Shown: one piece after another, positions 1-53,320 of the stretch
Layout: each line of letters opens with the position of its first letter
Numbering within the stretch: the stretch's first letter is position 1
NCBI GenBank assembly: GCA_034112165.1
Contig: JAWUVV010000052.1
Span: 1 to 53,320 of the forward strand
Source: Candidatus Altimarinota bacterium
GTDB lineage: Bacteria; Patescibacteriota; Gracilibacteria; BD1-5; UBA6164
Direction: 5' to 3'
DNA length: 53,320 nucleotides
The notes under the pieces: model-generated
What the model was told of the DNA's origin: nothing
The model's input: only the letters and a program-made list of their open reading frames with translations
Database searches by the model: none
Program-made: the position numbers and the translations under genes

Positions 1-572
1 TCGAATCTCTCCTATTGTTTTATACTCCCTAAATACGCTGCATTAAATGTTTGTAATCTCCCAAGGAATTCATCTGATACATCATTTCCATCTGCTATAA
101 TCAGCTGCAAGTTCTTGAGACTTGCTAGTTTTTTAAAGTCTTCTTCATCAAGTTTATTATTTGATACATCCAGCGTTTTCAGCTCTGTAAGTTTTTCTAT
201 CCCATCGAGCGTCTCAAGCTGATTATTTGCTACAGATATAAATTTAATTTCAGCAGGATATTTTATATCTCAAAAGTAAGTAATAACATTATTATCTGCT
301 ATAATTCTTAATAATTTAGAATACTGTGAAATATTAAGTACCTGTATAGTATTGTTTGAAATATCAATATTTGCAATTTCTTCATCACCCGCGAGTCCAT
401 TCAGACTTACAAATCAAGTAAGCTCCATATTAGAGAGGTTAATACCCCTGTTTTCGCTCGTGTACGTGCTCATTACAAATTCTTGCGTTAGTATGTCTTG
501 GCTCTCTTTAACTCCTCATGAGCATGAAGTTATAAGTACTAAGCTCAGTAAAAGAAATCATATTTTGTTCAT
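1..572 (-). CDS. Leucine-rich-repeat lipoprotein (N-terminal part; C-terminus runs off the left edge)
   Basis: ATG at 572. The MNKIGFLLLSLVLITSC signal peptide has a lipobox Cys. It is followed by LxxLxLxxN repeats (e.g. FISVANNQLETLDGIEKLTELKTLDVSNNKL). Four in-frame TGA are read as Gly. Confidence 0.7.
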
Positions 573-638
573 AGATATATATTTATAGATAATACAATGA
601 TTATAAACTAGTGCGCATAAAAGGCAATTAATTATTTG

Positions 639-700
639 GAGACCGGGGGCATTTGAGACCGGTCTCAAATATCAGGTCAGGAAGTTTGGAGACCAGTCTC
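639..700. repeat. Cluster of GAGACC(G/A)GTCTC palindromic motifs (copies at 639-646, 652-669, 689-700)
   Basis: TTTGAGACCGGTCTCAAA is a perfect 18-nt palindrome. It is flanked by TTTGGAGACCGG and TTTGGAGACCAGTCTC. The same core recurs in terminators at 5208, 35895/35924 and 47005. Confidence 0.6.
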
Positions 701-740
701 GGGAAAAGCCGGCTCCTCTCAAAATATAAACACAAAAAAA

Positions 741-764
741 CACCCACATATAAATATGTGGGTG
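741..764 (-). terminator. Rho-independent terminator of the surface-protein gene
   Basis: CACCCACATA/TATGTGGGTG 10-bp stem with a 4-nt loop. On the minus strand it is followed by a T-run (A-run 734-740) and lies about 45 nt after the stop at 810. Confidence 0.7.
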
Positions 765-809
765 TTTTCAAAACTATCCGAATAGTTCTATCAGATGAGC
801 AAATAACAA

Positions 810-3800
810 TTAGTTAGTAACTGTATATTCACCTAAATCAAGAGTATTATTAAGTTTTACTGTAGTAGTATTAGCACCGTTGATAGTATAAGTTACACCA
901 TCTTGAGCTATATCAAATGTATTACTTGATGTAGCAACTCTGTCTATAATAATTTCATAAACTTCGTTACTATTACCAATTGAATCACTAGTTACAGAAA
1001 CAACTATTTCATTAGCAGTATCAGTAGCAGCATCAAAGTTAGCAGTACCAACTGTTAGACCAGTACTATTTTTAACAGTAGCAGTTTGACCAGCCATGTT
1101 ACCAGTATATGCAATCTTAAGACTTGTTAGTTCAGCTTGTACAGCGTCACCATTAGCAGTAGTATTATTTCCACCAGCAACAACGAGTCTTAATTTAGCA
1201 GTTGTATTAGTATTAGATAATACAGCAGTGATACTTGGAGTAACAACAGCAGATACTATATCAAGAGTTTGAGAAGGTGCAGCAACTGAAAGATCAGCAA
1301 CAACTTTACCTGACTCATTTCCTTCAGCTTTAGAGAGAGCAATGTTAGTAACAGTAAGACCTGTTTGAGTTTGTCCAACAAGGTTTCTACCGATATTAGC
1401 AGTGTTTAATCTGAGAGCTAGTTCACCAGTAGTTTCTGGTAGAATAAGAGCAGTTAGGTCGTCGAATATAATAGTTCCAACACCCATATTAGTACTAGAG
1501 ATATCTGAGTTAGAAGCAGTTCCAACTACAACACCATTGAGAAGAATATCAGCTGTAGCAACTGAACTCTTAAGTGAGTCAACAACAGCAGTACTTACAC
1601 CACCAAGTGTGAAAGTAACAACTTCAACATCAATAGTTTCATCGTTAGCTCTCACATCCCATGAAGCTATAATTGATGCGTCTCCAGCAAGACCAAGCTT
1701 GTCGAATTCATTATCAGCATTAGCAGGATCTAGGAATAGAGTAGCAATAGTACCTGAGTTAGTAACAGCAATAGATCTGTTAGAAGCAACAGGAAGAGTA
1801 ACAACTATATCATCATTTTCATCGTCAGTTATACTAATAGCAGTAAGACTAGCTCTATAAGCAGAACCAGTAACAGCATCATTACCGTCAACTAAACTAA
1901 CTGTAACAACGAATTTTTGTTTTCCATTAGCAGGGATCATTACATCACCCATATTGCTGAAAGTAACTGTTCCTAAGTTAGAAAGAGAGTCACCATCTAG
2001 AAGGTTTGCAGCAGAAACTGAATCCTTATAAAGATTAACAAGAGATATTTGTTGTTTTGTAGCAGCAACATTTGTAGCAGTTCCAGTAGTAACTGGAGCA
2101 GTAATAGTAATTGCACCAGTAGAAGTTAAAGTAATTTTATCTCCATTTGCAGTAGCAGTAACATTAGTAACATTTGCAGTAATATTAGCCGCAAGAGCTG
2201 CAGCAGTAGTAGCAGCAATAGTTGTAGTACCATTAACATTTACTTGATATGAAAATGTACCATTAACATTACCAAGCTCAACACTCGCAGTGAATACATT
2301 AGAAGCTAAAGGAGTCGCTTGAGTATACTGACCAGCAGGATATGTAATCGTAGTAGCTGGGATTGTCATAACAGCAGCAGCGCTCGTAGCACCAGCAATT
2401 TGACTTGCAAGAGCAGTAGCTACCGTAGTAGTAGTAGCACCAGATACAGCTGTATATGTGTAAGTAGTACCATTAACAGTGATGCTATACATATCACCAA
2501 GAGTTGGAGCTGTATTAACAGTAACTGCGATAGTTTGAGTAGTAACAGGAGTAGTTCCATCTACAGATGAGATAGAAGGACCTTGGTCAGAAAATAATGC
2601 TACTGTTAGTTCGTCAACTGTAAGAGATGAAACTTGTTCAGCTTCAACTTCAAATTCAAATGCAACAACATTATTAGCACCTCTTACTACATCAATTGAT
2701 GGAGAAAGTGATAGAACGTTAATTGAAGCACCTGATTCAGAACCATCAATAGAGTTAAATGATAGACTCGAAGGAGTGATATCAATTACTCTCTCATCAT
2801 CTGTAGTTTCGTTAATAACAATGTCATTAATTGCATTACCTGAACTATCTTCAGTAGCTAAATTAATAGAAACATCAAAACTGATGTTATCAAATCCATT
2901 GATATCTTCAGCAGTATCAGCTCTGATCATCCACGTAGTAGTACCTTCACCAATGAGAGCATCAATGTTAGTATCAGCGAATTTAACAGTAGCTGCTGTC
3001 AATGAAGAAGCATCTAATGTATATGAAGAACCTGTTTCCATGTTGTAGAGTTCAACTTCAGTAAAAATACTAGAAGGAACAGCAGCAACTGGACTGATAG
3101 ATCCAACAGTAGTAGTAGCAGCGTCAGTCATTGCGATTTGAGCAGCAAAGTCAGCAAGTTCAAGACCATTTCCAGAAAGGTTTATGATTTTGAAAGTAGC
3201 AAGAACTACGTTATCTTTATCTTCTCTAATTTCATCAATATCTGATTCAACTTCGATAAATGTTAATTCACCAGCTTGGATAGTAATAGATGGAGGGTTA
3301 AATCCAGCAATTACAACTCCAGCACCGAAACCAAATTTAGTAGAGTTTGCAGTAACGTCTAGTTTAGCGTCAATCCCAAAAGAGATAATATCACCAGCAC
3401 CTTCAATTACGTCGGCTCTCACTGTAAAGTCAACATTTTTATCTTCTTGTATAAGAAGACCATCTAGGTCAAATGTAAGGTAGTCACCTGACATCATAGC
3501 AGTAGTAGCAACTACTGTGTTTCCCATAAGAAGTTCGAAGTTTCTTAGGTCATCTTCAGCATCTGAAGAACCTTCGAAAGTAATAGATTCAACCATTACA
3601 TCTTCGTCGTTATCACCTTGAATTTCAAATTCAAAAATATCAGCAGCAACTTCTCCAAGATTTGGATTAGAAACAGAACCATTATCAGCGAAAGTGATAG
3701 AAGGAGCATCAACTGAACCTATTCTCATAGTACTCCCTCTAGTTCAAAGACCAGTAACAGTAGAGTTAGCAGTAACGTCAACAAGTTCTAAAGCGAACTC

Positions 3801-4823
3801 ATCAGATTCAATACTAGGGTTTGATGCAATAGTTGGTACATCAACAACAACCATAAGTGTTACTGTTTCACCAGCTTGGATAACTATACCACCATTATCA
3901 ATATTAATTTGAGCAGTAGTATCATTATCTTGGTTGTCGTTTCTTGCGTTAGAAACTCTTCCAGCAGCTGTAAACACAGCAAGTGCACTAAGAGTATCAG
4001 CGTCTGATAGTCCTGTTCTTTTTACAGAAACTTGACTCACAGTAACATCAGAGTCTCCAGCAGTAAAGTCGAATGCTGCAGCTTTAAGACCATTAACCCC
4101 ACCAGGGATAGTAGTAGCAGCAGGGCTCATTGGTGAAAGACTTACTAGAAGCTCACTTCCATCAACAATAATTGGATCAGTTGGATCAACTGGATCAACT
4201 GGATCAACTGGATCCTCTTCACAAATTCCTAGAAGGTCACAAAGTGGATCCTCCGTAACAACTTCACCATCCATGTTGATAGCTTCAGCAGCCCATATGA
4301 ACATTTCAGCTCTTGTAGCTGGAGTGTTATAGTCTGAGAATGAAGTAGCAATACCCATAGATACAGCAGCATCTACGTAACCAGCTCTCCAGTCAGCATT
4401 ATTATCTCTTTCTAAATCTCTTCCTTGGAAGACCATTTTAAGAGCTTCGATTTTTGACACAAGATCACTTGGTCTAAATCTAGAATTTCCAGCAACAAGA
4501 CTGTTAGTCAATGCAGTTTCAGCATATTTACATGCCCAATCAGCAGAAGTTAGGTCAGAAAATTGACCTGAACAGTTATCAATTACAGCAATAGATGAAA
4601 GATTCATCATTACCTTAACAGCTTCTCTTCTCGGAAGGTTGTCTCCAAGTCTGTAATCAGCAGGATTAGCAGATTGATCAACAATTATTCCAAGAGTAGC
4701 AAGCTGATTAGCTGCTTCCACTCCAGAGAGTGCAGCAGAAACTCCAGCGATAGGTGTTACCATAGAAAAAACTATAGCAAGACCAGCAACCGCTGAGGTA
4801 GCTTTCTTAACAAAAGTACTCAT
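810..4823 (-). CDS. Giant SLH-domain surface (S-layer-like) protein, 1337 aa
   Basis: Track ORFs 3744..4823 and 810..3728 are in frame and separated by a single TGA (3744-3746). Features in order:
- an N-terminal signal peptide;
- SLH-like repeats (QFSDLTSADWACKYAETALTNSLVAGNSRFRPSDLVSKIEALKMVF plus two flanking copies);
- a PVDPVDPVDPTDP linker;
- about 1100 aa of T/S/A/V/N/D-rich beta-type repeats. Confidence 0.8.
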
Positions 4824-5040
4824 AAGTTTTACGAGTTACAAAATAAAATCAATGCGTCTGAACAATGAACGGTTAAAGCCTTAACCCGTAGTCGTAATGC
4901 GCACAACTAGGGAGTTTAATATTCAACCTACCTATAAGGGTAAAACACTAAACTCCCTACTCGTGGCTGTATACAGCTGCGAATGGGGCCTTAAAAAGCT
5001 CGGGTCATATTAAGGACCAAAAATACGTAGCAAATAATAT
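4824..5040 (-). promoter_or_regulatory. Long structured leader (or separate small RNA) upstream of the surface-protein gene
   Basis: GC-richer than its surroundings. Stems seen: GGGAGTTTA...TAAACTCCC (9 bp), ACGGGTTAA.GGC.TTAACCGT, and the GCTGTATACAGC palindrome. I recognised no ORF. Confidence 0.35.
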
Positions 5041-5084
5041 ACTATTTCTCTCTGAGTGCAAACTCTCAGTGCCTCATTTCACTG

Positions 5085-5136
5085 ATTCTTCACACAAATC
5101 ACGTGTTCTTCAGATTTCTTCACACAAAAATACGTG
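5085..5136. promoter_or_regulatory. Two tandem ~21-bp direct repeats TTCTTCACACAAA(N)ACGTG
   Basis: The copies at 5085-5105 and 5115-5136 are near-identical. They lie upstream of the surface-protein leader, so this is a candidate operator or UP site. Confidence 0.35.
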
Positions 5137-5143
5137 AAAAGAC

Positions 5144-5191
5144 CGATAATAAAGTAGGGAACGCAGATCTGCGTTCCCTACTTTATTATCG
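5144..5191. terminator. 48-nt perfect palindrome (24-bp arms, AGATCT centre) downstream of pilC
   Basis: CGATAATAAAGTAGGGAACGCAGA|TCTGCGTTCCCTACTTTATTATCG was checked base by base. The arm GTTCCCTACTTTA is repeated once more directly at 5191-5204, followed by CCGGTCTC. Confidence 0.6.
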
Positions 5192-5226
5192 TTCCCTACT
5201 TTAATTACCGGTCTCAGTTTTTAAGC

Positions 5227-6405
5227 TTAACTTTGAGAAACAGTATCAGCCAAGTTCATAATAGGCTGCATGATGGCAATTGCGATAAATCATACAACGA
5301 CCGCTAGAAAGACTATAATAAATGGTTCTAAAAGCTTATTAATCGTTGCTGCCATATTGTCTACCTGTTCATCGTAGAAGTCAGCAACCTTAATAATAAC
5401 AGTGTCTAACTTGGCTGACTGTTCTCATACCTGAATCATCTGCACCATAATGTCTGGAAAAAGGGGGTCTCACTCCAAAGATTCCCACATTTTCATACCC
5501 TGACGAACATCTTCAAGTAGCAGTAAGATTCTTTGCCTGTACACCTCGTTTCACACCGCGTCAGAAACTATCTTGAGTGATTCAACTACTGATACTCATG
5601 ATCACATAAGTCCTGAGAAAACTCGAGAAAACTTTGATAATACAACCTTTTGAGTAATAGCGCCGAAAATTGGGATTTTTAATATCAATTTATCAAAATT
5701 ATATTTTCAAGTTGGGGTATTCTTCCAAAGTAATATAGAAACATACCCAGCAATGACTGTGAATATCATAAGATACCAATAGTTCACAAAAATATCCGAC
5801 ATAAATATAAGAGCCTTTGTAGTACTTGGGAGAGCCGATTTATCTTCGAATATTTCCAAGAGGTTTGGTACGACTACTATCATCATCACTGCAATAACCC
5901 CAACAACAACTAACATAATCATCGCTGGATAGATAAGCGCTGATTTCATCTTTCATGAAACAGATGCCATTTTTTCTACTTGATCAGCCAATCACGTTAA
6001 TACTTCATTGAGTTTTCAGGTTTTTTCACCAGCTCTAATAACTCCAATTTCTGACTCTATAAATGAATTTGGGTACCTATCCATACATTCAGATAGGTTC
6101 TTTCACTCCTTTAATGAGACCAGCATTTCTCATAGTATTTTTTTAAATGCGACGTTTTTTTCTTGTTTTTCTAGCACAGCAATTCACTTTATAAGAGACA
6201 TACCTGCGTTGAGCATAGTAGACATAAGTCTATAAAAAATGATTTTTTCCCGTACCTTTATTTTTTGAAACCCTGCAAATATATCATTGAGACGCCCCAT
6301 AAAATCCTTTTTCTCTTCAGATTTTTTACCGCTATTTAATAGAGCGTCATCAGAGACAATTCCCGTCTTTCCCTCCTCTTCTCATAATATAATTATATCC
6401 TCCAT
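5227..6405 (-). CDS. pilC: Type IV pilus / T2SS platform protein (GspF/PilC family), 392 aa
   Basis: Code-25 translation gives two T2SSF-type repeats. The typical C-terminus is LLEPFIIVFLAVVV[TGA=G]FIAIAIMQPIMNL. There are 3 TM segments and about 13 in-frame TGA. Confidence 0.9.
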
Positions 6406-6425
6406 AATAATGGTTTACTACTAAA

Positions 6426-7697
6426 TTACTCCTCGTTTTGTGTTTTAGAAACTCTGTACACCTCCTCAAGAGTGGTTTGTCATTGCAGGGCTTTTATAAT
6501 ACCGTCTTGCTCTAAGGAAATCATTCCATCCTTAATTGCTTGCCTGTTGATATTAAATGCTGAATCACCTCTTAGAATCATATCTTTTACTCAAGGGCTA
6601 ATTTCTAGCATCTCATACATACCTACTCGACCTTTATATCCATTTCATTGACACACATCACATCAAACTGCTTTGTAAAACATTGGTGATTTCATTTTTT
6701 CTGCTCCAACCCTATCAAGCAACTCTTCTTTCGGAGTAACAGATAATGCGTGCTTTATATTCTGAAGTGTCGTCTTATCTATTTCACTCAGTGGTCTTAC
6801 TACTTTACATTCATCACATACTCGTTTCACAAGTCTCTGAGCAATAATAATATTAAGTGACGCTGGAATCAGAAATGGTTGTACTCACATATTTAGTATC
6901 CTCGTAATGGTTTCAGCTGCATTATTTGTATGGATGGTCGACAGCACTAAATGTCATGTCAAAGATGCTTCGATGGCTATATCTACGGTTTCTTTATCAC
7001 GCATCTCTCATACCATAATAATATCTGGATCTTGTCGCAGCGCGGTTCTTAGTCCATTTGCAAAGGTATATCAAATACCAGGCTTTACTTGACTCTGACT
7101 AATACCGTCTACTTGATTCTCGACAGGATCTTCCAGCGTCATGATATTAACGTCAGGAGCATTGAGCATGGTAAGTATAGAATAGAGGGTTGTTGATTTA
7201 CCAGAACCAGTAGGTCAGCTCGTGAGAATAACTCCATTAGGAAGGCCGATTGCCTTTTCTAAAAGTCTTTTATTTTTTCACTCTATTCCAAGCATTCATA
7301 GCTCAGGAATCTTTTTACTTTTATCTACGATACGCATAACTATCTTCTCTCAATGAACCGTTGGTAGGGTAGAGACGCGGAGATCTAATGGCTTTCAAAG
7401 TATCGTTTGAGAAATACGTCCATCTTGAGGGACTCTAGATTCATCAATTTTTAGTTCTGAAAGTATTTTAAATCTTGCAATAATACCAGAATGAAGAAAG
7501 GATTGATACTCTAATATTTCCTTTAGTTCCCCATCAACTCTATATCGCAGTCTTACAAAGGAACTCAGAGGTTCAACGTGTATATCTGATGCGTCTCATA
7601 GCACTGCGGCAAGAATAATCATATCACAGATCTTCTGTATATTGTCTCACTTATAGACCAGGGTTTTTAACTCTTCTAGTATTGATGTGTAATCCAT
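6426..7697 (-). CDS. pilB: PilB/GspE-family assembly ATPase, short form (423 aa)
   Basis: Supporting motifs:
- Walker A LTS[TGA=G]PTGSGKST;
- the VHGEKIVMRI and [15 protein letters not shown] boxes;
- the tetracysteine motif CDEC...CDVCQG typical of PilB/GspE rather than PilT.
The long N-terminal GSPII domain is absent. Confidence 0.9.
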
Positions 7698-7700
7698 ATT

Positions 7701-9005
7701 TTATTTTATAAGTATTTTCATCTGCTGCTCATAGGCTTTATTAATTTTTTCTAACTGCTTATTGTACTGCGTAGCACTATCAAAAGTCTCCTCAATCTTA
7801 TCACCTTTAGCGCTTTCTTTTCGTAAAGTAGTAATATCTTTCTCTAGGGCTAAAACGAGTGTTTCCAGGTTTTGCAAAGTTTGTATAGCAGTCAGCTCTA
7901 TTGAATTTGAGTACTTATACCTTTGGCTTAGGAACTTTTGAGTGTTGCTTTGTAATAATGCTGAGAAACTTGTATATTTTTCAAGTAACTTATTAATATA
8001 TGCTTGCATTTTATATCCAGGAACTCCCGCTACATAAAACTGCAACTCAACATCCATTTCGTACTTTTCTTTTCATTGCAAAGTTTTCATTGCAAATATA
8101 AGGGAATCCGTTGTTTTTACCGATGAATTAGGGTATTCATTCAGACTCAAGGATACAATATCTGCCAGCTGATTCTCATATATATTATAATCTCAAGAAC
8201 TTTCTGATCATTCAATACGTTTACTTATGAAATTATCATTTGGAACTACAAATCACTCATCAGATATTGTAATTTGCGCAACATTTTCAAAATAATGGAG
8301 AAAGTCTACCATGTCTGATTTTCTTCAAACAAGACTAAATGAAAGTGGAATAGCGAAAATATTTTCTTCAAGTAGATCAGCTGGTCATGAAGTATTGTCT
8401 ATTTCTTCTTTGTCTACATTAATAATATCTCAAACTCAGATATCTCCCTCATAACTCAGGTTAAAACTATAGAGGAGATTCTCTATATAATTAATAAAGT
8501 AAAAGTCTGTGAGCGTACTATTTTCACTATTTTTATCTTCTTCACTCACTTCATCTCAGAATATCGTATCTCCTGATGAATTGTTTCAGTTATAAGTAGG
8601 AAGAAAGACATTTAAATTCTTATCTTTTTCTAGAAATTCCTCAGATTTTTTTATGTTTGATATATCTTCCCTCACGCTATCAAGAAATGCAATATATTGA
8701 ATAGATCCAGTATTAGTAAAGTGTGCCTCGTAAAAATCCTCAGTAACATTTTTTAACAACACCCTTGTATAATCAGTCTCATCTCAAGAAAAGAAATAAT
8801 CCTTCACCTCACTATACGCTAATCATTGTATAAGAGTCGTATTATACTTATCATATATCCTTCATAGCTCTTGTTTTTTGATTTCTATTTCGCTCATCTT
8901 AGGATATGCAAATATAGCAAATACTCATAAAAGTATGAGGAAAAAAATTCCACTAAATATTACAGATTGTATGATTCATTTTTTTATTCTTTTTGTAAGT
9001 TTCAT
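7701..9005 (-). CDS. Hypothetical membrane-anchored protein (434 aa) in the pilus operon
   Basis: ATG at 9005. N-terminal TM helix (IIQSVIFSGIFFLILL) and a C-terminal coiled coil. Its stop lies 3 nt before the pilB ATG. The reading is continuous only with TGA = Gly. Confidence 0.6.
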
Positions 9006-9011
9006 GTTTTT

Positions 9012-9872
9012 TTAGTTAATTTCAAGAGAGGTCTGCGCGCTGTAACGTAGGCTAAATTCAAAAGACGTTTTACGAGTATAAGGTCAAGACTGAAAGGTCT
9101 CAGAGCTATAAAATTCAGGTTTCTCTATAATAGTAAATGGGGTCAACGAGTACTTTTCTAGGAAATTCAAAAAACTACTTGCTTTAGATATTGATGTTCC
9201 GCCTCAGCGCACTGTTTGTAGGAGTGTATTTTCAACTCTTAAAATATCCGTATTCCAATCAGAAGAGAAACTATCACAGCTCATTGAGATAATATCTTCT
9301 ATGATAAGAATGTCATAACAGGTAATTTCAGATTTATCTGTAGACGAAAATAAATCTTTCATCTTATCAAACTCACTTAATATTTCCAAAGGCTTAAGGC
9401 GTGTTTTTCATTTATTTAGTAAAAAATCTACCTTTTTAGAAAGATTGTAATTCTCTAAACTATATGTATCCCCTAATAGAGGAAGAATCAACTTGCTCTG
9501 TTCAAGTCATATTTTATCTAGTTTGCTCGTATATTCTTGCAGAGAAGGTGTAACTCAATAACAAGTACCTGGATATATCGTCTCACTTCCTAAAAATAGG
9601 GAACAAATAGGATTCAGAAAACTATACTCTGTTTTTTCCTTATTATTTTGAATATAAATATATCAGAAACATGAGATGACAAGTAGAAAAAGCACTATAT
9701 TAATACTAAGAAGAAAAGAACTTATCTTTTTCATATAATAATAAACATCTTTTTCATTGTTTTTATCATTTTTTTCTAATTCTGTTTTTATGTCTTGGGA
9801 ATCAGTAAATTCGTCAAAAATATTCTCTGAATTTATATCGACATTACTTTCCACTGAACTGTCTCACGGCAT
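9012..9872 (-). CDS. Hypothetical single-pass membrane protein (286 aa)
   Basis: ATG at 9872 is the only ATG after an upstream TAG. Acidic N-terminus followed by a TM helix (ISSFLLSINIVLFLLVISCF). Its stop lies 6 nt before the next gene. Confidence 0.55.
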
Positions 9873-9965
9873 AATATGAATAATAAAGGTATAACTAATA
9901 TAATACTAACATATTGGCTTTCATTTATCAATGCATTGAGCTTTACAATCTAAGTATATTTTTCT

Positions 9966-12593
9966 TTATTTATTTTGAGAGAGTAAATCAAGGAGTTTAT
10001 CACTTGTAGTATAACGGATTTTTATATCACTAGGAAAGCTTGAGAGAAAGCGCTCTCACCACTTAGTGGTATAGATTCTATCATCTAAAAATACAACTAT
10101 TCCGGTATCTTTTTTCGTTCTAATAAGTCTTCAAAATCATTGCTTTAATTTCAATATTGATTTAGGGATTGCATACTCAGCAAAACTATCTTTATAGAGC
10201 TTACTACGAGCCATAAATATAGGATCGCTGGGTACCGCAAATGGTATCTTATGAATAATAAGATACTGCAAATCTTGCCCTGGAATATCAATACCCTCCC
10301 AAAAGGTGTCAGTTCATAGCATGATTGAATTACTTGGATTCGCTTTGAAAAATTCAATTTGCTTATGCTTACTCCCACTTATTCACTGCGCTAAGAGATG
10401 TATCTTGTCTCGCTCTAGCTCTATTTTCAGGCTACTATACACTTCTCTAATAGAGAAAAAAGCAGTAAATAATACGAGTGTTCGTCCTGAAACGATATGA
10501 AAAAACTTTCACAGAAATTCTGTCAGTTTTTGCATATTATTTTTTACACTTCCTAAATCTTGTGGAATGCATAAAAGAGCCTGCGTGCTATAATCAAAAT
10601 CTGAAGGAAGTACTATTTTTTCAAAGTCTTGCGTTTGAAGCGTAGCATCTATATAAGAAAAAGTATCTTCCATTTGCAAGGTAGCACTTGTGAGCACAAC
10701 ACTTTCAACGTTTGACCATAAATGACTTTTAAGAAATTCTCATGGGCGTAATAAGGTTGTGTGAATTTGAGTTCCATAATTATCATCGTGACTCATATAA
10801 TAGATGTTTTTCTCAAAATCTGGCTCTAGCAGAACATCCGTTAGAAATTGCCTAAAAAATACTATTTCTTGCACCTCAGAAGAGAAATGTAAGGCCTTCT
10901 TTTCTCAAAGTCCCGTAATGCCTTGACGCAGGGACTCTAAATTTTGAGATACTTTTTCTGCCAATACAGATACTTCTGGATGATTTGTAAAAAAGTCCTC
11001 TCATATAAGTAAATTTTTATATTTTGTATCGAGTTTAAACTTTGAAAATATTTCTCACTCAACAACAGAAAAAAGCTCAGCACTATCAAACAAGACAGAC
11101 TGTTTATAAATAGCTGATTTTTCTAGTGCTAGGCTATATTTTAATAACTTTTTTTCAATTTTCTCAAGAAGTTTCTGAAGCTTTTCGAAAGACATTATCT
11201 TTTTGAGAGACTGCGTTACTATATCTTCTAATGAATGTGCTTCATCCAAAATAAGGTTCTTCACTCCTCATAAGAGAGATCACTCAGAAACAATATCTTG
11301 AAATAAGATATGATTGTTTGTAATAATAATATCTGAATTCTTCGCTCTCTTTCGAGCTTTCAAAGCAAACTCAATTTCTTTATATGGATTAGCTTCATCA
11401 AATATGAAACTATTTCAGGCATGAATATCACTTATATAACTAAACTCTTCCCCATAAAACTGAAGTTCATCAAGTTCTCAAAATTCAGTTTTCATACTCC
11501 AAAGGAATATCTTTAAAACAAACGATATTTGCGTAGTAGACGTGATATGTCCAGAGTGAAGAAATTCTAAGAAACTAGATATTCACAAATAATTTCTTTT
11601 TCCCTTTAACTTTGTATAGGTAAATGCATGTGGAAAATGCTCACTGAGAAAATCTAGATCTTTATAATATATTTGATCTTGAAGGGCTTTTGTACTCGTA
11701 GATATATGAACTGGTTCTTTAAATACAAGCGCGTGTTTAATGGCTGGTAGGAGATACGCAAATGTCTTACCTATTCCAGTAGGAGCCTCTATCAATATCT
11801 TGCCTCACTTAGTAAGGTTTTTGTCGACTTTGTCTAACATAATCTTTTGGCTACTCCTGAGTTCAAAGTCAGGTATTTCTGTAAGAAATGACTCTATATC
11901 AATGACAGATTTACTCTCTATTTTGTCAATCTTGACTTGTAGGCTTTTCTGCAGGACCTTTTCATACGAGACTAAAATATCATCAAATGAGTCTATTTTA
12001 TCTGGTTTCTCTAAATACTCATCACGAAGTATCCTTACTCAACTATCTTGGCAAGAGCTAAGATAATGCCAAATAAGTTGGGTGTTATCATTATACACTC
12101 ATTGCAATTTTCAGATGAGTGCTTGGAATAATTTCCATGTTGCAATAGTATCATCAATCGCTCTGTGTGCATCAAGAAGTTCTATTCAAAATACTTCACA
12201 TAAATATCACAAATTTAAAGACTTTTCATCAGAACATAAAATATTAGCCAAAAAGAAAGTATCTATATATGGATTTTTTGAAGTATCAATATCGTGAGAT
12301 TCTAAAAAACGTACGTCAAAAGGAATATTATGACCAATAAGTGGAAATCACTCAATAAAATCTTGAACATCATCACTTATTTGATGAAACTTCTTTGCAT
12401 TCTTCACATCATCGTCAAATATGTTAGTAATTTGAGATATAAGGACTGGAATGTCTCTTTCAGGATTTACAAAACAATGAAACCTATCTACCTCACTAAA
12501 GTTCTCTCTATCGATTTTAATAAGAGCAAGCTCTATAATAGCGTCGTCTTTTGCTGACAATCAGGTTGTTTCTAAATCTAGTACTATAAACAT
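9966..12593 (-). CDS. dinG: DinG-family helicase with N-terminal DnaQ-like 3'-5' exonuclease domain (875 aa)
   Basis: Supporting motifs:
- Exo I: MFIVLDLETT[TGA=G]L;
- helicase motif I: EAPTGIGKTFAYLLP;
- motif V: FWEGIDIPG;
- motif VI: Q[TGA]F[TGA]RLIRT.
The frame was verified across four track fragments. Confidence 0.9.
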
Positions 12594-12696
12594 ATTTCTG
12601 GGTTTTAAGATATTTAAGCGCAACAAACTTTAAAAAAACTTTGCTCTGCAATATAGTGCCGCTATAATTAAGCATATAGCTTATTAATTAGTCTTA

Positions 12697-13377
12697 ATGA
12701 AGTTTTTACACTCATACATTATCATATGCGCAATGCTTATGAGCGCAAATCCAGTTTTGGCTATAAATTACCAAGCTCCTTTCAGTGAAACATCTCAAAA
12801 ATGACAAATTAATTCTTCACAAATGTCTGCTGCAAAATTATTACAGGACTACGTAGAGAATTATAAAACTAAAATCAACACACTCCATGTATCTTATCAT
12901 TGAGCTAAGAATATTACTATATCAAATTTCAATTTTCAGATTTCCAACATATCTAAGAGTCTTTCTGATATACAAAATAATAAATATTCATCACATGATG
13001 CTGGAAATATTATGTCTCGAATTGTATCTGATCTAAAAACAATAAATACAAGAATGAAAGTATTCTTAGAGCAGGAAAAAATAACCCACCAGAAACAGTT
13101 ACAAGAAAAGCAACTTGCTTTATCAAACATATGAAATCAAATATCAAGAACGCTTGATAACTTACTATTATCTGTAAGTAATAATCTCTTAAAACAAAAA
13201 GATCTTTCCAGTAAAGAAAAGAAACTTGTGGAAATTCTTATTGTACTCAGAGAGCAAAACAATAGAATGAAGGCATTTGATGGAATTACCTTTGAATCAC
13301 AATCTCAAATGGAGCAATACATAAAGGGACTTATTTGAACAATCAGAATAGAGTTTTGAAAGATTAAGAATCTCTAA
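12697..13377 (+). CDS. Secreted coiled-coil hypothetical protein (226 aa)
   Basis: Signal peptide MKFLHSYIIICAMLMSANPVLA, then a K/Q/L-rich helical sequence. Five in-frame TGA. Stop TAA at 13375. Confidence 0.55.
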
Positions 13378-14090
13378 TCCTGTAATCAGATACTCTTAAA
13401 AAGCCGAGTCTTTTCATCTTTATTGAGTTTTTTAATCTCTCATTCCTGTAACTTCTCTAATTGAAGGGTTTGAATTCGTATTCTCTTGAGTTTCTTTACT
13501 TTAGATCATACTTCTTCGACCATTCTACGAATTTGTCTATTTTTTCACTCAGTTAAAGTGATAGAAAACTTTCAAGCAGCGAGTCTGTCTACTTTACATT
13601 TTTTGGTCATTTTTCATAGAATATCTACTCACTGACTCATATCTAATAGCTGCGAATCTTTAATGGATCAAAATGTTTCTACGACATATTCTTTTTCATG
13701 TCCATATTTAGGATGCGTGAGATAATTTGTCATTCTCCCATCATTCGTAAGCATAATGAGCCCTGTAGAGTCCATATCTAATCTTCAAACTGGAAATACT
13801 CTCTCTGGAACTTGTATCATGTCTATAATTGATTTTCCATCTCTCTGAGCACACGTAGTTTCAATACCTCGTGGCTTATTATACTTATAATAGACAAATT
13901 CTTGCCGAGACATTTCTGCTCATTTTCAAAGTGTTACTACATCATTTTCACTATCAACTGATTGTCAAATAGATGCCTCTTCTCCATTTACAAATACCTG
14001 TCCAGCAAGAATATACTCCTCAGCCTTACGACGAGAGCAAATACCTGCTTGGCTCATATATTTTTGTAGTCTTACCAATTCCATACTCAT
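13374..14090 (-). CDS. RsuA/RluB-family pseudouridine synthase with S4 domain (238 aa)
   Basis: S4 motif [20 protein letters not shown], catalytic V[TGA=G][16 protein letters not shown], and a GKNRQIRRM box. Confidence 0.85.
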
Positions 14091-14368
14091 GGTTTATGTT
14101 TTCTTATACAACTAAAAGATTTCATTTTCTCATTATTATTGTCATGTAGCAAAGACAATCTAATACTTCCAACTTCACATACGAGAGTATTCACACATTT
14201 TCTTGTTTCCTGAATATCCTGCTTTGAGTTCTCTTGTACTATATCGCTCCAATAATTACAATAGTTTCATAGATAAAAATAACTGAATATCTTAAAACTA
14301 AAGTACACGATAAATAAAACACTGAGAATCAACTTTATAAATACACTTAAGCTGTTTATTCGAATCAT
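14072..14368 (-). CDS. Small hypothetical membrane protein (98 aa)
   Basis: ATG lies 10 nt after the murB stop. One TM helix and a Cys-rich tail. It overlaps the next gene by 19 nt. No recognisable family. Confidence 0.35.
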
Positions 14369-14380
14369 ACTCTCTGTATA

Positions 14381-15256
14381 TTAGGTAATAATTTGAACCT
14401 CATTTTCTAAGTGTATTCAGAACTCGTCTTGCACTTTACTTTGAGCAAGAGTAATAAGCTTTAAAAGGTCGTCATATGTTCCGCTTCCATCATGCATGAG
14501 AAAGTTTGCATGTCGGTGAGAAAAATATGCTCCTCCTATTTTCTTTCACTTAAGACCAACTTGCTCTATCAAATATCCAGCTGATTGATCTTTACTTGGG
14601 TTTTTAAAAAAACTTCCACAACTATTTCATTTCGGCTGCTTATTTTCTCTAAAATCTATATTATCAACATCACTATGATATTTTTCTACTTTAGTGCTGA
14701 GATCAAAGCGTGCTGAAATTAAAAAATATCTCTTCTCCAGTTTTAAAATAGAAGTTCTATAAGAAAATTGCATATCAGATTTATGAAGAATTTTTCTTTG
14801 TCCATTATCAAGATCTAATACATCACAGCTTATAAAGTTATTTTCTGTTTCAAGCCCAAAGCATCATGCGTTACCATATACAGCTCCAGCAACACTTCAT
14901 GGTAATCCAATAAATCTATGCCATAAGTCCTGTTTATATTCTTCTTCTAACAATCCTGCGATATTCCAAATAGACTCTGATCAATAACTTTCAAGTATTT
15001 TACTGCCCTGATTATATGTCCATCAACTCAGTGAATTTTTAATAACAATCCCATTGTACTCATCAAAAGCAAAAAGCATATTTGTACCTCATGAAATCCA
15101 TAGTATATTTTTATTTTCTTGTTTTCACCAACTAATAATCTCATAGAGCTTATCTATGTCTTCAAGATTCGTAATCTCGAAAAAATATCTAGCGAGTGCA
15201 GGAGTCTTATAATTAGATAACTGGGAAATGTCTATATGTTCTAAAATGTCCTGCAT
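14381..15256 (-). CDS. murB: UDP-N-acetylenolpyruvoylglucosamine reductase
   Basis: GSFFKNP, AGYLIEQVGLK[TGA=G]K, HANFLMH and F[TGA=G]IHLENEV motifs. 291 aa. Confidence 0.9.
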
Positions 15257-15259
15257 AGA

Positions 15260-18100
15260 TTAACTTTTCTTAAAATTATCTAAATATTTTATAATAGCTT
15301 GTCCAGTATAACTTTCCTTGCAATTTTTTACATCCTCAATGGTTCATGCAACAAGCATTGTCCCTCACTTATCTCATCATTCTGGTCATATGTCTATAAT
15401 ATGATCAGCATTCAGTATCATATTCATATTATGCTCTATTACTATAACCGTATTTCATTTGTCTACAAGAGAATGGAGTATATGAAGAAGCTTTTCGATA
15501 TCTTGAAAATGTAATCCTGTTGTTGGCTCGTCTAGTATATAAATGGTTTTAGAGCTTGAGCGCTTTGAAAGCTCACTTGCCAGTTTAATACGTTGCGCTT
15601 CTCATCATGAGAGCGTCGTTGAAGACTGTCATAAACCAATATATCCTAGTCATACTTTATCTAGTATGTCCATAATCTTCATTATACGTGGATGAGCATG
15701 AAAGAATCCTCTTGCCTCTTCAACTGTCATAGCTAGTATGTCTGCTATGGTTTTTCATTTATATTTTATCTCGAGCGTCTCTGGGTTAAATCTCTTTCCA
15801 TCACATGACTCACAGGTAGTATAGACAGGGGGAAGAAAGTGCATTTCTATCTTTTTAACTCCATCTCAATCACATTCTGGACATCGTCCATCTCGAGTAT
15901 TAAATGAAAATCTTCCAGGGGCATACCCTCTTAGTTTTGCATCATAACTTTGAGCAAATACTTCTCGAACGAATGTAAATACTCAGGTATAGGTAGCAGG
16001 ATTAGAACGTGGTGTTTTTCAAATAGGAGACTGATCAATTACCAGAACTTTATCAAAATTTTCTGTGCCCGTTATTTCTCTATGAGCTCAAATAGTCTTA
16101 CTGGCTCTATTAAGCGTGTTAGCAAGGGAACTTGCAAGAATATCGTTTATCAGTGAAGACTTCCCTGAACCAGAGACTCCTGTTACAACCGTAAGATGTC
16201 AGACAGGGAAGTGGACATCTATGTTTTGAAGATTATGATGTGTCGCTCACAAAACAGAGAGCATTTTTGTTTTTTTACGTTTGTCTGTTTTAAGTACTAC
16301 CGTTTTTGCTCCACTAAGATATGGTCAGGTAACAGAATTCTTGTTATTACATATTTCGTCGAAGGTCCCTTCCGCAATAACCATTCAACCATGGATTCAA
16401 GCTCAAGGGCCTATGTCTATTATATGATCACTCTCACGCATAATATCCTCATCATGCTCTACAACTATAAGAGTATTACCAACATCTCTTAGTTTCTTTA
16501 AGTTCTTGATAAGCATATCATTATCTCTTGGATGAAGACCTATCGATGGTTCATCAAGAACATATATGATTCATTCTAACTTCACTCATATCTGAGTTGC
16601 AAGCCTAATTCTTTGAGCTTCTCATCCAGAAAGTGTATTAGCCTTTCTTGAAAGTGACATATATGATAATCAAACCCCCTGAAGGAACTCTAATCGCTCT
16701 ATAATATTTTTCATAACTTTCTCTGCAACCTTTTGTTGCTCAGAATTTAAAGTGAGCGTTTCAAAGAAATGCTGAGAAGCTGTAATATTCATATTTCATA
16801 ACTGTCCAATATGTTTTCCACCTAAGAAGACACTCAAAGATTCTCTTCAAAGCCTAAATCCATCACAATCTGGACAGGCAATGTTTGTAATAAAATCATC
16901 ATAGTTTCCACTCTCCACTCAGCCGTCATAATATCTACGAGTGAGGGTTGTAATGGCTCCTTCAAATTTTGAATTATAAGTATTTTTTCGTCCACTTTCA
17001 TTTACAAAAGATACGCTGTATTGAGTTTTTCACGTTCAATGCATGACCATCTTTCGCTCTTTTTCGTTTAATTCACTATATGGAACATCGAGTCTTATAT
17101 TATGTTTTTTTGAGACCTCCTGTATAAGCGCAAGAAAGTAGTTCCCAAATCATGGGGCCAGTACCGCTCACTCTAAAAGTGTTAAGTTTAGGTTTGTAAT
17201 TTTTTCTTCAAGGAATACCATTTTTTCTCATAAACCATGACAGTCAGGACAAGCTCAATGATGAGAATTGAAAGAAAACGAAGATATAGTGAGTTTTTCA
17301 GGTACATGTCCACAATCACTACATATAAATACCTGCGAAAAGCTCTTAGTTTCTGGTGTTTCTCACAATATCGTTACAGAAATTTGTCCATCTCAATTTC
17401 TGTATGCTACAGCAATACTATCTTTTAATCTCTTTAAATCGGAACTTTCAGGGTCAGAAATATCCTTCACAACAAGTCTGTCCACTATTATCTCTATATT
17501 TATATCTCCTATAGGAAGGTCAAAATCTGCATTCACATTATACTCTATTCCGTTTATCATAAAGCGTATAAATCCAGCATCAAGAACGTGCTTCTTTATA
17601 ACCTCTGGAGTAAGCTCTGTTTTATTTCTGAGAAAAGGACAACTTAAAAAATACTTTAATCCTTCATCAAAACTTGAAATATATCTCGTGATATCCTTAA
17701 CAGAATCTTTTTTGATAATACTGTCACAATCTATGCATCGACGTTCTCCGATATTTAAATACAAAAGCTTATAATAGTCATAAATCTCTGTTATCGTACC
17801 AACTGTTGATCTTGGGTTTCTATTTGTCGTTTTTTGATCTATTGAGATAGTAGGAGATAGTCCCGTAATTTCGTCATAGAGCGCTTCATCCTTTCCAGAA
17901 CCTACAAACATACGAGCATAACTCGAAAGACTCTCTAAGTACTTCTGTTGTCCTATAGAGTATATGGTGGCAAAAGCTAGAGAAGACTTCCCAGAACCGG
18001 ATAGTCATGTTATAACTGTCAGGGTATTTTTAGGGATCTTCACATTTATATTCTTCAAATTATGCGTCCTCGCACCCCGGACTTCTAGAAATTTTGACAT
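15260..18100 (-). CDS. uvrA: Excinuclease ABC subunit A
   Basis: N-terminus [31 protein letters not shown][TGA=G][12 protein letters not shown]-terminus ADHIIDI[TGA]PE[TGA][TGA]DK[TGA]G. 946 aa, with the frame verified. Confidence 0.95.
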
Positions 18101-18159
18101 AAAAAAGGCTTAGAATTTACTAAGCGCTTAGTTTACTCAAATATAGGATTATGCAAGGA

Positions 18160-18621
18160 TTATTTCTCTCAATAGAAAGCTTTTATAACTATCTGTTCAA
18201 TTTCTGATTTAAATGCTCTAGTAATCTCTCTAACCTCTGCTGGTGTACTTTTATTGAAAAATAAATTAATCTTACTTATGGGCTGTATATCATCTGGCAT
18301 AACAGAACGTCATACTAATAATTCAATCTTATATTTAACATTTACAGATCATTTTACTCATGGTACACTTATTCCCATAGTTCAATCCAAATCTCCCTTC
18401 AAATTTATTAAGCGAGTATTACATATCACTGTATTTTTTTCATTTAAAACATATTCGGCAGCTGTTTTTATACCTTCTCAAGTTTCTAAAACTAAATTAG
18501 CTATTTTTTCTCAAGGATAATTTGTTTCAAAATAAATGCAGCTAAGACAAGAGGTTCAGGCATTAATTAAATCTCAACACCCTTTACATTTTTCTAAGTC
18601 AGCTGAAGCCTCTGCATTCAT
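18160..18621 (-). CDS. Hypothetical protein with N-terminal CxxC...CxxC motif (153 aa)
   Basis: ATG at 18621; CKGCGDLINAGTSCLSC. No recognisable family. Confidence 0.45.
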
Positions 18622-18680
18622 ATTTTTTAAAATTATATTATATATGTTTATATACTACACTATAATAGTAAAATACTCAA

Positions 18681-19358
18681 CTAATCGCTCGCTAGGACGA
18701 TAGCTCTTACATTTTTATATCATTTTTTCTGTAAGTACGATGCTATTTCTGCGATTGTAGAGCCAGTCGAAACAACGTCATCTATGAGATATATAATAGT
18801 ATTTTTATTACTATTATACCTTCAAAGCTGAAAAGCATTATCGAGGTTATGTGCTCTCTGAGATTGAGAGAGGTGACTTTGCTGTTTGGTATATTTTGAT
18901 CTCTTAATGAGAGTGGTATCTACCGAGATTCCACATACTTTTGACAGGTTTTGAGCAATCTTTTCACTTTGATTATAGCCACGCTTCCATCTTCTGAGGA
19001 AATGCATCGGAACAGGAACTAAAACAGTATTCTCTGTTTCTATATATTTATTGAAAAACATATTGTGAGGAACAATAAGATCTCTGTAGGCTGGGTATTT
19101 ATTGTAATATTTTGCATGTCTCAGGAGTCTTTTTATTCATCCATTTCTATAACGAGTTAAAACTATTACTTGCGTGAGAGGGAAGTGTTTTTGACAGTCA
19201 TTATGGACGTTAAAATTTTCAGAGTGTTTTTTACAGACATAACAATATGGCTTATATTCAGCAATTTCATCATTGCATTTTGGACAAAAAAAGTGTCAGA
19301 GCTGTTGGCAGCTAAAACACTTTTTTTCAGTGAAGAGTGATATAAGAAATTGGAACAT
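18681..19358 (-). CDS. comFC: ComF-family phosphoribosyltransferase-like competence protein
   Basis: N-terminal Zn-finger CFSCQQL[TGA=G]HFFCPKC...CYVC and a PRTase loop YLIDDVVSTGSTI. 225 aa. Confidence 0.8.
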
Positions 19359-19361
19359 TTC

Positions 19362-20762
19362 TTATTTTTTAAAAATTTCAGAAAGACTTTCTACTCAGAA
19401 TCCAGTCATCCCTTTTGGCATTTTTCCATATGGATCTCATTCATTTATAAATGCTCCCGCTATGTCTATATGTGTATACTTTTCATCATTTACTAAGAAA
19501 TTAGAAAGAAATGCTCATCCCATTGATGCCCCTGCGAATACTCCTCTATCGAGATTTTTATAATCCGCTATATCTGATTTTGTTTTATCCATGAAATGAT
19601 CTCCAAAGGGAAGTTCTACATATTTCTCTGTATTCGTTTTTGAATGTTCTAGAAGTGTGTCTAACATCACTCTATCTGTCCCCATAATACCTGCATATCT
19701 AAATCCTAGTGCTACCATCACAGCTCACGTTAGTGTTGCTATGGTCATCATCTTGTCTGTTTTATAATTTTTACCAAGATAGGCTATTCCATCAGCAAGT
19801 ACGAGTCTTCACTCTGCATCTGTATGAATAATCTCTACTGTTTTACCAGTGTAACCATTAAGTATATCAGATGGTTTATATGCATTAGAAGAAACTACAT
19901 TTTCAGCAAGGGAGAGACATGCTACAATATTTTTGTCTACATTATGTCTATCTAGCTCCTTCATAAGAGCAAAAGTCACAGCTGCCCCTCACATATCTCA
20001 TTTCATATCATACATGAAGTCTCCTGGCTTAATTTGATTTCAACCAGTATCAAAGGTCACTCCTTTTCAAACGATACCTTGTACTGGTTTCTTCTTGTCT
20101 ACAATATGCTCTAAAATTACCATACATGGCTTGTTATCACTCCCTTTTCCAACTCACTCTATAAGTCAGAGTCATTTTTTTTGAATATCTTTGTAGCTTA
20201 AAACTTTCACCTTAATATTTTTGAACTTTGTTTTTTTCACAATATCAGCAAATATTTCGGGTGTGAGGTCTGGAGCTGGAGTCTCTCATAGATCTCTCGC
20301 AAGCATAATGTTTTCTAAGGTTTTTTTACAATCTATTAAGGCGTTTACCTCATCTTTTTGACATAATATCTGAGTAGACTTTATTTTTTTCTCCGTTTTA
20401 TATCTTTGAAAACTATACCTTGAAAGTTCGCATACTCTCATAAGTAACTCTAGATTTTCATATGTATCAGATATAAGACATAATTCATCTCACAGTTTTG
20501 GAAGATGTTCTCATAGAAAAAGAACCTCTTTTTCTTGACTGATTTCTTTACTCACCAGAACGATAAGATTCTTGTACTTAGTGCCTCATAAGAAATAGTC
20601 TTTTTTAGATGATTTCTTTGATCCTAATGATTTTTTAATATCCTTTAGTATGTTGGCATCTAATTTTAAAAATAGAAGGCTAGAGAGGTCTTTTTCATCT
20701 TTAAGATAAGAGACTATAAATTCAGATTTTATTTCTGAATGTTTTGATATATATGTAAGCAT
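19362..20762 (-). CDS. pepA: Leucyl aminopeptidase (M17)
   Basis: V[TGA]KGVTFDTG[TGA]N, MK[TGA]DM[TGA]GAA, HTDAE[TGA]RLVLAD and ATLT[TGA]A. 466 aa. Confidence 0.9.
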
Positions 20763-20764
20763 TT

Positions 20765-22021
20765 TTAAGAATTGTTTTTACGTAAACTATAATATATGAA
20801 GAACAGGTATACCGATTCTCATAAAAGCAGAAGTCATACAGCGAGTATAGAAATTTCATTGAAAAACAAGAATGTTATCACTCAAATGAGATTGACAAGA
20901 ACTGATATAATACGAAAAAAATACCTATCAAAGTCATAGAATGTCTGCAATTTCCTCAATATGTATATAAACAGAAAGCTCAGGAAAAAGTATATAATAA
21001 ATAAATAGGTATTTCCGTATGTCCCTTGCAATAATAACATATACAAGAAATGTCAAAATGAGCTTATTCAAATAGCTCAAGCACTCAGGGCAAAATAACT
21101 ACAAAAACGCTTATGAAAGAGGAGCATAAGTATTGAAATACAAAAAACTCCTATTGAATACATTATGAACTGTTCTGATTGAAATATAACCAAAATAGCA
21201 TAAATAACTACGGATATACCCCCAAATAGAAGCCCCCAAGTTCTACTTGCATATTTTGATATAAAAAAATATTTTTTTATATAGTCCGTAAAAATTAGTA
21301 AGAATGATCCTAATATTCCTGCAATAATCCCGAGTGAAGAAATATCTCATGAAAAAATCCATTTATAAAGAGTAGAGAGCTCTAAAAACAAAAATATTAT
21401 AAAATATTGCTCTATTACTTTTCTATATGCTCCATATTCTTCATTAAAAAGAGTTATACAGAATAATATAAATACTGCGAAAATATTTATTATGTCTATT
21501 GAGCTAAATATTTGCGTAGAATAAAAAAGATAGAGTATGTGCTCTCAAATATAATATAAAGAAATAAGTACTAGATTTATGATGATAAGATCTTTTCCTA
21601 AAGTGAGACTTTTAGGAAAAAAATATAGTGAAAAAACTATGATATTGAATACTAGAAATATGTATGCAATGTCTAACTCTGGAGAAAAAGAGCGAGTAAT
21701 AAGATATATAGCGCAGTAAAATAATATCCCTGCAATATAATAAATATAATTTGAAAAAAAATCTATAAAGAAATCTTTTATTTCTCCAGAGCTTGGAATG
21801 AACTCTCAAAATTTTGAATGTGCATCAGTGCTATCAATAATTTTTTTTGAAGAGAGTGAGTGTTTATAAACGACCAGGCATGACAGCAAAGAAAATAATA
21901 TATATAGATTTGCCTCAAGAAATAAAGATCCTACAAAATATCAATTAAAATCTGGCAGCTTAGAAAAAAGAAAAAATATAAAGAAAAAACTTAGCCCTAG
22001 GAGTAACAGTAACGCGTACAT
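20765..22021 (-). CDS. Polytopic integral membrane protein (418 aa), unknown family
   Basis: At least 10 hydrophobic segments rich in F/I/L/Y. Its stop lies 2 nt before the pepA ATG. About 10 in-frame TGA. Confidence 0.55.
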
Positions 22022-22038
22022 ATTTTTTTACTAAAAAG

Positions 22039-23403
22039 CTAAAAATTTATAGTAGAAAATATAAAGATAAAGCTAAAAATTACAATATTTATCCCGAGGA
22101 GAAATAAATTTTTAGAAGCTGAAAAGATAAAAAACACAAAAATCATAAACAAAATCCCTATAATTGCGGAAGCATTGATGGTATTTTCGATACGTCATAT
22201 TTTTTCTGCAAATAGTACACTAAAAAATATAATAGAGTATGACACAATACAAAATAATAATATCTTAGAAAGAAAATCTAACGTTGAAAAGAAGGCTTCT
22301 ATTCATTTACTATAGCCTTTTTTTAATCAAGTATATGATCCTATTCATCAACTTTTTTTTGCTTTTAGGATCGATATATTTTGTTTTATTACTTTTCTCT
22401 TGAGAAGTATTTTTTCTTTTATTTCAGACTTTGAAAAAGGATTACAAAATAAAATAATATTTTTTTGAACTTCACGACTATTCTCTTTTAATTTTTCTTT
22501 ATATTTTTCAAGTAATAAGATGGTCTTTAAAAAACTATATGACTTTGTGTCAATAAGTTCTTTTTTTTCTTTTTTTTCTTTAAGGTCTTTCTTCATCTGA
22601 TCGAGAGAAAGTTTTCAAATAGTTCCTCTAAAAAACTTTAATATTTTTTTCTTTATATCCTTATCTTCTTCTATAAATTGGCTACTTGATCATATTTTTT
22701 TTAGAAGTTTATTGGTTTGTGATACGAGATCTCGAGACTCTTTATTTTTATTTTCTTCTAGAGCAGCTAATTCTATTTGTCATATTTTAATAAGGGCCAA
22801 TTCTCCTATTTCTTTGAGTTTTACTATATTAGTTGAGGATTTGATATGAATAAGTTTTTCATACACTGTCTCAAGCTTAAGAAGTGTTTCATCTGTAATA
22901 TTAAATAATTTTTTATTATTAAATATGTTATCAAATTTCCCTATAGCGCTATTAATAAGTATATAGGTTTCATCTAATTTCTTTTTCATATAAAAGCTTT
23001 CTTCTGCTTTTGCTTTTTCTTGGATTATTTTTACCTGTTTTTTTTGAAGTTCATATCAGTTTTGTAATTCTAATATTATTTCTTGTTTTTTCTTAGCATC
23101 GGTGTGGGCTTGATCTCATTCTGGATATAAAAAAACAATATCATATCAAAGTTCTTCTCTGAGTTTTACATATACTTTAAATATATCTTTTCCAACAATA
23201 ACTCCATTTTTCATTTCTCCGTCTTTTTGAACTTGAAAGATATACTTTTTTCAAACAATTTCAGCTCATGAAAAATCCTCAATAGATAAAATAGAATATC
23301 CATCTTTATGAATTTTTTCTCTTGCGTGAGATTCGGAATCTGCTGAAAGAACTAAGGTATATCTTTTCTGAGATTTTGATGCAACTATTTTATATTTTTG
23401 CAT
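22039..23403 (-). CDS. Hypothetical protein (454 aa): two GspF-N-terminus-like modules, long coiled coil, 3 C-terminal TM helices
   Basis: Joins track ORFs 22780..22989 and 22348..22596 plus their flanks in one frame, checked codon by codon. N-terminus YKIVASKSQKRYTLVLSADSESHAREKIHKDGYSILSIEDF. Confidence 0.6.
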
Positions 23404-23407
23404 TTTT

Positions 23408-23620
23408 TTATACAGGAAGTACTAGATTTTCTAAATTAAGGAATTGATTATTAATAAAATCACAAATAGCTCGCTCATTTCTATGTGTAATTTCAGTACA
23501 TTGAATTTCTCATATTCAAAAATTTTCAGCCTCAGTTATTACTTGTTCATCTTTTAAAATTAATGCATTTAATGCATCTTCTGGGTTTTTTCATACTATT
23601 TCGCTTTGATTTATGCTCAT
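23408..23620 (-). CDS. Small hypothetical protein (70 aa)
   Basis: ATG at 23620; stop lies 4 nt before the next ATG; 3 in-frame TGA. Confidence 0.4.
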
Positions 23621-23643
23621 TATTTTTTCAACTCACATGTTTT

Positions 23644-23955
23644 TTATAAGTTATTTAATAAAAAGGAAAAACTGTTCATTTCTTTCATTTTCTCACTTGC
23701 TTCTTTTTTTCTCATTCATGAAACTACGGCAAAGTCATCTTTTTTGATACTTTCAAGTTCTTTAATCTCTAGTTTTTCTACAAATATAGTAAGATTTTTA
23801 AAAAGAGATTCTAGTTCCTGCTTTCAAAGAATATCAATCGCATCTAAATATAATTTTTTCTGATCATCTGAAACATTCAAAGCTTGTACCATTGTTTTGA
23901 TAAGCTTTTTTTGTTTTGATAAATCTTTCTGTTTTTGTAGAAATGTAAATAACAT
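23644..23955 (-). CDS. Small coiled-coil hypothetical protein (103 aa)
   Basis: First gene after a ~400-bp AT-rich divergent promoter region. ATG at 23955. Confidence 0.45.
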
Positions 23956-24353
23956 AGATTGTTTTATATATATACTAGATATAAAATAACATATATTTTA
24001 ATATTTATCAAAAATAGAGGGAGTTTTATATATTTATTTTTTAACATCGCGTCTCTATCTATAGTAATATATATTAAATTAAAAGAATAGTAGTAATAGT
24101 AATAGCCATTGTTAAAAAATATGAAGCCATTAAATAGCTATTTTCTAAAAGTATTTATTCACAATATGAATATGTAATTATCTTAAAATTAAGACAGAGC
24201 TAAGGTTTAGATGTAAGTTTTATACAGTTTTTTAACATATGTTTTAAAACGAGTTTTATTTGCTTTTAATGCATAAAACGTAAAATAAAAAATGTGAAAC
24301 ATATAAATATATATATGAGTCATAAATTAAATTTGTAATAAAAATGTTAGAAA

Positions 24354-25688
24354 ATGAATAAAGTTTTAATCACCTTTGTGACATCTTTTGCACTATGAGT
24401 AATGAGTTGCCTTTATATAGGGAACTTTGTAGATATAGGATTGTGAAAAAGTTATGAAAAAGTTGTAAGTAGTACTGGATGAAGTCTAGATCTAACTGAA
24501 TTTTGGGAAGTGTATAACATTATTGAAAAAGATTATTTTTCAAACGGAGAAGTAGAAAAAAAAGATTTAGTAGATGGAGCTATTTCTGGATTAGTAGAAT
24601 CTCTTTGAGATAAGCACTCTGAATTTATGAATCCGGAGTTAACTGAAAAATTTAATCAAGCTCTTGAGTGAGATTTTGAAGGAATTTGAGCTGTGGTAGA
24701 AAAGACTCCTATTTGAGTAAAAGTAGAAAGAATCTTAAAAGGATCACCAGCAAAAAAATATGATGTGAGAAACGGGGATATAATTATAGAGGCAAATACT
24801 ATTGCGCTTCAAGATTTAGATATCTTTGATGCTGTTGATATAATTAAATGACCTGCAGGAACATCGGTAGATTTAAAGATAATGAGAACCTGAGAAAAAG
24901 GATTACTCGATATAACAGTGATAAGAGAAAAAATTCATATTCCTTCGGTTGAAGAAAAATATTTTGAAGATGAAAACATAGGATATATAGCACTTAATAT
25001 GTTTGGAGAACAAACTGCGAGTGAATTTTCTGCAGCCTTAGATAATGTTTTAGCTTCTGGTGTAGAGGGCCTTATAATAGATGTACGTGATAATGGGGGA
25101 TGATATTTACAAAGCGCGGTTCAAATACTCTCTGAGTTTATTCCTGAAAAAGAAAAACTAGTACAGACGAGATATAGAGATGACTATTTTAATCAAAACT
25201 ATTATTCGGTAAATGATGGAGAAATATTTGATAAGAAAATAGTAGTACTGATTAATGGAAACTCAGCCAGCGCTTCTGAAATAACAGCCTGAGCCCTCAG
25301 GGAATATGATAAAGCGATACTCCTATGAGAAAAAACGTATTGAAAAGGATCAGTGCAACAACCGTTTTCAATGGATGACGGAAGTTTATTAAAGCTTACG
25401 GTAGCAAAATGGTTTACTCCACAAGGAAAAAATATTGAATTAGATTGAATTAGTCCTGATGTAGAGGTGGTGTTTTTAGAAGAGGATTATGAAAATATGT
25501 ACGATAGGCAATTAGAGGAAGCTAAGATTCTCCTGAAAACATTTATACAAAAACCTACCATAGGTATGGCTATAAGTGAATATAAAAAAGATAAAGCTCT
25601 GAGAGATGCTGTAATTGTTACTTGATCATGAGAAACTATTATGATTCGTTCATGAGCGCTTAATACACCAGCGATAGAAGAAAAATAA
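24354..25688 (+). CDS. Carboxy-terminal processing protease (S41) with PDZ domain
   Basis: FE[TGA]I[TGA]A, LIIDVRDNGG[TGA]Y, VLINGNSASASEITA[TGA]AL and [TGA]EKTY[TGA]KGSVQ. N-terminal TM helix. 444 aa. Confidence 0.9.
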
Positions 25689-25881
25689 TAGAAAGCTTGC
25701 GGAAAAAAATCAATTTCATATATTTAAGCTATATTATTTCCTAAAAAGAAATTATGAATTATATATACACAACAAAGCTGGTTCTTTGAGACTAAAATAT
25801 GAAACACTATCTATATTTCTGGAAAACAATTTTTCTTGAGGTATAGATTTTTTATAAAATTATATTTCTAAATTTACAATA

Positions 25882-27114
25882 ATGATTCAAAATAACGACC
25901 CAATACTTGCTGATATGATAGCGAGAGAAGCAACGCGGCAAGACACAGAAATTGAGCTTATTGCTTCAGAAAACTATGTTTCTAAAGACGTTTTAGAAGC
26001 AAACGGTAGTATTCTTACAAATAAATATTCAGAAGGATATCCTGGAAAAAGATATTATGGAGGGTGTCACATTATAGATGAGGTAGAAAATCTTGCAATA
26101 GAGCGAGCAAAACAGCTGTTTGGAGCAGAACATGTAAATGTACAATCACTCTCAGGTTCACCAGCTAATATGGCTGTATATATGGGGCTTTTAAATCCTG
26201 GAGATAAAGTTCTTGGATTCTCTCTCGATCAATGAGGACACTTAACACACGGGCATCCTATGAACTTCTCAGGGATTTTATATGATATTATTCCGTATTT
26301 TCTTGATAAGCAGACTGAAGAAATGGATATGGATGCACTTGAAAAAATAGCGCTCGAAACACAACCTAAAATGATAATCGCAGGGTTTTCAGCCTATTCA
26401 CGTAACTTAGATTGGAAGAGATTCAGAGAGATCGCAGACAAATGTGGAGCGATACTTATGGCAGATATTGCTCATATTGCAGGCCTTATTGCTGCAGGGG
26501 TAATTGAAAATCCAGTTCCAATATGTGACGTTGTAACAACAACAACTCATAAGACGCTCAGAGGTCCAAGATGAGGGATGATTATGTGTAAGAAAAAATA
26601 TGCAAAAGCTATAGATAGAGCAGTTTTTCCAGGACTGCAAGGATGACCACATGAAAATCTTATTGCTGCAAAAGCTGTTGCTTTTTGAGAAGCCCTTAAA
26701 CCAGAGTTCAAAGACTATCAGGTGCAAGTTATTAAAAATGCTCAAACACTTGCTACGAGCTTACAAGAAAAATGATTTAAAATAGTTTCAGGAGGAACAG
26801 ATAATCATCTCATGCTGGTAGATACTTTTATAAGTTATGGGGTAACTGGAAAAGATGCTGAGCATGCTCTAGAAGTAGTAGGACTCTCTGTAAATAAAAA
26901 TATGGTTCCATATGATACTCGCCCTCCTATGAATCCATCATGAATACGTGTTGGAACACCCGCAGCAACTACGAGAGGTATGTGAATTGAACAAATGAAA
27001 GAAATTGCAGATATATTTTCTCTGACAGTTCAAAATCATGACAATCAAGAGTTATTAGAAACTCAAAGACAGAGAGTCTTAGAGCTCTGTATAAAATTCC
27101 CAATTTACAAATAG
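25882..27114 (+). CDS. glyA: Serine hydroxymethyltransferase
   Basis: [21 protein letters not shown][TGA]GHLTHG and [12 protein letters not shown][TGA]G. 410 aa. Confidence 0.95.
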
Positions 27115-27200
27115 GCCTTCTCGATTGATTTTTAGATATATATTTGTATACTGTAGTTAAGAAATAAGGGGAAAAAGAGCACTTCTTAACCTGCTATACG

Positions 27201-27767
27201 ATGAAAATATTTTCAAACTTTGATACAAAGTTTCTTCAAAAAGTCCTTGAAAAAAAGAGGCAGTCTTTTGCTAAGGAAGATATTCTCCTTATACATAGAT
27301 CAAAATATTACTTATTGTTTAGAGTAATTCTCAGTTTGATATTATATCTATTGCTTTTAGCAATGATGTACAGTTTCTTTGTGTATATTAAAGCCCCTAT
27401 AATATTTTTTGCTGGAGGATTACTTATTTGGGTAATAATTGTTTGGTTTAGAATCATTCACAGGCTTTTAAAATATAAATATGACTTTACGGTTGTAACT
27501 CCTACATGAGTCATGACTTTTAAGCAAAAGTGAATATTACATAGTGTTGCGAAAGAAATCCCATCTAGAAGAATTATTTCCATAGAGGTTTGTAGAACTA
27601 CATTTCTATGAAATATATTTTGATATGGAAATGTAGATATTATTTCGGATATGTCCGAGCGTGCGCACTTATGACAAGACGACGAGGCGTCTTGGGTTAT
27701 TTGAATGACCTATGTAGATAATCCATATGAAATAAAAGAAAAGATTACAGATTTATGCTTTCAATAA
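27201..27767 (+). CDS. Membrane protein with YdbS/bPH_2-like architecture (188 aa)
   Basis: Two adjacent TM helices followed by a ~90-aa soluble domain. The family assignment rests on architecture only. Confidence 0.45.
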
Positions 27768-27844
27768 TTTTATAGCAATAATAATATATTTGAGTATTGA
27801 GGGCTTTTGTATAGACTCATAAAAAATACTTCAAATCTTCATGT

Positions 27845-28543
27845 ATGCTCCAAAAGCTTTTTTTACAATTTAAGATATTTTCACGAGAAAACTGGTGGAT
27901 ATATTTCCTTCTCATTATTTCTATATGAGTAGTGTTATTTACTGGTAAGTGAAACATTTATGAAGTATTGTTTATACTTTTTATCAATATTTTAGGTAGT
28001 CTCTGTGTTTTAATGATGCAAAATGCATATAAGGATGGAAAATATATGACATGAGCATATTTTTTACTTTTTGGAAATATGTTTTATTTTTTTATAGCCT
28101 TTTATTCTGCATTATTTAATGCTGAATATCAATATTTATTATGGCAATTATGATTTCAATTATCCTGACTTAAGATATATTTACTTTATATCTGGGGTAA
28201 AACATTTACGTTTATCAATTTACAATTATTGTGACTTATATCTGTAATGACATTAATTGTAGCTATTTTTTTCTTCAAACTATGATTGTACCAAGTAATT
28301 CAATCATTTGGATTTGCGGGTGTTATTTTAGGCTTCTGAATGGTAGATGACGTACATAGATATTTCTCAATATTTGTTTGAAACTTTCTCATTACACTAG
28401 GAGCTTATATTTGACTCTATATTAATTTTTTATCAGGAGATATATTTGGTGTAACTGTCTCATTTGCTATACTATGAACATCTACTTTTTTGTTTTACCT
28501 AAAAATTCTTCCAACTTATATTTCACGATTTAAAAACACATAG
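27845..28543 (+). CDS. Polytopic membrane protein, possibly PnuC-like transporter (232 aa)
   Basis: About 7 TM segments. The resemblance to PnuC is weak and from memory only. Confidence 0.35.
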
Positions 28544-28545
28544 AC

Positions 28546-29607
28546 ATGTTGACATATATACTTTCTTTCTTCTTATCTATAAGTCTATCATATATATTGA
28601 TTGTCTCTATTTCTAGGGTATTTCGTAAGTTTGACATACTAGACAATCCTAAAAAATATTGAAAAAAGAGGAAACCAATTCCTTATAGTCTAGGAGTAGT
28701 ATTTTTTCTGGCCTTTCTATGTATCAGTATTCTTTTTGTAGATATAAACTATAAATTTCTTCTTATTCTCTGATTTGGAGGAGTTATTACACTTGTGAGT
28801 TTTTTTGATGATCTTATTTCGCTCAGCGCAAAAACTAGACTTATTCTTCAGATACTTGTAGGAGCAACTATAGGTATTACATCAATTAAAATTGGGTATG
28901 TGAGTAACATTTTCTGATGAGTCGTAGAACTAGAAACTTTATCTACCATAATTGCTTGAAAAGAGATATTCATAATTCCTCTTATTTTTACGATACTTTG
29001 GTATGTGTTTGTTTTTAATGCGCTCAACTGGACAGACGGGATTCAAGGAAATACCTCAGGCCTTTCTCTTATCTGCTTTTTTGTAATCTTCCTATTAGGA
29101 CTCAAACTCTATATGACGGATGATTATACTTGAGGACTGGAAAATGCTGAATTTATTATGCAGATTGCTATTATTCTTGTGGGAATTCTTATACCATTTT
29201 TCTATTTTGATTATAAAGAAAAAATCCTTATGTGAGACTCGTGAACCATGTTTCTCGGGTTTATGCTTGCTACTCTGGCAATTATTTCAGGAGGGAAAAT
29301 AGCAACTGTTTTAGCTGTATTTTGAATCTATGCCGTAGACGCAATTTATGTCGTGACTCGCAGATTGATGCGAGGAAAAAATCCTTTGCAGTGAGATTTT
29401 ACACATCTTCACCATAGGCTTGAAAAAATATGATTTACAAAGAATCAAATACTTACTCTTGTATTCTCTTTGAGTTTATTCTTTGGAGTTACAGCACTTT
29501 TTCTTGATAGAACATGAAAAATTATAGTCTTTATAATTATTGCAGTATTTGTAGTATTTCTTTCGTATATTGGAGAAAAAGTAAAAAAGATATCATTTAA
29601 AAAGTAA
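28546..29607 (+). CDS. Polyprenyl-phosphate N-acetylhexosamine-1-phosphate transferase (GT4, WecA/TagO-like)
   Basis: DNPKKY..KPIPYSLG, NALNWTDGIQG and M[TGA]DS[TGA]TMFLGF motifs. 353 aa with about 10 TM segments. Confidence 0.8.
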
Positions 29608-29610
29608 ATT

Positions 29611-31002
29611 ATGAAAATAGCATTTTTTGGAACTCCAGAGTTTGCTTGAGAGATACTCTCATGAATCCTCTCCCTCAATCCCTCTCCAAGAGAGGGAAGT
29701 AGCTTCATAGATATAGCTCTTGTTGTTTCACAGCCAGATAAACCAATAGGAAGAAAGAGAGAACTCCTTCCAACTCCAGTCAGGCAAGTCTCTCTTGACG
29801 CTGGAATACAGGTGATGCAGCCAGATAAAATTAAGAGAAACACTCAGTTTCATGATAGTCTCAGAGATTTAAATTTAGACTTTATTGTCGTAGTAGCATA
29901 TTGAAAAATTATTCCACAAGCTATTTTAGATATTCCAAAGCATGGCTGTGTAAATATTCATGGGAGTATCCTTCCAAAATATCGAGGAGCAAGTCCAGTA
30001 CAGGCAGCAATAAAGTCTGGAGACAGTGAGACATGATTGACAACAATGTATATGTCTGCTGGCATGGATGAATGAGATATCCTTAAAATAGCCAGAGTTG
30101 AGATAGACAATATGGACACGAGTGAAGATATATTCAAAAAATTTGTACACATTGGACCTGAGCTCTTAGTAGAGACTCTCAGAGAAATTATGTCGGGAGA
30201 TTTACAGTGAACTCCTCAAGATAACTCTAAGTCTACAAAATGTGGAAAAATTTCTCGCGAAGATGGAGAAGTGTTTTTTGCTCAGCAGAGTTCAGGAGAA
30301 ATATATAATACTTTTAGAGCCTATACTCCTTGGCCTGGAATTTATACTTGGTATGATGGAAAGAGATTGGTGCTTGAAGAAATATCTTCTTACATAAAAC
30401 CTCACCTCTGAATTTCCTCTCCTCAAGGAGAGGAGGGCTACAGTATAAGGCAATGATATGCAGTCGTTCCTGAATATGTAAAAGAACTTTCTAAAAACCT
30501 GCGCCTAGATCAAACAGATTCTGAGGAAATAGCTTGGGAACTGCTGCGAAATAGAAAATTTCATAATTTAAATTTTCGTCGACAGCATGCTATTGGTAGA
30601 TACATTGCTGATTTTTATTGTGATGAAAAAAAGATTGTCATTGAATTAGATGGAAAAGTTCATGAAAATAGGAAAGAATATGATGAAATACGAGATGAAT
30701 CCATTTCTTCTCATAATATTCATGTTATTCGTATTCCCAATGAAGATATCGGAAAAATATATCAAATTATTTATACAAAATTATGTAGCCTCTCTCTCCT
30801 CTGAGGAGAGAGAATTCAAGAGTGAGGTTTTGTGTGAGAACTATGAGAATTCATCAAGCTCTCAAAAAACAGATATGGAATAATATGCGCTCACAATAAA
30901 ATTCTCGAGATTACGCGGGTAAAACTCGAGGGAAAGAAATCTATGGATGTTACGTCATTTGTGAATGGGAATAGAGAGGTAGTTTGATATTGTTTTCAAT
31001 AA
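29611..31002 (+). CDS. fmt: Methionyl-tRNA formyltransferase carrying two in-frame element insertions (463 aa vs ~310 typical)
   Basis: [38 protein letters not shown] and YTPWPGIYT motifs. The C-terminal domain resumes after the insert ([37 protein letters not shown]). Every codon from 29611 to 31002 was checked, and the only stop is TAA at 31000. Confidence 0.85.
29662..29703 (+). repeat. Solo GC-rich hairpin element (left-end type) in frame in the fmt N-terminus
   Basis: TGAATCCTCTCC...TCCCTCTC-CAA-GAGAGGGA. It encodes [12 protein letters not shown]. The GTP-to-QPD spacing is about 9 aa longer than in E. coli Fmt. Confidence 0.5.
30400..30827 (+). mobile_element. TIR/hairpin-bounded element carrying a DUF559 (Vsr-like PD-(D/E)XK) endonuclease module, in frame within fmt
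   Basis: - Left end: CCTCACCTCTGAATTTCCTCTCCTCAAGGAGAGGAGGGCT.
- Reverse complement of the right end: CCTCACTCTTGAATTCTCTCTCCTCAGAGGAGAGAGAGGCT, about 80% identical over ~40 nt; each end contains a hairpin.
- Interior: [73 protein letters not shown]. Confidence 0.6.
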
Positions 31003-31154
31003 AAAAAGAATCCCGAGGGCTGAAGAGGAACTTTTTAAGAAAGAACAGGAATGACATAAATATTCTACACCATACATATATATATTAGTCAAATATAAAT
31101 TGTGTTTGTAAAGCTTGAATTATGAGAGAATGTTGCTAGAATAGCGAATAATAA

Positions 31155-31249
31155 CTCTTACCTGAATCCTTACTCTTTACAAGAGCAAGGGGCTACAAAG
31201 TATACATACAGCCTCTTTCCCTTGAAAAGGGAGAGAATTCAAGAGAGAG
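31155..31249 (+). mobile_element. Miniature ORF-less copy of the same element (left and right ends separated by 6 nt)
   Basis: CTCTTACCTGAATCCTTACTCTTTACAAGAGCAAGGGGCTACAAAGTATA + ACATAC + AGCCTCTTTCCCTTGAAAAGGGAGAGAATTCAAGAGAGAG. It ends 3 nt before the ATG at 31253. Confidence 0.55.
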
Positions 31250-31252
31250 TTT

Positions 31253-32041
31253 ATGAATAAATATCATAACCCCCATACTATGCTGAATATTGCTAAGAAT
31301 ACCTTTAAGGAGATAGTGAGGAATAGATTTTTGTATCTGATCCTGTTTTTTGCCTTTGTATTTATAATTTTTTCTCTGGCCCTAGGAAAACTGACTATAG
31401 GAGAATCTGAAAAAGTTATTGTAGATTTTGGTCTTGGGATGATAGAGATATTTGGACTGATATGAGTTCTATTTGTCGGGAGTCAGTTACTATTTAAGGA
31501 GATAGAAGGAAAAACTATCTTTCTTATTCTTTCTAAACCTATCAAAAGGCAGGATTTCATCCTTGGGAAGTTCTTTGGATTTTCAGGGACTATATTTTTA
31601 ATAGTATTATTACAATCTATATTATATATCATAGTTTTACTACTGAGTTGAATTCCAGTAACAGGGCTTATACTTTGGGCTCTTTTATTTACATACTTTA
31701 AATTAGAAATATTATTAGCTATAGTATTCTTCTTTTCAACCTTCATGAGTAATATCATGACTATTATGATCAGTCTTATGGTATATCTCATTTCTCATAG
31801 TATGTCACTTTTATTAGACTTACTTTATAGAACAGGGCAAGAATCTTTAGCTCAGGCTGGGAGAATCTTCCAACTTTTATTTCCTCCTATGCAAGCATTA
31901 AATATTAAGGATGTTATTGGGAGCTTTACTGAATTTAGTTTAAAATTTTTTATGTTTAATAGTTTTTACGCAGCTATGTATATACTGATAATTCTTTTCT
32001 TCACAGTACAGATATTCTCGCGTAAAACTTTTGAAGACTAA
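31253..32041 (+). CDS. ABC-2-type transporter permease-like membrane protein (262 aa)
   Basis: Six hydrophobic segments with an ABC-2/NosY-like layout. No adjacent ATPase gene. Two in-frame TGA. Confidence 0.55.
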
Positions 32042-32046
32042 TATTT

Positions 32047-32907
32047 ATGAAAAAACAAGAATACATAGACTTAGGTCTTACAGAGGGATTATCAATCGGA
32101 CAAATAGAGTCAGTTCTCTGCTCTATACTCGAAGTCACGAAAAAAGAACTCTTTTTATTGCATGATATTTCAAGTAAATATATTTATAAGGTGCAACAGA
32201 TATTTTTTAAACTCGCATCCTGAGCGAGTGAAGAATATCTCTTAGAAACAGCTAACTTTTATGGGAGAGACTTTTATGTGGATGAAAGAGTCCTTATTCC
32301 TCGTAATGATACAGAGGTGCTTGTACGCACTATGTTAAAAAAGCTCCATGAGGATATAAGCATACATAATATGTCCTATATTGATGTAGGAACGGGAAGT
32401 GCGTGTATTCCAGTTTCAATAGTGGAAGAAATGCACCCACTTAAATTTCAGCAGGTTTTTGCTTTGGAAATATCACAGGGTGCTATGGATGTTGCATCTG
32501 AGAATATTGAGAAGTTTTCTCCTGGAAAGATAGAGCTTCGAGAATCAAATCTGCTTTCATGAATTTTTCATGATGATTTTTCATGAAAAGATCTCACTAT
32601 TAGCGCAAACCTTCCGTATATTAAAGATGGAGATTATGGAAATATGGATGGTAGTGTAGTAAGAAATGAACCAAATAGAGCGCTCTATGGTTGAGTCGTG
32701 ACATGATTTGAGCTGTATCAGGAGCTTATCAAGCAGTGTTTTCAGATGAAGCAGGTTCATAAAATATGAGAAATACACCTATTTATTGAAATAGGATTTG
32801 ATCAAAAGCAGGTAAGTCAAAAATTCTTGCGTGAGATGTGACTTTCGTTTGTGTATTTTCCAGATAGTTCTAAAATAGAGAGAGTAATATATATAAAAGG
32901 ATTTTAA
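32047..32907 (+). CDS. prmC: Release-factor glutamine N5-methyltransferase (HemK/PrmC)
   Basis: VDERVLIPRNDTE, the SAM motif IDVGTGSACI, the substrate motif ANLPY (an NPPY variant), and EPNRALY[TGA][TGA]. Confidence 0.8.
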
Positions 32908-32910
32908 TAT

Positions 32911-33594
32911 ATGAGTATAGAGGATTACTGAGCAATTGACGAAGGCTCTGAAGGAGGCAGTCAATCATCAGAAATTTCAGAAAAATATAAAGCAGCTGCA
33001 AAAAAAGCAGGTGCTTGAATTAAGCGTACTCAAAAGGATGAGAAAAAGGCAAAAAGATATGATTTTCTTCTCGCAAAATTTCTGGTAGAAATGATTTTAA
33101 AGAAAAAATATGATGAACTCCTTGATGAGCTCTTTGCGTGTCTTGATGCTGGTTATGGGACAAACTTTCTCCTATGAATACTCTCGCTCATATACCTTCC
33201 AATAAGTGATGAAATTCGAAAAACAAATGGAAAAGAGTTTATAAAATTTAATTATAAGCCAACAACACAGCCAACTGCCTTTGATGATCATGCTCTTGAT
33301 TCTCAGATTAGGGATCGAGTAAATATGTGGATAGAAGATATGGAATCTGTGGTTGCTCTCGAGGTGTCCTCGATTATAACAAAAAGGACCCTTGGACTCA
33401 TATTATATGATGAAAAGGTGAGAACCTTTACAAGTAGCGTTTTTTCATTTTTCTTTCAGGAATTGAATATTTCAATAACGAATACTAAATCAAAAAGTTA
33501 TAGTGAATTTATACTCTGAGAGCTTGAAAAATCACTCAAGAAAAACATGCCTCAACTGCAAGAAAAATGGACGGCAGAAGGGCTGGAAATATAG
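32911..33594 (+). CDS. Hypothetical protein (227 aa)
   Basis: ATG lies 3 nt after the prmC stop. Four in-frame TGA. No recognisable family. Confidence 0.45.
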
Positions 33595-33722
33595 ATTTGA
33601 CTTTAATGGTCTTCTATATAGAATCACCGGGCAAAAAACTAAAATCAGAACTTGCGAGAAAGCCAGCATAATACACAAAAGATATTAGGCATTGGCATTT
33701 AATTTTTTTATACATTTCGACT

Positions 33723-35864
33723 ATGAGCGTTACTCCTTTGAAAAAGGTAAGAAATATTGGTATTATTGCCCATATTGATGCAGGAAAAACTACTTTTACA
33801 GAAAGAGTTCTCTTCTATACTGGTAAAATTCATAAAATTGGGGAAACTCATGATGGTGAAGGTACTATGGACTGGATGGAACAAGAGCAAGAAAGAGGTA
33901 TTACTATTACTTCTGCTGCTACTACATGTTTCTGGAAAGAACATCAAATAAATATTATTGATACTCCAGGCCATGTGGATTTCACTATTGAAGTTGAGAG
34001 ATCACTTCGAGTACTAGATGGTGGTGTTGCTGTTTTTGATGCTTCCCAAGGAGTTGAACCTCAATCAGAAACTGTTTGGAAACAAGCAGATAAATATCAT
34101 GTGCCTAGAATCTGTTTTGTAAATAAAATGGATAAAATGGGTGGAGACTTTGATATGACTATAGAATCAATCAAGAAGAGACTTGCTGGTAATAAAGTAG
34201 TGGCTATTCAATATCCTATTGGTGCTGCTGATGACTTTACTGGTCTTATCGACATTATTGAAATGAAAGCATATCACTTTGATGGAGATTCTGGTGAAAA
34301 TATTACTGAAATCGACATCCCCGCAGAGCTCAAAGATAAAGTGGAGGGTATGAGACTCGAACTTATCGAAAAGGTAGCAGAACAAGATGATACTCTTATG
34401 GATACGTACTTTGCTGATGGTGACCTCAGCGTTGCGGATATCAAAAAAGGACTCAGAAAATGAGTTACGAATAATAACCTATATGCCGTAGCTTGTGGAT
34501 CTGCTCTTCAAAATATTGGGGTTCAAATGATTATTGATGCTGCTATTGAGTACCTTCCTGGGCCACTTGATGTGAATGATGGTATACTTACCGTTACTGA
34601 TATTGATGACATTGAAAAAACAGAAGAAATCAAAGTAGATGTTGCTTCTCCTCTTGCAGCTCTTGCCTTCAAGGTTGCTACAGATCCATTTGTTGGACGC
34701 CTTACATTCGTTAGAGTGTATGCGGGTATTCTTAAATCAGGGTCATATGTATATAATGCTACTTCTGGTCAAAAAGAAAGAGTTGGTCGTCTTGTGCAGA
34801 TGCATTCAAATTCTAGAGAAGAAATACCAGAGATTACAGCTGGGAATATTGGAGCTGTTATTGGTCTTAAGGCTACTAAAACTGGTGATACACTGTGTGA
34901 CGTGAGTAAGAAATTCCTCGTTGAATCTATGGATTTTCCAGAACCAGTAATCTCCATTTCTGTTGAGCCAAAAACGAAAGCAGATCAAGAAAAGATGGGT
35001 ATTGCTCTTGGGAAACTTGCAGAAGAAGATCCTTCTTTCAGAGTACGAACAGACGAAGAAACAGCTCAAACAATTATTTCAGGTATGGGGGAACTGCATC
35101 TTGATATCATTGTTGATAGAATGAAGAGAGAATTCAAGGTTGAATGTAACGTTGGGGCTCCTCAAGTTGCATACAGAGAGACAATCAAAACAATCGCAAA
35201 AGATGTTGAACATAAGTTTTCAAAACAAACGGGTGGTCGAGGTCAATTTGGTCATGTTGTTATGACATTTGAACCATATAGAGAGTTAGATGAAGAAGAT
35301 ATTAAAGATGAACTCAAAGAAAAACCTACTAATAAGTTTGCAAATAAAATTACTGGAGGTGTGATACCAAAAGAATATATTCCAGGTGTACAGAAAGGTC
35401 TCAAAGAAGCATATGCAAGAGGTTTCTCTGCTGGATACCCAATGGTTGATATCAAGGCAACTCTGACATTTGGTTCATTCCATGATGTTGATTCATCTGA
35501 ACTTTCATTTAAGATTGCTGCTTCAAAAGCTTTCCAAGATGCATGTAGAAAGGCTCAAGCTATTATCCTAGAACCTATCATGAAGGTAGAAGTAAATACT
35601 CCAGAAGAATATATGGGTGATGTTATTGGACAGATTAATTCAAAAAGAGGACGAATTGAAGAAATGTCAGACAGAGGACAAGCAAAGATTATTGCTTGTT
35701 ATGTACCACTTTCTGAAATGTTTGGGTATTCTACAGAACTAAGATCAGCTTCACAAGGACGAGCTACCTACGGTATGGAGTTTGATCACTACGAAGAAGT
35801 TCCTTCGAGTGTTGCTACAAAGATTCGTGAAGAAAGAGGTTTCAAAATCCCTGAAGACGAATAG
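33723..35864 (+). CDS. fusA: Elongation factor G
   Basis: [17 protein letters not shown] and NKMD motifs. A single TGA (34461-34463) sits at the conserved Gly of ..RKG... 713 aa. Confidence 0.97.
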
Positions 35865-35890
35865 TAAACATATATTGACTTTAAACACAT

Positions 35891-35942
35891 AAGTCCGGTC
35901 TCAAGTACACTTCTTAGTAACTTGAGACCGGACTTGTTTTTT
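35891..35942 (+). terminator. Strong rho-independent terminator after fusA
   Basis: 16-bp stem AAGTCCGGTCTCAAGT/ACTTGAGACCGGACTT followed by a T-run. The stem contains the CCGGTCTC/GAGACCGG motif. Confidence 0.85.
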
Positions 35943-36339
35943 GCAGCTTGATATATAAAACTTGTATTAATTATCTTTCCATATAGCCCATGATTTTTTC
36001 ATTCACCATCTTTTCTTCATTCCATAAAATCCCATATACACTGAGTTTTTTCTTTGAATAACTTCCAATCTCTTTAAAAATTCATACAATAAAAGTGCTA
36101 GTTTGGAATCTGGCAAAAATGTCCTCAAAAAAATCTAAAAACTTGGCTTTAAAAGCCAACTTCAATTAAAATACTTTATTTTTATCACCTATATATTTTT
36201 TAAAAATATAATACATTATTAGTTAGTTTTTATGATAAATATAGTATATTTGTCTACATGAAATTAGCTTTATCCGTATAAATATAAAGTAAGAGACAAG
36301 ATTTTTTAAGTACTATTTACTTAAATAAAAAAGAAAAAC

Positions 36340-37878
36340 ATGGATATTTGAATGCTATCTTTATGAGTACTTTTTTGAATGGCGCTATCTGTAGTATTGT
36401 TTTATGTTTGGGAAAATCGTAAAACAAATAATGCAGAGTCAAAATCAGAAAAGATACTCAGCAAAGCGGATAGAAAAAGAGATCATATTGTAAACGATGC
36501 TCGAAGAGATGCAGATGCTACTGTTAATGAGGCAAAACAAGAGGCTCATGACATCATGAAAAAAGCTCAACATACAGAAGATAGAATTGCAAAAACAGAA
36601 GCAAGAATTATAGAACGAGAAGAAAAAATAGAGCAAAGACTTGATCAGATTGGAAAAAGACAAGATGATCTATTAGCTCAAGAAGAAAATATTAAAAGCC
36701 AGAGAGATGAGCTTGAAAGGAAGCGTATTGAACTGGATGGTAAGCTCTCTGAAATTGCAAAACTTACAGAGGCGCAGGCAAAAGAGCTTTACATGAATCA
36801 AATAGGTGGTAAATATGAAAAAGATGCAATTTCACTTGTTGAAAAACATAAAAAGAAGATAGAAAAGCAAAAAATTGAAATTTCTAGAGAGATTCTTTTA
36901 AAGTCTATTCAACAGTATGCTGGTGACGTAACAAGTGAAGTTACTACCACTATTATTCCTATCCCTAGTGATGATATTAAAGGAAAACTCATTGGAAAAG
37001 AAGGGAGAAATATTACTACTTTTGAAAAGAATGCTTGAGTTTCTCTTATTATTGACGACACACCAGATTCTGTATTTATATCTGCCTTTGATCTTTATAG
37101 AAGGTACATTGCTAAAAAATCTTTAGAAAAGCTTATTGAAGATGGTAGAATTCAGCCAGCTAGGATTGAGGAGGTCATAAAACAAACAGAATCTGAGTGA
37201 GAAGTTCTTCTTAAGGATCTTGGGAATAAGGCTTTGGAAGAACTTAATATTCATAACATGCCAGATGAAATTGTTCCAATTATTGGAAGATTAAGATTTC
37301 GAACAAGTTATGGGCAAAATATGCTAAAACACTCAAAAGAGGTTGCTATTATTGCTGAGGCTATTGCTCGCGAATTAGGAGTAGACCAGAAATTAGTGAG
37401 AATGTGAGGTCTCCTTCATGATATAGGAAAGGCACTTGATCACGATATTGAAGGGACACATCCTGAAATAGGAGCTAAGATAGGGCGAAAGTATGGACTT
37501 CCTGAGGATGTAGTAGATATGATTGAGAATCATCATGGTGAACAGTTTAGTATCTCAATATATGCTGCTATTATTCAAATAGCAGATGCAATAAGTTCAG
37601 TTCGTCCTGGTGCTCGTCGTGAAGCGATAGAACAATACTTAAAACGGGTTCAGGAAATGGAGGCCTTAGTGCAAAGTTTCTCATGAGTAGATAAGGCATA
37701 TGCACTCTCTGCTGGACGCGAAGTTCGAGTATTTGTAAATGCAGAGACGGTTTCTGATATGCACGCACAGAAGCTAGCACAAGAAATAGCTCAGAATATA
37801 GAACAAAATCTTCAATATCCAGGAGAGGTGAAAGTTTCACTTATACGTGAAATGCGATGTGTAGAATATGCTAAATAA
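36340..37878 (+). CDS. rny: Ribonuclease Y
   Basis: N-terminal TM helix, coiled coil, KH motif [11 protein letters not shown], and HD domain [11 protein letters not shown]. 512 aa. Confidence 0.9.
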
Positions 37879-37941
37879 AAAATTTCAAAAGCTAGTAGAA
37901 ACAAGTATACTAGCAAAAATATAATATAATTTTATAAAAAG

Positions 37942-38499
37942 ATGTATAACGCAAGTGAATTAAAGGTAGGAAAGAAATTTCTTATGGATGAAGAGCCATA
38001 TGAAGTTACTTCATATGCTCAAAAAGTAGTTGGCCGAGGAGGGTCGATTATCACTATAAAATGTAAAAACCTTATTTCTTGAGGAACTATACCAAGAACA
38101 TTCTCAGATAAAGACAACTTTCCTCCTGCAGATATCGCTATGATGAGTTATGATTATCTCTACAGTGATGGGACTAACTATATATTTATGTCTCAAGAAA
38201 CTTACGATCAAGTAGAACTCTCAAAAGAAACTTTGGGTGGGGCTGAAATGTTCTTGAATGATGGAGATAAAGTGAAACTTCAAGAATTTAATGGAATACC
38301 TATTAATGTAGAGCTTGATCCAAGTTGCGCTTTAGAGGTTATAGAAACTCCCCCAGGAGAAAAGTGAGATACAGCAACATGAGGAAAAAAACCGGCTACT
38401 CTCTCTACTGGACTTGTAATACAGGTGCCTTTGTTTATTAAAGTAGGGGATATTATTAAGGTTGATACGAGAACAAAAGATTACGTATCAAGAGCATAA
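37942..38499 (+). CDS. efp: Elongation factor P
   Basis: [24 protein letters not shown][TGA]DTAT[TGA]G.KPATLSTG and VQVPLFI. 185 aa. Confidence 0.9.
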
Positions 38500-38564
38500 G
38501 TATATTTACTTTTTTTATGAAAAAAGTAGAATAAAGGTGTAAAATATTTTAATAAAAGTTTACT

Positions 38565-39353
38565 TTGTTTCCATTTATAGAAATCTTTCCTTGAGCAATT
38601 ATTTATACTTTTGGTTTGGCTCTCACAGTATGTTTTTTTCTATTCCTTTGGAACCTGAAGAGACTAGCAAAAAGATTTGCGTATAGTTTTTCATTTTTCA
38701 CCCAAAATATTATTTGGTTTTTTCTATCAACTCTATTCTTCTCAAGACTTTTTTATGTTATTTGAAAGTGGAATGATATGAAGTTTATCAAAGATCCGTT
38801 TCAATTTTTTATAATGAGTGATTTTAATTTTTCACTTTTTTGAGCTATATTTTGATTTTTATTAGTACTAAAAGTACTCACAAAAATTGAAAAGAGTAGT
38901 ATAACACGTTATATAGACGGGATAGTATTATCATTCTTATTTATATTAGTCGTTTGATACATTGGAGCATTCTTTTGATGACAAGTATATTGAAGAGAAA
39001 CTATGATGAGTATTGATATACTCTATAGTAATGCTTATACTCCAGTTCCATATCAAGTACCAGTTTTTCCGCTTCCTATAGTGTATACACTCATTAGTTT
39101 TGTGATATTTTCAGCGATGTACATGTTATCTCTCTTCGTTCATATTAGATGATATATTTGATATATTGGGCTTATTCTCTTTGCTGCCATGATAATTATA
39201 TTTGAATCATTTAGTGGAAAACAGGATATACTTTCTGTAGTAAGTGTTTTTAATCTTCCACAAGTATATGCCTTGATTCTTATTGTTTGGGCAGGATATA
39301 ATTTTTCTCAAATATTCATCTGAAAAGAATCTTTATGAAATATCTCAGTGTAG
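38565..39353 (+). CDS. lgt: Prolipoprotein diacylglyceryl transferase-like protein
   Basis: Polytopic protein with an Lgt-like V[TGA]YIGAFF[TGA][TGA]QVY[TGA]RET loop. There is no ATG after the upstream TAA, so TTG at 38565 is assumed as the start. Confidence 0.65.
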
Positions 39354-40837
39354 AAAAATATTCTATTAATACTTTATTTACCTACTTTTTAGTAGGGGTA
39401 TTAGCTTGAATTTGATGATTTAATATTCTTGAAGATATTATATTATCACTCTTAATTATAATGTTCCTATGTATCATAGGAATAACGATCTGTCTACAAT
39501 TTAGACAGATTTTTTGATTACTTATAATGCTGGTCATTGGAGTAATAGTATGAGTGTGATTTTCTTCTTACAAAGGGCAGGAAATGGCTGTAAATATGAC
39601 ACAGTTAGATGTGTATTATGGACTCTATAATTCTTATCAAGGAAAAGTTGTAAAAGTATATAAGAGAAGTGACTACTATGATGAGTATGTGATTAATATA
39701 GACAAGATAGCAGACGAAGTATTTTGACAAGAACTCTTGCATTTACTGAGAGTTCCAAAGAATTTTACTCTAGAACCTAGACAAGTAATTTCTTATCAGT
39801 GAGTGATGTACCCACTTCAAGATTTTGATGGTTTTGCATACAAAAAATTTATGCTATCGCAATGAATTTATTTTTCTACTTCGACAAATACTATTGATCA
39901 TATACGTCATGAGAGAGATAATATGTGATATAAAATGTATGTATTGAGAGAAAAATTATTATGAAATATAGTAGACATTTTTCCTTCCAGGGAGTCTATT
40001 TTCTTATGAGGAATTTTATTCTGAGCAAGAGAGAATATACCGCAAGAATTAAAGGAAGATTTTAATAATTCATGACTGACTCATTTTATTGCCGTTAGTG
40101 GTTTTAATATTACGCTGTGTATTATATTTATGAGTTATATCTTTGCTTTCATGCCTGTTTATATAAGAAGTGTTTTAGTAATAGTAAGTATCGTTATATT
40201 TTCATTATTTGTATGACTCTGAGCTCCCGTTGTTCGAGCTGCCATAATGTGAATACTTGGATATATATTTTTACAGTCATGAAATAGGAGTAATACTTTA
40301 ACTCTCATAGTCTTTACGGCTGTTGTAATGTGCCTTATGTCTCCTCTTTCTTTGAATTATGATGTTAGTATGCATTTGAGCTTTTTAGCTGTCATAGGGA
40401 TTATTTATACCCAAGAAATATTTACAAAGATGTTTTCTTGGCTGCCAAGTACCTTTGCTATTAAGGAAGCATTTGTTTTGACTCTCAGTGCCCTGAGTTT
40501 TTCCCTTCCCGTTATGATGTTCCAGTTTGGACAAATTTCTCTTCTATCCCCACTCGCGAATATTGCTGTAACCTGGACCATACCTCTTGCTATGCTTTGA
40601 TGAGCTCTTACTCTCATTGCAGATTTTATTTCTCCTATTATCTGACAAGGCTTATGATTTCTTACTTGGATACTCCTGCGATATGATATTGCCATGGTCG
40701 AGTACTTTGGAAATATTGAGTGGGCACTTCTAAGAGTTGATTTTTGAGCGTACTCTAATTATTTACAAATACTTTATTTTATAGTACTCACGTATATCTT
40801 AGCCCTCTATCATCTCAAAAAAAAGAATCAGCTTTAG
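39335..40837 (+). CDS. comEC: ComEC/Rec2 DNA-internalisation channel, core only (500 aa)
   Basis: FNNS[TGA=G]LTHFIAVSGFNI and APVVRAAIM motifs with multiple TM segments. No C-terminal metallo-beta-lactamase domain. It overlaps lgt by 19 nt. Confidence 0.8.
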
Positions 40838-40846
40838 GCTGATTCT
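40824..40846. terminator. Hairpin shared by the convergent genes comEC and 40834..41997
   Basis: AGAATCAGC/GCTGATTCT 9-bp stem. Both stop codons (TAG 40835-40837 on +, TAA 40834-40836 on -) lie in the loop. An A-run on the left supplies a T-run for the minus strand. Confidence 0.5.
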
Positions 40847-41997
40847 CATGGTGTCTCTGGAATATTATTATTCATAACGTCAATATCTCATCAAGTGAGC
40901 AGGTTTGCATCTCACTGTGATAATCAAACCTCAACTCTTATTGCCTCAAGCTTTACAGCTGCATCAATGGCTTGTATAGAATTTTCTTTTTGAGCTTTAA
41001 AAAAATCTAAAAGCTGATTAAATCTTTCTTGTCTTCATGATACTACTAAGAGTTGTTCAGCCGCTCTTTTTCTATAACGCATTTCTTGTTGTTTTCATCA
41101 TTTTCCTTGTTCTAGACTTGTAAAACTAAGTAAATCCTTATACGCAGCAAATCTATTACTCACTGGGAGAGAATTATTTTTTATATCTATTGTTATCTGC
41201 TTAAATGTTTCGTTCCTTTTAAACTGTTTTCCATCTATTTCAGTATTTAAAGCCGTAATAAATGCTGAATCTAAATCTTTTTTTCTGTCTTCCGAGCTTA
41301 CGTCTATTTCATTTGAAGTTATATATCGGGCTGATATCATATCAAATGCTGTTTGATCAGTCTCAGAAGTGAATTCTCATTTAGAATTTTGGAATTCTGA
41401 TAATTCACTTCAAAAATCTTTTGTAAAATTTTCAGAGTATTTAATTTGGTTTTCTGGCTTTTCGGATTCTGTAAGTAAATCAATAACTAGAGTTTTTTTC
41501 TCACTAGATAGTTCAGAGTCTGGAATAGTATCTATATCTGAAATATTTTTACTTAAAAGAGTAGTTTTAAGTACTTTTGCCTCATCTCAAATTATTTTTC
41601 ATTGTAGCGCATAACTATCAATTCGAGGTGAAAATACTCATTCAGTTATTTCTCTTTGCTGCTCAAAATTTCATTCTAATTCTCCTAAGTTATCTCCTCA
41701 TTGTGATCAACTTAAAATCTCACTATCTCATCATCAAATAATTTCTCAGTTTTCAGCTCATTCAAGTTCAGACATTAAAATATCATCTGGATTAGGCTCA
41801 TTTGCTTCTGCAACTTTTGCAGCTTCAATTTCTCCAGTAGTTCGAGGCTGTAAATCTCAATACATAAGATCTCTTACTCACTTATAATCTACTCAGTTAG
41901 TAGCTAGTTTTGCATCTATTTCATCTCTATCTGCTTCCCTGTCATTTCTAGCTCAAAGTGCCTCTAAACTCTCAAAGGCTGCTGGATCAAAACTCAT
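40834..41997 (-). CDS. Acidic hypothetical protein (387 aa), extremely rich in TGA-encoded Gly
   Basis: ATG at 41997, frame verified against track ORF 41098..41340. About 25 in-frame TGA, including TGA-TGA-TGA runs. Confidence 0.55.
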
Positions 41998-42014
41998 AAT
42001 ATTTTTCTATAAAA

Positions 42015-42046
42015 TAATCCCTTATATAATAACATATAAGGGATTA
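42015..42046 (-). terminator. Terminator after gatA
   Basis: 13-bp stem TAATCCCTTATAT/ATATAAGGGATTA with a 6-nt loop and a T-rich tail on the minus strand. Confidence 0.7.
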
Positions 42047-42066
42047 TGAATGCAAATTACGAAGTG

Positions 42067-43524
42067 CTATGCTCTAAATGCTTTTGGAATCATAGATTCT
42101 CGTAGATTTAATGATTGTTCGAGGGTATGAGCAATTTGTAGTAGTTTCTCTTCTCAAAGTCTTGGACCTATCATCTGAAATCCTACTGGGAGCATCTCTT
42201 TTTCACTATCATTACTTTGAGCAAAACCACATGGAATAGACATTCCTGGGAGTCATGCGAGTGAAGAAGGGATTGTATAGGCATCTTCTAGGTACATTTT
42301 AAGTGGGTCATTATTAAGTTCACCAATTTTCCAAGCAACTCATGGCGCAACGGGTCATACTATGATATCTACACTTTCAAATGCTTTTTTGAAATCCTCT
42401 ATTATAAGCGTTCGTATTTGAGCTGCTTTTTTGTAGTATGCATCGTAAAATCACGCAGAGAGTACGTAACTTCAAAGGATTGATCTTCGTTTCGGTTCAT
42501 CCCCAAGTCATTCACCTCTATTGTGGAGGTATATTTCATCGACACCACTATTTGGAAGGACACTATTATGTCCATAACGAATTCCATCAAGACGCGCTAG
42601 GTTTGTTGTTACTTCTGCAGGGCAGATAATATAGTAGGCTGCTACTGCGTATTTTGTCATAGGAAGAGAGATGTCTACAATCTCTGCTCAAAGAGATTTC
42701 ATCTGCTCTATAGTGGCTTTAATTCTTCCTTTTACTCAGCCGTCTAAACCTTCTTCAAAGTACTCTTTTGGGACTCCTACCTTTATTCATGTGAGGTCCT
42801 TATTGTCAAACTTTGATGTGTCTACTATGTGTTTCCCAGGGAGAGAAGAGCCCTCTAAAGGGTCATACCCATTCATGAGATTATAGAGATATGCAGCATC
42901 TTTAACGCTGTGAGTAAAGGTTCCTGGAGTATCGAGACTCGATGCCATGGGCATAATTCCAAAACGAGAGTTTCGCCCATAACTTGGTTTAAAACCAACG
43001 ATTCAGCACATGCTAGCTGGTTGACGTATTGATCATCCTGTATCAGTTCCAAGAGAGGCTGGAACGAGCCCTGCAGCAACAGCAGCAGCTGATCCAGAAC
43101 TTGATCATCCAGGAATTCTATTGGTTCCATGAGGATTTTTAGTTATTTTTACCTGGGAATTCTCTCAACTACTTCCCATAGCAAACTCATCCATATTGCA
43201 TTTTCAGAGTGAACTCATTCAAAGTCACGAGAGCTTTTTTGTAATAGTTGAGTCATATGGAGGAATATAATCAGCAAGCATATTTGATGCTCCTGTAGTG
43301 AAGACTCCAGTTTCACAATAGATATCTTTTATTCCAAGAGGAATTCACATCAATTCGTCACTCCTTTCATTAAAACCATTTTCATTAAATGAATTAAAAC
43401 TTCATAGATTTTTATCTTGAATTTTTGCTCTCTCTAAGGAATAACTCCACACATCTCGTGAAGTTACTTCATTATTTTCTATCATTTCTTTAAGCTCGAG
43501 AAGAGTTTTGTATGCGAGATTCAT
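42067..43524 (-). CDS. gatA: Glutamyl-tRNA(Gln)/aspartyl-tRNA(Asn) amidotransferase subunit A
   Basis: Amidase signature PG[TGA][23 protein letters not shown][TGA]SIRQPA. 485 aa. The start was taken at [11 protein letters not shown]. Confidence 0.9.
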
Positions 43525-43573
43525 ATATTTATATTGCAAATTAATTTTGTAGCTGAAGTATAGGTAAAAAATA

Positions 43574-43597
43574 AAACATCTCAAGAGTGAGATGTTT
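43574..43597. terminator. Bidirectional terminator hairpin after rplS
   Basis: AAACATCTCA/TGAGATGTTT 10-bp stem with A/T runs on both sides. Confidence 0.7.
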
Positions 43598-43616
43598 ATT
43601 TTTTAATGAAAAGGTT

Positions 43617-44093
43617 TTATTTTTCCTCAGTTTTCACTTCCTCTGTTGGAGTTTCAACTTGAGTTTCAGGAGCTTCAACTTTTACTTCTTGAGTTTTAAA
43701 CGTTGGGAGTGTTCTAGGAGTATTGAGAACAGCTTTATCCATTTTAATTTCTTTGAGCCTTGCTGCTTTACCAGTAAGTTCTCTGATGAATTTAATAGAT
43801 TTTCTTCGTACCTTGAATTGTCTTAGGACATCTATTTTTTCAATAGTTGGAGAGTGAACAGCAAATATTTTTTCTACCCCAAATGCGCCAATTTTTCTTC
43901 TTACAGTGATTGTTTTTTCAAGTTCTGATTTCCCAGCTACTTTAATAACAATACCTTTAAATCTTTGTATTCTTTCTTTTCCATTTTCCTTAATGATTTG
44001 GTATACCTCTACCTCCATACCTGTTTTCATTGCTGGCATTCCTTCTTTTAGGAATTCACTTTGTGCCTTTCTTACGATATCTACGTTCGTCAT
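43617..44093 (-). CDS. rplS: Ribosomal protein L19 with ~45-aa E/T/K/V/P-rich C-terminal extension
   Basis: GMEVEVYQIIKENGKERIQRFKGIVI and RRKIGAFGVEKIFAVHSP. The start was taken at MTNVDIV. No TGA codon in the gene. Confidence 0.9.
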   Translation of the reverse strand: MTNVDIVRKAQSEFLKEGMPAMKTGMEVEVYQIIKENGKERIQRFKGIVIKVAGKSELEKTITVRRKIGAFGVEKIFAVHSPTIEKIDVLRQFKVRRKSIKFIRELTGKAARLKEIKMDKAVLNTPRTLPTFKTQEVKVEAPETQVETPTEEVKTEEK

Positions 44094-44218
44094 AGTTTTG
44101 TAATTATTACTAAAATTGAGCATATCATATAAACAAGTTAACAAAAGGCAAACTTTTTATATGCTTTTTAACCGTAACTATGGTATTATTGAATGTATAT
44201 AACTCTTACCTTATATTT

Positions 44219-44713
44219 ATGGACCTGCTAGAATTAAAAAATAAAGCTTCAAAGCTCAAAGATTCGCTCGCTAAAGCGTCAAAATCAGCAGTGCATTATT
44301 CAGCGTGAAAGCTTGCGGATTCGAGTCTGACACTCAAGACTACAGAAGATCTGGAAAAATTTATTAAAAAATCTAAAACTACTACTGGAAAAGACACAGC
44401 TACCTGAAAAGATAAGAAGTTTAAACATCAGGTTATTATTATCTTTGCAGATACAACATCAGACTTTTTTAAGGAAATGCTCTATAAACTTCCAGTTCTG
44501 AGTGCAAAAGCATTTTCACAGAATATGACTATTAGGCTTGCAGATATATCTATGAAGAAACTGGATAAAAAGCTATACAAGATCTCTCTTCCAGAAACAT
44601 TAGTTGTCATAGAAAATGAAAAAGTACTGACATCATTAGTATGAGCTGAAAGTATACAAAAAATTGTAAAATCGATGAGCTTAGATATAATCAAGAGTAT
44701 AAAAGATTTATAA
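44219..44713 (+). CDS. Hypothetical protein (164 aa)
   Basis: The frame was walked codon by codon. Three in-frame TGA. No family recognised. Confidence 0.45.
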
Positions 44714-44742
44714 TATTTAAATTCTAGAACGGTAAAATAAAA

Positions 44743-45021
44743 ATGATAGAAATTTCAACATTAGAACTTCTGCAGCTTGTAGCTACCTTTTTCCTTATTG
44801 TCATCGGGACACTTCTTAGTCTTGCACTTTTGAAACTCAATAAAATTCTGAAAATGTGAGTTGAGCTCGTAGGCTACTATGAAAATATGAAACAATTAAT
44901 TATCTATTATTCTATGGTCCCGTATGTTATCAAGGATAAAATATTTGAATTTATAGCAAACCTCTCCGAATCCTCTCCTCAAGGAGAGGTGGAATCACAA
45001 GAAAGTTCTACTGAAAAGTAG
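44743..45021 (+). CDS. Small membrane protein (92 aa) with hairpin-element-derived C-terminus
   Basis: One TM helix (LVATFFLIVIGTLLSLALL). The C-terminal ..NLSESSPQGEVESQ.. is encoded by the repeat at 44961-44992. Confidence 0.45.
44961..44992 (+). repeat. Solo left-end-type hairpin element
   Basis: CCTCTCCGAATCCTCTCCTCAAGGAGAGGTGG. Compare the fmt element's left end, CCTCACCTCTGAATTTCCTCTCCTCAAGGAGAGGAGG. Confidence 0.5.
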
Positions 45022-45077
45022 GATTTATTTTTTGAGAAAAATATGTACACTATAAGCATAAAAATAACTTAAAAAAT

Positions 45078-46958
45078 ATGTCTCAAAAAATAATTACACT
45101 TTCGAAACAACTTGCCAACCAAATAGCAGCTGGGGAGGTTGTGGAGCGACCACTCTCAGTAGTGAAAGAGCTAGTAGAGAACTCACTTGATGCTGGAGCT
45201 ACAAAGCTCGAGATTTATTTAAAAAATGGTGGAATTGATGAGATTATCGTAAAAGATAATGGTCAGTGAATTCCTTGAGATCAATTGATCCTGGCTCTTG
45301 AGAAATACTCAACTTCAAAAATTCAAAGTATAGAGGACCTATATAAAGTGATGACTTTTGGTTTCAGGGGAGAGGCTCTTGCGAGTATTGCCTCAGTGAG
45401 TGAGTTTTCTATTAGTTCAAAAACTGCTGATTGTAAAAATGCCAAGCAAGTGATAAGTGAGGGAGGAGAAAATATTTCTGAGCAAATAATAGCCCATGAA
45501 ATAGGGACAAGCGTTAAAGTATCAAAATTGTTTTTTAATACTCCAGCAAGACTTGCGTACCTGAAAAAACCGAGAACGGAGTATCTTAAAATTCAAGAAT
45601 TTATTCAAAAAATAGCACTTATTTATCCAAATGTATGACTGAGCTTACATCATGATGATAAAGGAGTCTATAATTTCCCAGTAGGACAAAGTATCCAGGA
45701 ACGTATTTATGAGATATTTGGAGGAGAGTTTTCAGAAAATATGAGAATACTTTCTCACGAATTCTCATGAATAAAGGTTTCTTGATATATTACAGACCCT
45801 AAAATTTCTTTTAAAAATAAAAATCGGCAACTCTTATATGTAAATAAGAGAGTCATATGATCTCCTATGATTTCAAAGGCTATTTATGATGCGTATAATA
45901 GGTTTATTCCTCATGGAAACCAACCTGGATATATTCTCTCTATTGATATTGATCCAACTCAGGTTGATGTCAATGTGCATCCAAGAAAAATGGAAGTGAG
46001 ATTTGCGTGAGAAGCAACAATATTTCGATCTGTATATCATGGTATCAAGGATGAACTTGAAAGAGTGAGCTTAGTAGGTAATCCCCTAGTTTCTGTAAGC
46101 CCTCACTCTTGAATTCTCTCTCCCTTGGGGGAGAAAGAGGCTGCAAAAGAAACTCCCCTCTCCTCCAAAGGAGAGGGGCTGGGGGTGAGGGAGCAGTATT
46201 ATACAGGTTCATGAACTAAATTTAAAAATTATTCTCCCTATAAAAATACGGGTAGTAATCCATCGCAGGCTTCTATAGATTTTAGTAGAGAAATACTAGG
46301 GAATAACAATGCAGCTTCATCTCTCCTGGCAGGAGAGAATTGAGAGAGGTCTTATCAGGAAAACACTGGAAGTAATCTCTGAGACCTACGAGAGACACCA
46401 CTATGACGAATAGTAGGACAGGTTCATAACTCATACATAGTAGTTCAAACAGATACTGGTCTACAGATACTTGATCAACATGCTCTCGCAGAGCGCGTTA
46501 TATATGAGAAACTCGCAAATGCTTCTTATGCTCCACAAATCCAATGACTTCTATGAGGGATTGGAATGCATCTCATAGTAAATGAGTTAGAGGTGCTTGA
46601 AACATATTTGCAAGATTTTGAAAATATGGGTTTTGAAATCGAGATACTTTCAAATAGTAATATATTGATATCTAGTATTCCTGATTTTATGTCAGGGCAA
46701 AATATAGAAAAATCTTTTCAAAAAATACTATCAGATATCTCATGAGTGTGATCTACATGACTGGAAGAAATTCGTCATAAAATATGGGCGTATACCGCGT
46801 GTCGCTCAGCTGTTAAGTTTTGAGACTCACTGAGTATATTTGAAATAAATAAACTCTTACATGATGCAGCTATAGACTACAGCGCGACATGTCCACATGG
46901 ACGACCTGTTGTGTATGACATAAGCTTAGAAGAATTATTAGGAAAATATGAGAGGTAA
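45078..46958 (+). CDS. mutL: DNA mismatch repair protein MutL (626 aa) with element insertion in the linker
   Basis: [37 protein letters not shown], and the C-terminal [11 protein letters not shown] and ACRSAVKF[TGA]D motifs. Confidence 0.9.
46100..46191. mobile_element. Miniature hairpin element in frame in the mutL inter-domain linker
   Basis: CCCTCACTCTTGAATTCTCTCTCCCTTGGGGGAGAAAGAGGCT ... CCCCTCTCCTCCAAAGGAGAGGGGCTGGGGGTGAGGG. The first 23 nt are identical to the reverse complement of the fmt element's right end. It encodes [31 protein letters not shown]. Confidence 0.55.
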
Positions 46959-46971
46959 AAACATAATGAAC

Positions 46972-47015
46972 AGACTGGTCTTACGTACTTGAAATAAGTT
47001 ACGTAAGACCGGTCT
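46972..47015. terminator. Bidirectional terminator between mutL and the pilin operon
   Basis: 16-bp stem AGACTGGTCTTACGTA/TACGTAAGACCGGTCT with one G-T pair. Contains AAGACCGGTCTT. Confidence 0.8.
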
Positions 47016-47027
47016 TAGTGTAGGAAG

Positions 47028-47429
47028 TTATATCTTATATATCCATGGAGCAATTGCGTTGAGTATCACTCATGATAGTAATAGGATAATAAGACCGGTG
47101 AGGGTCTTCACTATTCTATCTTTTGCTCCTGTTTTAAGTCCATCGTTAATACCTGCCATAGAGTAGAGTATACCGTTTATCACTATAAATAATACACTTG
47201 CAAGTGCGGCAATGAGAGTGAAGTATTTTATTATTCCTCAAAATAAGTCCATTACGCTTCAAAAACCTGCTTGAACCTGACAGGTATATATTCCATCACT
47301 ATCCGCACCTCAACAGTTTGCTCAGGGTATGTATTCCGTAACTTGCACTTCTATGTATGCGGCTCAAACTTGCTGAGCTAGGAAGAAATAACTTAGGAGT
47401 ATAATGCTCAGTAGTAATATTTTTTTCAT
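47028..47429 (-). CDS. T4SS pilin-like (TrbC/VirB2-type) protein, one module (133 aa)
   Basis: Signal peptide, a Cys-containing loop, then helix-loop-helix IIKYFTLIAALASVLFIVINGILYSMAGINDGLKTGAKDRIVKTLTGLIILLLSGVIL. Confidence 0.65.
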
Positions 47430-47446
47430 AATTATTTTTTAGTATA

Positions 47447-48343
47447 TTAGAAAGAGGCAAGATCAAGGAGGAAGGTATATCCTGCTAGGAGTATAAGAGT
47501 AGCAAGGAGCGTATTGATAATAATACTTTTTGCTTTCTTGACTCGCTCCTCATCACCATTTGAGGTGATAAGATAGTATGAGGCAAGCACAAGAAAGAAT
47601 ATTGCGACAGGTACTGCAAAGAAGAGAGAAAGATTCACGAGTGATTCAAAGAGATTCACTCCATCATCAATGACTCCTCCAAATGCAAGACGTTTCCACG
47701 CTTCTATTATTCCAACGAATATAAGAGCAAGTATAGTGTAGAGTATCTTGTTTTTTGCTTCTTTCATTTTTTCTTCTTTTCCTCTTGAAGTCATGAGTTG
47801 TATACCAGCAAGTGTTATCATAAACACGGCTCATAGGAAAATCATCATTTCTAAAAAAAAGACGATACTCTCATTCACGGTGAGTCAGAGTTGTACCCAA
47901 TCTACGAATAAGTTTCATGTGGTATCCGTACTTTCATTTTCAAAGACATCAGTACTAATATTTCATCAAACTGTTGTTAAGCCATCTCTTACGAAGACTC
48001 TATATAAGCTCTCAGGTATGTTGATAAATACAAGCGCAACCGCTGCATACCAAATTTGTCTTTTAGCTGATGAGAGTTGTTCTTCATCTGATCACATAGA
48101 CATTATCATCATAGCTCAGGTATATACCATATATATCACCATAATTCACATGAGAATTCTTTTTATAACTCTGAGAATTTCTATTCCTAGAATATTAATA
48201 TTTGATACACTACTTCCTCATCATGCAACATCTAGAGAAACTTTTTCTATTGCTTCTCCTCAAGGAATTACAATAGCAGCATCTACTCCTGATATATAGA
48301 TACATCAAAAAAGAAGGAGGCATGTGAGTATAATTTTTTTCAT
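47447..48343 (-). CDS. Protein with three tandem T4SS pilin-like modules (298 aa)
   Basis: Signal peptide plus three copies of hydrophobic helix - (S/T)xG(D/K)EE..K.AK - hydrophobic helix (e.g. LASYYLITSNGDEERVKKAKSIIINTLLATLILLAGY). Confidence 0.65.
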
Positions 48344-48354
48344 GGGTTTATTTT

Positions 48355-49341
48355 TTATATAATGTTTTCTGGACGCAAGAAGAAAGTAAGAATCAGAAAG
48401 TTGATTGCAAGAACAAAAAGTCCAATAGCAATGTAGATAAGTGCTTGCTTTCATTTCTTAATTTTTTCTTCATCTCAAGCAGAAAGTAGTATTTGCGCTC
48501 AGGCATAGATGATCATAAGGAGCACAATAATTGCTACAAATCCATTCATCCAATTGATAACTCGTATAATGAGTTGAATTCACTCAGACATTTCAGCGGC
48601 ATTAATACATGAGGTTTCTCATCAAATAGAAGCTCATGGTCCACAGTTAATTTTTCCATAAAATGCTTCAACGATAGTTTGAGCAATCTTTACTATAAGA
48701 AAACCAATGAGGGCATAAAAAATTGTCATTTTTCCTGATTTTATTGCTTCTTCATTCCCATTTGCGGTGACGAGTTGGTAAAATGCGAATATAGCAACCG
48801 CGATAAAAAATATTGATGCGAGGGTTTGTATCAGAGCAATCATAGGGAGAACGAGATTTTGTATCAGAGTTGCTCCTAGACTTGCATAGACTCACCTATC
48901 AAAGAGTATTTGCGTAAATACAAAGGCTATTTGCATCACGATAAGTCCTATAGTAATCCAAATGATTCATTTTTTAAAGTTTCCAAGTTCTTCTTCTGTA
49001 TTCCCTGCAAAAATAAGCTTGAGACAAATAATGAGAAAAAATATCGTAGCAATAACATAAAAAATATTTTTTAAATCACGAGCAAAACGAATAAGAGTAT
49101 TGTATATTCCTATTTCTCATCCAGTACTCACACCAATAAATTTACCATCATCAAAGTTATTGAGCTTCGTATTTTTGCTTGCGTTAACAGATTCACTCCC
49201 ATCACTCGCTCCTATTTTTAAATTATCTACATTTTGTCCTGCCTGTACGACTCATATATTTATATGCCCATCCGCGTATAAATTTCACATTCAAAAAAAT
49301 ACACTAGAGATAGCAATGATGAGAAGAATAATATACTTCAT
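48355..49341 (-). CDS. Protein with three tandem T4SS pilin-like modules (328 aa)
   Basis: Signal peptide, then modules ..LIFAGNTEEELGNFKKGIIWITIGL.., ..YQLVTANGNEEAIKSGKMTIFYALIGF.. and ..AQILLSAGDEEKIKKGKQALIYIAIGL... Confidence 0.65.
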
Positions 49342-49352
49342 AGTGTTGTAAT

Positions 49353-49397
49353 CACTCACCCCCAGCCCCTCTCTTTACACGAGAAGGGAGCAGGCTA
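49353..49397. repeat. Solo GC-rich hairpin element just upstream of the pilin operon
   Basis: CACTCACCCCCAGCCCCTCTCTTTACACGAGAAGGGAGCAGGCTAC. CTCACCCCCAGCCCC is the reverse complement of GGGGCTGGGGGTGAG in the mutL copy. Confidence 0.45.
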
Positions 49398-49526
49398 CTA
49401 AAATATTATATTTAGTATAACAGGTTTTTTCTCTATATGCGAAAACTAATAGTTGACATATATATATATATAATGGATAGAATATTTTTACAAAAATATA
49501 AACAAAAACTCTAAAAGGAGAAGATA

Positions 49527-49862
49527 ATGAAAAAGTTTTTAGGATTTATCTTCGTTCGGTTAATCAACCGAACGAAGCAAAAACACCTTGATGCTATGTT
49601 CAGGGTTCTACTTAAGGCAACAGATTTAAATTTTCAAAAATTCCGTGACTTTAATATGATCACCTTTACGGTGAACCCTGGTATGGAAGGCGAGGATTTG
49701 GAACTTCTGGCTTTAGGGTGGTTTTTAACCTATTCATACTCATGTTCAAGAGGGACAGAAACAAAGCTTGCGCGATTAACATCTCGTGCGGACTTTTGTC
49801 CAAAATTTTTATCATTGATTTCAGTGATGCATCAACATCGTCTTTCGTGTATGAATGGATAA
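49527..49862 (+). CDS. Uncertain: 111-codon ORF or structured RNA/DNA site
   Basis: An AAGGAG lies 8 nt before the ATG; most genes here lack such a Shine-Dalgarno sequence. The ORF has no TGA codon and a terminator follows. It is GC-richer than its surroundings, contains a perfect 12-bp hairpin (49549-49576), and its peptide is unlike any family I know. Confidence 0.3.
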   Translation: MKKFLGFIFVRLINRTKQKHLDAMFRVLLKATDLNFQKFRDFNMITFTVNPGMEGEDLELLALGWFLTYSYSCSRGTETKLARLTSRADFCPKFLSLISVMHQHRLSCMNG

Positions 49863-49878
49863 TGTTGATTAAATATAG

Positions 49879-49912
49879 AATCAGCCCTAGCTTGGGGCTG
49901 ATTTTGCTTTTT
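49879..49912 (+). terminator. Rho-independent terminator
   Basis: AATCAGCCC/GGGCTGATT stem followed by TTGCTTTTT. Confidence 0.7.
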
Positions 49913-49958
49913 AGGGAAAAAAATATATAATAAGAGAAATATTTTGTAAAAATATATT

Positions 49959-50219
49959 ATGGCTGTAATAAGTGTAGAAGTACCAGATAGATTGTCTGTA
50001 GGAATACAAAAAGATACCGTGATAGATTTTGATACACTTGAGGAAATGATGAGCATTATTGCTAGAGATGAAAAATTAGAATGATTTGATGATCCAGAAT
50101 TTATGTCTTTCTTAGAAAAATCTATAGAAAAAGGGAGAGCTAATATCCGTGAAGGAAGGTATCAAGTATATGATGATACATTAAAATCGAATCTTATCAC
50201 TCGACTCTTTGATAAATAA
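49959..50219 (+). CDS. Putative antitoxin (86 aa)
   Basis: Small acidic ORF that ends 3 nt before the ParE/RelE-like toxin gene. One TGA. Confidence 0.5.
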
Positions 50220-50222
50220 TAT

Positions 50223-50519
50223 ATGAAAAAGTATGTTATTAAAATATCAGAGTTTGCGCTGCAAAATATGGATAAAATTTTAGATTTTATTTTTCTGGAT
50301 TCTTCTGACAATGCTATTACATTTGCTCTATGACTCTCAAAGAAAATTCAATCCTTAGAATATTTTCCAAATTCAGGGAAAAGATTTCCATATAGTGTAA
50401 GGGCTAAAATTTATAAATCACATTATATTATCTATGAAATAGACGAGCCTCACGGAGTTGTCGAGATTACAACGGTTGTAAGTTGCAGAAACTATAAAGC
50501 GTATAAAAAATACCTGTAG
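50223..50519 (+). CDS. ParE/RelE-family toxin (98 aa)
   Basis: The pattern I.IS..A..(N/D)(M/L)..I..(F/Y)I......A..F...L......L..FP..G.......R......Y.I.Y.I.......V.I is typical of plasmid-stabilisation ParE toxins. Confidence 0.65.
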
Positions 50520-50534
50520 ATATCTACAGGTATT
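50509..50534. terminator. Bidirectional terminator between the toxin gene and the coupling-protein gene
   Basis: ACCTGTAGAT|ATCTACAGGT perfect palindrome, flanked by an A-run and a T-run. Confidence 0.7.
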
Positions 50535-50537
50535 TTT

Positions 50538-53192
50538 TTAGTCATTATTCATAATTCAAAGCCTTGCCTCTATTTCAATATCTACGTATTTCTTTTTACG
50601 TCCATATTTCTTTCGAGAATATTCTTTTATAATTGCTGCGGCTTTAAGGTTTTTGTAACTATTATCCCATATAGTTTTCATATCAAAGGGGCGAGTTGTG
50701 GAGTTATCAATGTTGAGTTTGAGATAGGTCGTATAATTGGCTACTCAGATGATATCCTGCTGTGATAAAAGAGGGGCATATTCCTTTTCCATATACTCAG
50801 CATCATCAGCACCAACTTTAAATGATTGGATGGTTCCGGCATTACCAAATACGGCATCTTTAATAGAGGGTTTATCTCATTTTCCAGAATTTCCTCAAAT
50901 TTGCGCGATAAACTGATGAGCCATGATGAGAGCAAGTTTATATTTACGAGCCTCAGAAAGTATTTCTCCAAAGGTCTCTGTTGCAAAGTTTTGGAACTCA
51001 TCAACGTACATATAAAATTCTTTCCGCTCATCTTCTGGTATATCTGCTCTACTCATCGCTGCCATATTTATTTTTGATACGAATATCAAACCAAGCAGCT
51101 GCGCATTAAGAGCTCCTATTTTACCTTTCGAGAGGTTAACAAGAAGTATTTTCCTGTTATCCATAACGTCACGCAGGTTAAAGGCTGATTTTGGCTGACC
51201 TATTATATTACGAATCGTAGAATTAGTAATAAATGGACCAAATTTTGCAGAGAAATATGGTATCATTTCTTGTTTTTCTCTATCACCCGTATTTGCATAT
51301 TCGTGTTCCCAAAATGATTTCACGACAGGGTTTTTGAGATTTCGAGTTTTATATTTCATAAACGCTTCATCAACAAAGAGTCTTGGTACATCTATAAGCG
51401 TTCCTCCATCTTCGACATCTTCCATCAGAGTGAGACATCCATTACGGAAGTAATGCTGGATACGTGGACCAAATATTTCATCTCCAAATATTTTAATAAA
51501 TATTTCCGTAGCATCCATAGCAGCTCTATCCATTTCACGTTTTCTAATATCAGGATCAGTAGCGATAATATCCAGCATATTAAGTCCCATTGGCCTGTCT
51601 GTATCAGAAGGATCAAAGATAATAACGTCCTTCGCTCGCTCTTTTGGTACAAAGGCAAGTACATCCTCAACGAGATCTCCATGTGGGTCTATGACACATA
51701 TACCATCTCCGTTCCAAACGTCCTGACGAGCTAGGTATCCAATATACACTGATTTACCTCAACCAGATTTTCAGATAATATATTGATGACGACCACGGTC
51801 TTTTCTATCAAAATATATGGGAGTCTTTTTATTTCTATACTCATTCCATCCAAGGAGTACAGCATCTTTGTAAACGGGAAAACCTCATAGATGTCTATGA
51901 ACTTGCTCCATTTCTCACGTTGTAGTGTTTTTTTCCTCAAGCATAGTTGGGTTGCTTGGGTATTTGAGATTATGTGGAACGGGAAGTTTTTTATATTCGA
52001 GCCAATTTATAATAGGGGATTTATTATATGTAATATCTGGCATATGATAGAGAGTCGACGCTTCATCTGCTGAAAATACAGATTTATTTTGAAAGAATCC
52101 TACGAGTTTATGCCGAAAGGCAAAATGACGAATAGGAGTAAATATCCAAGGAAGAGAGTCTTCATAGAGTTGAGGATTATCAAGAGCATTATTATACTCA
52201 TCAGTAAATATACTGGCAGCAGCTACAATAGCATGAACGGCATTTTCAGCTTGCCTATGAGTTTTAGAGGCAACGATAATACGTATTGACGTTTCAAAAC
52301 CTGGTTGCGCTGCTGACTCACCCATAACTTTCTGACTTTCTGTTTCTGCCTGGTTGAATATCTTATATGCATCTCACTCACTTGCTCCGGGAGCACTGTT
52401 TCATCCTACCATATCTTCTGGTCATTCTACGAGTGCCATTATTGGGTTAAAGAGCCAACTTAGAGGACGAGAAATAATTGAAAGGAGTCCAAATTTTCTA
52501 TTCTTTTTATATTTTCACTTTGCTACCATGCCGGCTGCTTTCATAGCTTTTTGATTCCACTTTGAACTGATGGGCTTAATAACTACTTGGTACACGGCTT
52601 TATCATTTTTATCAAGCCCACCAAATACATTGGTGAAGTTGTTTATTGGATCATCCTCAAGATATTTAAACGTTTTAATAGGAAAGTAATCATCATGTTC
52701 TTTTCCAAGAGAGGCTGCGCGCATTTTATATCATGGTTGACTCAGATTAATATAATCTTTTTTTTCAACGCGGAGTATTTCAGCATCATTATAAATAGAG
52801 GTGATATGCTGTGATACGAGATTTACATAATTTTCATAGGTCACAATAAAAAATGTTACCTCTCCTCTTTCGTATACTAACTCGAGAGATACTTTTGAAT
52901 GCCCAAACACGAAGTTGAGAAGAGTATCACGAAGACCTGCTTCAGCCAGCTTATGTATTGCCTTATAAAACATCGACATTTGACCAATTTTTTCCTTGAA
53001 ATCCTTTTTAGTTTCCCTTTCTTTATCCAGCTTTGAATCCGCTCTTGGGAGTGTGATCTGTAGGTATCTTAAATTCTTTGAGTAATAGAGCTCAAACATA
53101 AGTCTGAGGGTCTTCCATATAATAAATAGTACTATTAATAGAGCTCAGACTTTGATAATCACGTCAAGGAGACTATCAAAAGTCCCTCACAT
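50538..53192 (-). CDS. VirD4/TraD-like type IV secretion coupling ATPase (at least 884 aa; 5' limit uncertain)
   Basis: Four track ORFs join in one frame through TGA codons.
- Walker A: [TGA]KS[TGA][TGA]GKS.
- Walker B: FYMYVDEFQNF.
- C-terminal part: VFGNAGTIQSFKVGADDAEY.
- N-terminal TM helix: VIIKVGALLIVLFIIW.
The ORF has no stop up to the window edge. ATG at 53192 is the most upstream Met. Confidence 0.8.
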
Positions 53193-53320
53193 AGAGTCTC
53201 ACAGTCAACTAAAAAATCATCCAGATGATTCTCACTCCTCTGCCTTATTTCAGCTAGACCCTGGAGTTTGTTGGATAGCTCTCCCCAGCGCTGCAGATGC
53301 TGAGCTATGGAACGCGAGTA

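What the first reader, a model, noticed from the sequence alone, without database searches (positions are those of the whole stretch)
30400..30827. DUF559 endonuclease cassette with ~40-bp hairpin-containing terminal inverted repeats, inserted in frame inside fmt
fmt reads through uninterrupted for 463 codons (about 310 is typical). After ..[15 protein letters not shown] the frame enters about 143 codons and then resumes the Fmt C-terminal domain ([37 protein letters not shown], matching the PGTILE..GIQVATGDG.L.L..LQP.GKK.M region of E. coli Fmt).

The insert has these properties:
- It encodes a complete DUF559/Vsr-like PD-(D/E)XK module ([30 protein letters not shown]...VIRIPNEDI).
- It has no in-frame ATG/GTG/TTG of its own and no stop codon.
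- It is bounded by inverted repeats (left CCTCACCTCTGAATTTCCTCTCC.., right ..GGAGAGAGAATTCAAGAGTGAGG), each containing a GC-rich hairpin.

A selfish nuclease element that resides as an internal in-frame domain of an otherwise intact housekeeping gene is not an intein, an intron or a classical IS. I am not aware of a described mobility mechanism for DUF559.
Basis: partly seen in the sequence, partly recalled or inferred. Interest (0 to 1): 0.88.

Follow-up and report, generated by a model that had tools for sequence, protein, structure and literature searches.

The report
In-frame DUF559 nuclease cassette in fmt
A small nuclease gene with no start or stop codon, flanked by hairpin-containing inverted repeats, sits in frame inside the housekeeping gene fmt; it belongs to a previously undescribed, widespread family of such cassettes and their nuclease-less remnants that live inside bacterial protein-coding genes.

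Summary
With TGA read as Gly (code 25), fmt (29611-31002) is one 463-codon frame. A ~450-bp cassette (30390-30837) interrupts a loop of the Fmt C-domain. It holds a DUF559 nuclease core with no in-frame start-like codon (except a GTG at the insert's extreme right edge) and no stop. It is bracketed by ~60-nt inverted repeats that each embed a GC-rich palindrome.

Comparative data make it a member of an element family.
- The same cassette with the same ends sits in frame in a RecG-like helicase and in a cytidylyltransferase-like gene of other Gracilibacteria.
- fmt orthologues are empty, carry hairpin-only remnants, or carry the full cassette at this site.
- About 100-bp nuclease-less derivatives with a near-identical terminal module sit in frame in MutL (this window), DnaE, UvrB, PriA, LeuRS, HflX and others.
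- One copy is an internal-deletion intermediate.

The nuclease is under purifying selection (dN/dS 0.1-0.2). Its ends are far more conserved than its core. Its fold matches the homing endonuclease I-Bth0305I. Relatives with the same layout but different repeat sequences occur in standard-code bacteria, in several housekeeping genes and many restriction-modification genes.

The fmt copy itself is old and co-inherited. I found no prior description. The mobility mechanism is inferred, not shown.

The parts
29611..31002 (+). Host gene fmt (methionyl-tRNA formyltransferase). It is 463 codons under code 25 and carries the cassette in its C-terminal domain.
   Evidence: Synteny with the orthologous loci L023, L024 and L026 is shown.
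30390..30837 (+). The DUF559 cassette as a whole (about 448 nt): TTACATAAAACCTCAC ... GTGAGGTTTTGTGTGA.
   Evidence: The outer TCACACAAAA/TTTTGTGTGA accompanies the element in a RecG-like helicase gene (L027). The empty allele L024 lacks all of it. Boundaries are good to within a few nt.
30387..30448 (+). Left terminal inverted repeat with an embedded palindrome (hairpin 30415-30434, TCCTCTCCT-CA-AGGAGAGGA). It encodes the left disordered linker (..[16 protein letters not shown]..).
   Evidence: It is 90-98% identical between copies whose cores are 73-80% identical.
30457..30801 (+). DUF559 (Vsr-like, PD-(D/E)XK superfamily) nuclease core. The Pfam match corresponds to nt 30478-30756. All family-invariant residues are present (D52, F53, E63, H69, D76, R79, plus D65, numbered within this 115-aa piece).
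   Evidence: dN/dS is 0.10-0.22.
30771..30840 (+). Right terminal inverted repeat with an embedded palindrome (hairpin 30791-30813) followed by GAATTCAAGAGTGAGGTTTT. It encodes the right linker (..CSLSLLGGERIQEGGFV).
   Evidence: The ~46-nt module is nearly identical in 25 copies.
46097..46195 (-). Nuclease-less double-hairpin derivative of the same family, in frame in the MutL linker (host ORF 45078-46958, + strand). Its orientation is opposite to the fmt cassette.
   Evidence: The exact 23-mer match is. MutL domains lie on either side.
46309..46354 (+). Diverged single terminal module (hairpin 46320-46338 plus GAATTGAGAGAGG), in frame in MutL.
29665..29700 (+). Solo CT/GA hairpin in frame near the fmt N-terminus ([10 protein letters not shown]). 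It is absent from most orthologues.
31150..31252 (+). Diverged intergenic double-hairpin copy that abuts the ATG (31253) of the next gene. It is conserved in L023.
   Evidence: DNA fold z = -4.0.
44972..44989 (+). Solo CT/GA hairpin (CCTCTCCT-CA-AGGAGAGG) near the 3' end of the small ORF 44743-45021.

Best explanation
The segment is a selfish nuclease cassette that has adapted to living inside coding sequence. It consists of one DUF559 (Vsr-like) nuclease reading frame without its own start or stop. It is bracketed by ~60-nt inverted repeats, each containing a GC-rich CT/GA palindrome.

**Shown**
- The cassette lies in frame in a loop of the Fmt C-terminal domain.
- The same cassette with the same ends occupies other genes in related genomes.
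- Orthologous sites are empty, full or degraded.
- ~100-bp nuclease-less derivatives are scattered in frame through many genes.
- The nuclease is kept by purifying selection.
- The ends are kept at the nucleotide level.

**Inferred**
- The insert is translated as part of Fmt. The palindrome arms encode Pro/Ser/Gly/Glu-rich flexible linkers, so the nuclease folds as a separate domain and the host protein still works.
- The nuclease, made as a passenger domain of the host protein, nicks or cuts DNA at vacant target sites or at the element's own hairpin termini. Repair of the break then copies the cassette or its short derivatives into the cut site. This would be homing-like spread at recurrent sites such as the loop between RecG motifs I and Ia, and MITE-like spread of short forms elsewhere.
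- Only insertions that keep the frame in tolerant loops survive.
- After fixation, the core is lost by internal deletion between the repeats. This leaves double-hairpin and then single-palindrome remnants, following the invasion, decay and loss cycle known for homing endonuclease genes.
- The copy in this window is an old, vertically inherited, still intact resident.
For: **Architecture**
-.

**Same element in other host genes**
- A RecG-like helicase in L002 and L027. L027 has a left end 98% identical to the window's.
- A cytidylyltransferase-like gene in L011/P0136.

**Polymorphism at the fmt site**
- Empty: L024 and P0021, P0025, P0029, P0031, P0034, P0036, P0038.
- Single-palindrome remnant: L025/P0020.
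- Double-hairpin: P0024, P0041.
- Full: the window, L001, L023, L026, P0040.
- Only 4 of the 120 listed orthologues carry PF04480.

**Short forms**
- 18 short or full copies were retrieved with one 20-mer from six Gracilibacteria MAGs. Nearly all lie inside long open frames.
- Hosts are DnaE, UvrB, RNB, PriA, DPRP, M3 peptidase, HflX, LeuRS, QueH and MutL.
- L012 is a deletion intermediate. It keeps the left end and the first ~30 nuclease residues, then jumps to the right end.
- Tandem terminal remnants sit beside full copies, which suggests repeated events at one site.

**Selection**
- dN/dS is 0.10-0.22 at dS 0.9-2.5.
- Termini are 90-98% identical against 65-80% for the core.

**Nuclease identity**
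- Sequence profile: 3HRL at E 3e-31 and 3R3P (I-Bth0305I) at E 3e-5.
- Foldseek: 3HRL, then 3R3P with probability 1.0.
- Family-invariant residues are intact.

**Structure**
- The nuclease domain has pLDDT about 90, on two linkers with pLDDT below 50, between Fmt C-domain strands.

**Generality**
- 22 of the 27 closest DNA-level relatives from metagenomes are embedded in long frames, against 1 of the 53 more distant ones.
- About 40 of the 150 closest proteins carry DUF559 internally. Pfam on 30 of the long ones identified as hosts RecG, RNase H, TsaD, shikimate kinase, a PolyA_pol-family enzyme, a radical-SAM enzyme and many RM methylase/specificity proteins; all 30 matched DUF559.
- Inverted repeats with palindromes flank the core in every family examined, although their sequences differ.
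- Stand-alone DUF559 genes in L019 and L006 have the same kind of flanks.
Against: - No nuclease activity, target site or transposition or homing event has been observed.
- No target-site duplication was found.
- Element lengths between the conserved end motifs are not constant modulo 3, so exact termini and the insertion chemistry are undefined.
- The fmt copy diverged in step with fmt, so this copy gives no evidence of recent movement.
- The Fmt tree is too poorly resolved to separate repeated gain from repeated loss.
- The cassette is about 115 aa of catalytic domain without an obvious sequence-specific DNA-binding module, unlike I-Bth0305I.
- In the profile alignment, two of the family-invariant residues (D65, H69) are not matched in 3R3P.
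- A PD-(D/E)XK nuclease alone cannot integrate DNA.
- Conservation of the ends could partly reflect gene conversion among copies.
- Translation through the insert is inferred from sequence only.
Confidence: 0.6

Rival explanations
1. Non-autonomous transposon with cargo. The inverted repeats are the ends of a MITE/IS-like element that is moved in trans by an unlinked transposase. DUF559 is only a passenger or an accessory nuclease, like TnsA in Tn7.
For: - The repeats are long, and numerous short derivatives sit at many unrelated sites.
- A nuclease alone cannot perform strand transfer (established knowledge).
- GTAG/CTAC tags lie next to the hairpins and recall REP sequences moved by RAYT transposases (PMC3733652).
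Against: - DUF559 is the only reading frame between the repeats in every family examined. It stays associated with repeats whose sequences are unrelated between families, which suggests co-evolution of nuclease and ends.
- No transposase gene was seen next to any copy.
- No target-site duplication was found.
- The same site is reused in the RecG-like helicase and in fmt, which is more typical of homing.
Confidence: 0.15
2. Exapted domain. The insert began as a mobile cassette but is now a functional module of the host protein, for example an extra nuclease domain in RM and repair enzymes, kept by selection on the host.
For: - The nuclease is under purifying selection as strong as that on fmt itself (dN 0.12-0.13 against 0.17-0.25), and the cassette is co-inherited with fmt.
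- It has no start or stop of its own, so it exists only as a fusion.
- Many hosts are DNA enzymes (RecG, MutL, RNase H, HsdR/M/S-like and Eco57I-type enzymes).
Against: - Hosts also include Fmt, a cytidylyltransferase, TsaD, shikimate kinase and a radical-SAM enzyme, which have no use for a DNA nuclease.
- Most fmt orthologues lack it or retain only remnants.
- Exaptation does not explain nucleotide-level conservation of termini that encode disordered linkers.
Confidence: 0.15
3. Invertible switch. The ~60-nt inverted repeats mediate inversion of the segment, turning the host gene off (antisense, with stops) and on (sense, read-through), as a form of phase variation.
For: - 'DUF559 domain-containing protein' is enriched (odds ratio 14) among predicted programmed-inversion targets, together with Eco57I-type methylases (PMC9881135).
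- Many hosts are RM genes.
Against: - All embedded copies seen at DNA level are in the sense orientation. These are 4 in fmt, 5 at the RecG-like helicase site, and 22 of the 27 closest metagenomic relatives. At most one of the 27 could be an inverted state.
- No recombinase is linked.
- The hosts include housekeeping genes.
- The enrichment in that study is expected from the flanking repeats alone.
Confidence: 0.05
4. The insert is removed or skipped at the RNA level. The two ends pair and the insert is spliced, processed or bypassed, so Fmt is made without it.
For: As RNA, the ends form a ~65-nt long-range helix that brings the flanks together (z = -8.2).
Against: - The frame is kept and stops are absent in all copies.
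- The nuclease has no in-frame start-like codon upstream of or within its core, yet evolves under purifying selection, so it must be translated from the host frame.
- No intron or ribozyme family matched.
- The pairing follows automatically from the inverted repeats.
Confidence: 0.04

Closest known systems
Vsr-like / EDxHD homing endonucleases (I-Bth0305I, PDB 3R3P; Dassa et al. 2009, PMC2677866)
   Same: - They share the nuclease fold and are detectably homologous (profile E 3e-5; Foldseek probability 1.0).
- They are selfish nucleases that invade conserved genes, especially DNA-metabolism genes.
- They are also reported as stand-alone inserts without an intron or intein.
- Hairpins upstream of the endonuclease ORF were noted in that paper.
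   Different: - The known ones are free-standing ORFs with their own start and stop. They sit in group I introns or between split-intein halves, or they break the host gene into two ORFs.
- They are larger and have separate DNA-binding regions.
- Here the nuclease has no start or stop, is read through as part of the host protein, is bracketed by long inverted repeats, and has MITE-like derivatives.
Rickettsia palindromic elements (RPEs; review PMC10969869)
   Same: - The short forms behave the same way. They are ~100-150-bp palindromic elements inserted in frame in many unrelated housekeeping genes, and they add a peptide segment that the protein tolerates.
   Different: - RPEs have no known protein-coding partner and no known mobility enzyme.
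- Here the short forms share termini with, and in L012 visibly derive from, a nuclease-encoding element.
- The host phylum and the sequences are different. Sequence relatedness to RPE families was not tested.
Inteins
   Same: - Both are in-frame selfish inserts in conserved genes that often carry a homing endonuclease domain and are translated with the host protein.
   Different: - There is no Hint splicing domain, no Cys/Ser/Thr at either junction and no His-Asn at the end.
- The insert stays in the mature protein.
REP/REPIN elements with RAYT transposases
   Same: - In both, a single protein gene is flanked by inverted GC-rich hairpins, and many short hairpin doublets are dispersed in the genome.
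- GTAG-like tags lie next to the hairpins.
   Different: - REPs are extragenic and their partner is an HUH Y1 transposase.
- Here the copies are mostly intragenic and in frame, and the partner is a PD-(D/E)XK nuclease.
Rfam whalefall-1 RNA motif (RF01762; PMC2864571)
   Same: - The consensus hairpin UCuCuCC-UuGG-GGaGaGA and the 3' tail AGgGuGAGGAC resemble the terminal module TCTCTCTCC-TCTGA-GGAGAGAGA...AGAGTGAGG.
- Four sub-threshold hits fall exactly on the element's ends or solo hairpins.
   Different: - Scores are 18-22 bits against a gathering score of 37.
- The second stem-loop of the model is missing.
- No copy in 19 related loci reaches threshold.
- Whalefall-1 is annotated as a non-coding RNA.

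Membership tests
Pfam PF04480 DUF559 | Score above the curated gathering threshold over most of the model. | tested here: met
   The score is 95.1 bits against 20.6, covering model positions 3-95 of 109. 3HRL matches at E 3e-11 with the single sequence and 3e-31 with the profile.
Vsr-like / EDxHD homing endonucleases (I-Bth0305I) | Vsr-like catalytic fold. | tested here: met
   The AF2 model has pLDDT 89. Foldseek gives 3R3P at probability 1.0 and TM 0.59/0.68. The profile search gives E 3e-5.
Vsr-like / EDxHD homing endonucleases (I-Bth0305I) | The family's catalytic residue set. | tested here: inconclusive
   The DUF559 invariants D52, E63, D65, H69 and D76 are present. In the HMM alignment, 3R3P has N and W at the D65 and H69 positions.
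Vsr-like / EDxHD homing endonucleases (I-Bth0305I) | Free-standing ORF with a separate DNA-binding region, resident in an intron, intein or fractured gene. | tested here: not met
   The cassette has no start or stop and holds about 115 aa of catalytic domain only. No intron RNA and no intein domain was found.
Vsr-like / EDxHD homing endonucleases (I-Bth0305I) | Site-specific cleavage of the vacant allele. | not testable with these tools
   This needs a biochemical assay on the empty fmt site (L024-like sequence).
Intein | Hint domain blocks, an N-terminal Cys/Ser, and a C-terminal His-Asn followed by Cys/Ser/Thr. | tested here: not met
   Pfam finds only the formyltransferase domains and DUF559. 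The insert starts ..K|PHLG and ends ..GGFV|GELG.
Group I/II intron or other self-splicing RNA | Match to an Rfam intron or ribozyme model. | tested here: not met
   No such match was found even at E <= 1-5.
Insertion sequence / MITE | Terminal inverted repeats. | tested here: met
   Arms of 62-70 nt, with 56 of 72 aligned columns identical. The short forms keep both ends.
Insertion sequence / MITE | Target-site duplication. | tested here: inconclusive
   None is recognisable when the filled alleles are compared with the empty L024. The flanks are too diverged (dS about 1) to be sure.
Insertion sequence / MITE | A transposase (DDE, HUH, serine or tyrosine) in the autonomous form. | tested here: not met
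   The only domain between the repeats is DUF559.
Rickettsia palindromic elements | Short palindromic element inserted in frame in many unrelated ORFs. | tested here: met
   This applies to the short forms. Most of the 18 Gracilibacteria copies lie in long open frames, and MutL carries one in this window.
Rickettsia palindromic elements | Sequence membership in RPE families 1-10. | not tested
   No RPE sequences were available to compare. The taxon and base composition differ.
REP / RAYT (REPIN) | Extragenic location and an associated Y1 HUH transposase. | tested here: not met
   The copies are mostly intragenic. The associated protein is DUF559.
Rfam RF01762 whalefall-1 | Bit score at or above the gathering score of 37. 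| tested here: not met
   The best score is 21.7 bits. There were no hits at gathering threshold in 19 related loci.
Methionyl-tRNA formyltransferase (host gene) | Formyl_trans_N and Formyl_trans_C domains, with orthologous synteny. | tested here: met

The most novel reading that the evidence does not exclude
DUF559 plus hairpin-bearing inverted repeats is a distinct, widespread class of bacterial mobile element. The nuclease has no translation signals of its own. The element carries its own flexible linkers, invades loops of protein-coding genes, and is expressed as a passenger domain of the host protein. It moves or homes using only that nuclease and host repair. It decays into the in-frame palindromic peptide inserts seen in Gracilibacteria, and by analogy RPE-like elements elsewhere. 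On this reading the main biological role of the very large DUF559 family would be element mobility, and the orphan whalefall-1 'RNA' would be an element terminus.
Probability: 0.4. Interest if true: 0.9.

Novelty: new variant of a known kind. Interest (0 to 1): 0.82.

Why it matters
- **A role for DUF559.** DUF559 is one of the largest nuclease families of unknown function, with about 20,000 clusters at 50% identity matching this query. A link to a defined mobile architecture would give it a concrete, testable role.
- **A candidate enzyme for in-frame palindromic elements.** How such elements move has been unexplained since RPEs were described. These Gracilibacteria copies offer a system in which the short forms have an identifiable protein-coding parent.
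- **A third tolerance strategy.** Self-splicing (inteins, introns) and gene fracture are the known ways a nuclease gene is tolerated inside an essential gene. Carrying its own disordered linkers and staying in the protein would be a third.
- **Practical consequences.**
  - Such inserts inflate and split domain calls in CPR and RM gene annotation.
  - They can mimic programmed-inversion signatures.
  - They mark insertion-tolerant loops.
  - They may provide compact nucleases with new specificities.

Tried and rejected
- **Intein or intron.** No Hint domain and no intron or ribozyme family.
- **whalefall-1 membership.** All hits are below threshold, and none of 19 loci reaches the gathering score. 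I kept it only as a resemblance.
- **Target-site duplication and a fixed length rule.** Neither was found. The CCTCAC...GTGAGG lengths fall in all three classes modulo 3, and the empty-against-filled comparison is blurred by divergence.
- **Gain versus loss from the Fmt tree.** The NJ tree is star-like and full alleles are not monophyletic, so I drew no conclusion.
- **Phage vehicle.** There were no copies of the terminal 20-mer and no close nuclease relatives in viral contigs.
- **Chance hits.** Two of the 20 genome hits (L007 Proteobacteria, L014 Methanogaster) lack the hairpins and were discarded.
- **Host-frame assignment.** L015 is upstream of the host's probable start codon rather than intragenic.
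  - The window's own code-25 protein could not be submitted for structure prediction or the exhaustive search. I used the TGA-free core and the orthologue P0016 instead.
- **Literature.** Searches on DUF559, COG2852, Vsr-like plus inverted repeats, RPE/MITE plus in-frame, and homing endonuclease plus TIR found no description of this architecture. Subscription-only papers were not searchable.
Full report
**1. Observation**

The standard-code ORF finder shows no long ORF at 29.6-31.0 kb. Translating from the ATG at 29611 gives 13 in-frame TGAs and no TAA or TAG for 463 codons. With TGA read as Gly (table 25), the product is a full-length methionyl-tRNA formyltransferase ending at 31002.

Pfam finds three things:
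- Formyl_trans_N at residues 1-190
- DUF559 at residues 290-382 (95 bits, E 2.9e-27)
- a Formyl_trans_C domain split in two

The insert is bracketed by an inverted repeat, 30387-30448 against 30771-30840, with 56 of 72 aligned columns identical. Each arm embeds a perfect polypyrimidine/polypurine hairpin, at 30415-30434 and 30791-30813. The window contains six such hairpins, all in coding sequence, and 20 shuffles gave none.

Between 30388 and 30850 the only in-frame ATG/GTG/TTG is a GTG at 30832, and there is no stop.

**2. The same ends recur in the window**

The right-end 23-mer CCTCACTCTTGAATTCTCTCTCC recurs exactly at 46101-46123, where none is expected by chance. It lies inside a 626-codon ORF (45078-46958) that Pfam identifies as MutL.

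At that position a ~99-bp element (46097-46195) has both terminal motifs and two hairpins but no nuclease. It is read in frame (..[32 protein letters not shown]..) in the linker between the DNA_mis_repair and MutL_C domains. This was the first sign that the fmt insert is one member of a family that also has MITE-like members.

**3. The family in related genomes**

A scan of one genome per species for GAGAGAATNCAAGAGTGAGG returned 20 loci. Eighteen are in six Gracilibacteria MAGs. The other two, in a proteobacterium and a methanogen, lack the hairpins and look like chance matches.

The common layout is AAAA-CCTCAC-(6-9 nt)-hairpin 1-spacer-GTAGCC-hairpin 2-GAATTCAAGAGTGAGG-TTTT, about 95-110 bp in total. 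Nearly all copies lie inside long code-25 open frames that stay open through the element. The right end is read as ERIQEGG or as EREFKSE, which are two of the three frames.

Pfam identifies these host genes for the short forms:
- DnaE
- UvrB
- an RNB-domain RNase
- PriA
- a photolyase-related protein
- an M3 peptidase
- HflX
- LeuRS, which carries two copies
- QueH

An nhmmer profile shows that the ~46-nt right terminal module is almost invariant in 25 copies.

L012 is an intermediate. It keeps the left end, the hairpin and the first ~30 residues of the nuclease (..EVPEYIKILAKKLRNTQTTTEEK), then jumps straight to the right end. That is what an internal deletion of a full cassette would leave.

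**4. Full cassettes in other host genes**

Three other host contexts were found.
- **P0002/L002.** This cassette is 81% identical over the aligned nuclease core. It lies in frame in a RecG-like helicase, between motif I (GDVGTGKT) and motif Ia (MAPTEILARQH).
- **L027.** This copy is at the same helicase site. It has the window's own end family, including the outer TCACACAAAA/TTTTGTGTGA, and a left end 98% identical to the window's. That outer stretch therefore belongs to the element, which sets the window element at about 30390-30837.
- **L011/P0136.** Here the cassette is in frame in a cytidylyltransferase-like protein.

In L001, L002, L011 and L027 an in-frame ATG lies 7 nt downstream of the purine-rich hairpin arm (..GGAGAGG..), at the position where stand-alone DUF559 proteins begin. 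In the window, L023 and L026 that codon is ATA, TTA or TTT.

**5. The fmt site across orthologues**

Among the 120 best Fmt relatives, only four carry PF04480. In the alignment of 30 of them, the loop after GKRLVLEE is found in three states:
- **Empty** (13-17 residues): P0021, P0025, P0029, P0031, P0034, P0035, P0036, P0038, P0104
- **Remnant:** a single palindrome (P0020, 29 residues) or a double hairpin (P0024, P0041 and others)
- **Full cassette:** the window, P0016, P0017, P0018, P0040, plus P0001/L001

Synteny (SHMT ... Glycos_transf_4 - fmt - ABC2 ...) shows that these loci are orthologous. The empty allele L024 reads ..CATTTTATAAGTGAAGATAAAATTCTGTCAGAAACTCC.. and has no trace of the element. 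L025 carries a 66-bp perfect palindrome made of a left end, one hairpin and a right end.

I could not identify a target-site duplication. The distance between the conserved end motifs is not constant modulo 3.

**6. Age and selection**

Pairwise Nei-Gojobori estimates for the nuclease core give dN/dS of 0.10-0.22 at dS of 0.9-2.5.

| Pairs among window, L023, L026 | dS | dN |
|---|---|---|
| Cassette | 0.9-1.2 | 0.12-0.13 |
| fmt N-terminal part | 1.1-1.3 | 0.17-0.25 |

The fmt-resident cassette is therefore about as old as the split of these lineages. It has been co-inherited, and it is at least as constrained as the enzyme that hosts it.

An NJ tree of the host part is star-like. Full alleles are not monophyletic and an empty clade is nested among filled ones, so I cannot separate repeated invasion from repeated precise loss.

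The termini are 90-98% identical between copies whose cores are 65-80% identical. The left end is the unbiased measure, because it was not used for retrieval. These termini encode the segments predicted to be disordered, so the constraint must act on DNA or RNA, or else the ends are homogenised among copies.

**7. The nuclease**

- The single sequence matches PDB 3HRL.
- A 40-sequence profile matches 3HRL at E 3e-31 and 3R3P, the catalytic domain of the homing endonuclease I-Bth0305I, at E 3e-5.
- The AF2 model of the window's core is confident (pLDDT 89, pTM 0.82). Its best structural matches are 3HRL, 3R3P (probability 1.0) and the Vsr-like domains of AbaSI and PvuRts1I.
- The family-invariant residues (W27, D52, F53, E63, H69, D76, R79, with D65 nearly invariant) are all present.
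- Correspondence with I-Bth0305I's catalytic set is not clean, because 3R3P has N and W at the D65 and H69 columns.

Vsr-like nucleases were proposed as a homing-endonuclease family by Dassa et al. (PMC2677866). [quoted passage not shown]

**8. Structure of the chimera**

The model of the orthologous chimera P0016 has the following features:
- a well-predicted Fmt N-domain
- C-domain strands on both sides of the insert
- the nuclease as a separate domain (residues 271-386, pLDDT about 90)
- two low-confidence linkers (257-269 and 387-398), which are the translated hairpins

Foldseek aligns the model to Fmt structures across the insert. The element therefore supplies its own flexible tethers, a plausible reason why it is tolerated. 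In this model residues 199-234 are also poorly predicted, and P0016 carries Trp where TGA should be Gly.

**9. Generality**

The exhaustive HMMER search found 19,956 representatives at E <= 1e-3. About 40 of the best 150 are proteins of 260-1200 aa with DUF559 in the interior.

Pfam on 30 of these long proteins identifies these hosts:
- RecG, with the DEAD domain split
- RNase H
- a cytidylyltransferase
- TsaD
- shikimate kinase
- a PolyA_pol-family enzyme
- a radical-SAM/TRAM enzyme
- many Eco57I/MmeI-type, N6_N4 and type I RM proteins
- a Type ISP enzyme

In the 11 sequences I read that carry DUF559 inside a host protein, including standard-code ones, the nuclease is flanked on both sides by peptides typical of translated GC-rich palindromes, such as SPLAPLPEGEG, PSPLVERGPGGEV, PLSSGRGAGGEG and SPSPAGEGLGVRA.

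A DNA-level metagenome scan does not depend on frame. In that scan, 22 of the 27 closest relatives are embedded in long open frames on both sides, against 1 of the 53 more distant ones, which are mostly ~120-aa stand-alone ORFs. By their flanking sequences the hosts include:
- the same RecG-like helicase site (L027, L028, L031, L088)
- a RecQ-like helicase (L032)
- HsdR-, HsdM- and HsdS-like proteins (Pfam was not run on these loci)

Inverted repeats with embedded palindromes flank the core in each family I examined, but their sequences differ. The stand-alone DUF559 gene in L019 is also bracketed by a perfect inverted pair of hairpin repeats, and L006 sits among hairpin repeats. The association of DUF559 with hairpin-bearing inverted repeats is therefore general. 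The subfamily nearest the window's copy specialises in in-frame residence.

**10. Interpretation**

The data fit a selfish nuclease cassette with non-autonomous derivatives. The following points support that reading:
- The same element occupies unrelated genes.
- Presence or absence varies at orthologous sites.
- Decay series are visible: full cassette, internal deletion, double hairpin, single palindrome.
- Tandem end remnants sit next to full copies (L027, L012, L018, L002), which suggests repeated events at one place.
- The nuclease is kept by selection.
- The ends are kept at the nucleotide level.

How it moves is inferred. I favour nuclease-initiated break repair. That would be homing-like at recurrent sites. 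For the short forms it would be copying primed from, or templated by, the hairpin termini.

The rivals I weighed were:
- mobilisation in trans by an unlinked transposase
- exaptation as a host domain
- an invertible switch, prompted by the enrichment of DUF559 among predicted inversion targets in PMC9881135
- removal at the RNA level, prompted by the 65-nt end-to-end helix (z = -8.2)

The last two fit the data poorly. All embedded copies are in the sense orientation, and the nuclease has no in-frame start-like codon upstream of or within its core, yet it is under purifying selection.

**11. Comparison with what is known, and novelty**

| Known system | What matches | What differs |
|---|---|---|
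| Vsr-like/EDxHD homing endonucleases | The nuclease is related to them | Their defining context (free-standing ORF in an intron, intein or fractured gene, with a separate DNA-binding region) is not met |
| RPEs | The short forms behave like them | RPEs have no known coding partner |
| Inteins | In-frame selfish insert translated with the host | Excluded: no splicing domain or junction residues |
| REP/RAYT | The architecture is similar | Different enzyme and different location |
| Rfam whalefall-1 | The terminal module resembles the motif | Below threshold |

Eight literature searches found no description of a DUF559 cassette with hairpin-bearing inverted repeats read through in frame, or of its MITE-like derivatives. 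Only open-access literature could be searched. I class it as a new variant of known kinds, a cross between a homing endonuclease gene and an in-frame palindromic element. There is a substantial chance that it deserves to be treated as a class of its own.

Noticed in passing
window 30790-30829 (+), 30398-30436 (-), 46099-46137 (-), 29665-29700 (-): The only Rfam family hit repeatedly, though below threshold, is whalefall-1 (RF01762), an orphan two-stem-loop 'ncRNA' known only from whale-fall metagenomes. Its consensus hairpin and 3' tail resemble the element's terminal module. Whalefall-1 may be an element terminus rather than an RNA gene.
   Followed up: partly
window 31150-31252; L023 11750-11853: A diverged double-hairpin copy lies in the fmt-downstream intergenic region, and its right end abuts the start codon (31253) of the next gene. 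It is conserved in the orthologous locus. It may supply a ribosome-binding site or a regulatory hairpin.
   Followed up: partly
window 29665-29700: A solo CT/GA hairpin lies in frame near the fmt N-terminus ([10 protein letters not shown]). It is absent from most orthologues but present in P0019, P0032 and P0033. fmt therefore has at least three separate insertion-prone loops (after ILSGIL, after QPEKIKKN, and after GKRLVLEE).
   Followed up: partly
fmt orthologues P0033, P0027, P0073 (alignment A1): A different in-frame repeat family (NPPLSDYNSVPLNKGEPWTQWNRGI-like) occupies the same and other loops of fmt in related organisms. Several unrelated in-frame repeat families therefore coexist in these genomes.
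   Followed up: no
window 30783-30790 and 30436-30443; terminal-module alignment of 25 copies: GTAG/GCAG (CTAC on the other arm) directly flanks the hairpins on their inner side. This recalls the GTAG tag of REP sequences recognised by RAYT transposases.
   Followed up: no
L027 2300-2420; L012 900-1000; L018; L002 800-880: Extra tandem copies of a left or right terminus sit next to full or short elements, for example [32 protein letters not shown] in L027. This looks like the result of successive insertions or abortive repair at one site.
   Followed up: partly
L001, L002, L011 and L027 compared with window 30436-30460: Some cassettes keep an in-frame ATG 7 nt downstream of the purine-rich hairpin arm (a Shine-Dalgarno-like GGAGAGG sequestered in the hairpin). 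The window, L023 and L026 have lost it. This suggests an ancestral free-standing form whose translation was coupled to the host's.
   Followed up: partly
P0138 (377 aa), P0137 (1214 aa): Some proteins contain three (P0138) or two (P0137) DUF559 domains in one reading frame.
   Followed up: no
window 44972-44989 and 46309-46354: Further solo hairpins or half-elements lie in frame, one near the end of the small ORF 44743-45021 and a second one in MutL.
   Followed up: partly
whole window: The window uses genetic code 25 (TGA = Gly) and is 33% G+C. Standard-code gene callers fragment its genes, and database relatives are often translated with Trp at TGA (code 4). This affects identity values and structure prediction.
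   Followed up: yes
PMC9881135 (literature): DUF559 proteins are reported as enriched among predicted programmed-inversion targets. The inverted repeats that habitually flank DUF559 could produce that signal without any inversion.
   Followed up: partly

Follow-up and report, generated by a model that had tools for sequence, protein, structure and literature searches.

An ORF-less repeat doublet in the leader of a Gracilibacteria ABC-2 permease gene and its relation to arms that bracket DUF559 nuclease genes

Repeat arms in fmt, in the ABC-2 permease leader and elsewhere in the window

The stretch of DNA analysed here, referred to as the window, comprises the whole 53,320 nucleotides of contig JAWUVV010000052.1 (assembly GCA_034112165.1, Candidatus Altimarinota bacterium). 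It contains 33% GC and TGA is a sense codon in it, the content of stop-to-stop open reading frames (at least 100 aa) rising from 7,126 to 29,194 residues under table 25, and the relatives of its proteins are named Candidatus Gracilibacteria. The following features were used in the analysis, the solo arms and doublets being units of one and of two inverted hairpin arms, respectively.

29611..31002, plus strand: fmt (methionyl-tRNA formyltransferase), 463 codons including a nested DUF559 element and an N-terminal solo arm
29662..29703, plus strand: solo arm in the N-terminal region of fmt, encoding ...LNPSPREGS...; found in the window and L007, absent in L001, L005, L027 and L097
30396..30831, plus strand: full-length element in fmt, with left arm 30396-30442, DUF559 domain 30459-30783 and right arm 30784-30831
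31115..31142, plus strand: site resembling a promoter (TTGAAT-16-TAGAAT with TG) for the ABC-2 permease gene, directly upstream of the doublet
31153..31251, no strand assigned: ORF-less two-arm doublet, 99 nt, two inverted arms and a 12-nt spacer
31153-31197: left arm of this doublet, with third segment AACTCTTACC, linker TGAAT, hairpin 31168-31190 and GGCTACA
31198-31209: spacer of this doublet, 12 nt
31210-31251: right arm of this doublet, with AGCC, hairpin 31214-31236, linker ATTCA and third segment AGAGAGAGTT
31280..32041, plus strand: ABC-2 family permease CDS, beginning at the conserved MLNIAKN; 31253 is a further ATG in the same frame
44960..44992, plus strand: solo arm upstream of mutL, at the 3' end of a small membrane-protein ORF
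46100..46192, no strand assigned: second doublet without an ORF, lying in frame within the linker of MutL (aa 341-372 of 626), right half GGAGAGGGGCTGGGGGTGAGGGA
46310..46349, plus strand: solo arm further along the MutL linker, in right-arm orientation
49355..49398, plus strand: solo arm of GC-rich type, CTCACCCCC-AG-CCCCTCTC...GAGAAGGG...GGCTAC, adjoining the start of a minus-strand gene

Both hairpins of the doublet in the ABC-2 leader consist of a pyrimidine-rich 5' stem and a purine-rich 3' stem (CCTTACTCTT-TAC-AAGAGCAAGG on the left, TCTTTCCCTT-GAA-AAGGGAGAGA on the right), and in both arms the third segment stands 5 nt off the hairpin. The spacer ends keep a few nucleotides seen inside full elements (GGCTACA-GTATA...TGT-AGCC). 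An earlier note on this DNA had placed here, at 31155-31249, two halves similar to the ends of the fmt element; its place was right but its extent was not, the full unit being 31153-31251. The likeness of the halves was borne out by the pairwise alignment which that note had proposed, done as local alignment with 1000 dinucleotide shuffles as control. The right half scored 42 against the fmt-element ends vs 14.8 ± 2.3 for the shuffled sequences (z = 11.7), above all 1000 of them (maximum 29), and the left half, weaker alone, scored 24 vs 14.6 ± 2.4 (z = 3.9, best shuffle 29). The two-arm sequence is confirmed as a real feature. A long stem is predicted for it, as in REPINs, with folding energies of -34.1 and -40.6 kcal/mol on the two strands (z of -4.7 and -5.5 vs shuffles).

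In fmt, the Pfam DUF559 domain (E = 2.9e-27) splits Formyl_trans_C, and the whole element is translated through in frame, TGA being a sense codon. Its ends are inverted repeats of each other over ~52 nt (score 58). Comparison of the same insertion site gave a graded series: nothing in L001 and L027, a solo arm in L005, an ORF-less doublet in L007, and the full element in the window, L097, L119 and P0001, L097 carrying the same insertion though its fmt is the most divergent among those compared (65.5% identity). An intron or intein was rejected as a reading of the insert, as it is read through in frame and the peptides flanking the domain are tiny (~16 aa); no Rfam introns were found in the window or in 18 arm-rich loci. 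At gathering thresholds Rfam gave no match at all in the window or these loci; whalefall-1 was matched below threshold (21.7 and 18.2 bits vs 37) and was discarded, the remainder being miRNA-like noise.

The doublet of the ABC-2 leader lies between the promoter-like site, the hexamers of which are conserved in L001, L007 and L027, and the start codon of the permease. Since this conserved promoter is directly upstream and no terminator-like site was found, the doublet falls in the first nucleotides of the ABC-2 transcript, which agrees with the earlier statement that it supplies the 5' leader of the gene. At the RNA level it would add a stable stem of about -34 kcal/mol to that leader. The same note had put the right end 3 nt before the ATG of the gene; the first in-frame ATG (31253) is indeed adjacent, 1 nt from the doublet end, but it is not the gene start, as 253-aa ABC-2 homologs begin at MLNIAKN, which corresponds to 31280.

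Gene order around fmt and ABC-2 is conserved among relatives, which allowed the syntenic comparison suggested in the earlier note. In three close Gracilibacteria relatives, L001, L003 and L005, the orthologous site is empty, ...TAGAATAGCTGAAAATA being followed directly by GAATTATTTTTCAACC... without the 99-nt unit; the ABC-2 proteins of L001/L003 are 88-89% and that of L005 86% identical to the one in the window. In another species, L027 (MAG-1076), the very junction that is filled in the window carries a unit of 87.5% identity whose left and right arms have changed places; the sequences on the two sides of the junction common to L027 and the window are TAGAATAGC(T)GAA(A/T)AAT and AACTCT. In L007 a longer multi-hairpin composite occupies the same position. 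The doublet was inserted in the ABC-2 leader after the split from the closest sampled relatives. Between L027 and the window the whole element is inverted, and recombination between arms cannot produce this. The two insertions at the same site (n = 2) could reflect a fragile site instead of targeting by an enzyme. A pair of terminators was rejected as a reading of the doublet, because it has no terminator-like site and is absent from relatives; independent terminator hairpins kept in relatives had been named in the earlier note as a finding that would speak against its proposal, and these were not what we found.

Over the entire 53-kb window we counted 12 pyrimidine/purine hairpins vs ~1 expected from shuffles. 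Ten of them belong to the arm family, namely to the fmt element, the doublets of the ABC-2 leader and of MutL, and the four solos. Two copies are of the GC-rich type, 46154-46192 and 49355-49398. The right half of the MutL doublet matches the GC-rich consensus of other phyla, and a 24-mer of the MutL copy recurs in L115, an Armatimonadota locus.

The repeat family in Gracilibacteria and the BoxC/PIT/TM repeats

The family was searched in a species-representative genome set with a pattern in which the outer parts of the right arm were the sole fixed positions. This search, a genome-wide look for the ends as the earlier note had advised, returned at least 107 matches, about 105 of them genuine, and among the matches listed almost all are in Gracilibacteria MAGs; one such MAG has at least 20 arm matches. 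Four types of copies were distinguished: solo arms, two-arm doublets, coding-region variants with the outer pair CCTCA...TGAGG, and pairs bracketing DUF559. Some intergenic doublets at other loci are flanked by A-runs and T-runs.

The doublet of the ABC-2 leader shares 87-88% identity with doublets in L017/L027 and 74-77% with the arms of the fmt element in its own genome, and doublet identities across five other MAGs amount to 80-88%. Near-identical doublets of 99-105 nt were found at unrelated loci and in different species, and in L015 a doublet of the same type abuts a DUF559 gene. The higher identity to foreign doublets (80-88%) than to its own fmt arms therefore indicates a conserved doublet subfamily which propagates as a unit. 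For the same reason the doublet was rejected as a deletion product of the fmt copy, and in this respect the earlier proposal, that it is a miniature version of the fmt element, was not borne out. Target-site duplication was absent from all eight doublets inspected, that is the window copy, L027 and six others.

The stem and the third segment both vary in a concerted manner. At stem positions left free by the search pattern, to which the test was confined, 63 distinct right arms are 92-100% Watson-Crick paired with TA to CG swaps and back, the paired fraction being 0.978 vs at most 0.87 when permuted in a comparison that ignores the kinship of copies. The third segment varies together with the purine strand. 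Outside the positions that the search had fixed, the fraction compatible with a G.G:C, A.A:T or T.A:T triad is 0.913 vs 0.778 ± 0.013 permuted, again with kinship of copies ignored; GAGGG occurs with GAGGG, GGGGA with GAGGT and GGGAA with GAGTT. Arm codons have a pS of 0.20 vs 0.54-0.60 for DUF559 or fmt codons (window vs L097), and such suppressed synonymous change points to constraint at the nucleotide level. Most Gracilibacteria right arms carry TGTAGCC or TGCAGCC before the stem, a tag absent from GC-rich arms of other phyla, and 81% of the Gracilibacteria right arms have T.G at stem position 4. Vsr-style T:G recognition was considered and dropped as a general mechanism, given that the wider family has 103 hairpins without a mismatch among 153 and mixed types of mismatch in the others.

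The arms are an AT-rich Gracilibacteria form, partly intragenic and unreported, of the known BoxC/PIT/TM "intrastrand triplex" repeat. The match to TM_ECO was reached by literature search with the GC-rich arm sequence itself. Earlier work on the BoxC/PIT repeats is reportedly that of Bachellier and of Hoyne. Holder et al. (2015; PMC4666352) give the TM_ECO motif, previously named BoxC or PIT, as CCCTCTCCC-loop-GGGAGAGGG-NNN-GGGTGAGGG, and count 23 copies in E. coli K-12, with five sites as inverted pairs. They report that the intrastrand triplex forms in vitro, as shown for the E. coli sequence, and was not detected in vivo, that the motif is tied to local genomic variability (instability, small deletions, rearrangements), and that no transposases or integrases were ever found near TM motifs; an earlier study, as it is cited there, saw no promoter or terminator activity of PIT motifs (PMC4666352). 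The words endonuclease and DUF559 are absent from the text of that article.

Membership rests on the hairpin type, the mirror third segment, and many dispersed copies including inverted pairs. The order of parts is the same: pyrimidine stem, loop, purine stem, 3-5-nt linker and mirror third segment. The GC-rich copies, both those at 46154-46192 and 49355-49398 and those of other phyla, follow the E. coli consensus approximately base for base, and in both cases the repeats are multi-copy and dispersed, often stand in inverted pairs, often have one conserved stem mismatch and vary locally in presence and absence. The Gracilibacteria arms differ in being AT-shifted (CCTCACC-TCTGAAT-CCTCTCC; CTCTTACC-TGAAT-CCTTACTC), in the inner G(T/C)AGCC tag and in having many copies in frame inside genes. 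The third segments of their doublets face outward, whereas those of the E. coli pair #1/#2 face inward. Finally, the published repeats come without an associated gene, while here the arms bracket DUF559.

DUF559 genes between the arms

In 838 kb of Gracilibacteria DNA there are 13 DUF559 ORFs, and inverted hairpin arms flank 12 of them, also in L077, L100 and L104, lineages whose arm sequences are quite different. Every ORF found between paired arms is DUF559. Genes of this kind are nested in frame in fmt, RecG, TsaD and RM enzymes. In L020 and L069 internally deleted DUF559 ORFs still lie between arms, so that ORF-less forms do arise by decay.

An independent sample consisted of 80 metagenome DUF559 loci with 28-69% GC, of which 71 were testable by comparing the upstream flank with the reverse complement of the downstream one. 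Inverted-repeat flanks were detected at 49 of the 71 loci (69%) with z of at least 5, and at 39 with z of at least 8, with the consensus CCCTCACCCC-N3-5-CCCCTCTCC-loop-GGAGAGGGG. The density of pyrimidine/purine hairpins is 5.5-5.7 per kb within 150 nt from the ends of DUF559 ORFs and 0.45 per kb at 300-700 nt, and none was found inside the DUF559 ORFs of these loci; the richest genome in Holder et al. has ~0.08 hairpins per kb (PMC4666352). A hairpin is present upstream in 81%, downstream in 83% and on both sides in 69% of loci, which leaves about 17-19% without one on a given side, a fraction that counts against the explanation preferred below.

E. coli K-12 provides a further case. Its DUF559 gene, ycjD, has its stop codon inside a hairpin loop of this kind, and the next 170 nt contain a partial duplicate of the 3' end of the ORF and TM_ECO #9. 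With 23 copies in 4.64 Mb, about 0.004 coincidences of ycjD and TM would be expected. A single ycjD stands against 23 TM copies; ~38% of E. coli genomes have other DNA in place of the fabI-ycjD region, and strains lacking ycjD still carry BoxC. A clean empty site for ycjD was sought in O157:H7 and proved uninformative, the locus there being a TetR/RND gene replacement with no arm at the junction. Gracilibacteria share with many other phyla, and with E. coli, the bracketing of DUF559 by arms of this repeat type. This partnership, our main new result, is apparently undescribed: the literature searched contained nothing relevant on DUF559 together with repeats, hairpins or mobility, and a report linking BoxC to DUF559 may exist beyond it.

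The protein itself belongs to a family of ~20,000 clusters at 50% identity. Residues D51, E62, D64, H68 and D75 are invariant in our alignment (A1), and dN/dS is ~0.15 vs 0.21 for fmt (window vs L097); the nuclease is intact and under purifying selection. The confident structure model (pLDDT 86) is closest to 3HRL, a DUF559 structure, and to the catalytic domain of I-Bth0305I (TM 0.63-0.70), Foldseek giving E = 3e-4 and TM 0.63-0.70 for 3R3P; Vsr itself is a weak structural match. In a sequence search of the PDB 3HRL was the only match, itself without assigned function. As modelled, DUF559 has a Vsr/EDxHD-like PD-(D/E)XK nuclease fold. RAYT was considered as a partner gene and rejected, since phmmer with a single E. 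coli RayT query found no homolog at E of 10 or less in the 838 kb of partial Gracilibacteria genomes vs 13 DUF559 matches.

Explanations of the doublet and their meaning

A close known system is that of REP/REPIN sequences and their RAYT (Bertels & Rainey 2011, PMC3116915; Di Nocera 2013, PMC3733652). In both there are short palindromic units which occur as singlets and as inverted doublets folding into a long hairpin, the doublet is a replicative unit, better conserved than singlets and without target-site duplication, the units flank a single small enzyme gene, and intragenic copies lie in repair genes. The tag before the stem of most Gracilibacteria right arms may correspond to the unpaired GTAG (or CGTC) tag of REP sequences. 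The flanked gene is, however, a PD-(D/E)XK DUF559 nuclease here and not an HUH-Y1 transposase, no RayT homolog having been detected, and a third segment, of triplex type, is present in the arms. The cut-and-join of an HUH enzyme is beyond a nuclease alone, so that the chemistry of movement must differ from that of RAYT.

The earlier note compared the doublet with a MITE and its autonomous transposon. Part of this stands, as the unit is indeed an ORF-less counterpart, below 200 bp, of the arms bracketing DUF559, with terminal inverted repeats common to a longer ORF-bearing element, and it is multi-copy and insertion-polymorphic. The strict sense of the term fails because there is no target-site duplication in the eight doublets and the partner ORF is Pfam DUF559, with a nuclease fold, not a recognised transposase; the ABC-2-leader copy is moreover not derived from the neighbouring full copy. 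A REPIN-like doublet is a better fit than a classical MITE. We know of no nuclease associated with Rickettsia palindromic elements, and the ABC-2 copy differs from these by its position in a 5' leader, not in coding sequence. Vsr-like/EDxHD homing endonucleases and their "fractured genes" (PMC3239194, PMC2677866) are similar in their related nuclease fold and in the invasion of conserved housekeeping and repair genes. The differences are these: there is no intron or intein here, ORF and arms being translated in frame; the gene does not stand free between gene halves, the fmt frame running through; and the arms are conserved repeats, not the host target, with ORF-less copies dispersed genome-wide.

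Our preferred explanation, to which we give a probability of about 0.6, is that 31153-31251 is a non-autonomous, ORF-less doublet of a BoxC/PIT/TM-type repeat and that the arms and DUF559 form one system, much as REPINs do with RAYT. Acting probably as a dimer, and either on duplex or on extruded hairpin/triplex DNA of the palindromic arms or doublet, the nuclease would make breaks, and these might let arm-bounded DNA be copied or moved with the help of host repair. Nucleases encoded at other loci, such as the fmt-nested copy 330 bp upstream, could then propagate doublets in trans. Mobilisation of doublets by DUF559 is thus what we infer. To our knowledge PD-(D/E)XK nucleases do not perform transposition alone, which counts against this explanation, as does the great excess of solo arms and doublets over DUF559 genes. 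Given this excess and the persistence of BoxC in E. coli without ycjD, the repeats may persist or spread without the nuclease.

The main rival keeps the partnership of arms and DUF559 and differs in direction: the empty doublet would be the target, DUF559 would be a homing gene which cuts its centre and enters through repair that uses the ~45 nt of each arm as homology, and doublets would spread otherwise. Among characterised enzymes the DUF559 fold is closest to the homing endonuclease I-Bth0305I, which cuts as a homodimer at a pseudopalindromic sequence (PMC3239194), and DUF559 always lies exactly between two arms. The great excess of doublets over full copies, and the few nucleotides from inside full elements that the spacer of the ABC-2-leader copy retains at its ends, also suit this order of events. 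So do the in-frame nested copies in fmt, RecG, TsaD and RM enzymes, which recall the way homing genes settle in conserved genes. It leaves the spread of doublets and solos unexplained, however, no other candidate enzyme having been found; ORF-less forms made by decay do exist (L020, L069), and DUF559 is accompanied by the arm consensus in phyla ranging from 28 to 69% GC, as would be expected of arms that belong to the element, although co-conversion of flanks could mimic this. On balance we consider it unlikely, though a serious competitor. A lower probability still is assigned to an origin in host processes, in which repeats arise, duplicate and vanish via slippage, template switching and illegitimate recombination, and DUF559 is a domesticated caretaker nuclease that processes hairpin or triplex structures and adjoins arms for regulatory or historical reasons. 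The instability, small deletions and rearrangements which Holder et al. tie to TM_ECO, with no mobility genes (PMC4666352), would be in line with it, as would the lack of target-site duplication, the single ycjD per 23 TM copies, resembling single-copy RAYTs, and the replacement of the fabI-ycjD region in ~38% of E. coli genomes. Yet slippage would hardly yield doublets of 99-105 nt that are nearly the same at unrelated loci and across species, or the inversion of a whole unit at one site; precise inverted arm pairs surround the DUF559 ORF in 69% of loci, and arms with an ORF in frame within essential genes look like invasion, not regulation.

That the two halves are independent regulatory or terminator hairpins of the fmt/ABC-2 spacer, similar to the fmt ends by coincidence, is extremely improbable. 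Strong predicted stems, and the A- and T-runs around some intergenic doublets at other loci, are what could be said for it. Against it are the alignment to the fmt-element ends (z = 11.7), the lack of a terminator-like site, a position downstream of the ABC-2 promoter and not after fmt, at least 100 homologous copies including in-frame intragenic ones, and PIT motifs without promoter or terminator activity in the study as cited in PMC4666352. With orthologous sites empty in three relatives and a family so large, we regard it as refuted.

Beyond the single locus, the system of nuclease and arms allows a wider and more tentative proposal, which we would hold at somewhat less than even odds: that DUF559 may be the dedicated partner enzyme of BoxC/PIT/TM repeats across bacteria, the two forming a second replicator system of REPIN-RAYT type, built on a PD-(D/E)XK nuclease in place of an HUH transposase, with doublets moved in trans and full copies nested unspliced, in frame, in essential genes like fmt, recG and tsaD. 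BoxC/PIT/TM repeats have been catalogued since the 1990s, E. coli K-12 having 23 and Microcystis and Neisseria hundreds. If the proposal is true, a repeat family without known origin, function or mobilising gene and DUF559, without assigned function, would be explained together, a nuclease-based counterpart to the REPIN-RAYT paradigm would exist, and E. coli with its ycjD and BoxC would offer a model organism for direct tests. It would also account for the common spurious 'PLSPxGEG...' peptides and for odd insertions in annotated proteins. The leader of the ABC-2 permease gene has gained a strong stem recently and independently in two lineages, and, if the proposal is true, streamlined CPR genomes would tolerate large numbers of a selfish repeat, with copies even in fmt and mutL.

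The DUF559 insertion in fmt

Throughout the window TGA is a sense codon (table 25), for instance where fmt has a conserved Gly (AY-G-KIIP), and the table-11 ORF lists for it are heavily fragmented. Read in this code, fmt carries the following features, where an arm is a hairpin repeat unit of the BoxC/PIT/TM type:

30396-30831: DUF559 nuclease with its arms, nested in frame in the C-terminal domain of fmt (29611-31002)
30398-30436 (-) and 30790-30829 (+): fmt arms matching Rfam whalefall-1, each match in the orientation of its own arm

The nested DUF559 lacks its own start codon, with ATA at the position of the ATG in the relative protein P0001, and it is under purifying selection (dN/dS about 0.15). 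The insert is common to distant relatives (the loci L097 and L119, and P0001), while closer relatives are without it. Here an essential gene harbours a nested nuclease domain, unspliced and intein-less. The arms of this insert may be distantly related to the metagenomic hairpin motif whalefall-1: both gave sub-threshold scores (21.7 and 18.2 bits, against a gathering score of 37), and none of the arm-rich loci searched reached the Rfam gathering threshold.

Arms and other motifs outside fmt

Further copies of the arm family, together with two other kinds of motif, were located as follows:

46100-46192 and 46310-46349: mutL doublet (inverted arm pair) and solo arm, in frame, in the MutL inter-domain linker
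L007, about 2755-2925: composite in the ABC-2 leader, at the position matching the window doublet
31058-31101, 24303-24336 and 49444-49487: AT-rich motif (...ATATATATTAGTCAAATATAAAT...), three copies in the window
5141-5194: near-perfect palindrome of 27+27 nt without spacer, 96% complementary, between two minus-strand genes

The mutL doublet is devoid of stop codons in all six frames, and the presence of arms inside mutL resembles that of REPs, which were reported inside repair genes (PMC3733652). In L007, a more distant relative, the composite is about 170 nt long and comprises three to four hairpins of the arm family; in a gene caller's model it extends the permease at the N-terminus (P0161, 390 aa). 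The AT-rich motif, which on the minus strand resembles TTGACT-17-TAGAAT, is kept upstream of the ABC-2 promoter in the relatives L001, L007 and L027. The fmt/ABC-2 spacer of relatives is much longer than that of the window (425-645 nt versus 278 nt), and seems to contain a small ORF on the minus strand that the window lacks. The palindrome at 5141-5194 bears no relation to the arm family.

DUF559 genes flanked by arms and nested in host proteins

The ycjD unit of E. coli K-12 (NC_000913.3 1351204-1351760; 2205-2761 of the stretch L200) is found whole in 3,346 of the 5,426 complete genomes of the species, and O157:H7 has TetR/RND efflux genes in its place. The 3' end of ycjD, a DUF559 gene, falls within a hairpin of the arm type. 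Next come a partial duplicate of the same 3' end and copy #9 of the BoxC repeat (TM_ECO).

Many annotated DUF559 proteins (P0003, P0005, P0030, P0047, P0054, P0072, P0080) end, at the N- or the C-terminus, in tails such as SPLSSEERGRG, SPPAPLPRGEGS and PNPLPQGEGVRGEG. These tails are the flanking arms in translation, and therefore the gene models are probably over-extended into the repeats.

The nearest DUF559 relatives often occupy a central position in long host proteins, splitting the Pfam domains of the host:

P0245, P0247: embedded in RecG, DEAD domain split
P0268: embedded in TsaD, TsaD domain split
P0263, P0286, P0308, P0294: embedded in Eco57I/MmeI-type enzymes, Eco57I domain split

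In-frame nesting of DUF559, as in fmt, thus appears to be widespread.

Follow-up and report, generated by a model that had tools for sequence, protein, structure and literature searches.

A two-hairpin block in the MutL linker

The window analysed here is a 53,320-nt stretch of DNA from Candidatus Altimarinota bacterium, a member of the Gracilibacteria. Translation with tables 25 or 4 gives four times the ORF space in this window; TGA is a sense codon, and TGA codons stand where the GFRGEAL motif of MutL has its universally conserved Gly. The window as a whole is 33% GC, with the block in mutL forming a GC island. It contains no tRNA or tmRNA genes, and thus no tRNA-linked integration. The mutL gene and the repeat units in and around it are arranged as follows:

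45078-46958, + strand: mutL CDS, 626 aa in code 25, with endonuclease and dimerisation motifs intact
46100-46191, + strand: two-ended miniature element in the mutL linker; at the same site in orthologues L001 and L002, and included in the family alignment
46100-46138, + strand: left unit ("type 1"), with third strand CCCTCACTCT, spacer TGAAT, arm TCTCTCTCCC, loop TTGG and arm GGGAGAAAGA
46155-46191, - strand: right unit, of canonical BoxC/TM form when compared with the E. coli TM consensus; minus strand CCCTCACCCC-CAG-CCCCTCTCCT-TTGG-AGGAGAGGGG
46319-46350, - strand: second, solo unit in the mutL linker, in frame
44961-44990, + strand: solo intergenic unit, ~90 nt upstream of mutL, conserved in L001

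A preliminary description had reported a ~92-nt GC-rich block with two hairpins at 46100-46191, translated as 31 residues without a break in the frame. The block, CCCTCACTCTTGAATTCTCTCTCCCTTGGGGGAGAAAGAGGCTGCAAAAGAAACTCCCCTCTCCTCCAAAGGAGAGGGGCTGGGGGTGAGGG, is real and is read through as described under code 25. Its strict unit, CCTCAC...GTGAGG, can be refined to 46101-46190, which is 90 nt, a multiple of three and exactly 30 codons (P342-R371), and which begins at a codon boundary. The Pfam domains of MutL are HATPase (aa 24-132), DNA_mis_repair (210-327) and MutL_C (446-585), and the block (aa 341-372) occupies the linker between the last two, the location originally given. Across its six frames the element contains neither TAA nor TAG. 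TGA is present in three of them, including the translated frame, where it is read as Gly at 46110-46112 within the left unit; this copy is therefore readable only where TGA means Gly.

Folded as RNA together with its flanks, the block reaches -55.2 kcal/mol (z = -3.45), a stability that none of 200 shuffles attains. No Rfam family matches the whole window at gathering thresholds, and a permissive search of 45950-46450 returns only generic hairpins below threshold (mir-2366, 31.5 bits where the threshold is 68; whalefall-1, 18.8 bits where it is 37), so that no known RNA family fits the block. A promoter and terminator scan of 45900-46500 finds no feature on the sense strand and terminator-like matches on the antisense strand only.

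The block has a partner within the window. The 23-mer CCTCACTCTTGAATTCTCTCTCC occurs there exactly twice, at 46101-46123 (+) and at 30805-30827 (-), and the number of matches expected by chance is 0, even with 3 mismatches allowed. The second copy is the right end of an insert in fmt, an identity that had been noticed before; the similarity to the fmt ends persists under alignment and widens to a whole family.

BoxC/PIT/TM units and a DUF559 cassette in fmt

Each half of the mutL element is built as CCTCACCCC-spacer-CCCCTCTCC-loop-GGAGAGGGG, the architecture of repeats described as BoxC, PIT (potential intrastrand triplex) or "intrastrand triplex motif" (TM). Both halves, like all other units in the window, consist of a pyrimidine and a purine arm that pair over 7-10 bp around a 3-7-nt loop. 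A mirror third segment (GGGTGAGGG / CCCTCACCC), separated by a short spacer, is present as well, with 9/10 mirror matches at 46115 and 8/10 at 46178(-). Units were found by a custom hairpin-plus-mirror scan with shuffle controls; a covariance model of the unit was dropped because MAFFT alignment put the hairpins in inconsistent register. The scan detects the mirror third strand in 238 of 489 pyrimidine hairpins, compared with 34 in the shuffled control. In the window it finds eleven units between 29.6 and 49.4 kb, whereas shuffled sequence yields weak matches only. In a set of units chosen beforehand for mirror symmetry, arms with a variant sequence are accompanied by third strands with the corresponding variant.

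The right half of the mutL element, CCCCTCTCC-TCCAAA-GGAGAGGGG-CTG-GGGGTGAGGG, matches the consensus CCCTCTCCC..GGGAGAGGG..GGGTGAGGG (Table 1 of PMC4666352), and the left half is an AT-richer variant of the BoxC/TM consensus. Judged by its sequence, then, the repeat unit belongs to the BoxC/PIT/TM family. The initial suggestion of a family analogous to the Rickettsia palindromic elements but new to code-25 CPR genomes therefore stands for the in-frame behaviour and falls for the novelty of the family. The checks put forward with that suggestion all turned out in its favour.

BoxC/PIT/TM repeats have gone unexplained for about 30 years. Holder et al. (2015, PMC4666352) list them for E. coli and for over 260 bacterial genomes. 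In E. coli the triplex motif is described as always intergenic, with neither a link to mobile elements nor a function, and the formation of an intrastrand triplex by single-stranded DNA has been shown only in vitro, for the E. coli sequence (PMC4666352). The units described here have a near-identical consensus, CCCTCTCCC-loop-GGGAGAGGG with a 3-nt spacer and the mirror repeat GGGTGAGGG. They are likewise multi-copy and dispersed, occur singly or as inverted pairs, and have conserved stems and variable loops. Unlike the E. coli repeats as described, however, they are located within ORFs and translated as part of them, a cassette encoding a DUF559 domain has them as its ends, and one of their end types is AT-richer, CCTCAC-TCTTGAATTC-TCTCTCC. 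The cassette and the remaining units in the window are:

29611-31002, + strand: fmt CDS, 463 aa with inserts (312-317 aa in empty orthologues)
29668-29698, + strand: solo unit in frame near the Fmt N-terminus, in some orthologues only
30400-30827, + strand: full-length cassette in fmt, in the fmt frame throughout, with the DUF559 ORF between a left and a right end; in-frame TGA at 30823-30825 (..ERIQEGGF..) of the right end
30400-30436, + strand: cassette left end, CCTCACCTCT-GAA-TTTCCTCTCC-TCAA-GGAGAGGAGG
30478-30756, + strand: DUF559 (PF04480) domain (Pfam E 3.4e-28), predicted Vsr-like PD-(D/E)XK fold with structure matches to 3HRL and 3R3P
30789-30827, - strand: cassette right end (type 1), with the 23-mer identical to the left end of the mutL element
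31155-31250, no strand assigned: decayed two-ended element, ending 2 nt short of the ATG with which the next gene starts (31253)
49355-49388, + strand: solo unit 14 nt upstream of the start of a pilin-like gene (49341, minus strand)

The fmt insert is more than a longer repeat: besides sharing an end with the mutL block, it is a cassette with a DUF559 ORF in the fmt frame. The start of the DUF559 domain has no in-frame ATG, so the domain is expressed solely as part of Fmt. Pfam finds DUF559 alone in the 159-aa insert segment. Foldseek matches the modelled DUF559 fold to 3HRL (TM 0.66/0.75) and to 3R3P (0.59/0.65), the homing endonuclease I-Bth0305I. A sequence search of the PDB with DUF559 returns 3HRL as the sole match, and an alignment of DUF559 domains that includes the window copy has 18 invariant columns. 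On the modelled structure, DUF559 is predicted to be a Vsr-like PD-(D/E)XK nuclease with a fold related to I-Bth0305I. The mutL block, in turn, appears to be a nuclease-less derivative or relative of the fmt cassette.

Age, constraint and mobility of the elements

The MutL orthologues differ at this site: L001 and L002 have the element, L005 and L003 a half-decayed one, and L004, L006 and several others none. The corresponding linker piece is 21-25 aa without the element and 40 aa with it. Closer orthologues, at 75-77% identity, lack the element or retain a decayed remnant. This distribution, shared by three lineages and decayed or absent elsewhere, marks the mutL copy as old; it would have been gained before the split of at least three lineages. 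Across these three, synonymous divergence is nearly saturated, yet third-codon identity is 0.90 within the element versus about 0.5 over the remainder of the gene (Fisher p = 4e-5 and 1e-6). The ends of the fmt cassette behave similarly (0.92-1.00 versus 0.55-0.67). Thus, element ends are conserved far above synonymous sites. The disordered MutL linker may tolerate the element harmlessly, the arms being held by a constraint on nucleic acid rather than on protein. Recent transposition was considered as the source of the 23-nt identity between mutL and fmt and was rejected: the identical 23-mer is found in L002 mutL and in L090 fmt, so the identity reflects constraint on the consensus. Most copies in this clade look old and vertically inherited.

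Constraint of this kind could also mean that the mutL block is now domesticated and no longer mobile, with its mRNA or DNA structure slowing translation or transcription between the domains, or with its peptide selected as a flexible linker. Such a role would suit the retention of one site in three lineages at the third-position identity just given, as well as the strong predicted structure, the position exactly between MutL domains and the intergenic copies that abut start codons. However, the closer orthologues that lack the element or keep remnants show that it is dispensable, the equal over-conservation of the fmt cassette ends makes this a property of the repeat and not of mutL, and the sense strand has no terminator or promoter feature. 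We regard domestication as quite unlikely.

On another explanation, there is no repeat element at all and the block is a convergent Pro/Gly-rich low-complexity linker or an assembly artefact. Polypyrimidine and polypurine tracts are indeed of low complexity, and MutL linkers vary. Nevertheless, an exact 23-nt match is not expected by chance, conservation is focused on synonymous positions, and independent assemblies have the element at the same site. In addition, an alignment of the miniature family is almost invariant over its first 45 nt in 12 copies from different genes. This explanation is ruled out.

The link between the units and DUF559 extends well beyond the window. Inverted repeats of one consensus bracket 65 of 77 DUF559 loci, in lineages ranging from Gracilibacteria to cyanobacteria, Chloroflexota, Zixibacteria and others. 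Unit density is 4.53 per kb within 250 nt of DUF559 and 0.21 per kb elsewhere in the same loci, a 21-fold difference. In E. coli, the DUF559 gene ycjD has a BoxC-like hairpin at its end, with TM#9 170 nt downstream. At several loci DUF559 has units of either orientation around it, or a complete pair on each side, an arrangement that does not fit a simple TIR-ORF-TIR transposon.

All 19 CPR-type loci have DUF559 in frame within a host protein: Fmt, RecG, RecQ, MnmA, an RlmD-like protein, an NMNAT-like protein or LeuRS. The RecG site that follows Walker A is filled in 11 loci, and the RecQ, MnmA, LeuRS and RlmD-like sites are filled as well. The proteins with an in-frame miniature include DnaE, an IleRS-like synthetase, malic enzyme, RecQ, Fmt and a pyruvyl transferase. 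Together, cassette and miniatures occupy fmt, recG, recQ, mnmA, leuS, dnaE, the IleRS-like gene and mutL in Gracilibacteria and relatives. In the CPR loci, 59 of 69 units are inside long ORFs, a departure from the intergenic location described for E. coli.

Comparison of individual copies demonstrates that the element is mobile as a discrete unit. In one MAG, L044 (recG) and L060 (recQ) are 91% identical over the segment from ACCCTCAC to GTGAGGGAAT alone, the similarity breaking off exactly at these ends. Among Fmt orthologues, site C may be empty, hold a miniature or hold the full cassette, and the miniatures of L092 (fmt) and L097 (pyruvyl transferase) are near-identical, spacer included. 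Neither the L044/L060 borders nor the fmt alleles have a visible target-site duplication, and in the fmt alleles the host loop is too variable for the exact empty-site junction to be resolved. Pfam detects no recognised transposase in the cassette, only DUF559 (PF04480).

A different history would make the two-hairpin units primary and independently spreading, with DUF559 homing into their spacer; miniatures would then be empty sites, and the mutL block would never have had a nuclease. The resemblance of the fold to I-Bth0305I is in keeping with such a history, as are the loci with complete units on both sides or with units in opposite orientation, and the 23 units of E. coli beside its one DUF559 gene. 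The L089 miniature has a spacer that runs collinear with what lies immediately within the two ends of the full fmt cassette, a pattern that insertion explains as well as deletion. On the other hand, end asymmetries and loop variants follow the DUF559 lineage across host genes and genomes (L010 recQ versus L012, L016 and L031 recG; window fmt versus L008), L009 and L018, two cassette lineages of one MAG, each have their own end variant, and the L044/L060 similarity takes in the ends before it stops. A Mantel test of end variants against DUF559 lineage gives a modest correlation (r = 0.30, 14/2000 permutations) that is weak for pairs in different host genes (r = 0.16). Homing into pre-existing units is, in our judgement, unlikely.

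We favour the reading, with a probability of roughly 0.7, that the mutL block is a non-autonomous, two-ended miniature of a mobile family with BoxC-type ends, whose full form carries a DUF559 ORF and which inserts in frame in code-25 genes. Each unit combines a pyrimidine/purine hairpin with a "third strand", CCTCAC(CCC), that is a mirror repeat; such units of BoxC/PIT/TM type form the element ends, and the full-length form has the DUF559 ORF between them. DUF559, here within Fmt, may recognise and cut the ends, probably as a structured hairpin or triplex. By analogy with RAYTs and REPs, or with transposases and MITEs, it may drive the copying of full cassettes and, in trans, of miniatures, which would arise through loss of the ORF. 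Arms made of polypyrimidine and polypurine can contain neither TAA nor TAG, and their sole possible stop, TGA, is Gly in code 25. In any frame they yield a flexible peptide, rich in Pro/Ser/Leu and then in Gly/Glu/Arg. For these reasons, net insertions of a multiple of three in loops and linkers would survive. The more general proposal, that BoxC/PIT/TM repeats are the ends and nuclease-less relics of a hitherto unrecognised, phylum-spanning class of mobile elements, moved by DUF559 and colonising genes as translated in-frame cassettes, is tentative, and we hold it at somewhat less than even odds.

Relation to other elements and significance

Rickettsia palindromic elements (RPEs) are a close parallel to the in-frame lifestyle: short palindromic repeats that keep the frame of the intact and often essential genes they occupy in a reduced, AT-rich genome, translated as an extra peptide, with intergenic copies and presence/absence differences among relatives. 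RPEs, however, are another sequence family, the units here have a mirror-repeat third strand, and reading through them requires TGA to mean Gly. Since the consensus here is that of BoxC/TM, no homology to RPEs is claimed. RPEs are not known to have an associated nuclease or autonomous partner. Some copies of intragenic ERIC and RU elements are also in frame inside genes (Delihas 2007, PMC2759123).

In REP/RAYT systems (REPtrons), a nuclease gene in a single or few copies lies between inverted, short GC-rich hairpin repeats, and nuclease-less copies are dispersed singly or in pairs; the 65 bracketed DUF559 loci have this arrangement. RAYT, however, is an HUH/Y1 transposase of the IS200/IS605 type, and DUF559 is modelled as a Vsr-like PD-(D/E)XK fold. 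REPs are extragenic, whereas units in CPR loci are largely inside ORFs; the mobilising role of DUF559 is one that we infer. Like MITEs, the mutL element and other miniatures are short, encode no protein of their own and have terminal inverted repeats in common with a longer partner that does encode one, as seen in the mutL and fmt ends. Unlike MITEs, they have no visible target-site duplication, and the protein of their partner is not a member of any known family of transposases.

Inteins and Vsr-like (EDxHD) homing endonucleases, such as I-Bth0305I and the "fractured genes" family (PMC3239194, PMC2677866), also place a nuclease of related fold in frame at conserved sites (helicase motifs, aminoacyl-tRNA synthetases, a SAM-binding motif), and the same site recurs in diverged genomes. 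The cassette, however, has no intron and no Hint or splicing domain (Pfam finds DUF559 only), and the insert appears to be kept in the mature protein, joined through hairpin-encoded Pro/Gly linkers. In contrast to homing systems, the same cassette lineage occupies non-homologous sites (recG and recQ). In open-access papers and bioRxiv, no paper ties BoxC/PIT/TM repeats to DUF559 or places them in CPR genes. The bracketing of DUF559 by units, the in-frame cassettes and miniatures in conserved genes, and the conservation of ends above synonymous sites appear to be undescribed.

The BoxC/PIT/TM repeats thereby gain a candidate enzyme, DUF559 (YcjD in E. coli), which makes their origin and spread testable in a model organism, and DUF559, a large domain family of unknown function, gains a plausible biological role. 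Core genes of code-25 Gracilibacteria, and to a smaller extent of standard-code phyla, carry both hairpin repeats and an entire nuclease domain in frame (mutL, fmt, recG, recQ, dnaE and aminoacyl-tRNA synthetase genes). Such inserts bear on protein-length inflation, on the annotation of CPR genomes and on the persistence of selfish elements in tiny genomes with little intergenic space. If the proposal is correct, the cassettes would join self-splicing introns and inteins as a third way for a selfish nuclease to reside in an essential gene. The reassignment of TGA to Gly removes the only stop possible in the repeat and, on the same proposal, would explain the abundance of units in Gracilibacteria genes, which suggests a concrete interaction between genetic-code change and mobile-element load.

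A translated repeat in the MutL linker

The mutL gene (45078-46958, 626 aa) contains, at 46100-46191, a stretch of ≥60% GC, of which there are only a few in a window with an overall GC content of 33%. Together with short flanks, the sequence of this block, CCCTCACTCTTGAATTCTCTCTCCCTTGGGGGAGAAAGAGGCTGCAAAAGAAACTCCCCTCTCCTCCAAAGGAGAGGGGCTGGGGGTGAGGG, has a predicted fold of -55.2 kcal/mol (z = -3.45), and none of 200 shuffled sequences folds equally well, as would be expected of the hairpin element in the preliminary description. The end shared with the fmt element is also as described there: the 23-mer CCTCACTCTTGAATTCTCTCTCC is present at only two sites in the window, 46101-46123(+) and, as an exact match at the right end of the fmt element, 30805-30827(-), and the chance expectation is 0 even at 3 mismatches. 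A sub-threshold match to the Rfam metagenomic RNA motif "whalefall-1" (46099-46137; 18.8 bits against a gathering threshold of 37) may be due simply to a GC-rich hairpin repeat of a similar kind.

By Pfam, DNA_mis_repair spans aa 210-327 and MutL_C spans aa 446-585. The block corresponds to aa 341-372 and therefore lies inside the linker between the two domains. Taken strictly as CCTCAC...GTGAGG (46101-46190), the unit begins at a codon boundary and measures 30 codons exactly, and thus the in-frame translation and inter-domain position claimed earlier both stand. TAA and TAG are absent from all six frames of the element; TGA is present in three, including the frame used, where it lies at 46110-46112. 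TGA is read as sense here, since switching to tables 25/4 expands the ORF space of the window from 7,126 codons to 29,194. The presence of TGA in orthologues at the invariant Gly of the MutL GFRGEAL motif fits TGA = Gly, and the right end of the fmt cassette likewise needs this assignment, because GAG-TGA-GGT is read there (..ERIQEGGF..).

The nearest MutL proteins are from Gracilibacteria and are 75-77% identical. Between the conserved ELERVSLV and YYTGSGTKFK, a segment of 40 aa in the window, the linker peptide is also found in P0006 and P0009, with remnants in P0010, P0004, and P0003; several other orthologues have an unrelated 21-25 aa at this site. At the DNA level, the alignment of orthologues reveals presence, decay, and absence, consistent with the insertion originally proposed. 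The loci of P0006 and P0009 (L001 and L002) share the two-hairpin element at the identical position, L005 has only its left half, with a compensatory change in the stem, L003 retains a single hairpin, and L004 and L006 have no recognisable element at the linker site. Because it has been lost in close relatives, the insertion is dispensable; this loss also disfavours a domesticated role for the MutL copy, which is possible but not needed.

In a codon alignment, third-position identity to the window is 27/30 and 28/31 inside the element versus 0.47-0.53 in the N- and C-terminal MutL domains (Fisher p = 4e-5 and 1e-6). The arms are unchanged among the three copies, the loops and spacer vary, and locus-specific features, such as the CCCTTGGGGGAGA hairpin, are held in common. 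From these comparisons we conclude that the insertion is old and vertically inherited, and that its arms are constrained at the level of nucleic acid. Another Gracilibacteria orthologue, P0058 (651 aa), has a different 33-aa insert, SPHSVSTSLQLQDSRASTPSFTCPKGREEATII, in the N-terminal ATPase domain (columns 165-197 of the MutL protein alignment A1), which is possibly another in-frame unit.

BoxC/TM repeats and DUF559 genes

A full-text literature search with the end sequences identified the TM_ECO motif of E. coli, also known as BoxC or PIT, CCCTCTCCC-loop-GGGAGAGGG-TTA/CCG-GGGTGAGGG (Holder et al. 2015, PMC4666352). This motif is present in 23 copies in E. coli K-12, five as inverted pairs, and in >260 genomes, with cyanobacteria very rich in copies; in vitro, it folds into an intrastrand triplex. 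The motif was reported to be always intergenic, with no mobile-element association and no known function, and the paper makes no mention of an endonuclease or DUF559 (PMC4666352). Of the two halves of the MutL element, the right one is a canonical BoxC/TM copy. The left one is a variant, richer in AT, whose third strand CCCTCACTCT and arm TCTCTCTCCC have changed together. Thus, by sequence and architecture the block belongs to BoxC/PIT/TM rather than to a new family, as had been supposed, and, unlike the motif as described in E. coli, it is not intergenic.

Scanning the window for pyrimidine/purine hairpins preceded by a mirror-repeat segment gave eleven good units, all within 29.6-49.4 kb; shuffled sequence gave only 2-8 weak 7-bp hits.

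Repeat units in the window
29668-29698: in frame, fmt N-terminus
30400-30436 and 30789-30827: both ends of the fmt insert
31155-31191 and 31213-31250: decayed pair, ending 2 nt ahead of an ATG
44961-44990: mutL upstream region, conserved in L001
46100-46138 and 46155-46191: two halves of the MutL block
46319-46350: second MutL-linker unit, in frame
49355-49388: ends 14 nt upstream of a start codon

The purine-rich arms (GGGAGAG.., GGGGGTGAG) of the intergenic copies at 31155-31250 and 49355-49388 occupy the expected position of a ribosome-binding site, where they might influence translation initiation. The window also contains an intergenic, near-perfect 27+27-nt palindrome with no spacer (5141-5194; GACCGATAATAAAGTAGGGAACGCAGA / TCTGCGTTCCCTACTTTATTATCGTTC, 96% complementary), which is not related to BoxC-type units. 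GC-rich palindromes based on GAGACCGGTCTC (635-722 and 35870-35956), which include the perfect 16-mer TTGAGACCGGTCTCAA (653-668) and an inverted repeat of 37 nt downstream of the EF-G gene, could represent terminators or another small family of repeats; their match statistics are weak.

Across bacteria, the BoxC/TM family shows physical coupling to genes for DUF559 nucleases. Proteins homologous to the DUF559 of the window often end in ..SPLSSEERGRG or ..PAPLPRGEGS tails that resemble translated hairpins, and among 80 DUF559 loci sampled from reference genomes, 65 of the 77 that were testable have significant inverted repeats on both sides of the ORF. A single consensus, (A)CCTCACCCC, 3-5 nt, CCCCTCTCC-loop-GGAGAGGGG, describes all of these repeats in genomes of 24 to 67% GC (Gracilibacteria, cyanobacteria, Zixibacteria, Chloroflexota, Ignavibacteria, Nitrospirota, Armatimonadota, Bacillota, Planctomycetota, Acidobacteriota, Myxococcota, and Pseudomonadota). 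Within 250 nt of DUF559 there are 4.53 units per kb, versus 0.21 per kb in the rest of these loci. In E. coli K-12, the stop codon of ycjD, the one gene annotated as DUF559 in the region (NC_000913.3 1351204-1351760), falls in the loop of a BoxC-like hairpin, and the published TM#9/BoxC copy lies ~170 nt downstream. Open-access papers and bioRxiv yielded no paper tying BoxC/TM repeats to DUF559 and seemingly no comment on the ycjD-TM#9 adjacency; the repeat was already known, its DUF559 partner apparently not.

In-frame cassettes and miniatures

The fmt insert (30400-30827, 428 nt, inside fmt 29611-31002) carries DUF559 (PF04480, E = 3.4e-28) between its ends. The domain shares the frame of fmt, lacks a start codon of its own, and is embedded in the Fmt C-terminal domain. 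Its AlphaFold model (pLDDT 84) matches both 3HRL, a DUF559 structure, and I-Bth0305I, a Vsr-like homing endonuclease, in the latter case over the catalytic domain; a PD-(D/E)XK survey places Vsr, DUF559, and I-Bth0305I in a single clade (PMC3424549). The next best matches, apicomplexan and ciliate mitochondrial ribosome proteins (9i05, 9g6k, 6z1p), suggest that DUF559-like folds may have been recruited to these ribosomes. Third-position identity at the cassette ends is 0.92-1.00 versus 0.55-0.67, an excess like that of the MutL element.

This one Fmt site exists in three states: empty (312-317 aa), occupied by the DUF559 cassette (415-469 aa; L007, L090, P0287, P0121), or occupied by a miniature, a two-hairpin insert of 25-60 aa in which both cassette ends are preserved, as in P0248 (CCTCACCCTAACCCTCTCC-TCAA-GGAGAG, 34 nt, CCTCTGTCTCC-TTGA-GGAGAGAGAATCCAAGAGTGAGG). 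Two more Fmt sites have polymorphic hairpin inserts. A metagenome scan with the AT-richer type-1 end (matches aligned in A4) found the same miniature, 90-115 nt long, lying in frame within DNA polymerase III alpha, an IleRS-like synthetase, pyruvyl transferase, RecQ (with a full cassette elsewhere in the same gene), Fmt, and an unknown protein, and in malic enzyme a solo unit, PHSGILSPLQEKEAAK, close to the MutL peptide. In that RecQ gene (L103; PDWI01015600.1, ORF 5180-7861), the miniature lies at the DEAH/TATAT site, which holds full cassettes in L010 and L060.

The fmt copy of L092 and the pyruvyl-transferase copy of L097 are near-identical, spacer included. Within one MAG, L044 (recG) and L060 (recQ) are 91% identical over 444 nt, starting at ACCCTCAC and ending at GTGAGGG(G)AAT, with unrelated flanks. 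Since the identity is confined to the unit, copying between non-homologous sites involved the unit as a discrete whole; these borders show no sign of a target-site duplication. Cassettes and miniatures thus act as discrete insertions that are polymorphic for presence and absence.

In code-25 lineages they are also predominantly intragenic and in frame. Under code 25, the DUF559 unit is in frame within a long host ORF at 19/19 Gracilibacteria/Patescibacteria-type loci: Fmt (site identical to the window's), RecG (11 loci, always directly after the Walker-A helix), RecQ (2 loci), MnmA (2 loci), an RlmD-like methyltransferase, an NMNAT-like protein, and LeuRS. In other phyla, which use the standard code, the cassette is in frame at many loci too, in hosts that include DNA methyltransferases, restriction-modification subunits, a BioF-like protein, and a HAD phosphatase; the remainder are free-standing small ORFs. 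In translation, the flanks are always a Pro/Ser/Thr/Leu-rich and then a Gly/Glu/Arg-rich peptide. Cassettes with hairpin-encoded linkers lie in frame in methyltransferase or restriction-modification-subunit hosts, identified from motifs alone, in cyanobacteria, Armatimonadota, Zixibacteria, and others (L014, L017, L022, L024, L026, L040, L048, L079, L085, L034).

Relation of the nuclease to its ends

The block in MutL is a true member of the BoxC/TM family, translated and non-autonomous. Given the analogy with REP/RAYT and MITE/transposase pairs, the nuclease fold, and the phylum-wide conservation of the ends, DUF559 would be responsible for recognising the ends and for driving their copying. 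Miniatures would then be deletion derivatives, and the conserved arms would reflect nuclease recognition or structure-dependent maintenance. End variants (left/right asymmetry, loops) follow the DUF559 lineage across host genes, with modest support (Mantel r = 0.30, 14/2000 permutations). The main rival is that DUF559 homes into two-hairpin units already present, which is favoured by the heterogeneous orientation of the units around it.

The organisation is like that of REPtrons with a different nuclease, and target choice is like that of inteins with no splicing domain. The MutL element behaves as Rickettsia palindromic elements do, so that the comparison first drawn with them holds for behaviour. 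The DUF559-plus-BoxC cassette may represent a class of mobile element not yet described, to which we assign a probability a little short of one half (about 0.45).

What the first reader, a model, noticed from the sequence alone, without database searches (positions are those of the whole stretch)
47028..49341. Seven T4SS-pilin-like modules packed into three genes (1 + 3 + 3), with triplicated pilins fused in single polypeptides
All three minus-strand genes start with a signal peptide and contain copies of the same ~55-aa unit. The unit is hydrophobic helix - (S/T/A)xG(D/N/K)EE..(K)..K - hydrophobic helix, for example:
- YYLITSNGDEERVKKAKSIIINTLLATLILL
- YQLVTANGNEEAIKSGKMTIFYALIGFLIV
- AQILLSAGDEEKIKKGKQALIYIAIGLFVL

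This is the helix-loop-helix signature of TrbC/VirB2-type (Gram-positive/CPR 'T4SS pilin') proteins. Those are normally ~100-aa single-module proteins. Covalently triplicated pilin modules, in two paralogous genes next to a single-module gene, suggest an unusual fibre or channel subunit architecture.
Basis: partly seen in the sequence, partly recalled or inferred. Interest (0 to 1): 0.72.

Follow-up and report, generated by a model that had tools for sequence, protein, structure and literature searches.

The report
Fused triple pilin genes in Gracilibacteria
Three neighbouring genes of an uncultivated ultrasmall bacterium (Gracilibacteria, which read UGA as glycine) encode seven copies of a secretion-system "pilin" hairpin packed as 3 + 3 + 1; this layout sits beside a VirD4-type motor gene, is conserved across the group, and is a fused version, not described in the papers I could search, of the separate pilin gene arrays already known in related bacteria.

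Summary
The window uses genetic code 25 (UGA = Gly). Read that way, 47028-49341 (minus strand) holds three Sec-signal-bearing genes: g3 (328 aa), g2 (298 aa) and g1 (133 aa). They carry 3, 3 and 1 copies of a ~75-aa helix-loop-helix module. The modules are related far beyond compositional chance and match Pfam T4SS_pilin (PF18895).

What tools added:
- The triple-module protein is a conserved family: 214 database hits, and 115 of the 120 listed have exactly 3 modules.
- In 15 of 15 further species-level loci that have enough flanking sequence (plus two near-duplicate copies), the order is VirD4-like ATPase, 3x, 3x, 1x, mostly 5-79 nt apart.
- Each of the seven module positions is its own conserved clade, so the set is ancient and differentiated.
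- No VirB4, VirB6 or relaxase lies nearby in relatives.
- Other CPR lineages independently built pilins with 4 to 11 modules.

Arrays of separate VirB2-like pilin genes are known and essential in Saccharibacteria; fused modules were not mentioned in the papers I could search. Fold searches were uninformative, and no pilus has been seen.

Verdict: a real feature and a new variant of a known kind. Best reading: a fixed-stoichiometry, heteromeric VirB2-like membrane or filament component working with the adjacent coupling-protein-like ATPase. Interest 0.6.

The parts
48355..49341 (-). g3: 328-aa protein with a signal peptide (about aa 1-23), a variable ~50-aa extracytoplasmic N-region and three T4SS_pilin hairpin modules (about aa 75-150, 151-232, 249-328). 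A conserved Cys pair (C233/C245) lies in the linker between modules b and c.
   Evidence: Code-25 translation. Pfam PF18895, 63.6 bits in 3 stretches. 214 homologues, 115 of 120 listed with 3 modules. An AF2 model of the orthologue P0022 shows 3 helix-turn-helix hairpins, pLDDT 71. Cys conservation.
47447..48343 (-). g2: 298-aa protein with a signal peptide and three T4SS_pilin hairpin modules (about aa 47-118, 149-223, 224-298), with a ~35-aa linker between modules a and b.
   Evidence: 45.9 bits, 3 stretches. Independent g3-only profile gives i-E about 1e-8 per module. An orthologue is present directly after g3 in 15 of 15 further loci that have enough sequence.
47028..47429 (-). g1: 133-aa protein with a signal peptide, a Cys-pair-containing ~30-aa region (C39/C50, motif VTE.IPGA.C...C) and one divergent T4SS_pilin hairpin ending in the conserved APWIY motif.
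   Evidence: 23.5 bits, below the 26.6 cut-off. 10 of 10 orthologues hit PF18895 and 6 exceed the cut-off. Conserved position after g2.
50538..53320 (-). VirD4/TraG-type coupling-protein-like ATPase, cut off by the window edge (orthologues are about 935-960 aa). It has two N-terminal TM segments, a ~400-aa domain annotated DUF8128 in relatives, a Walker A motif (GKSGGGKS) and a Walker B motif (YVDEFQNF). It is the first gene of the conserved cassette.
   Evidence: Pfam T4SS-DNA_transf, 54.4 bits against a cut-off of 20.1. Weak TrwB match in the PDB. ORF continues to the window edge, and orthologue N-termini were examined. Synteny.
46972..47015 (.). 16-bp inverted repeat between the convergent stop codons of g1 and mutL. 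It is a candidate bidirectional terminator closing the cassette.
   Evidence: 94% complementary arms, 12-nt loop.
49959..50519 (+). ParE-type toxin plus a small upstream partner on the opposite strand, inserted between the VirD4-like gene and g3. This is specific to this genome and not part of the conserved cassette.
   Evidence: Pfam ParE_toxin, 34.6 bits. Absent from the closest relative, which has a 423-nt spacer there. In most other genomes the spacer is 16-79 nt.

Best explanation
The locus is the Gracilibacterial form of the Patescibacterial VirB2-like pilin array. It is a chromosomal operon made of a VirD4-type coupling-protein-like ATPase followed by three Sec-exported membrane proteins. 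Together these carry seven ancient, individually conserved pilin hairpins, covalently grouped as 3 + 3 + 1.

Proposed steps:
1. Each polypeptide loses its signal peptide.
2. Every hairpin inserts N-out/C-out. The highly conserved G(D/N)EE..K..K turn faces the cytoplasm, and the variable, disulfide-containing linkers face outside.
3. The hairpins assemble into a heteromeric VirB2-like envelope structure (a channel lining and/or a short filament). This structure works with the adjacent ATPase, and presumably with a VirB4 encoded elsewhere, in the host-dependent lifestyle rather than in conjugation.
4. Fusion fixes the stoichiometry and the neighbour order of the different hairpins.

Shown here: homology, module count, predicted hairpin structure, conservation pattern, synteny. 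Inferred: membrane topology, assembly, the partnership with the ATPase, and the biological role.
For: - Family membership: PF18895 hits in g2 and g3, in all 114 family members scanned, and in all 10 g1 orthologues. Near-threshold hit to the NCBIfam Mycoplasma ICE pilin-like protein (39.6 bits against 40). Sub-threshold TrbC/VirB2 hits.
- Structure: AF2 gives three helix-turn-helix hairpins and a confident single hairpin with pLDDT 85.
- Topology indicators: signal peptides and an even number of TM helices per module. Conserved Cys pairs occur only in the linker and N-terminal regions.
- Conservation: the turns are the most conserved parts (majority-residue frequency 0.74-0.81), while the N-region and the long linker are the least (0.40-0.44).
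- Age: the seven module classes are each monophyletic across 16 genomes.
- Synteny: the order VirD4-like, 3x, 3x, 1x holds in 15 of 15 further loci that have enough flank, with short spacers. The link between a DUF8128-type VirD4-like gene and a multi-module pilin also appears in Peregrinibacteria.
- Array membership: a 6x pilin sits inside an array of single pilin genes in Andersenbacteria.
- Literature: VirB2-like arrays of 2-11 genes occur in Patescibacteria, are essential in S. epibionticum, and relaxases are mostly absent (PMC12102498, PMC12857230).
Against: - No pilus or channel made of PF18895 proteins has been visualised, so the 'pilin' label is itself an annotation.
- Foldseek found no conjugative pilin among the matches to either model. 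The module profile has no sequence relative in the PDB.
- Classical TrbC/VirB2 profile scores stay below the curated cut-off.
- In canonical systems pilin extraction is attributed to VirB4, not VirD4, and no VirB4 or VirB6 lies within 7-10 kb in relatives.
- Extracting a six-helix fused unit from the membrane into a filament has no precedent.
- The hairpin turns are not net positive, so the positive-inside rule does not independently support the proposed topology.
Confidence: 0.55

Rival explanations
1. The fused 6-TM proteins are not extracted as pilins. They stay in the cytoplasmic membrane as a permanent platform or channel on which the adjacent VirD4-like hexamer docks through the conserved cytoplasmic GDEE..K..K turns. 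In effect they replace the VirB6-type polytopic component. The cassette would then be a minimal T4CP-plus-channel translocon built from domesticated pilin hairpins.
For: - Tight, conserved linkage to the T4CP-like gene rather than to VirB4.
- Six TM helices per protein.
- The cytoplasmic turns are the most conserved segments.
- VirB6 homologues are reported as undetectable in Gracilibacteria, and T4CP genes lie far from virB4 and may have been exapted (PMC12102498).
Against: - No sequence similarity to VirB6/TrbL at E <= 1.
- The same hairpin family occurs as ordinary single-module pilin genes in arrays, and g1 is a single module.
- The failure to detect VirB6 may only reflect sequence divergence.
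- No interaction data exist.
Confidence: 0.25
2. g3 and g2 are polyprotein precursors. After membrane insertion each second helix (N-in/C-out, like a signal peptide) is cleaved by signal peptidase. This releases seven separate single-hairpin pilins in fixed 1:1 ratios.
For: The orientation of helix 2 of each hairpin mimics a signal peptide. The window's g3 has a VYA|S motif after module a that resembles its own signal-peptide site LYA|D.
Against: - The motif is not conserved in orthologues, which have ISE, VGE or VNQ at the same place.
- The a-b linker of g3 and the b-c linker of g2 are only about 5-10 residues.
- AF2 models a continuous helix-turn arrangement.
Confidence: 0.07
3. The pilin hits are composition-driven. 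The proteins would be an unrelated polytopic membrane family, for example a transporter, a GtrII-like protein, or a proteolipid-like ring subunit with multiplied hairpins.
For: - Weak hits to Glucos_trans_II (19.4 bits; 14 of 114 members), Oxidored_q3 and an F1-like-ATPase-associated 12-TM family.
- Foldseek lists F-ATPase c-subunits among generic hairpin matches.
Against: - All of those hits fall below the curated cut-offs, whereas PF18895 is well above its cut-off and hits each module separately.
- Module similarity survives composition-preserving shuffles.
- There is no ATP-synt_C hit and no conserved mid-helix carboxylate.
- The conserved neighbour is a T4SS ATPase.
Confidence: 0.05

Closest known systems
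VirB2-like pilin gene arrays of Patescibacteria (for example the essential six-gene array of Southlakia epibionticum ML1; 441 arrays of 2-11 genes in PMC12102498)
   Same: - Same Pfam family (PF18895).
- Several sequence-divergent paralogous hairpins encoded side by side. Identity between different module positions here is 16-25%, against about 25% on average in the published arrays.
- Sec signal peptides.
- Chromosomal location with no relaxase nearby.
- CPR host-dependent bacteria.
   Different: - Six of the seven hairpins here are covalently fused, three to a polypeptide.
- The array is linked to a VirD4-like gene rather than to virB4.
- The 3+3+1 partition is fixed across the group.
- The papers count genes, not modules, and do not mention intragenic multiplication.
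Classical conjugative pilins TrbC/VirB2/TraA (PF04956 and relatives) of Gram-negative T4SS
   Same: A signal peptide, then two hydrophobic helices joined by a short polar turn, with both termini on the outer side. This is established knowledge of the family. Weak profile cross-hits of 20.9-24 bits.
   Different: - Scores fall below the curated cut-off.
- The host is a monoderm.
- No adjacent VirB3, VirB4, VirB5 or VirB6.
- Three modules per chain rather than one.
- The turn carries a conserved acidic DEE motif.
- Fold comparison was uninformative.
Mbov_0395/MMCAP2_0565 pilin-like conjugal transfer protein of Mycoplasma ICEs (NCBIfam NF045849)
   Same: An 80-position hairpin profile matches g3 at 39.6 bits (cut-off 40) and g2 at 30.6 bits. 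It belongs to a monoderm or wall-less T4SS context, consistent with the MPF-FATA ancestry proposed for the Patescibacterial T4SS (PMC12102498).
   Different: It is a single-module protein on a mobile element. Here the scores are just under threshold, the proteins have multiple modules, and the locus is chromosomal with no ICE features.
Multiplied-hairpin proteolipids (c/K subunits) of A- and V-type ATPases, such as the triplicated Methanocaldococcus jannaschii proteolipid (recalled from established literature, not tested here)
   Same: A mechanistic precedent only: a membrane helical hairpin that normally oligomerises is fused two, three or more times in one chain, which fixes the stoichiometry within the assembly.
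   Different: No homology: there is no ATP-synt_C hit, no conserved mid-membrane carboxylate, and the genomic context is different.

Membership tests
Pfam T4SS_pilin (PF18895) | Profile match at or above the curated gathering score (26.6 bits) | tested here: met
   g3 63.6 bits and g2 45.9 bits, 3 stretches each. 114 of 114 g3-family members match. g1 scores 23.5 bits in the window, below the cut-off, but 10 of 10 orthologues match and 6 exceed the cut-off.
Pfam T4SS_pilin (PF18895) | Signal peptide followed by a hairpin of two hydrophobic helices with a short polar turn | tested here: met
   Sequence and hydropathy. AF2 hairpins H47-85/H89-120, H127-166/H171-202 and H228-263/H268-299. Single module with pLDDT 85. 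Signal peptides were judged by eye because no predictor was available.
Pfam T4SS_pilin (PF18895) | Usual architecture: one module per protein of about 100-150 aa | tested here: not met
   g2 and g3 have three modules each. Only g1 has the usual architecture.
Classical TrbC/VirB2 pilin (PF04956) | Profile match at or above the gathering score (27.9 bits) | tested here: not met
   Best score 24.0 bits. 3 of 114 g3-family members and 1 of 10 g1 orthologues give sub-threshold hits.
Classical TrbC/VirB2 pilin (PF04956) | Fold superposes on solved conjugative pilins (TraA, VirB2) | tested here: inconclusive
   Foldseek against the PDB: best E = 0.47 for the full model and 2.0 for the single hairpin. 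Only generic helical hairpins appear and there are no pilins in the top 50. Such a simple fold is poorly discriminated.
Classical TrbC/VirB2 pilin (PF04956) | Encoded next to VirB3, VirB4 and VirB6 mating-pair-formation genes | tested here: not met
   In collinear relatives the flanks are housekeeping genes such as AspRS, DnaE, MscL and MutL. Within the window only the VirD4-like gene is T4SS-related.
Classical TrbC/VirB2 pilin (PF04956) | Polymerises with phospholipid into an extracellular filament | not testable with these tools
   This needs cryo-EM or cryo-ET, or biochemistry.
Patescibacterial VirB2-like pilin array (PMC12102498) | Two or more pilin genes in tandem, with low identity between paralogues | tested here: met
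   Three adjacent genes with 11- and 17-nt spacers. Identity between different module positions is 16-25%. Between-class distances are 0.79-0.98.
Patescibacterial VirB2-like pilin array (PMC12102498) | Located near virB4 (true for 1,135 of 1,948 assemblies in the paper) | tested here: not met
   No VirB4 within the window or within 7-10 kb in relatives. The paper itself notes that T4SS genes are dispersed in Gracilibacteria.
VirD4/TraG type IV coupling protein (neighbouring gene) | T4SS-DNA_transf profile above its cut-off, Walker A and B motifs, and two N-terminal TM segments | tested here: met
   54.4 bits against 20.1. GKSGGGKS and DEFQNF are present in the sequence. Orthologue N-termini show two hydrophobic segments. 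Similarity to TrwB in the PDB is weak (E = 1.3e-4, Walker A region only).
VirB6/TrbL polytopic T4SS component | Profile match to VirB6/TrbL | tested here: not met
   No such hit at E <= 1 for g1, g2 or g3.
ATPase proteolipid (c-subunit) with multiplied hairpins | ATP-synt_C profile match and a conserved mid-helix carboxylate | tested here: not met
   No ATP-synt_C hit. The conserved polar residues lie in the turn, not mid-helix.

The most novel reading that the evidence does not exclude
The conserved four-gene cassette is a self-contained, pilin-derived translocon. The two triple-hairpin proteins and the single hairpin would form a fixed 3+3+1 hetero-oligomeric membrane pore or stub that is never released as a classical pilus. 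It would be gated by the DUF8128-type VirD4-like ATPase docking on the conserved GDEE..K..K cytoplasmic turns, and it would substitute for the VirB6 that cannot be detected in Gracilibacteria. That would make it a previously unrecognised T4SS architecture built by covalent multiplication of VirB2.
Probability: 0.2. Interest if true: 0.85.

Novelty: new variant of a known kind. Interest (0 to 1): 0.6.

Why it matters
In Patescibacteria the T4SS and its VirB2-like pilin array are the only T4SS shown to be essential for the bacterium's own growth on its host. What the pilins build in a single-membrane cell is an open question (PMC12857230).

A lineage in which six of seven hairpins are permanently tethered in a conserved order places strong constraints on any model:
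- Adjacent hairpins must be neighbours in the assembly.
- Their termini must lie on the same, outer side.
- The unit that is inserted or extracted is a six-helix protein.

This gives structural biologists natural "concatemer" constructs for testing subunit order and stoichiometry. It also points to an unexplored functional link between coupling-protein-like ATPases and pilins.

There are two practical lessons. Pilin surveys that count genes underestimate the number of modules. And many public entries of this family are mistranslated, with Trp at UGA.

Tried and rejected
- Table-11 ORF calling was rejected because the genes fragment and the window is code 25.
- The long g2 ORF starting at 48454 was rejected in favour of the start at 48343, which orthologues support.
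- Foldseek against the PDB, with both the full model and the single hairpin, gave no significant or pilin match and was uninformative.
- A PDB sequence search with the module profile found nothing.
- Rfam and tRNA scans of the window found nothing.
- The promoter scan was not above shuffled expectation. Only one candidate lies upstream of g3 (49443-49414).
- I tested whether the 7-module single polypeptides (P0144, P0165) are fused 3+3+1 orthologues. They are not: they consist of near-identical, recently amplified repeats.
- Positional orthology between g2 and g3 modules (a-a, b-b, c-c) was not resolved. Only c-c is marginally the closest pair.
- GtrII, Oxidored_q3 and the 12-TM F1-like-associated family all scored below their cut-offs and were attributed to TM composition.
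- The polyprotein-cleavage idea is weakened because the candidate cleavage motif is not conserved.
- The oriC idea for the skew switch near 24 kb is not supported, as there is no DnaA-box enrichment.
- A taxonomic look-up of ten further 4-6-module proteins returned mostly unnamed metagenome entries.
Full report
**1. Genetic code and gene models**

Under table 11 the region is a patchwork of short ORFs. Treating UGA as a sense codon raises the summed length of ORFs of at least 100 aa in the window from 7,126 to 29,194 aa. The serine hydroxymethyltransferase gene (25882-27114) has seven in-frame UGAs. Six align to Gly in both of the best solved homologues, and the seventh aligns to Gly in one and Asp in the other. 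The window therefore uses code 25 (UGA = Gly). That code, together with the names of the closest database relatives, places it in Candidatus Gracilibacteria.

With code 25 the finding's coordinates resolve exactly into three minus-strand genes:
- g3, 48355-49341, 328 aa.
- g2, 47447-48343, 298 aa. The start at M38 of a longer ORF is the one used by orthologues.
- g1, 47028-47429, 133 aa.

The spacers are 11 and 17 nt. A 16-bp inverted repeat (46972-47015) separates g1 from the convergent mutL gene.

**2. The repeats are real**

Each protein starts with a signal-peptide-like segment (MKK..., a hydrophobic core, then VGA|A, VDA|A or LYA|D). These were judged by eye because no predictor was available. 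After it come one or three units of a long helix, a short polar turn ([ST]xG[DN]EE..K..K) and a second hydrophobic helix.

- Smith-Waterman scores between modules exceed composition-preserving shuffles by z = 3.5-14.4 among the six g2/g3 modules. g1 is the most divergent, with z up to 4.2.
- A profile built only from g3 modules of other species finds each g2 module at i-E about 1e-8, but not g1.
- Pfam T4SS_pilin (PF18895) matches g3 at 63.6 bits and g2 at 45.9 bits, each in three stretches, against a cut-off of 26.6. g1 scores 23.5 bits.
- Ten of ten g1 orthologues hit the family, six of them above the cut-off.
- No other ORF in the window contains a module.

**3. A conserved family and a conserved cassette**

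A search of 5.8 billion proteins with g3 returned 214 hits, many of them full length at 43-77% identity. They are annotated as hypothetical protein, pilin or Type IV secretion system pilin. Of the 120 listed, 115 have exactly three modules, and the five with two look truncated.

Context came from two look-ups and a scan of species-representative genomes. I re-annotated these loci under code 25. Every locus with enough flanking sequence shows the same order and orientation: a VirD4-like ATPase (about 935-960 aa), a 3x pilin (g3 type), a 3x pilin (g2 type) and a 1x pilin (g1 type). That is 15 of 15 further distinct loci plus two near-duplicates of one of them, and the set includes the complete genomes CP042461.1 and CP060226.1.

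Spacers are 16-79 nt between the ATPase gene and g3 in most genomes, and mostly 5-25 nt between the pilin genes. The one exception, L017, is a distant lineage with a lone g3-type gene beside a type IV prepilin-like gene.

In this window a ParE-type toxin and a small partner gene on the opposite strand (49959-50519) have been inserted between the ATPase gene and g3. The closest relative is collinear at 77-82% nucleotide identity and has a 423-nt spacer there instead.

The ATPase gene is cut by the window edge. Its ORF continues to base 53320, and orthologues start about 53 codons further upstream with two hydrophobic segments. It matches Pfam T4SS-DNA_transf at 54.4 bits against a cut-off of 20.1, and it has intact Walker A and B motifs. 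Its only PDB relative is TrwB, weakly. Relatives carry a DUF8128 annotation on the N-terminal half.

**4. What lies beyond the window**

Upstream of the VirD4-like gene are small hypothetical genes, an aspartyl-tRNA synthetase gene, TauE, MscL and a gene for a giant surface protein. In the distant complete genome the upstream genes are AspRS and DnaE. No VirB4, VirB6 or relaxase occurs within 7-10 kb. The cassette is chromosomal, sits among housekeeping genes, and shows no sign of a mobile element.

**5. History of the modules**

I extracted 112 modules from 16 genomes and built a distance tree. Each of the seven positions (g3a, g3b, g3c, g2a, g2b, g2c, g1) is monophyletic. Within-class distances are 0.27-0.43 and between-class distances are 0.79-0.98. 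Profile-profile comparison links most classes at 85-98% probability, with g1 and g3a the most divergent.

The seven hairpins are therefore old, differentiated and individually under purifying selection. They are not recent duplicates. Whether g2 and g3 arose by duplication of an already triplicated gene could not be resolved; only the c-c pair is marginally the closest.

**6. Structure and topology**

- AlphaFold2 gives six long helices forming three helix-turn-helix hairpins. Mean pLDDT is 71 (75-89 over the helices) and pTM is 0.51.
- A single module folds confidently as a hairpin (pLDDT 85).
- Across the family the turns are the most conserved segments (majority-residue frequency 0.74-0.81). 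The N-terminal region and the long b-c linker are the least conserved (0.40-0.44), apart from a nearly invariant Cys pair in that linker.
- g1 has a conserved Cys pair in its pre-hairpin region.

A cleaved signal peptide, an even number of helices per module and Cys pairs confined to the linkers all fit a topology with the linkers outside and the turns in the cytoplasm. This is the orientation known for membrane-embedded VirB2/TraA pilins (established knowledge of those families). It remains an inference: the turns are not net positive, and I had no topology predictor.

**7. Comparison with known families**

- Foldseek against the PDB gave nothing significant for either model. It returned only generic helical hairpins, including ATPase c-subunits, and no conjugative pilins.
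- The module profile has no sequence relative in the PDB.
- The classical TrbC/VirB2 Pfam profile gives only sub-threshold hits, at most 24 bits against 27.9.
- NCBIfam's Mycoplasma ICE pilin-like conjugal transfer protein scores 39.6 bits against a cut-off of 40 for g3.

Membership in PF18895 is therefore solid. Membership in the classical VirB2 family is not demonstrated, and the 'pilin' function remains an annotation-level inference.

The literature describes VirB2-like pilins in 1,948 Patescibacterial assemblies and 441 arrays of 2-11 separate pilin genes with about 25% mutual identity. It also reports that T4CP genes are rarely near virB4, that relaxases are mostly absent, and that VirB6 is undetectable in Gracilibacteria (PMC12102498). 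A six-gene array is essential in Southlakia epibionticum, and whether it forms a pilus is an open question (PMC12857230). None of the passages I retrieved mention several pilin modules within one polypeptide, and full-text searches for such a description found nothing.

**8. How general is covalent multiplication?**

An exhaustive HMMER search of 1.84 billion representative proteins with a single-module profile gave 22,826 hits at E <= 0.001 and 83 at E <= 1e-30. In the top 150, three stretches dominate, but proteins with 4, 5, 6, 7, 8, 9 and 11 stretches also occur.

Of the 144 representatives not already retrieved, 65 are g3-type. The rest have other architectures. Examples are a 641-aa, 7-module protein from Peregrinibacteria (TSD00203.1) and a 527-aa, 6-module protein from Andersenbacteria (PIT98131.1). 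Their repeats are nearly identical to each other, so they are recent and independent amplifications.

The Peregrinibacterial gene lies 3.7 kb from a DUF8128-type VirD4-like gene, with peptidoglycan-binding and DPBB genes between them. The Andersenbacterial gene sits inside an array of six single-module pilin genes. Intragenic multiplication of this hairpin is thus recurrent in the CPR. What sets the Gracilibacterial case apart is that the partition is ancient, differentiated and fixed, and that it is welded to a T4CP-like gene.

**9. Interpretation**

Best explanation (confidence 0.55). This is the Gracilibacterial version of the Patescibacterial pilin array. Fusion fixes the stoichiometry and neighbour order of seven different VirB2-like hairpins. 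These assemble into a heteromeric envelope structure, a channel lining and/or a filament, that works with the adjacent coupling-protein-like ATPase in the host-dependent lifestyle.

Main rival (0.25). The six-helix proteins are never extracted. They form a permanent membrane platform or channel for the ATPase and functionally replace VirB6.

Minor rivals. One is polyprotein processing (0.07), weakened because the candidate cleavage motif is not conserved. The other is a spurious pilin assignment (0.05), contradicted by the per-module profile hits, the shuffle controls and the T4SS neighbour.

**10. Verdict**

It is a new variant of a known kind rather than a new category of system. It is of clear interest to T4SS and CPR specialists because it constrains models of what these essential pilins build. 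Interest 0.6.

Noticed in passing
window 1-53320: The whole window uses genetic code 25 (UGA = Gly). Table-11 tools fragment nearly every gene.
   Followed up: yes
alignment A1/A2 (database homologues of g3): Many public entries of this protein family (Logan, JGI, ENA and some NCBI assemblies) carry Trp where the gene has UGA. They were translated with code 4 rather than 25, so their sequences are wrong at conserved Gly positions.
   Followed up: partly
window 49959-50519 (+): A ParE-type toxin (98 aa) with an 86-aa upstream partner is inserted, on the opposite strand, between the VirD4-like gene and g3. It is absent from the closest relative. A hairpin with a 14-bp stem lies at 49876-49906, and a doubtful 111-aa ORF lies at 49527-49862.
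   Followed up: partly
window 810-9872 (-): A type IV pilus or competence-type cluster: PilC-like (5227-6405), PilB-like ATPase (6426-7697), two unannotated membrane proteins (7701-9872) and a 1337-aa secreted, repeat-rich surface protein (810-4823).
   Followed up: partly
window 38778-40837 (+): An LGT-like gene and a ComEC-like competence channel gene, also present at the corresponding place in the collinear relative L001/L002.
   Followed up: no
window 23400-24350: The GC-skew sign change and a switch from minus-strand to plus-strand genes coincide in a ~950-bp intergenic region of about 21-25% GC. There is no enrichment of DnaA boxes, so an origin of replication is not supported. The skew may simply follow gene orientation, as it flips back near 40 kb.
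   Followed up: partly
window 46972-47015: A 16-bp inverted repeat (94% complementary, 12-nt loop) lies between the convergent stops of g1 and mutL. It is a likely bidirectional terminator.
   Followed up: partly
window 53193-53320 (-): The VirD4-like ORF continues to the window edge. Orthologues begin about 53 codons further upstream with a signal-peptide-like segment and a second TM helix, so the gene is truncated in this window.
   Followed up: yes
L017:6630-9247: A distant Gracilibacterium has a lone g3-type triple pilin with no VirD4-like, g2 or g1 gene adjacent. It is followed two genes later by a type IV prepilin-like gene (GFTLVELLVV motif).
   Followed up: no
L003:16594-17028, L012:16250-16678, L013:13690-14118: An additional single-module T4SS_pilin gene (142-144 aa, no obvious signal peptide, acidic C-terminal tail) lies 4-6 kb downstream of the cassette on the opposite strand in some genomes. 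It is not present in this window.
   Followed up: no
L019:3691-11926: In a Peregrinibacterium the 7-module pilin and a DUF8128-type VirD4-like gene flank genes with peptidoglycan-binding and DPBB (RlpA-like) domains. These are possible cell-wall-remodelling partners analogous to VirB1.
   Followed up: no
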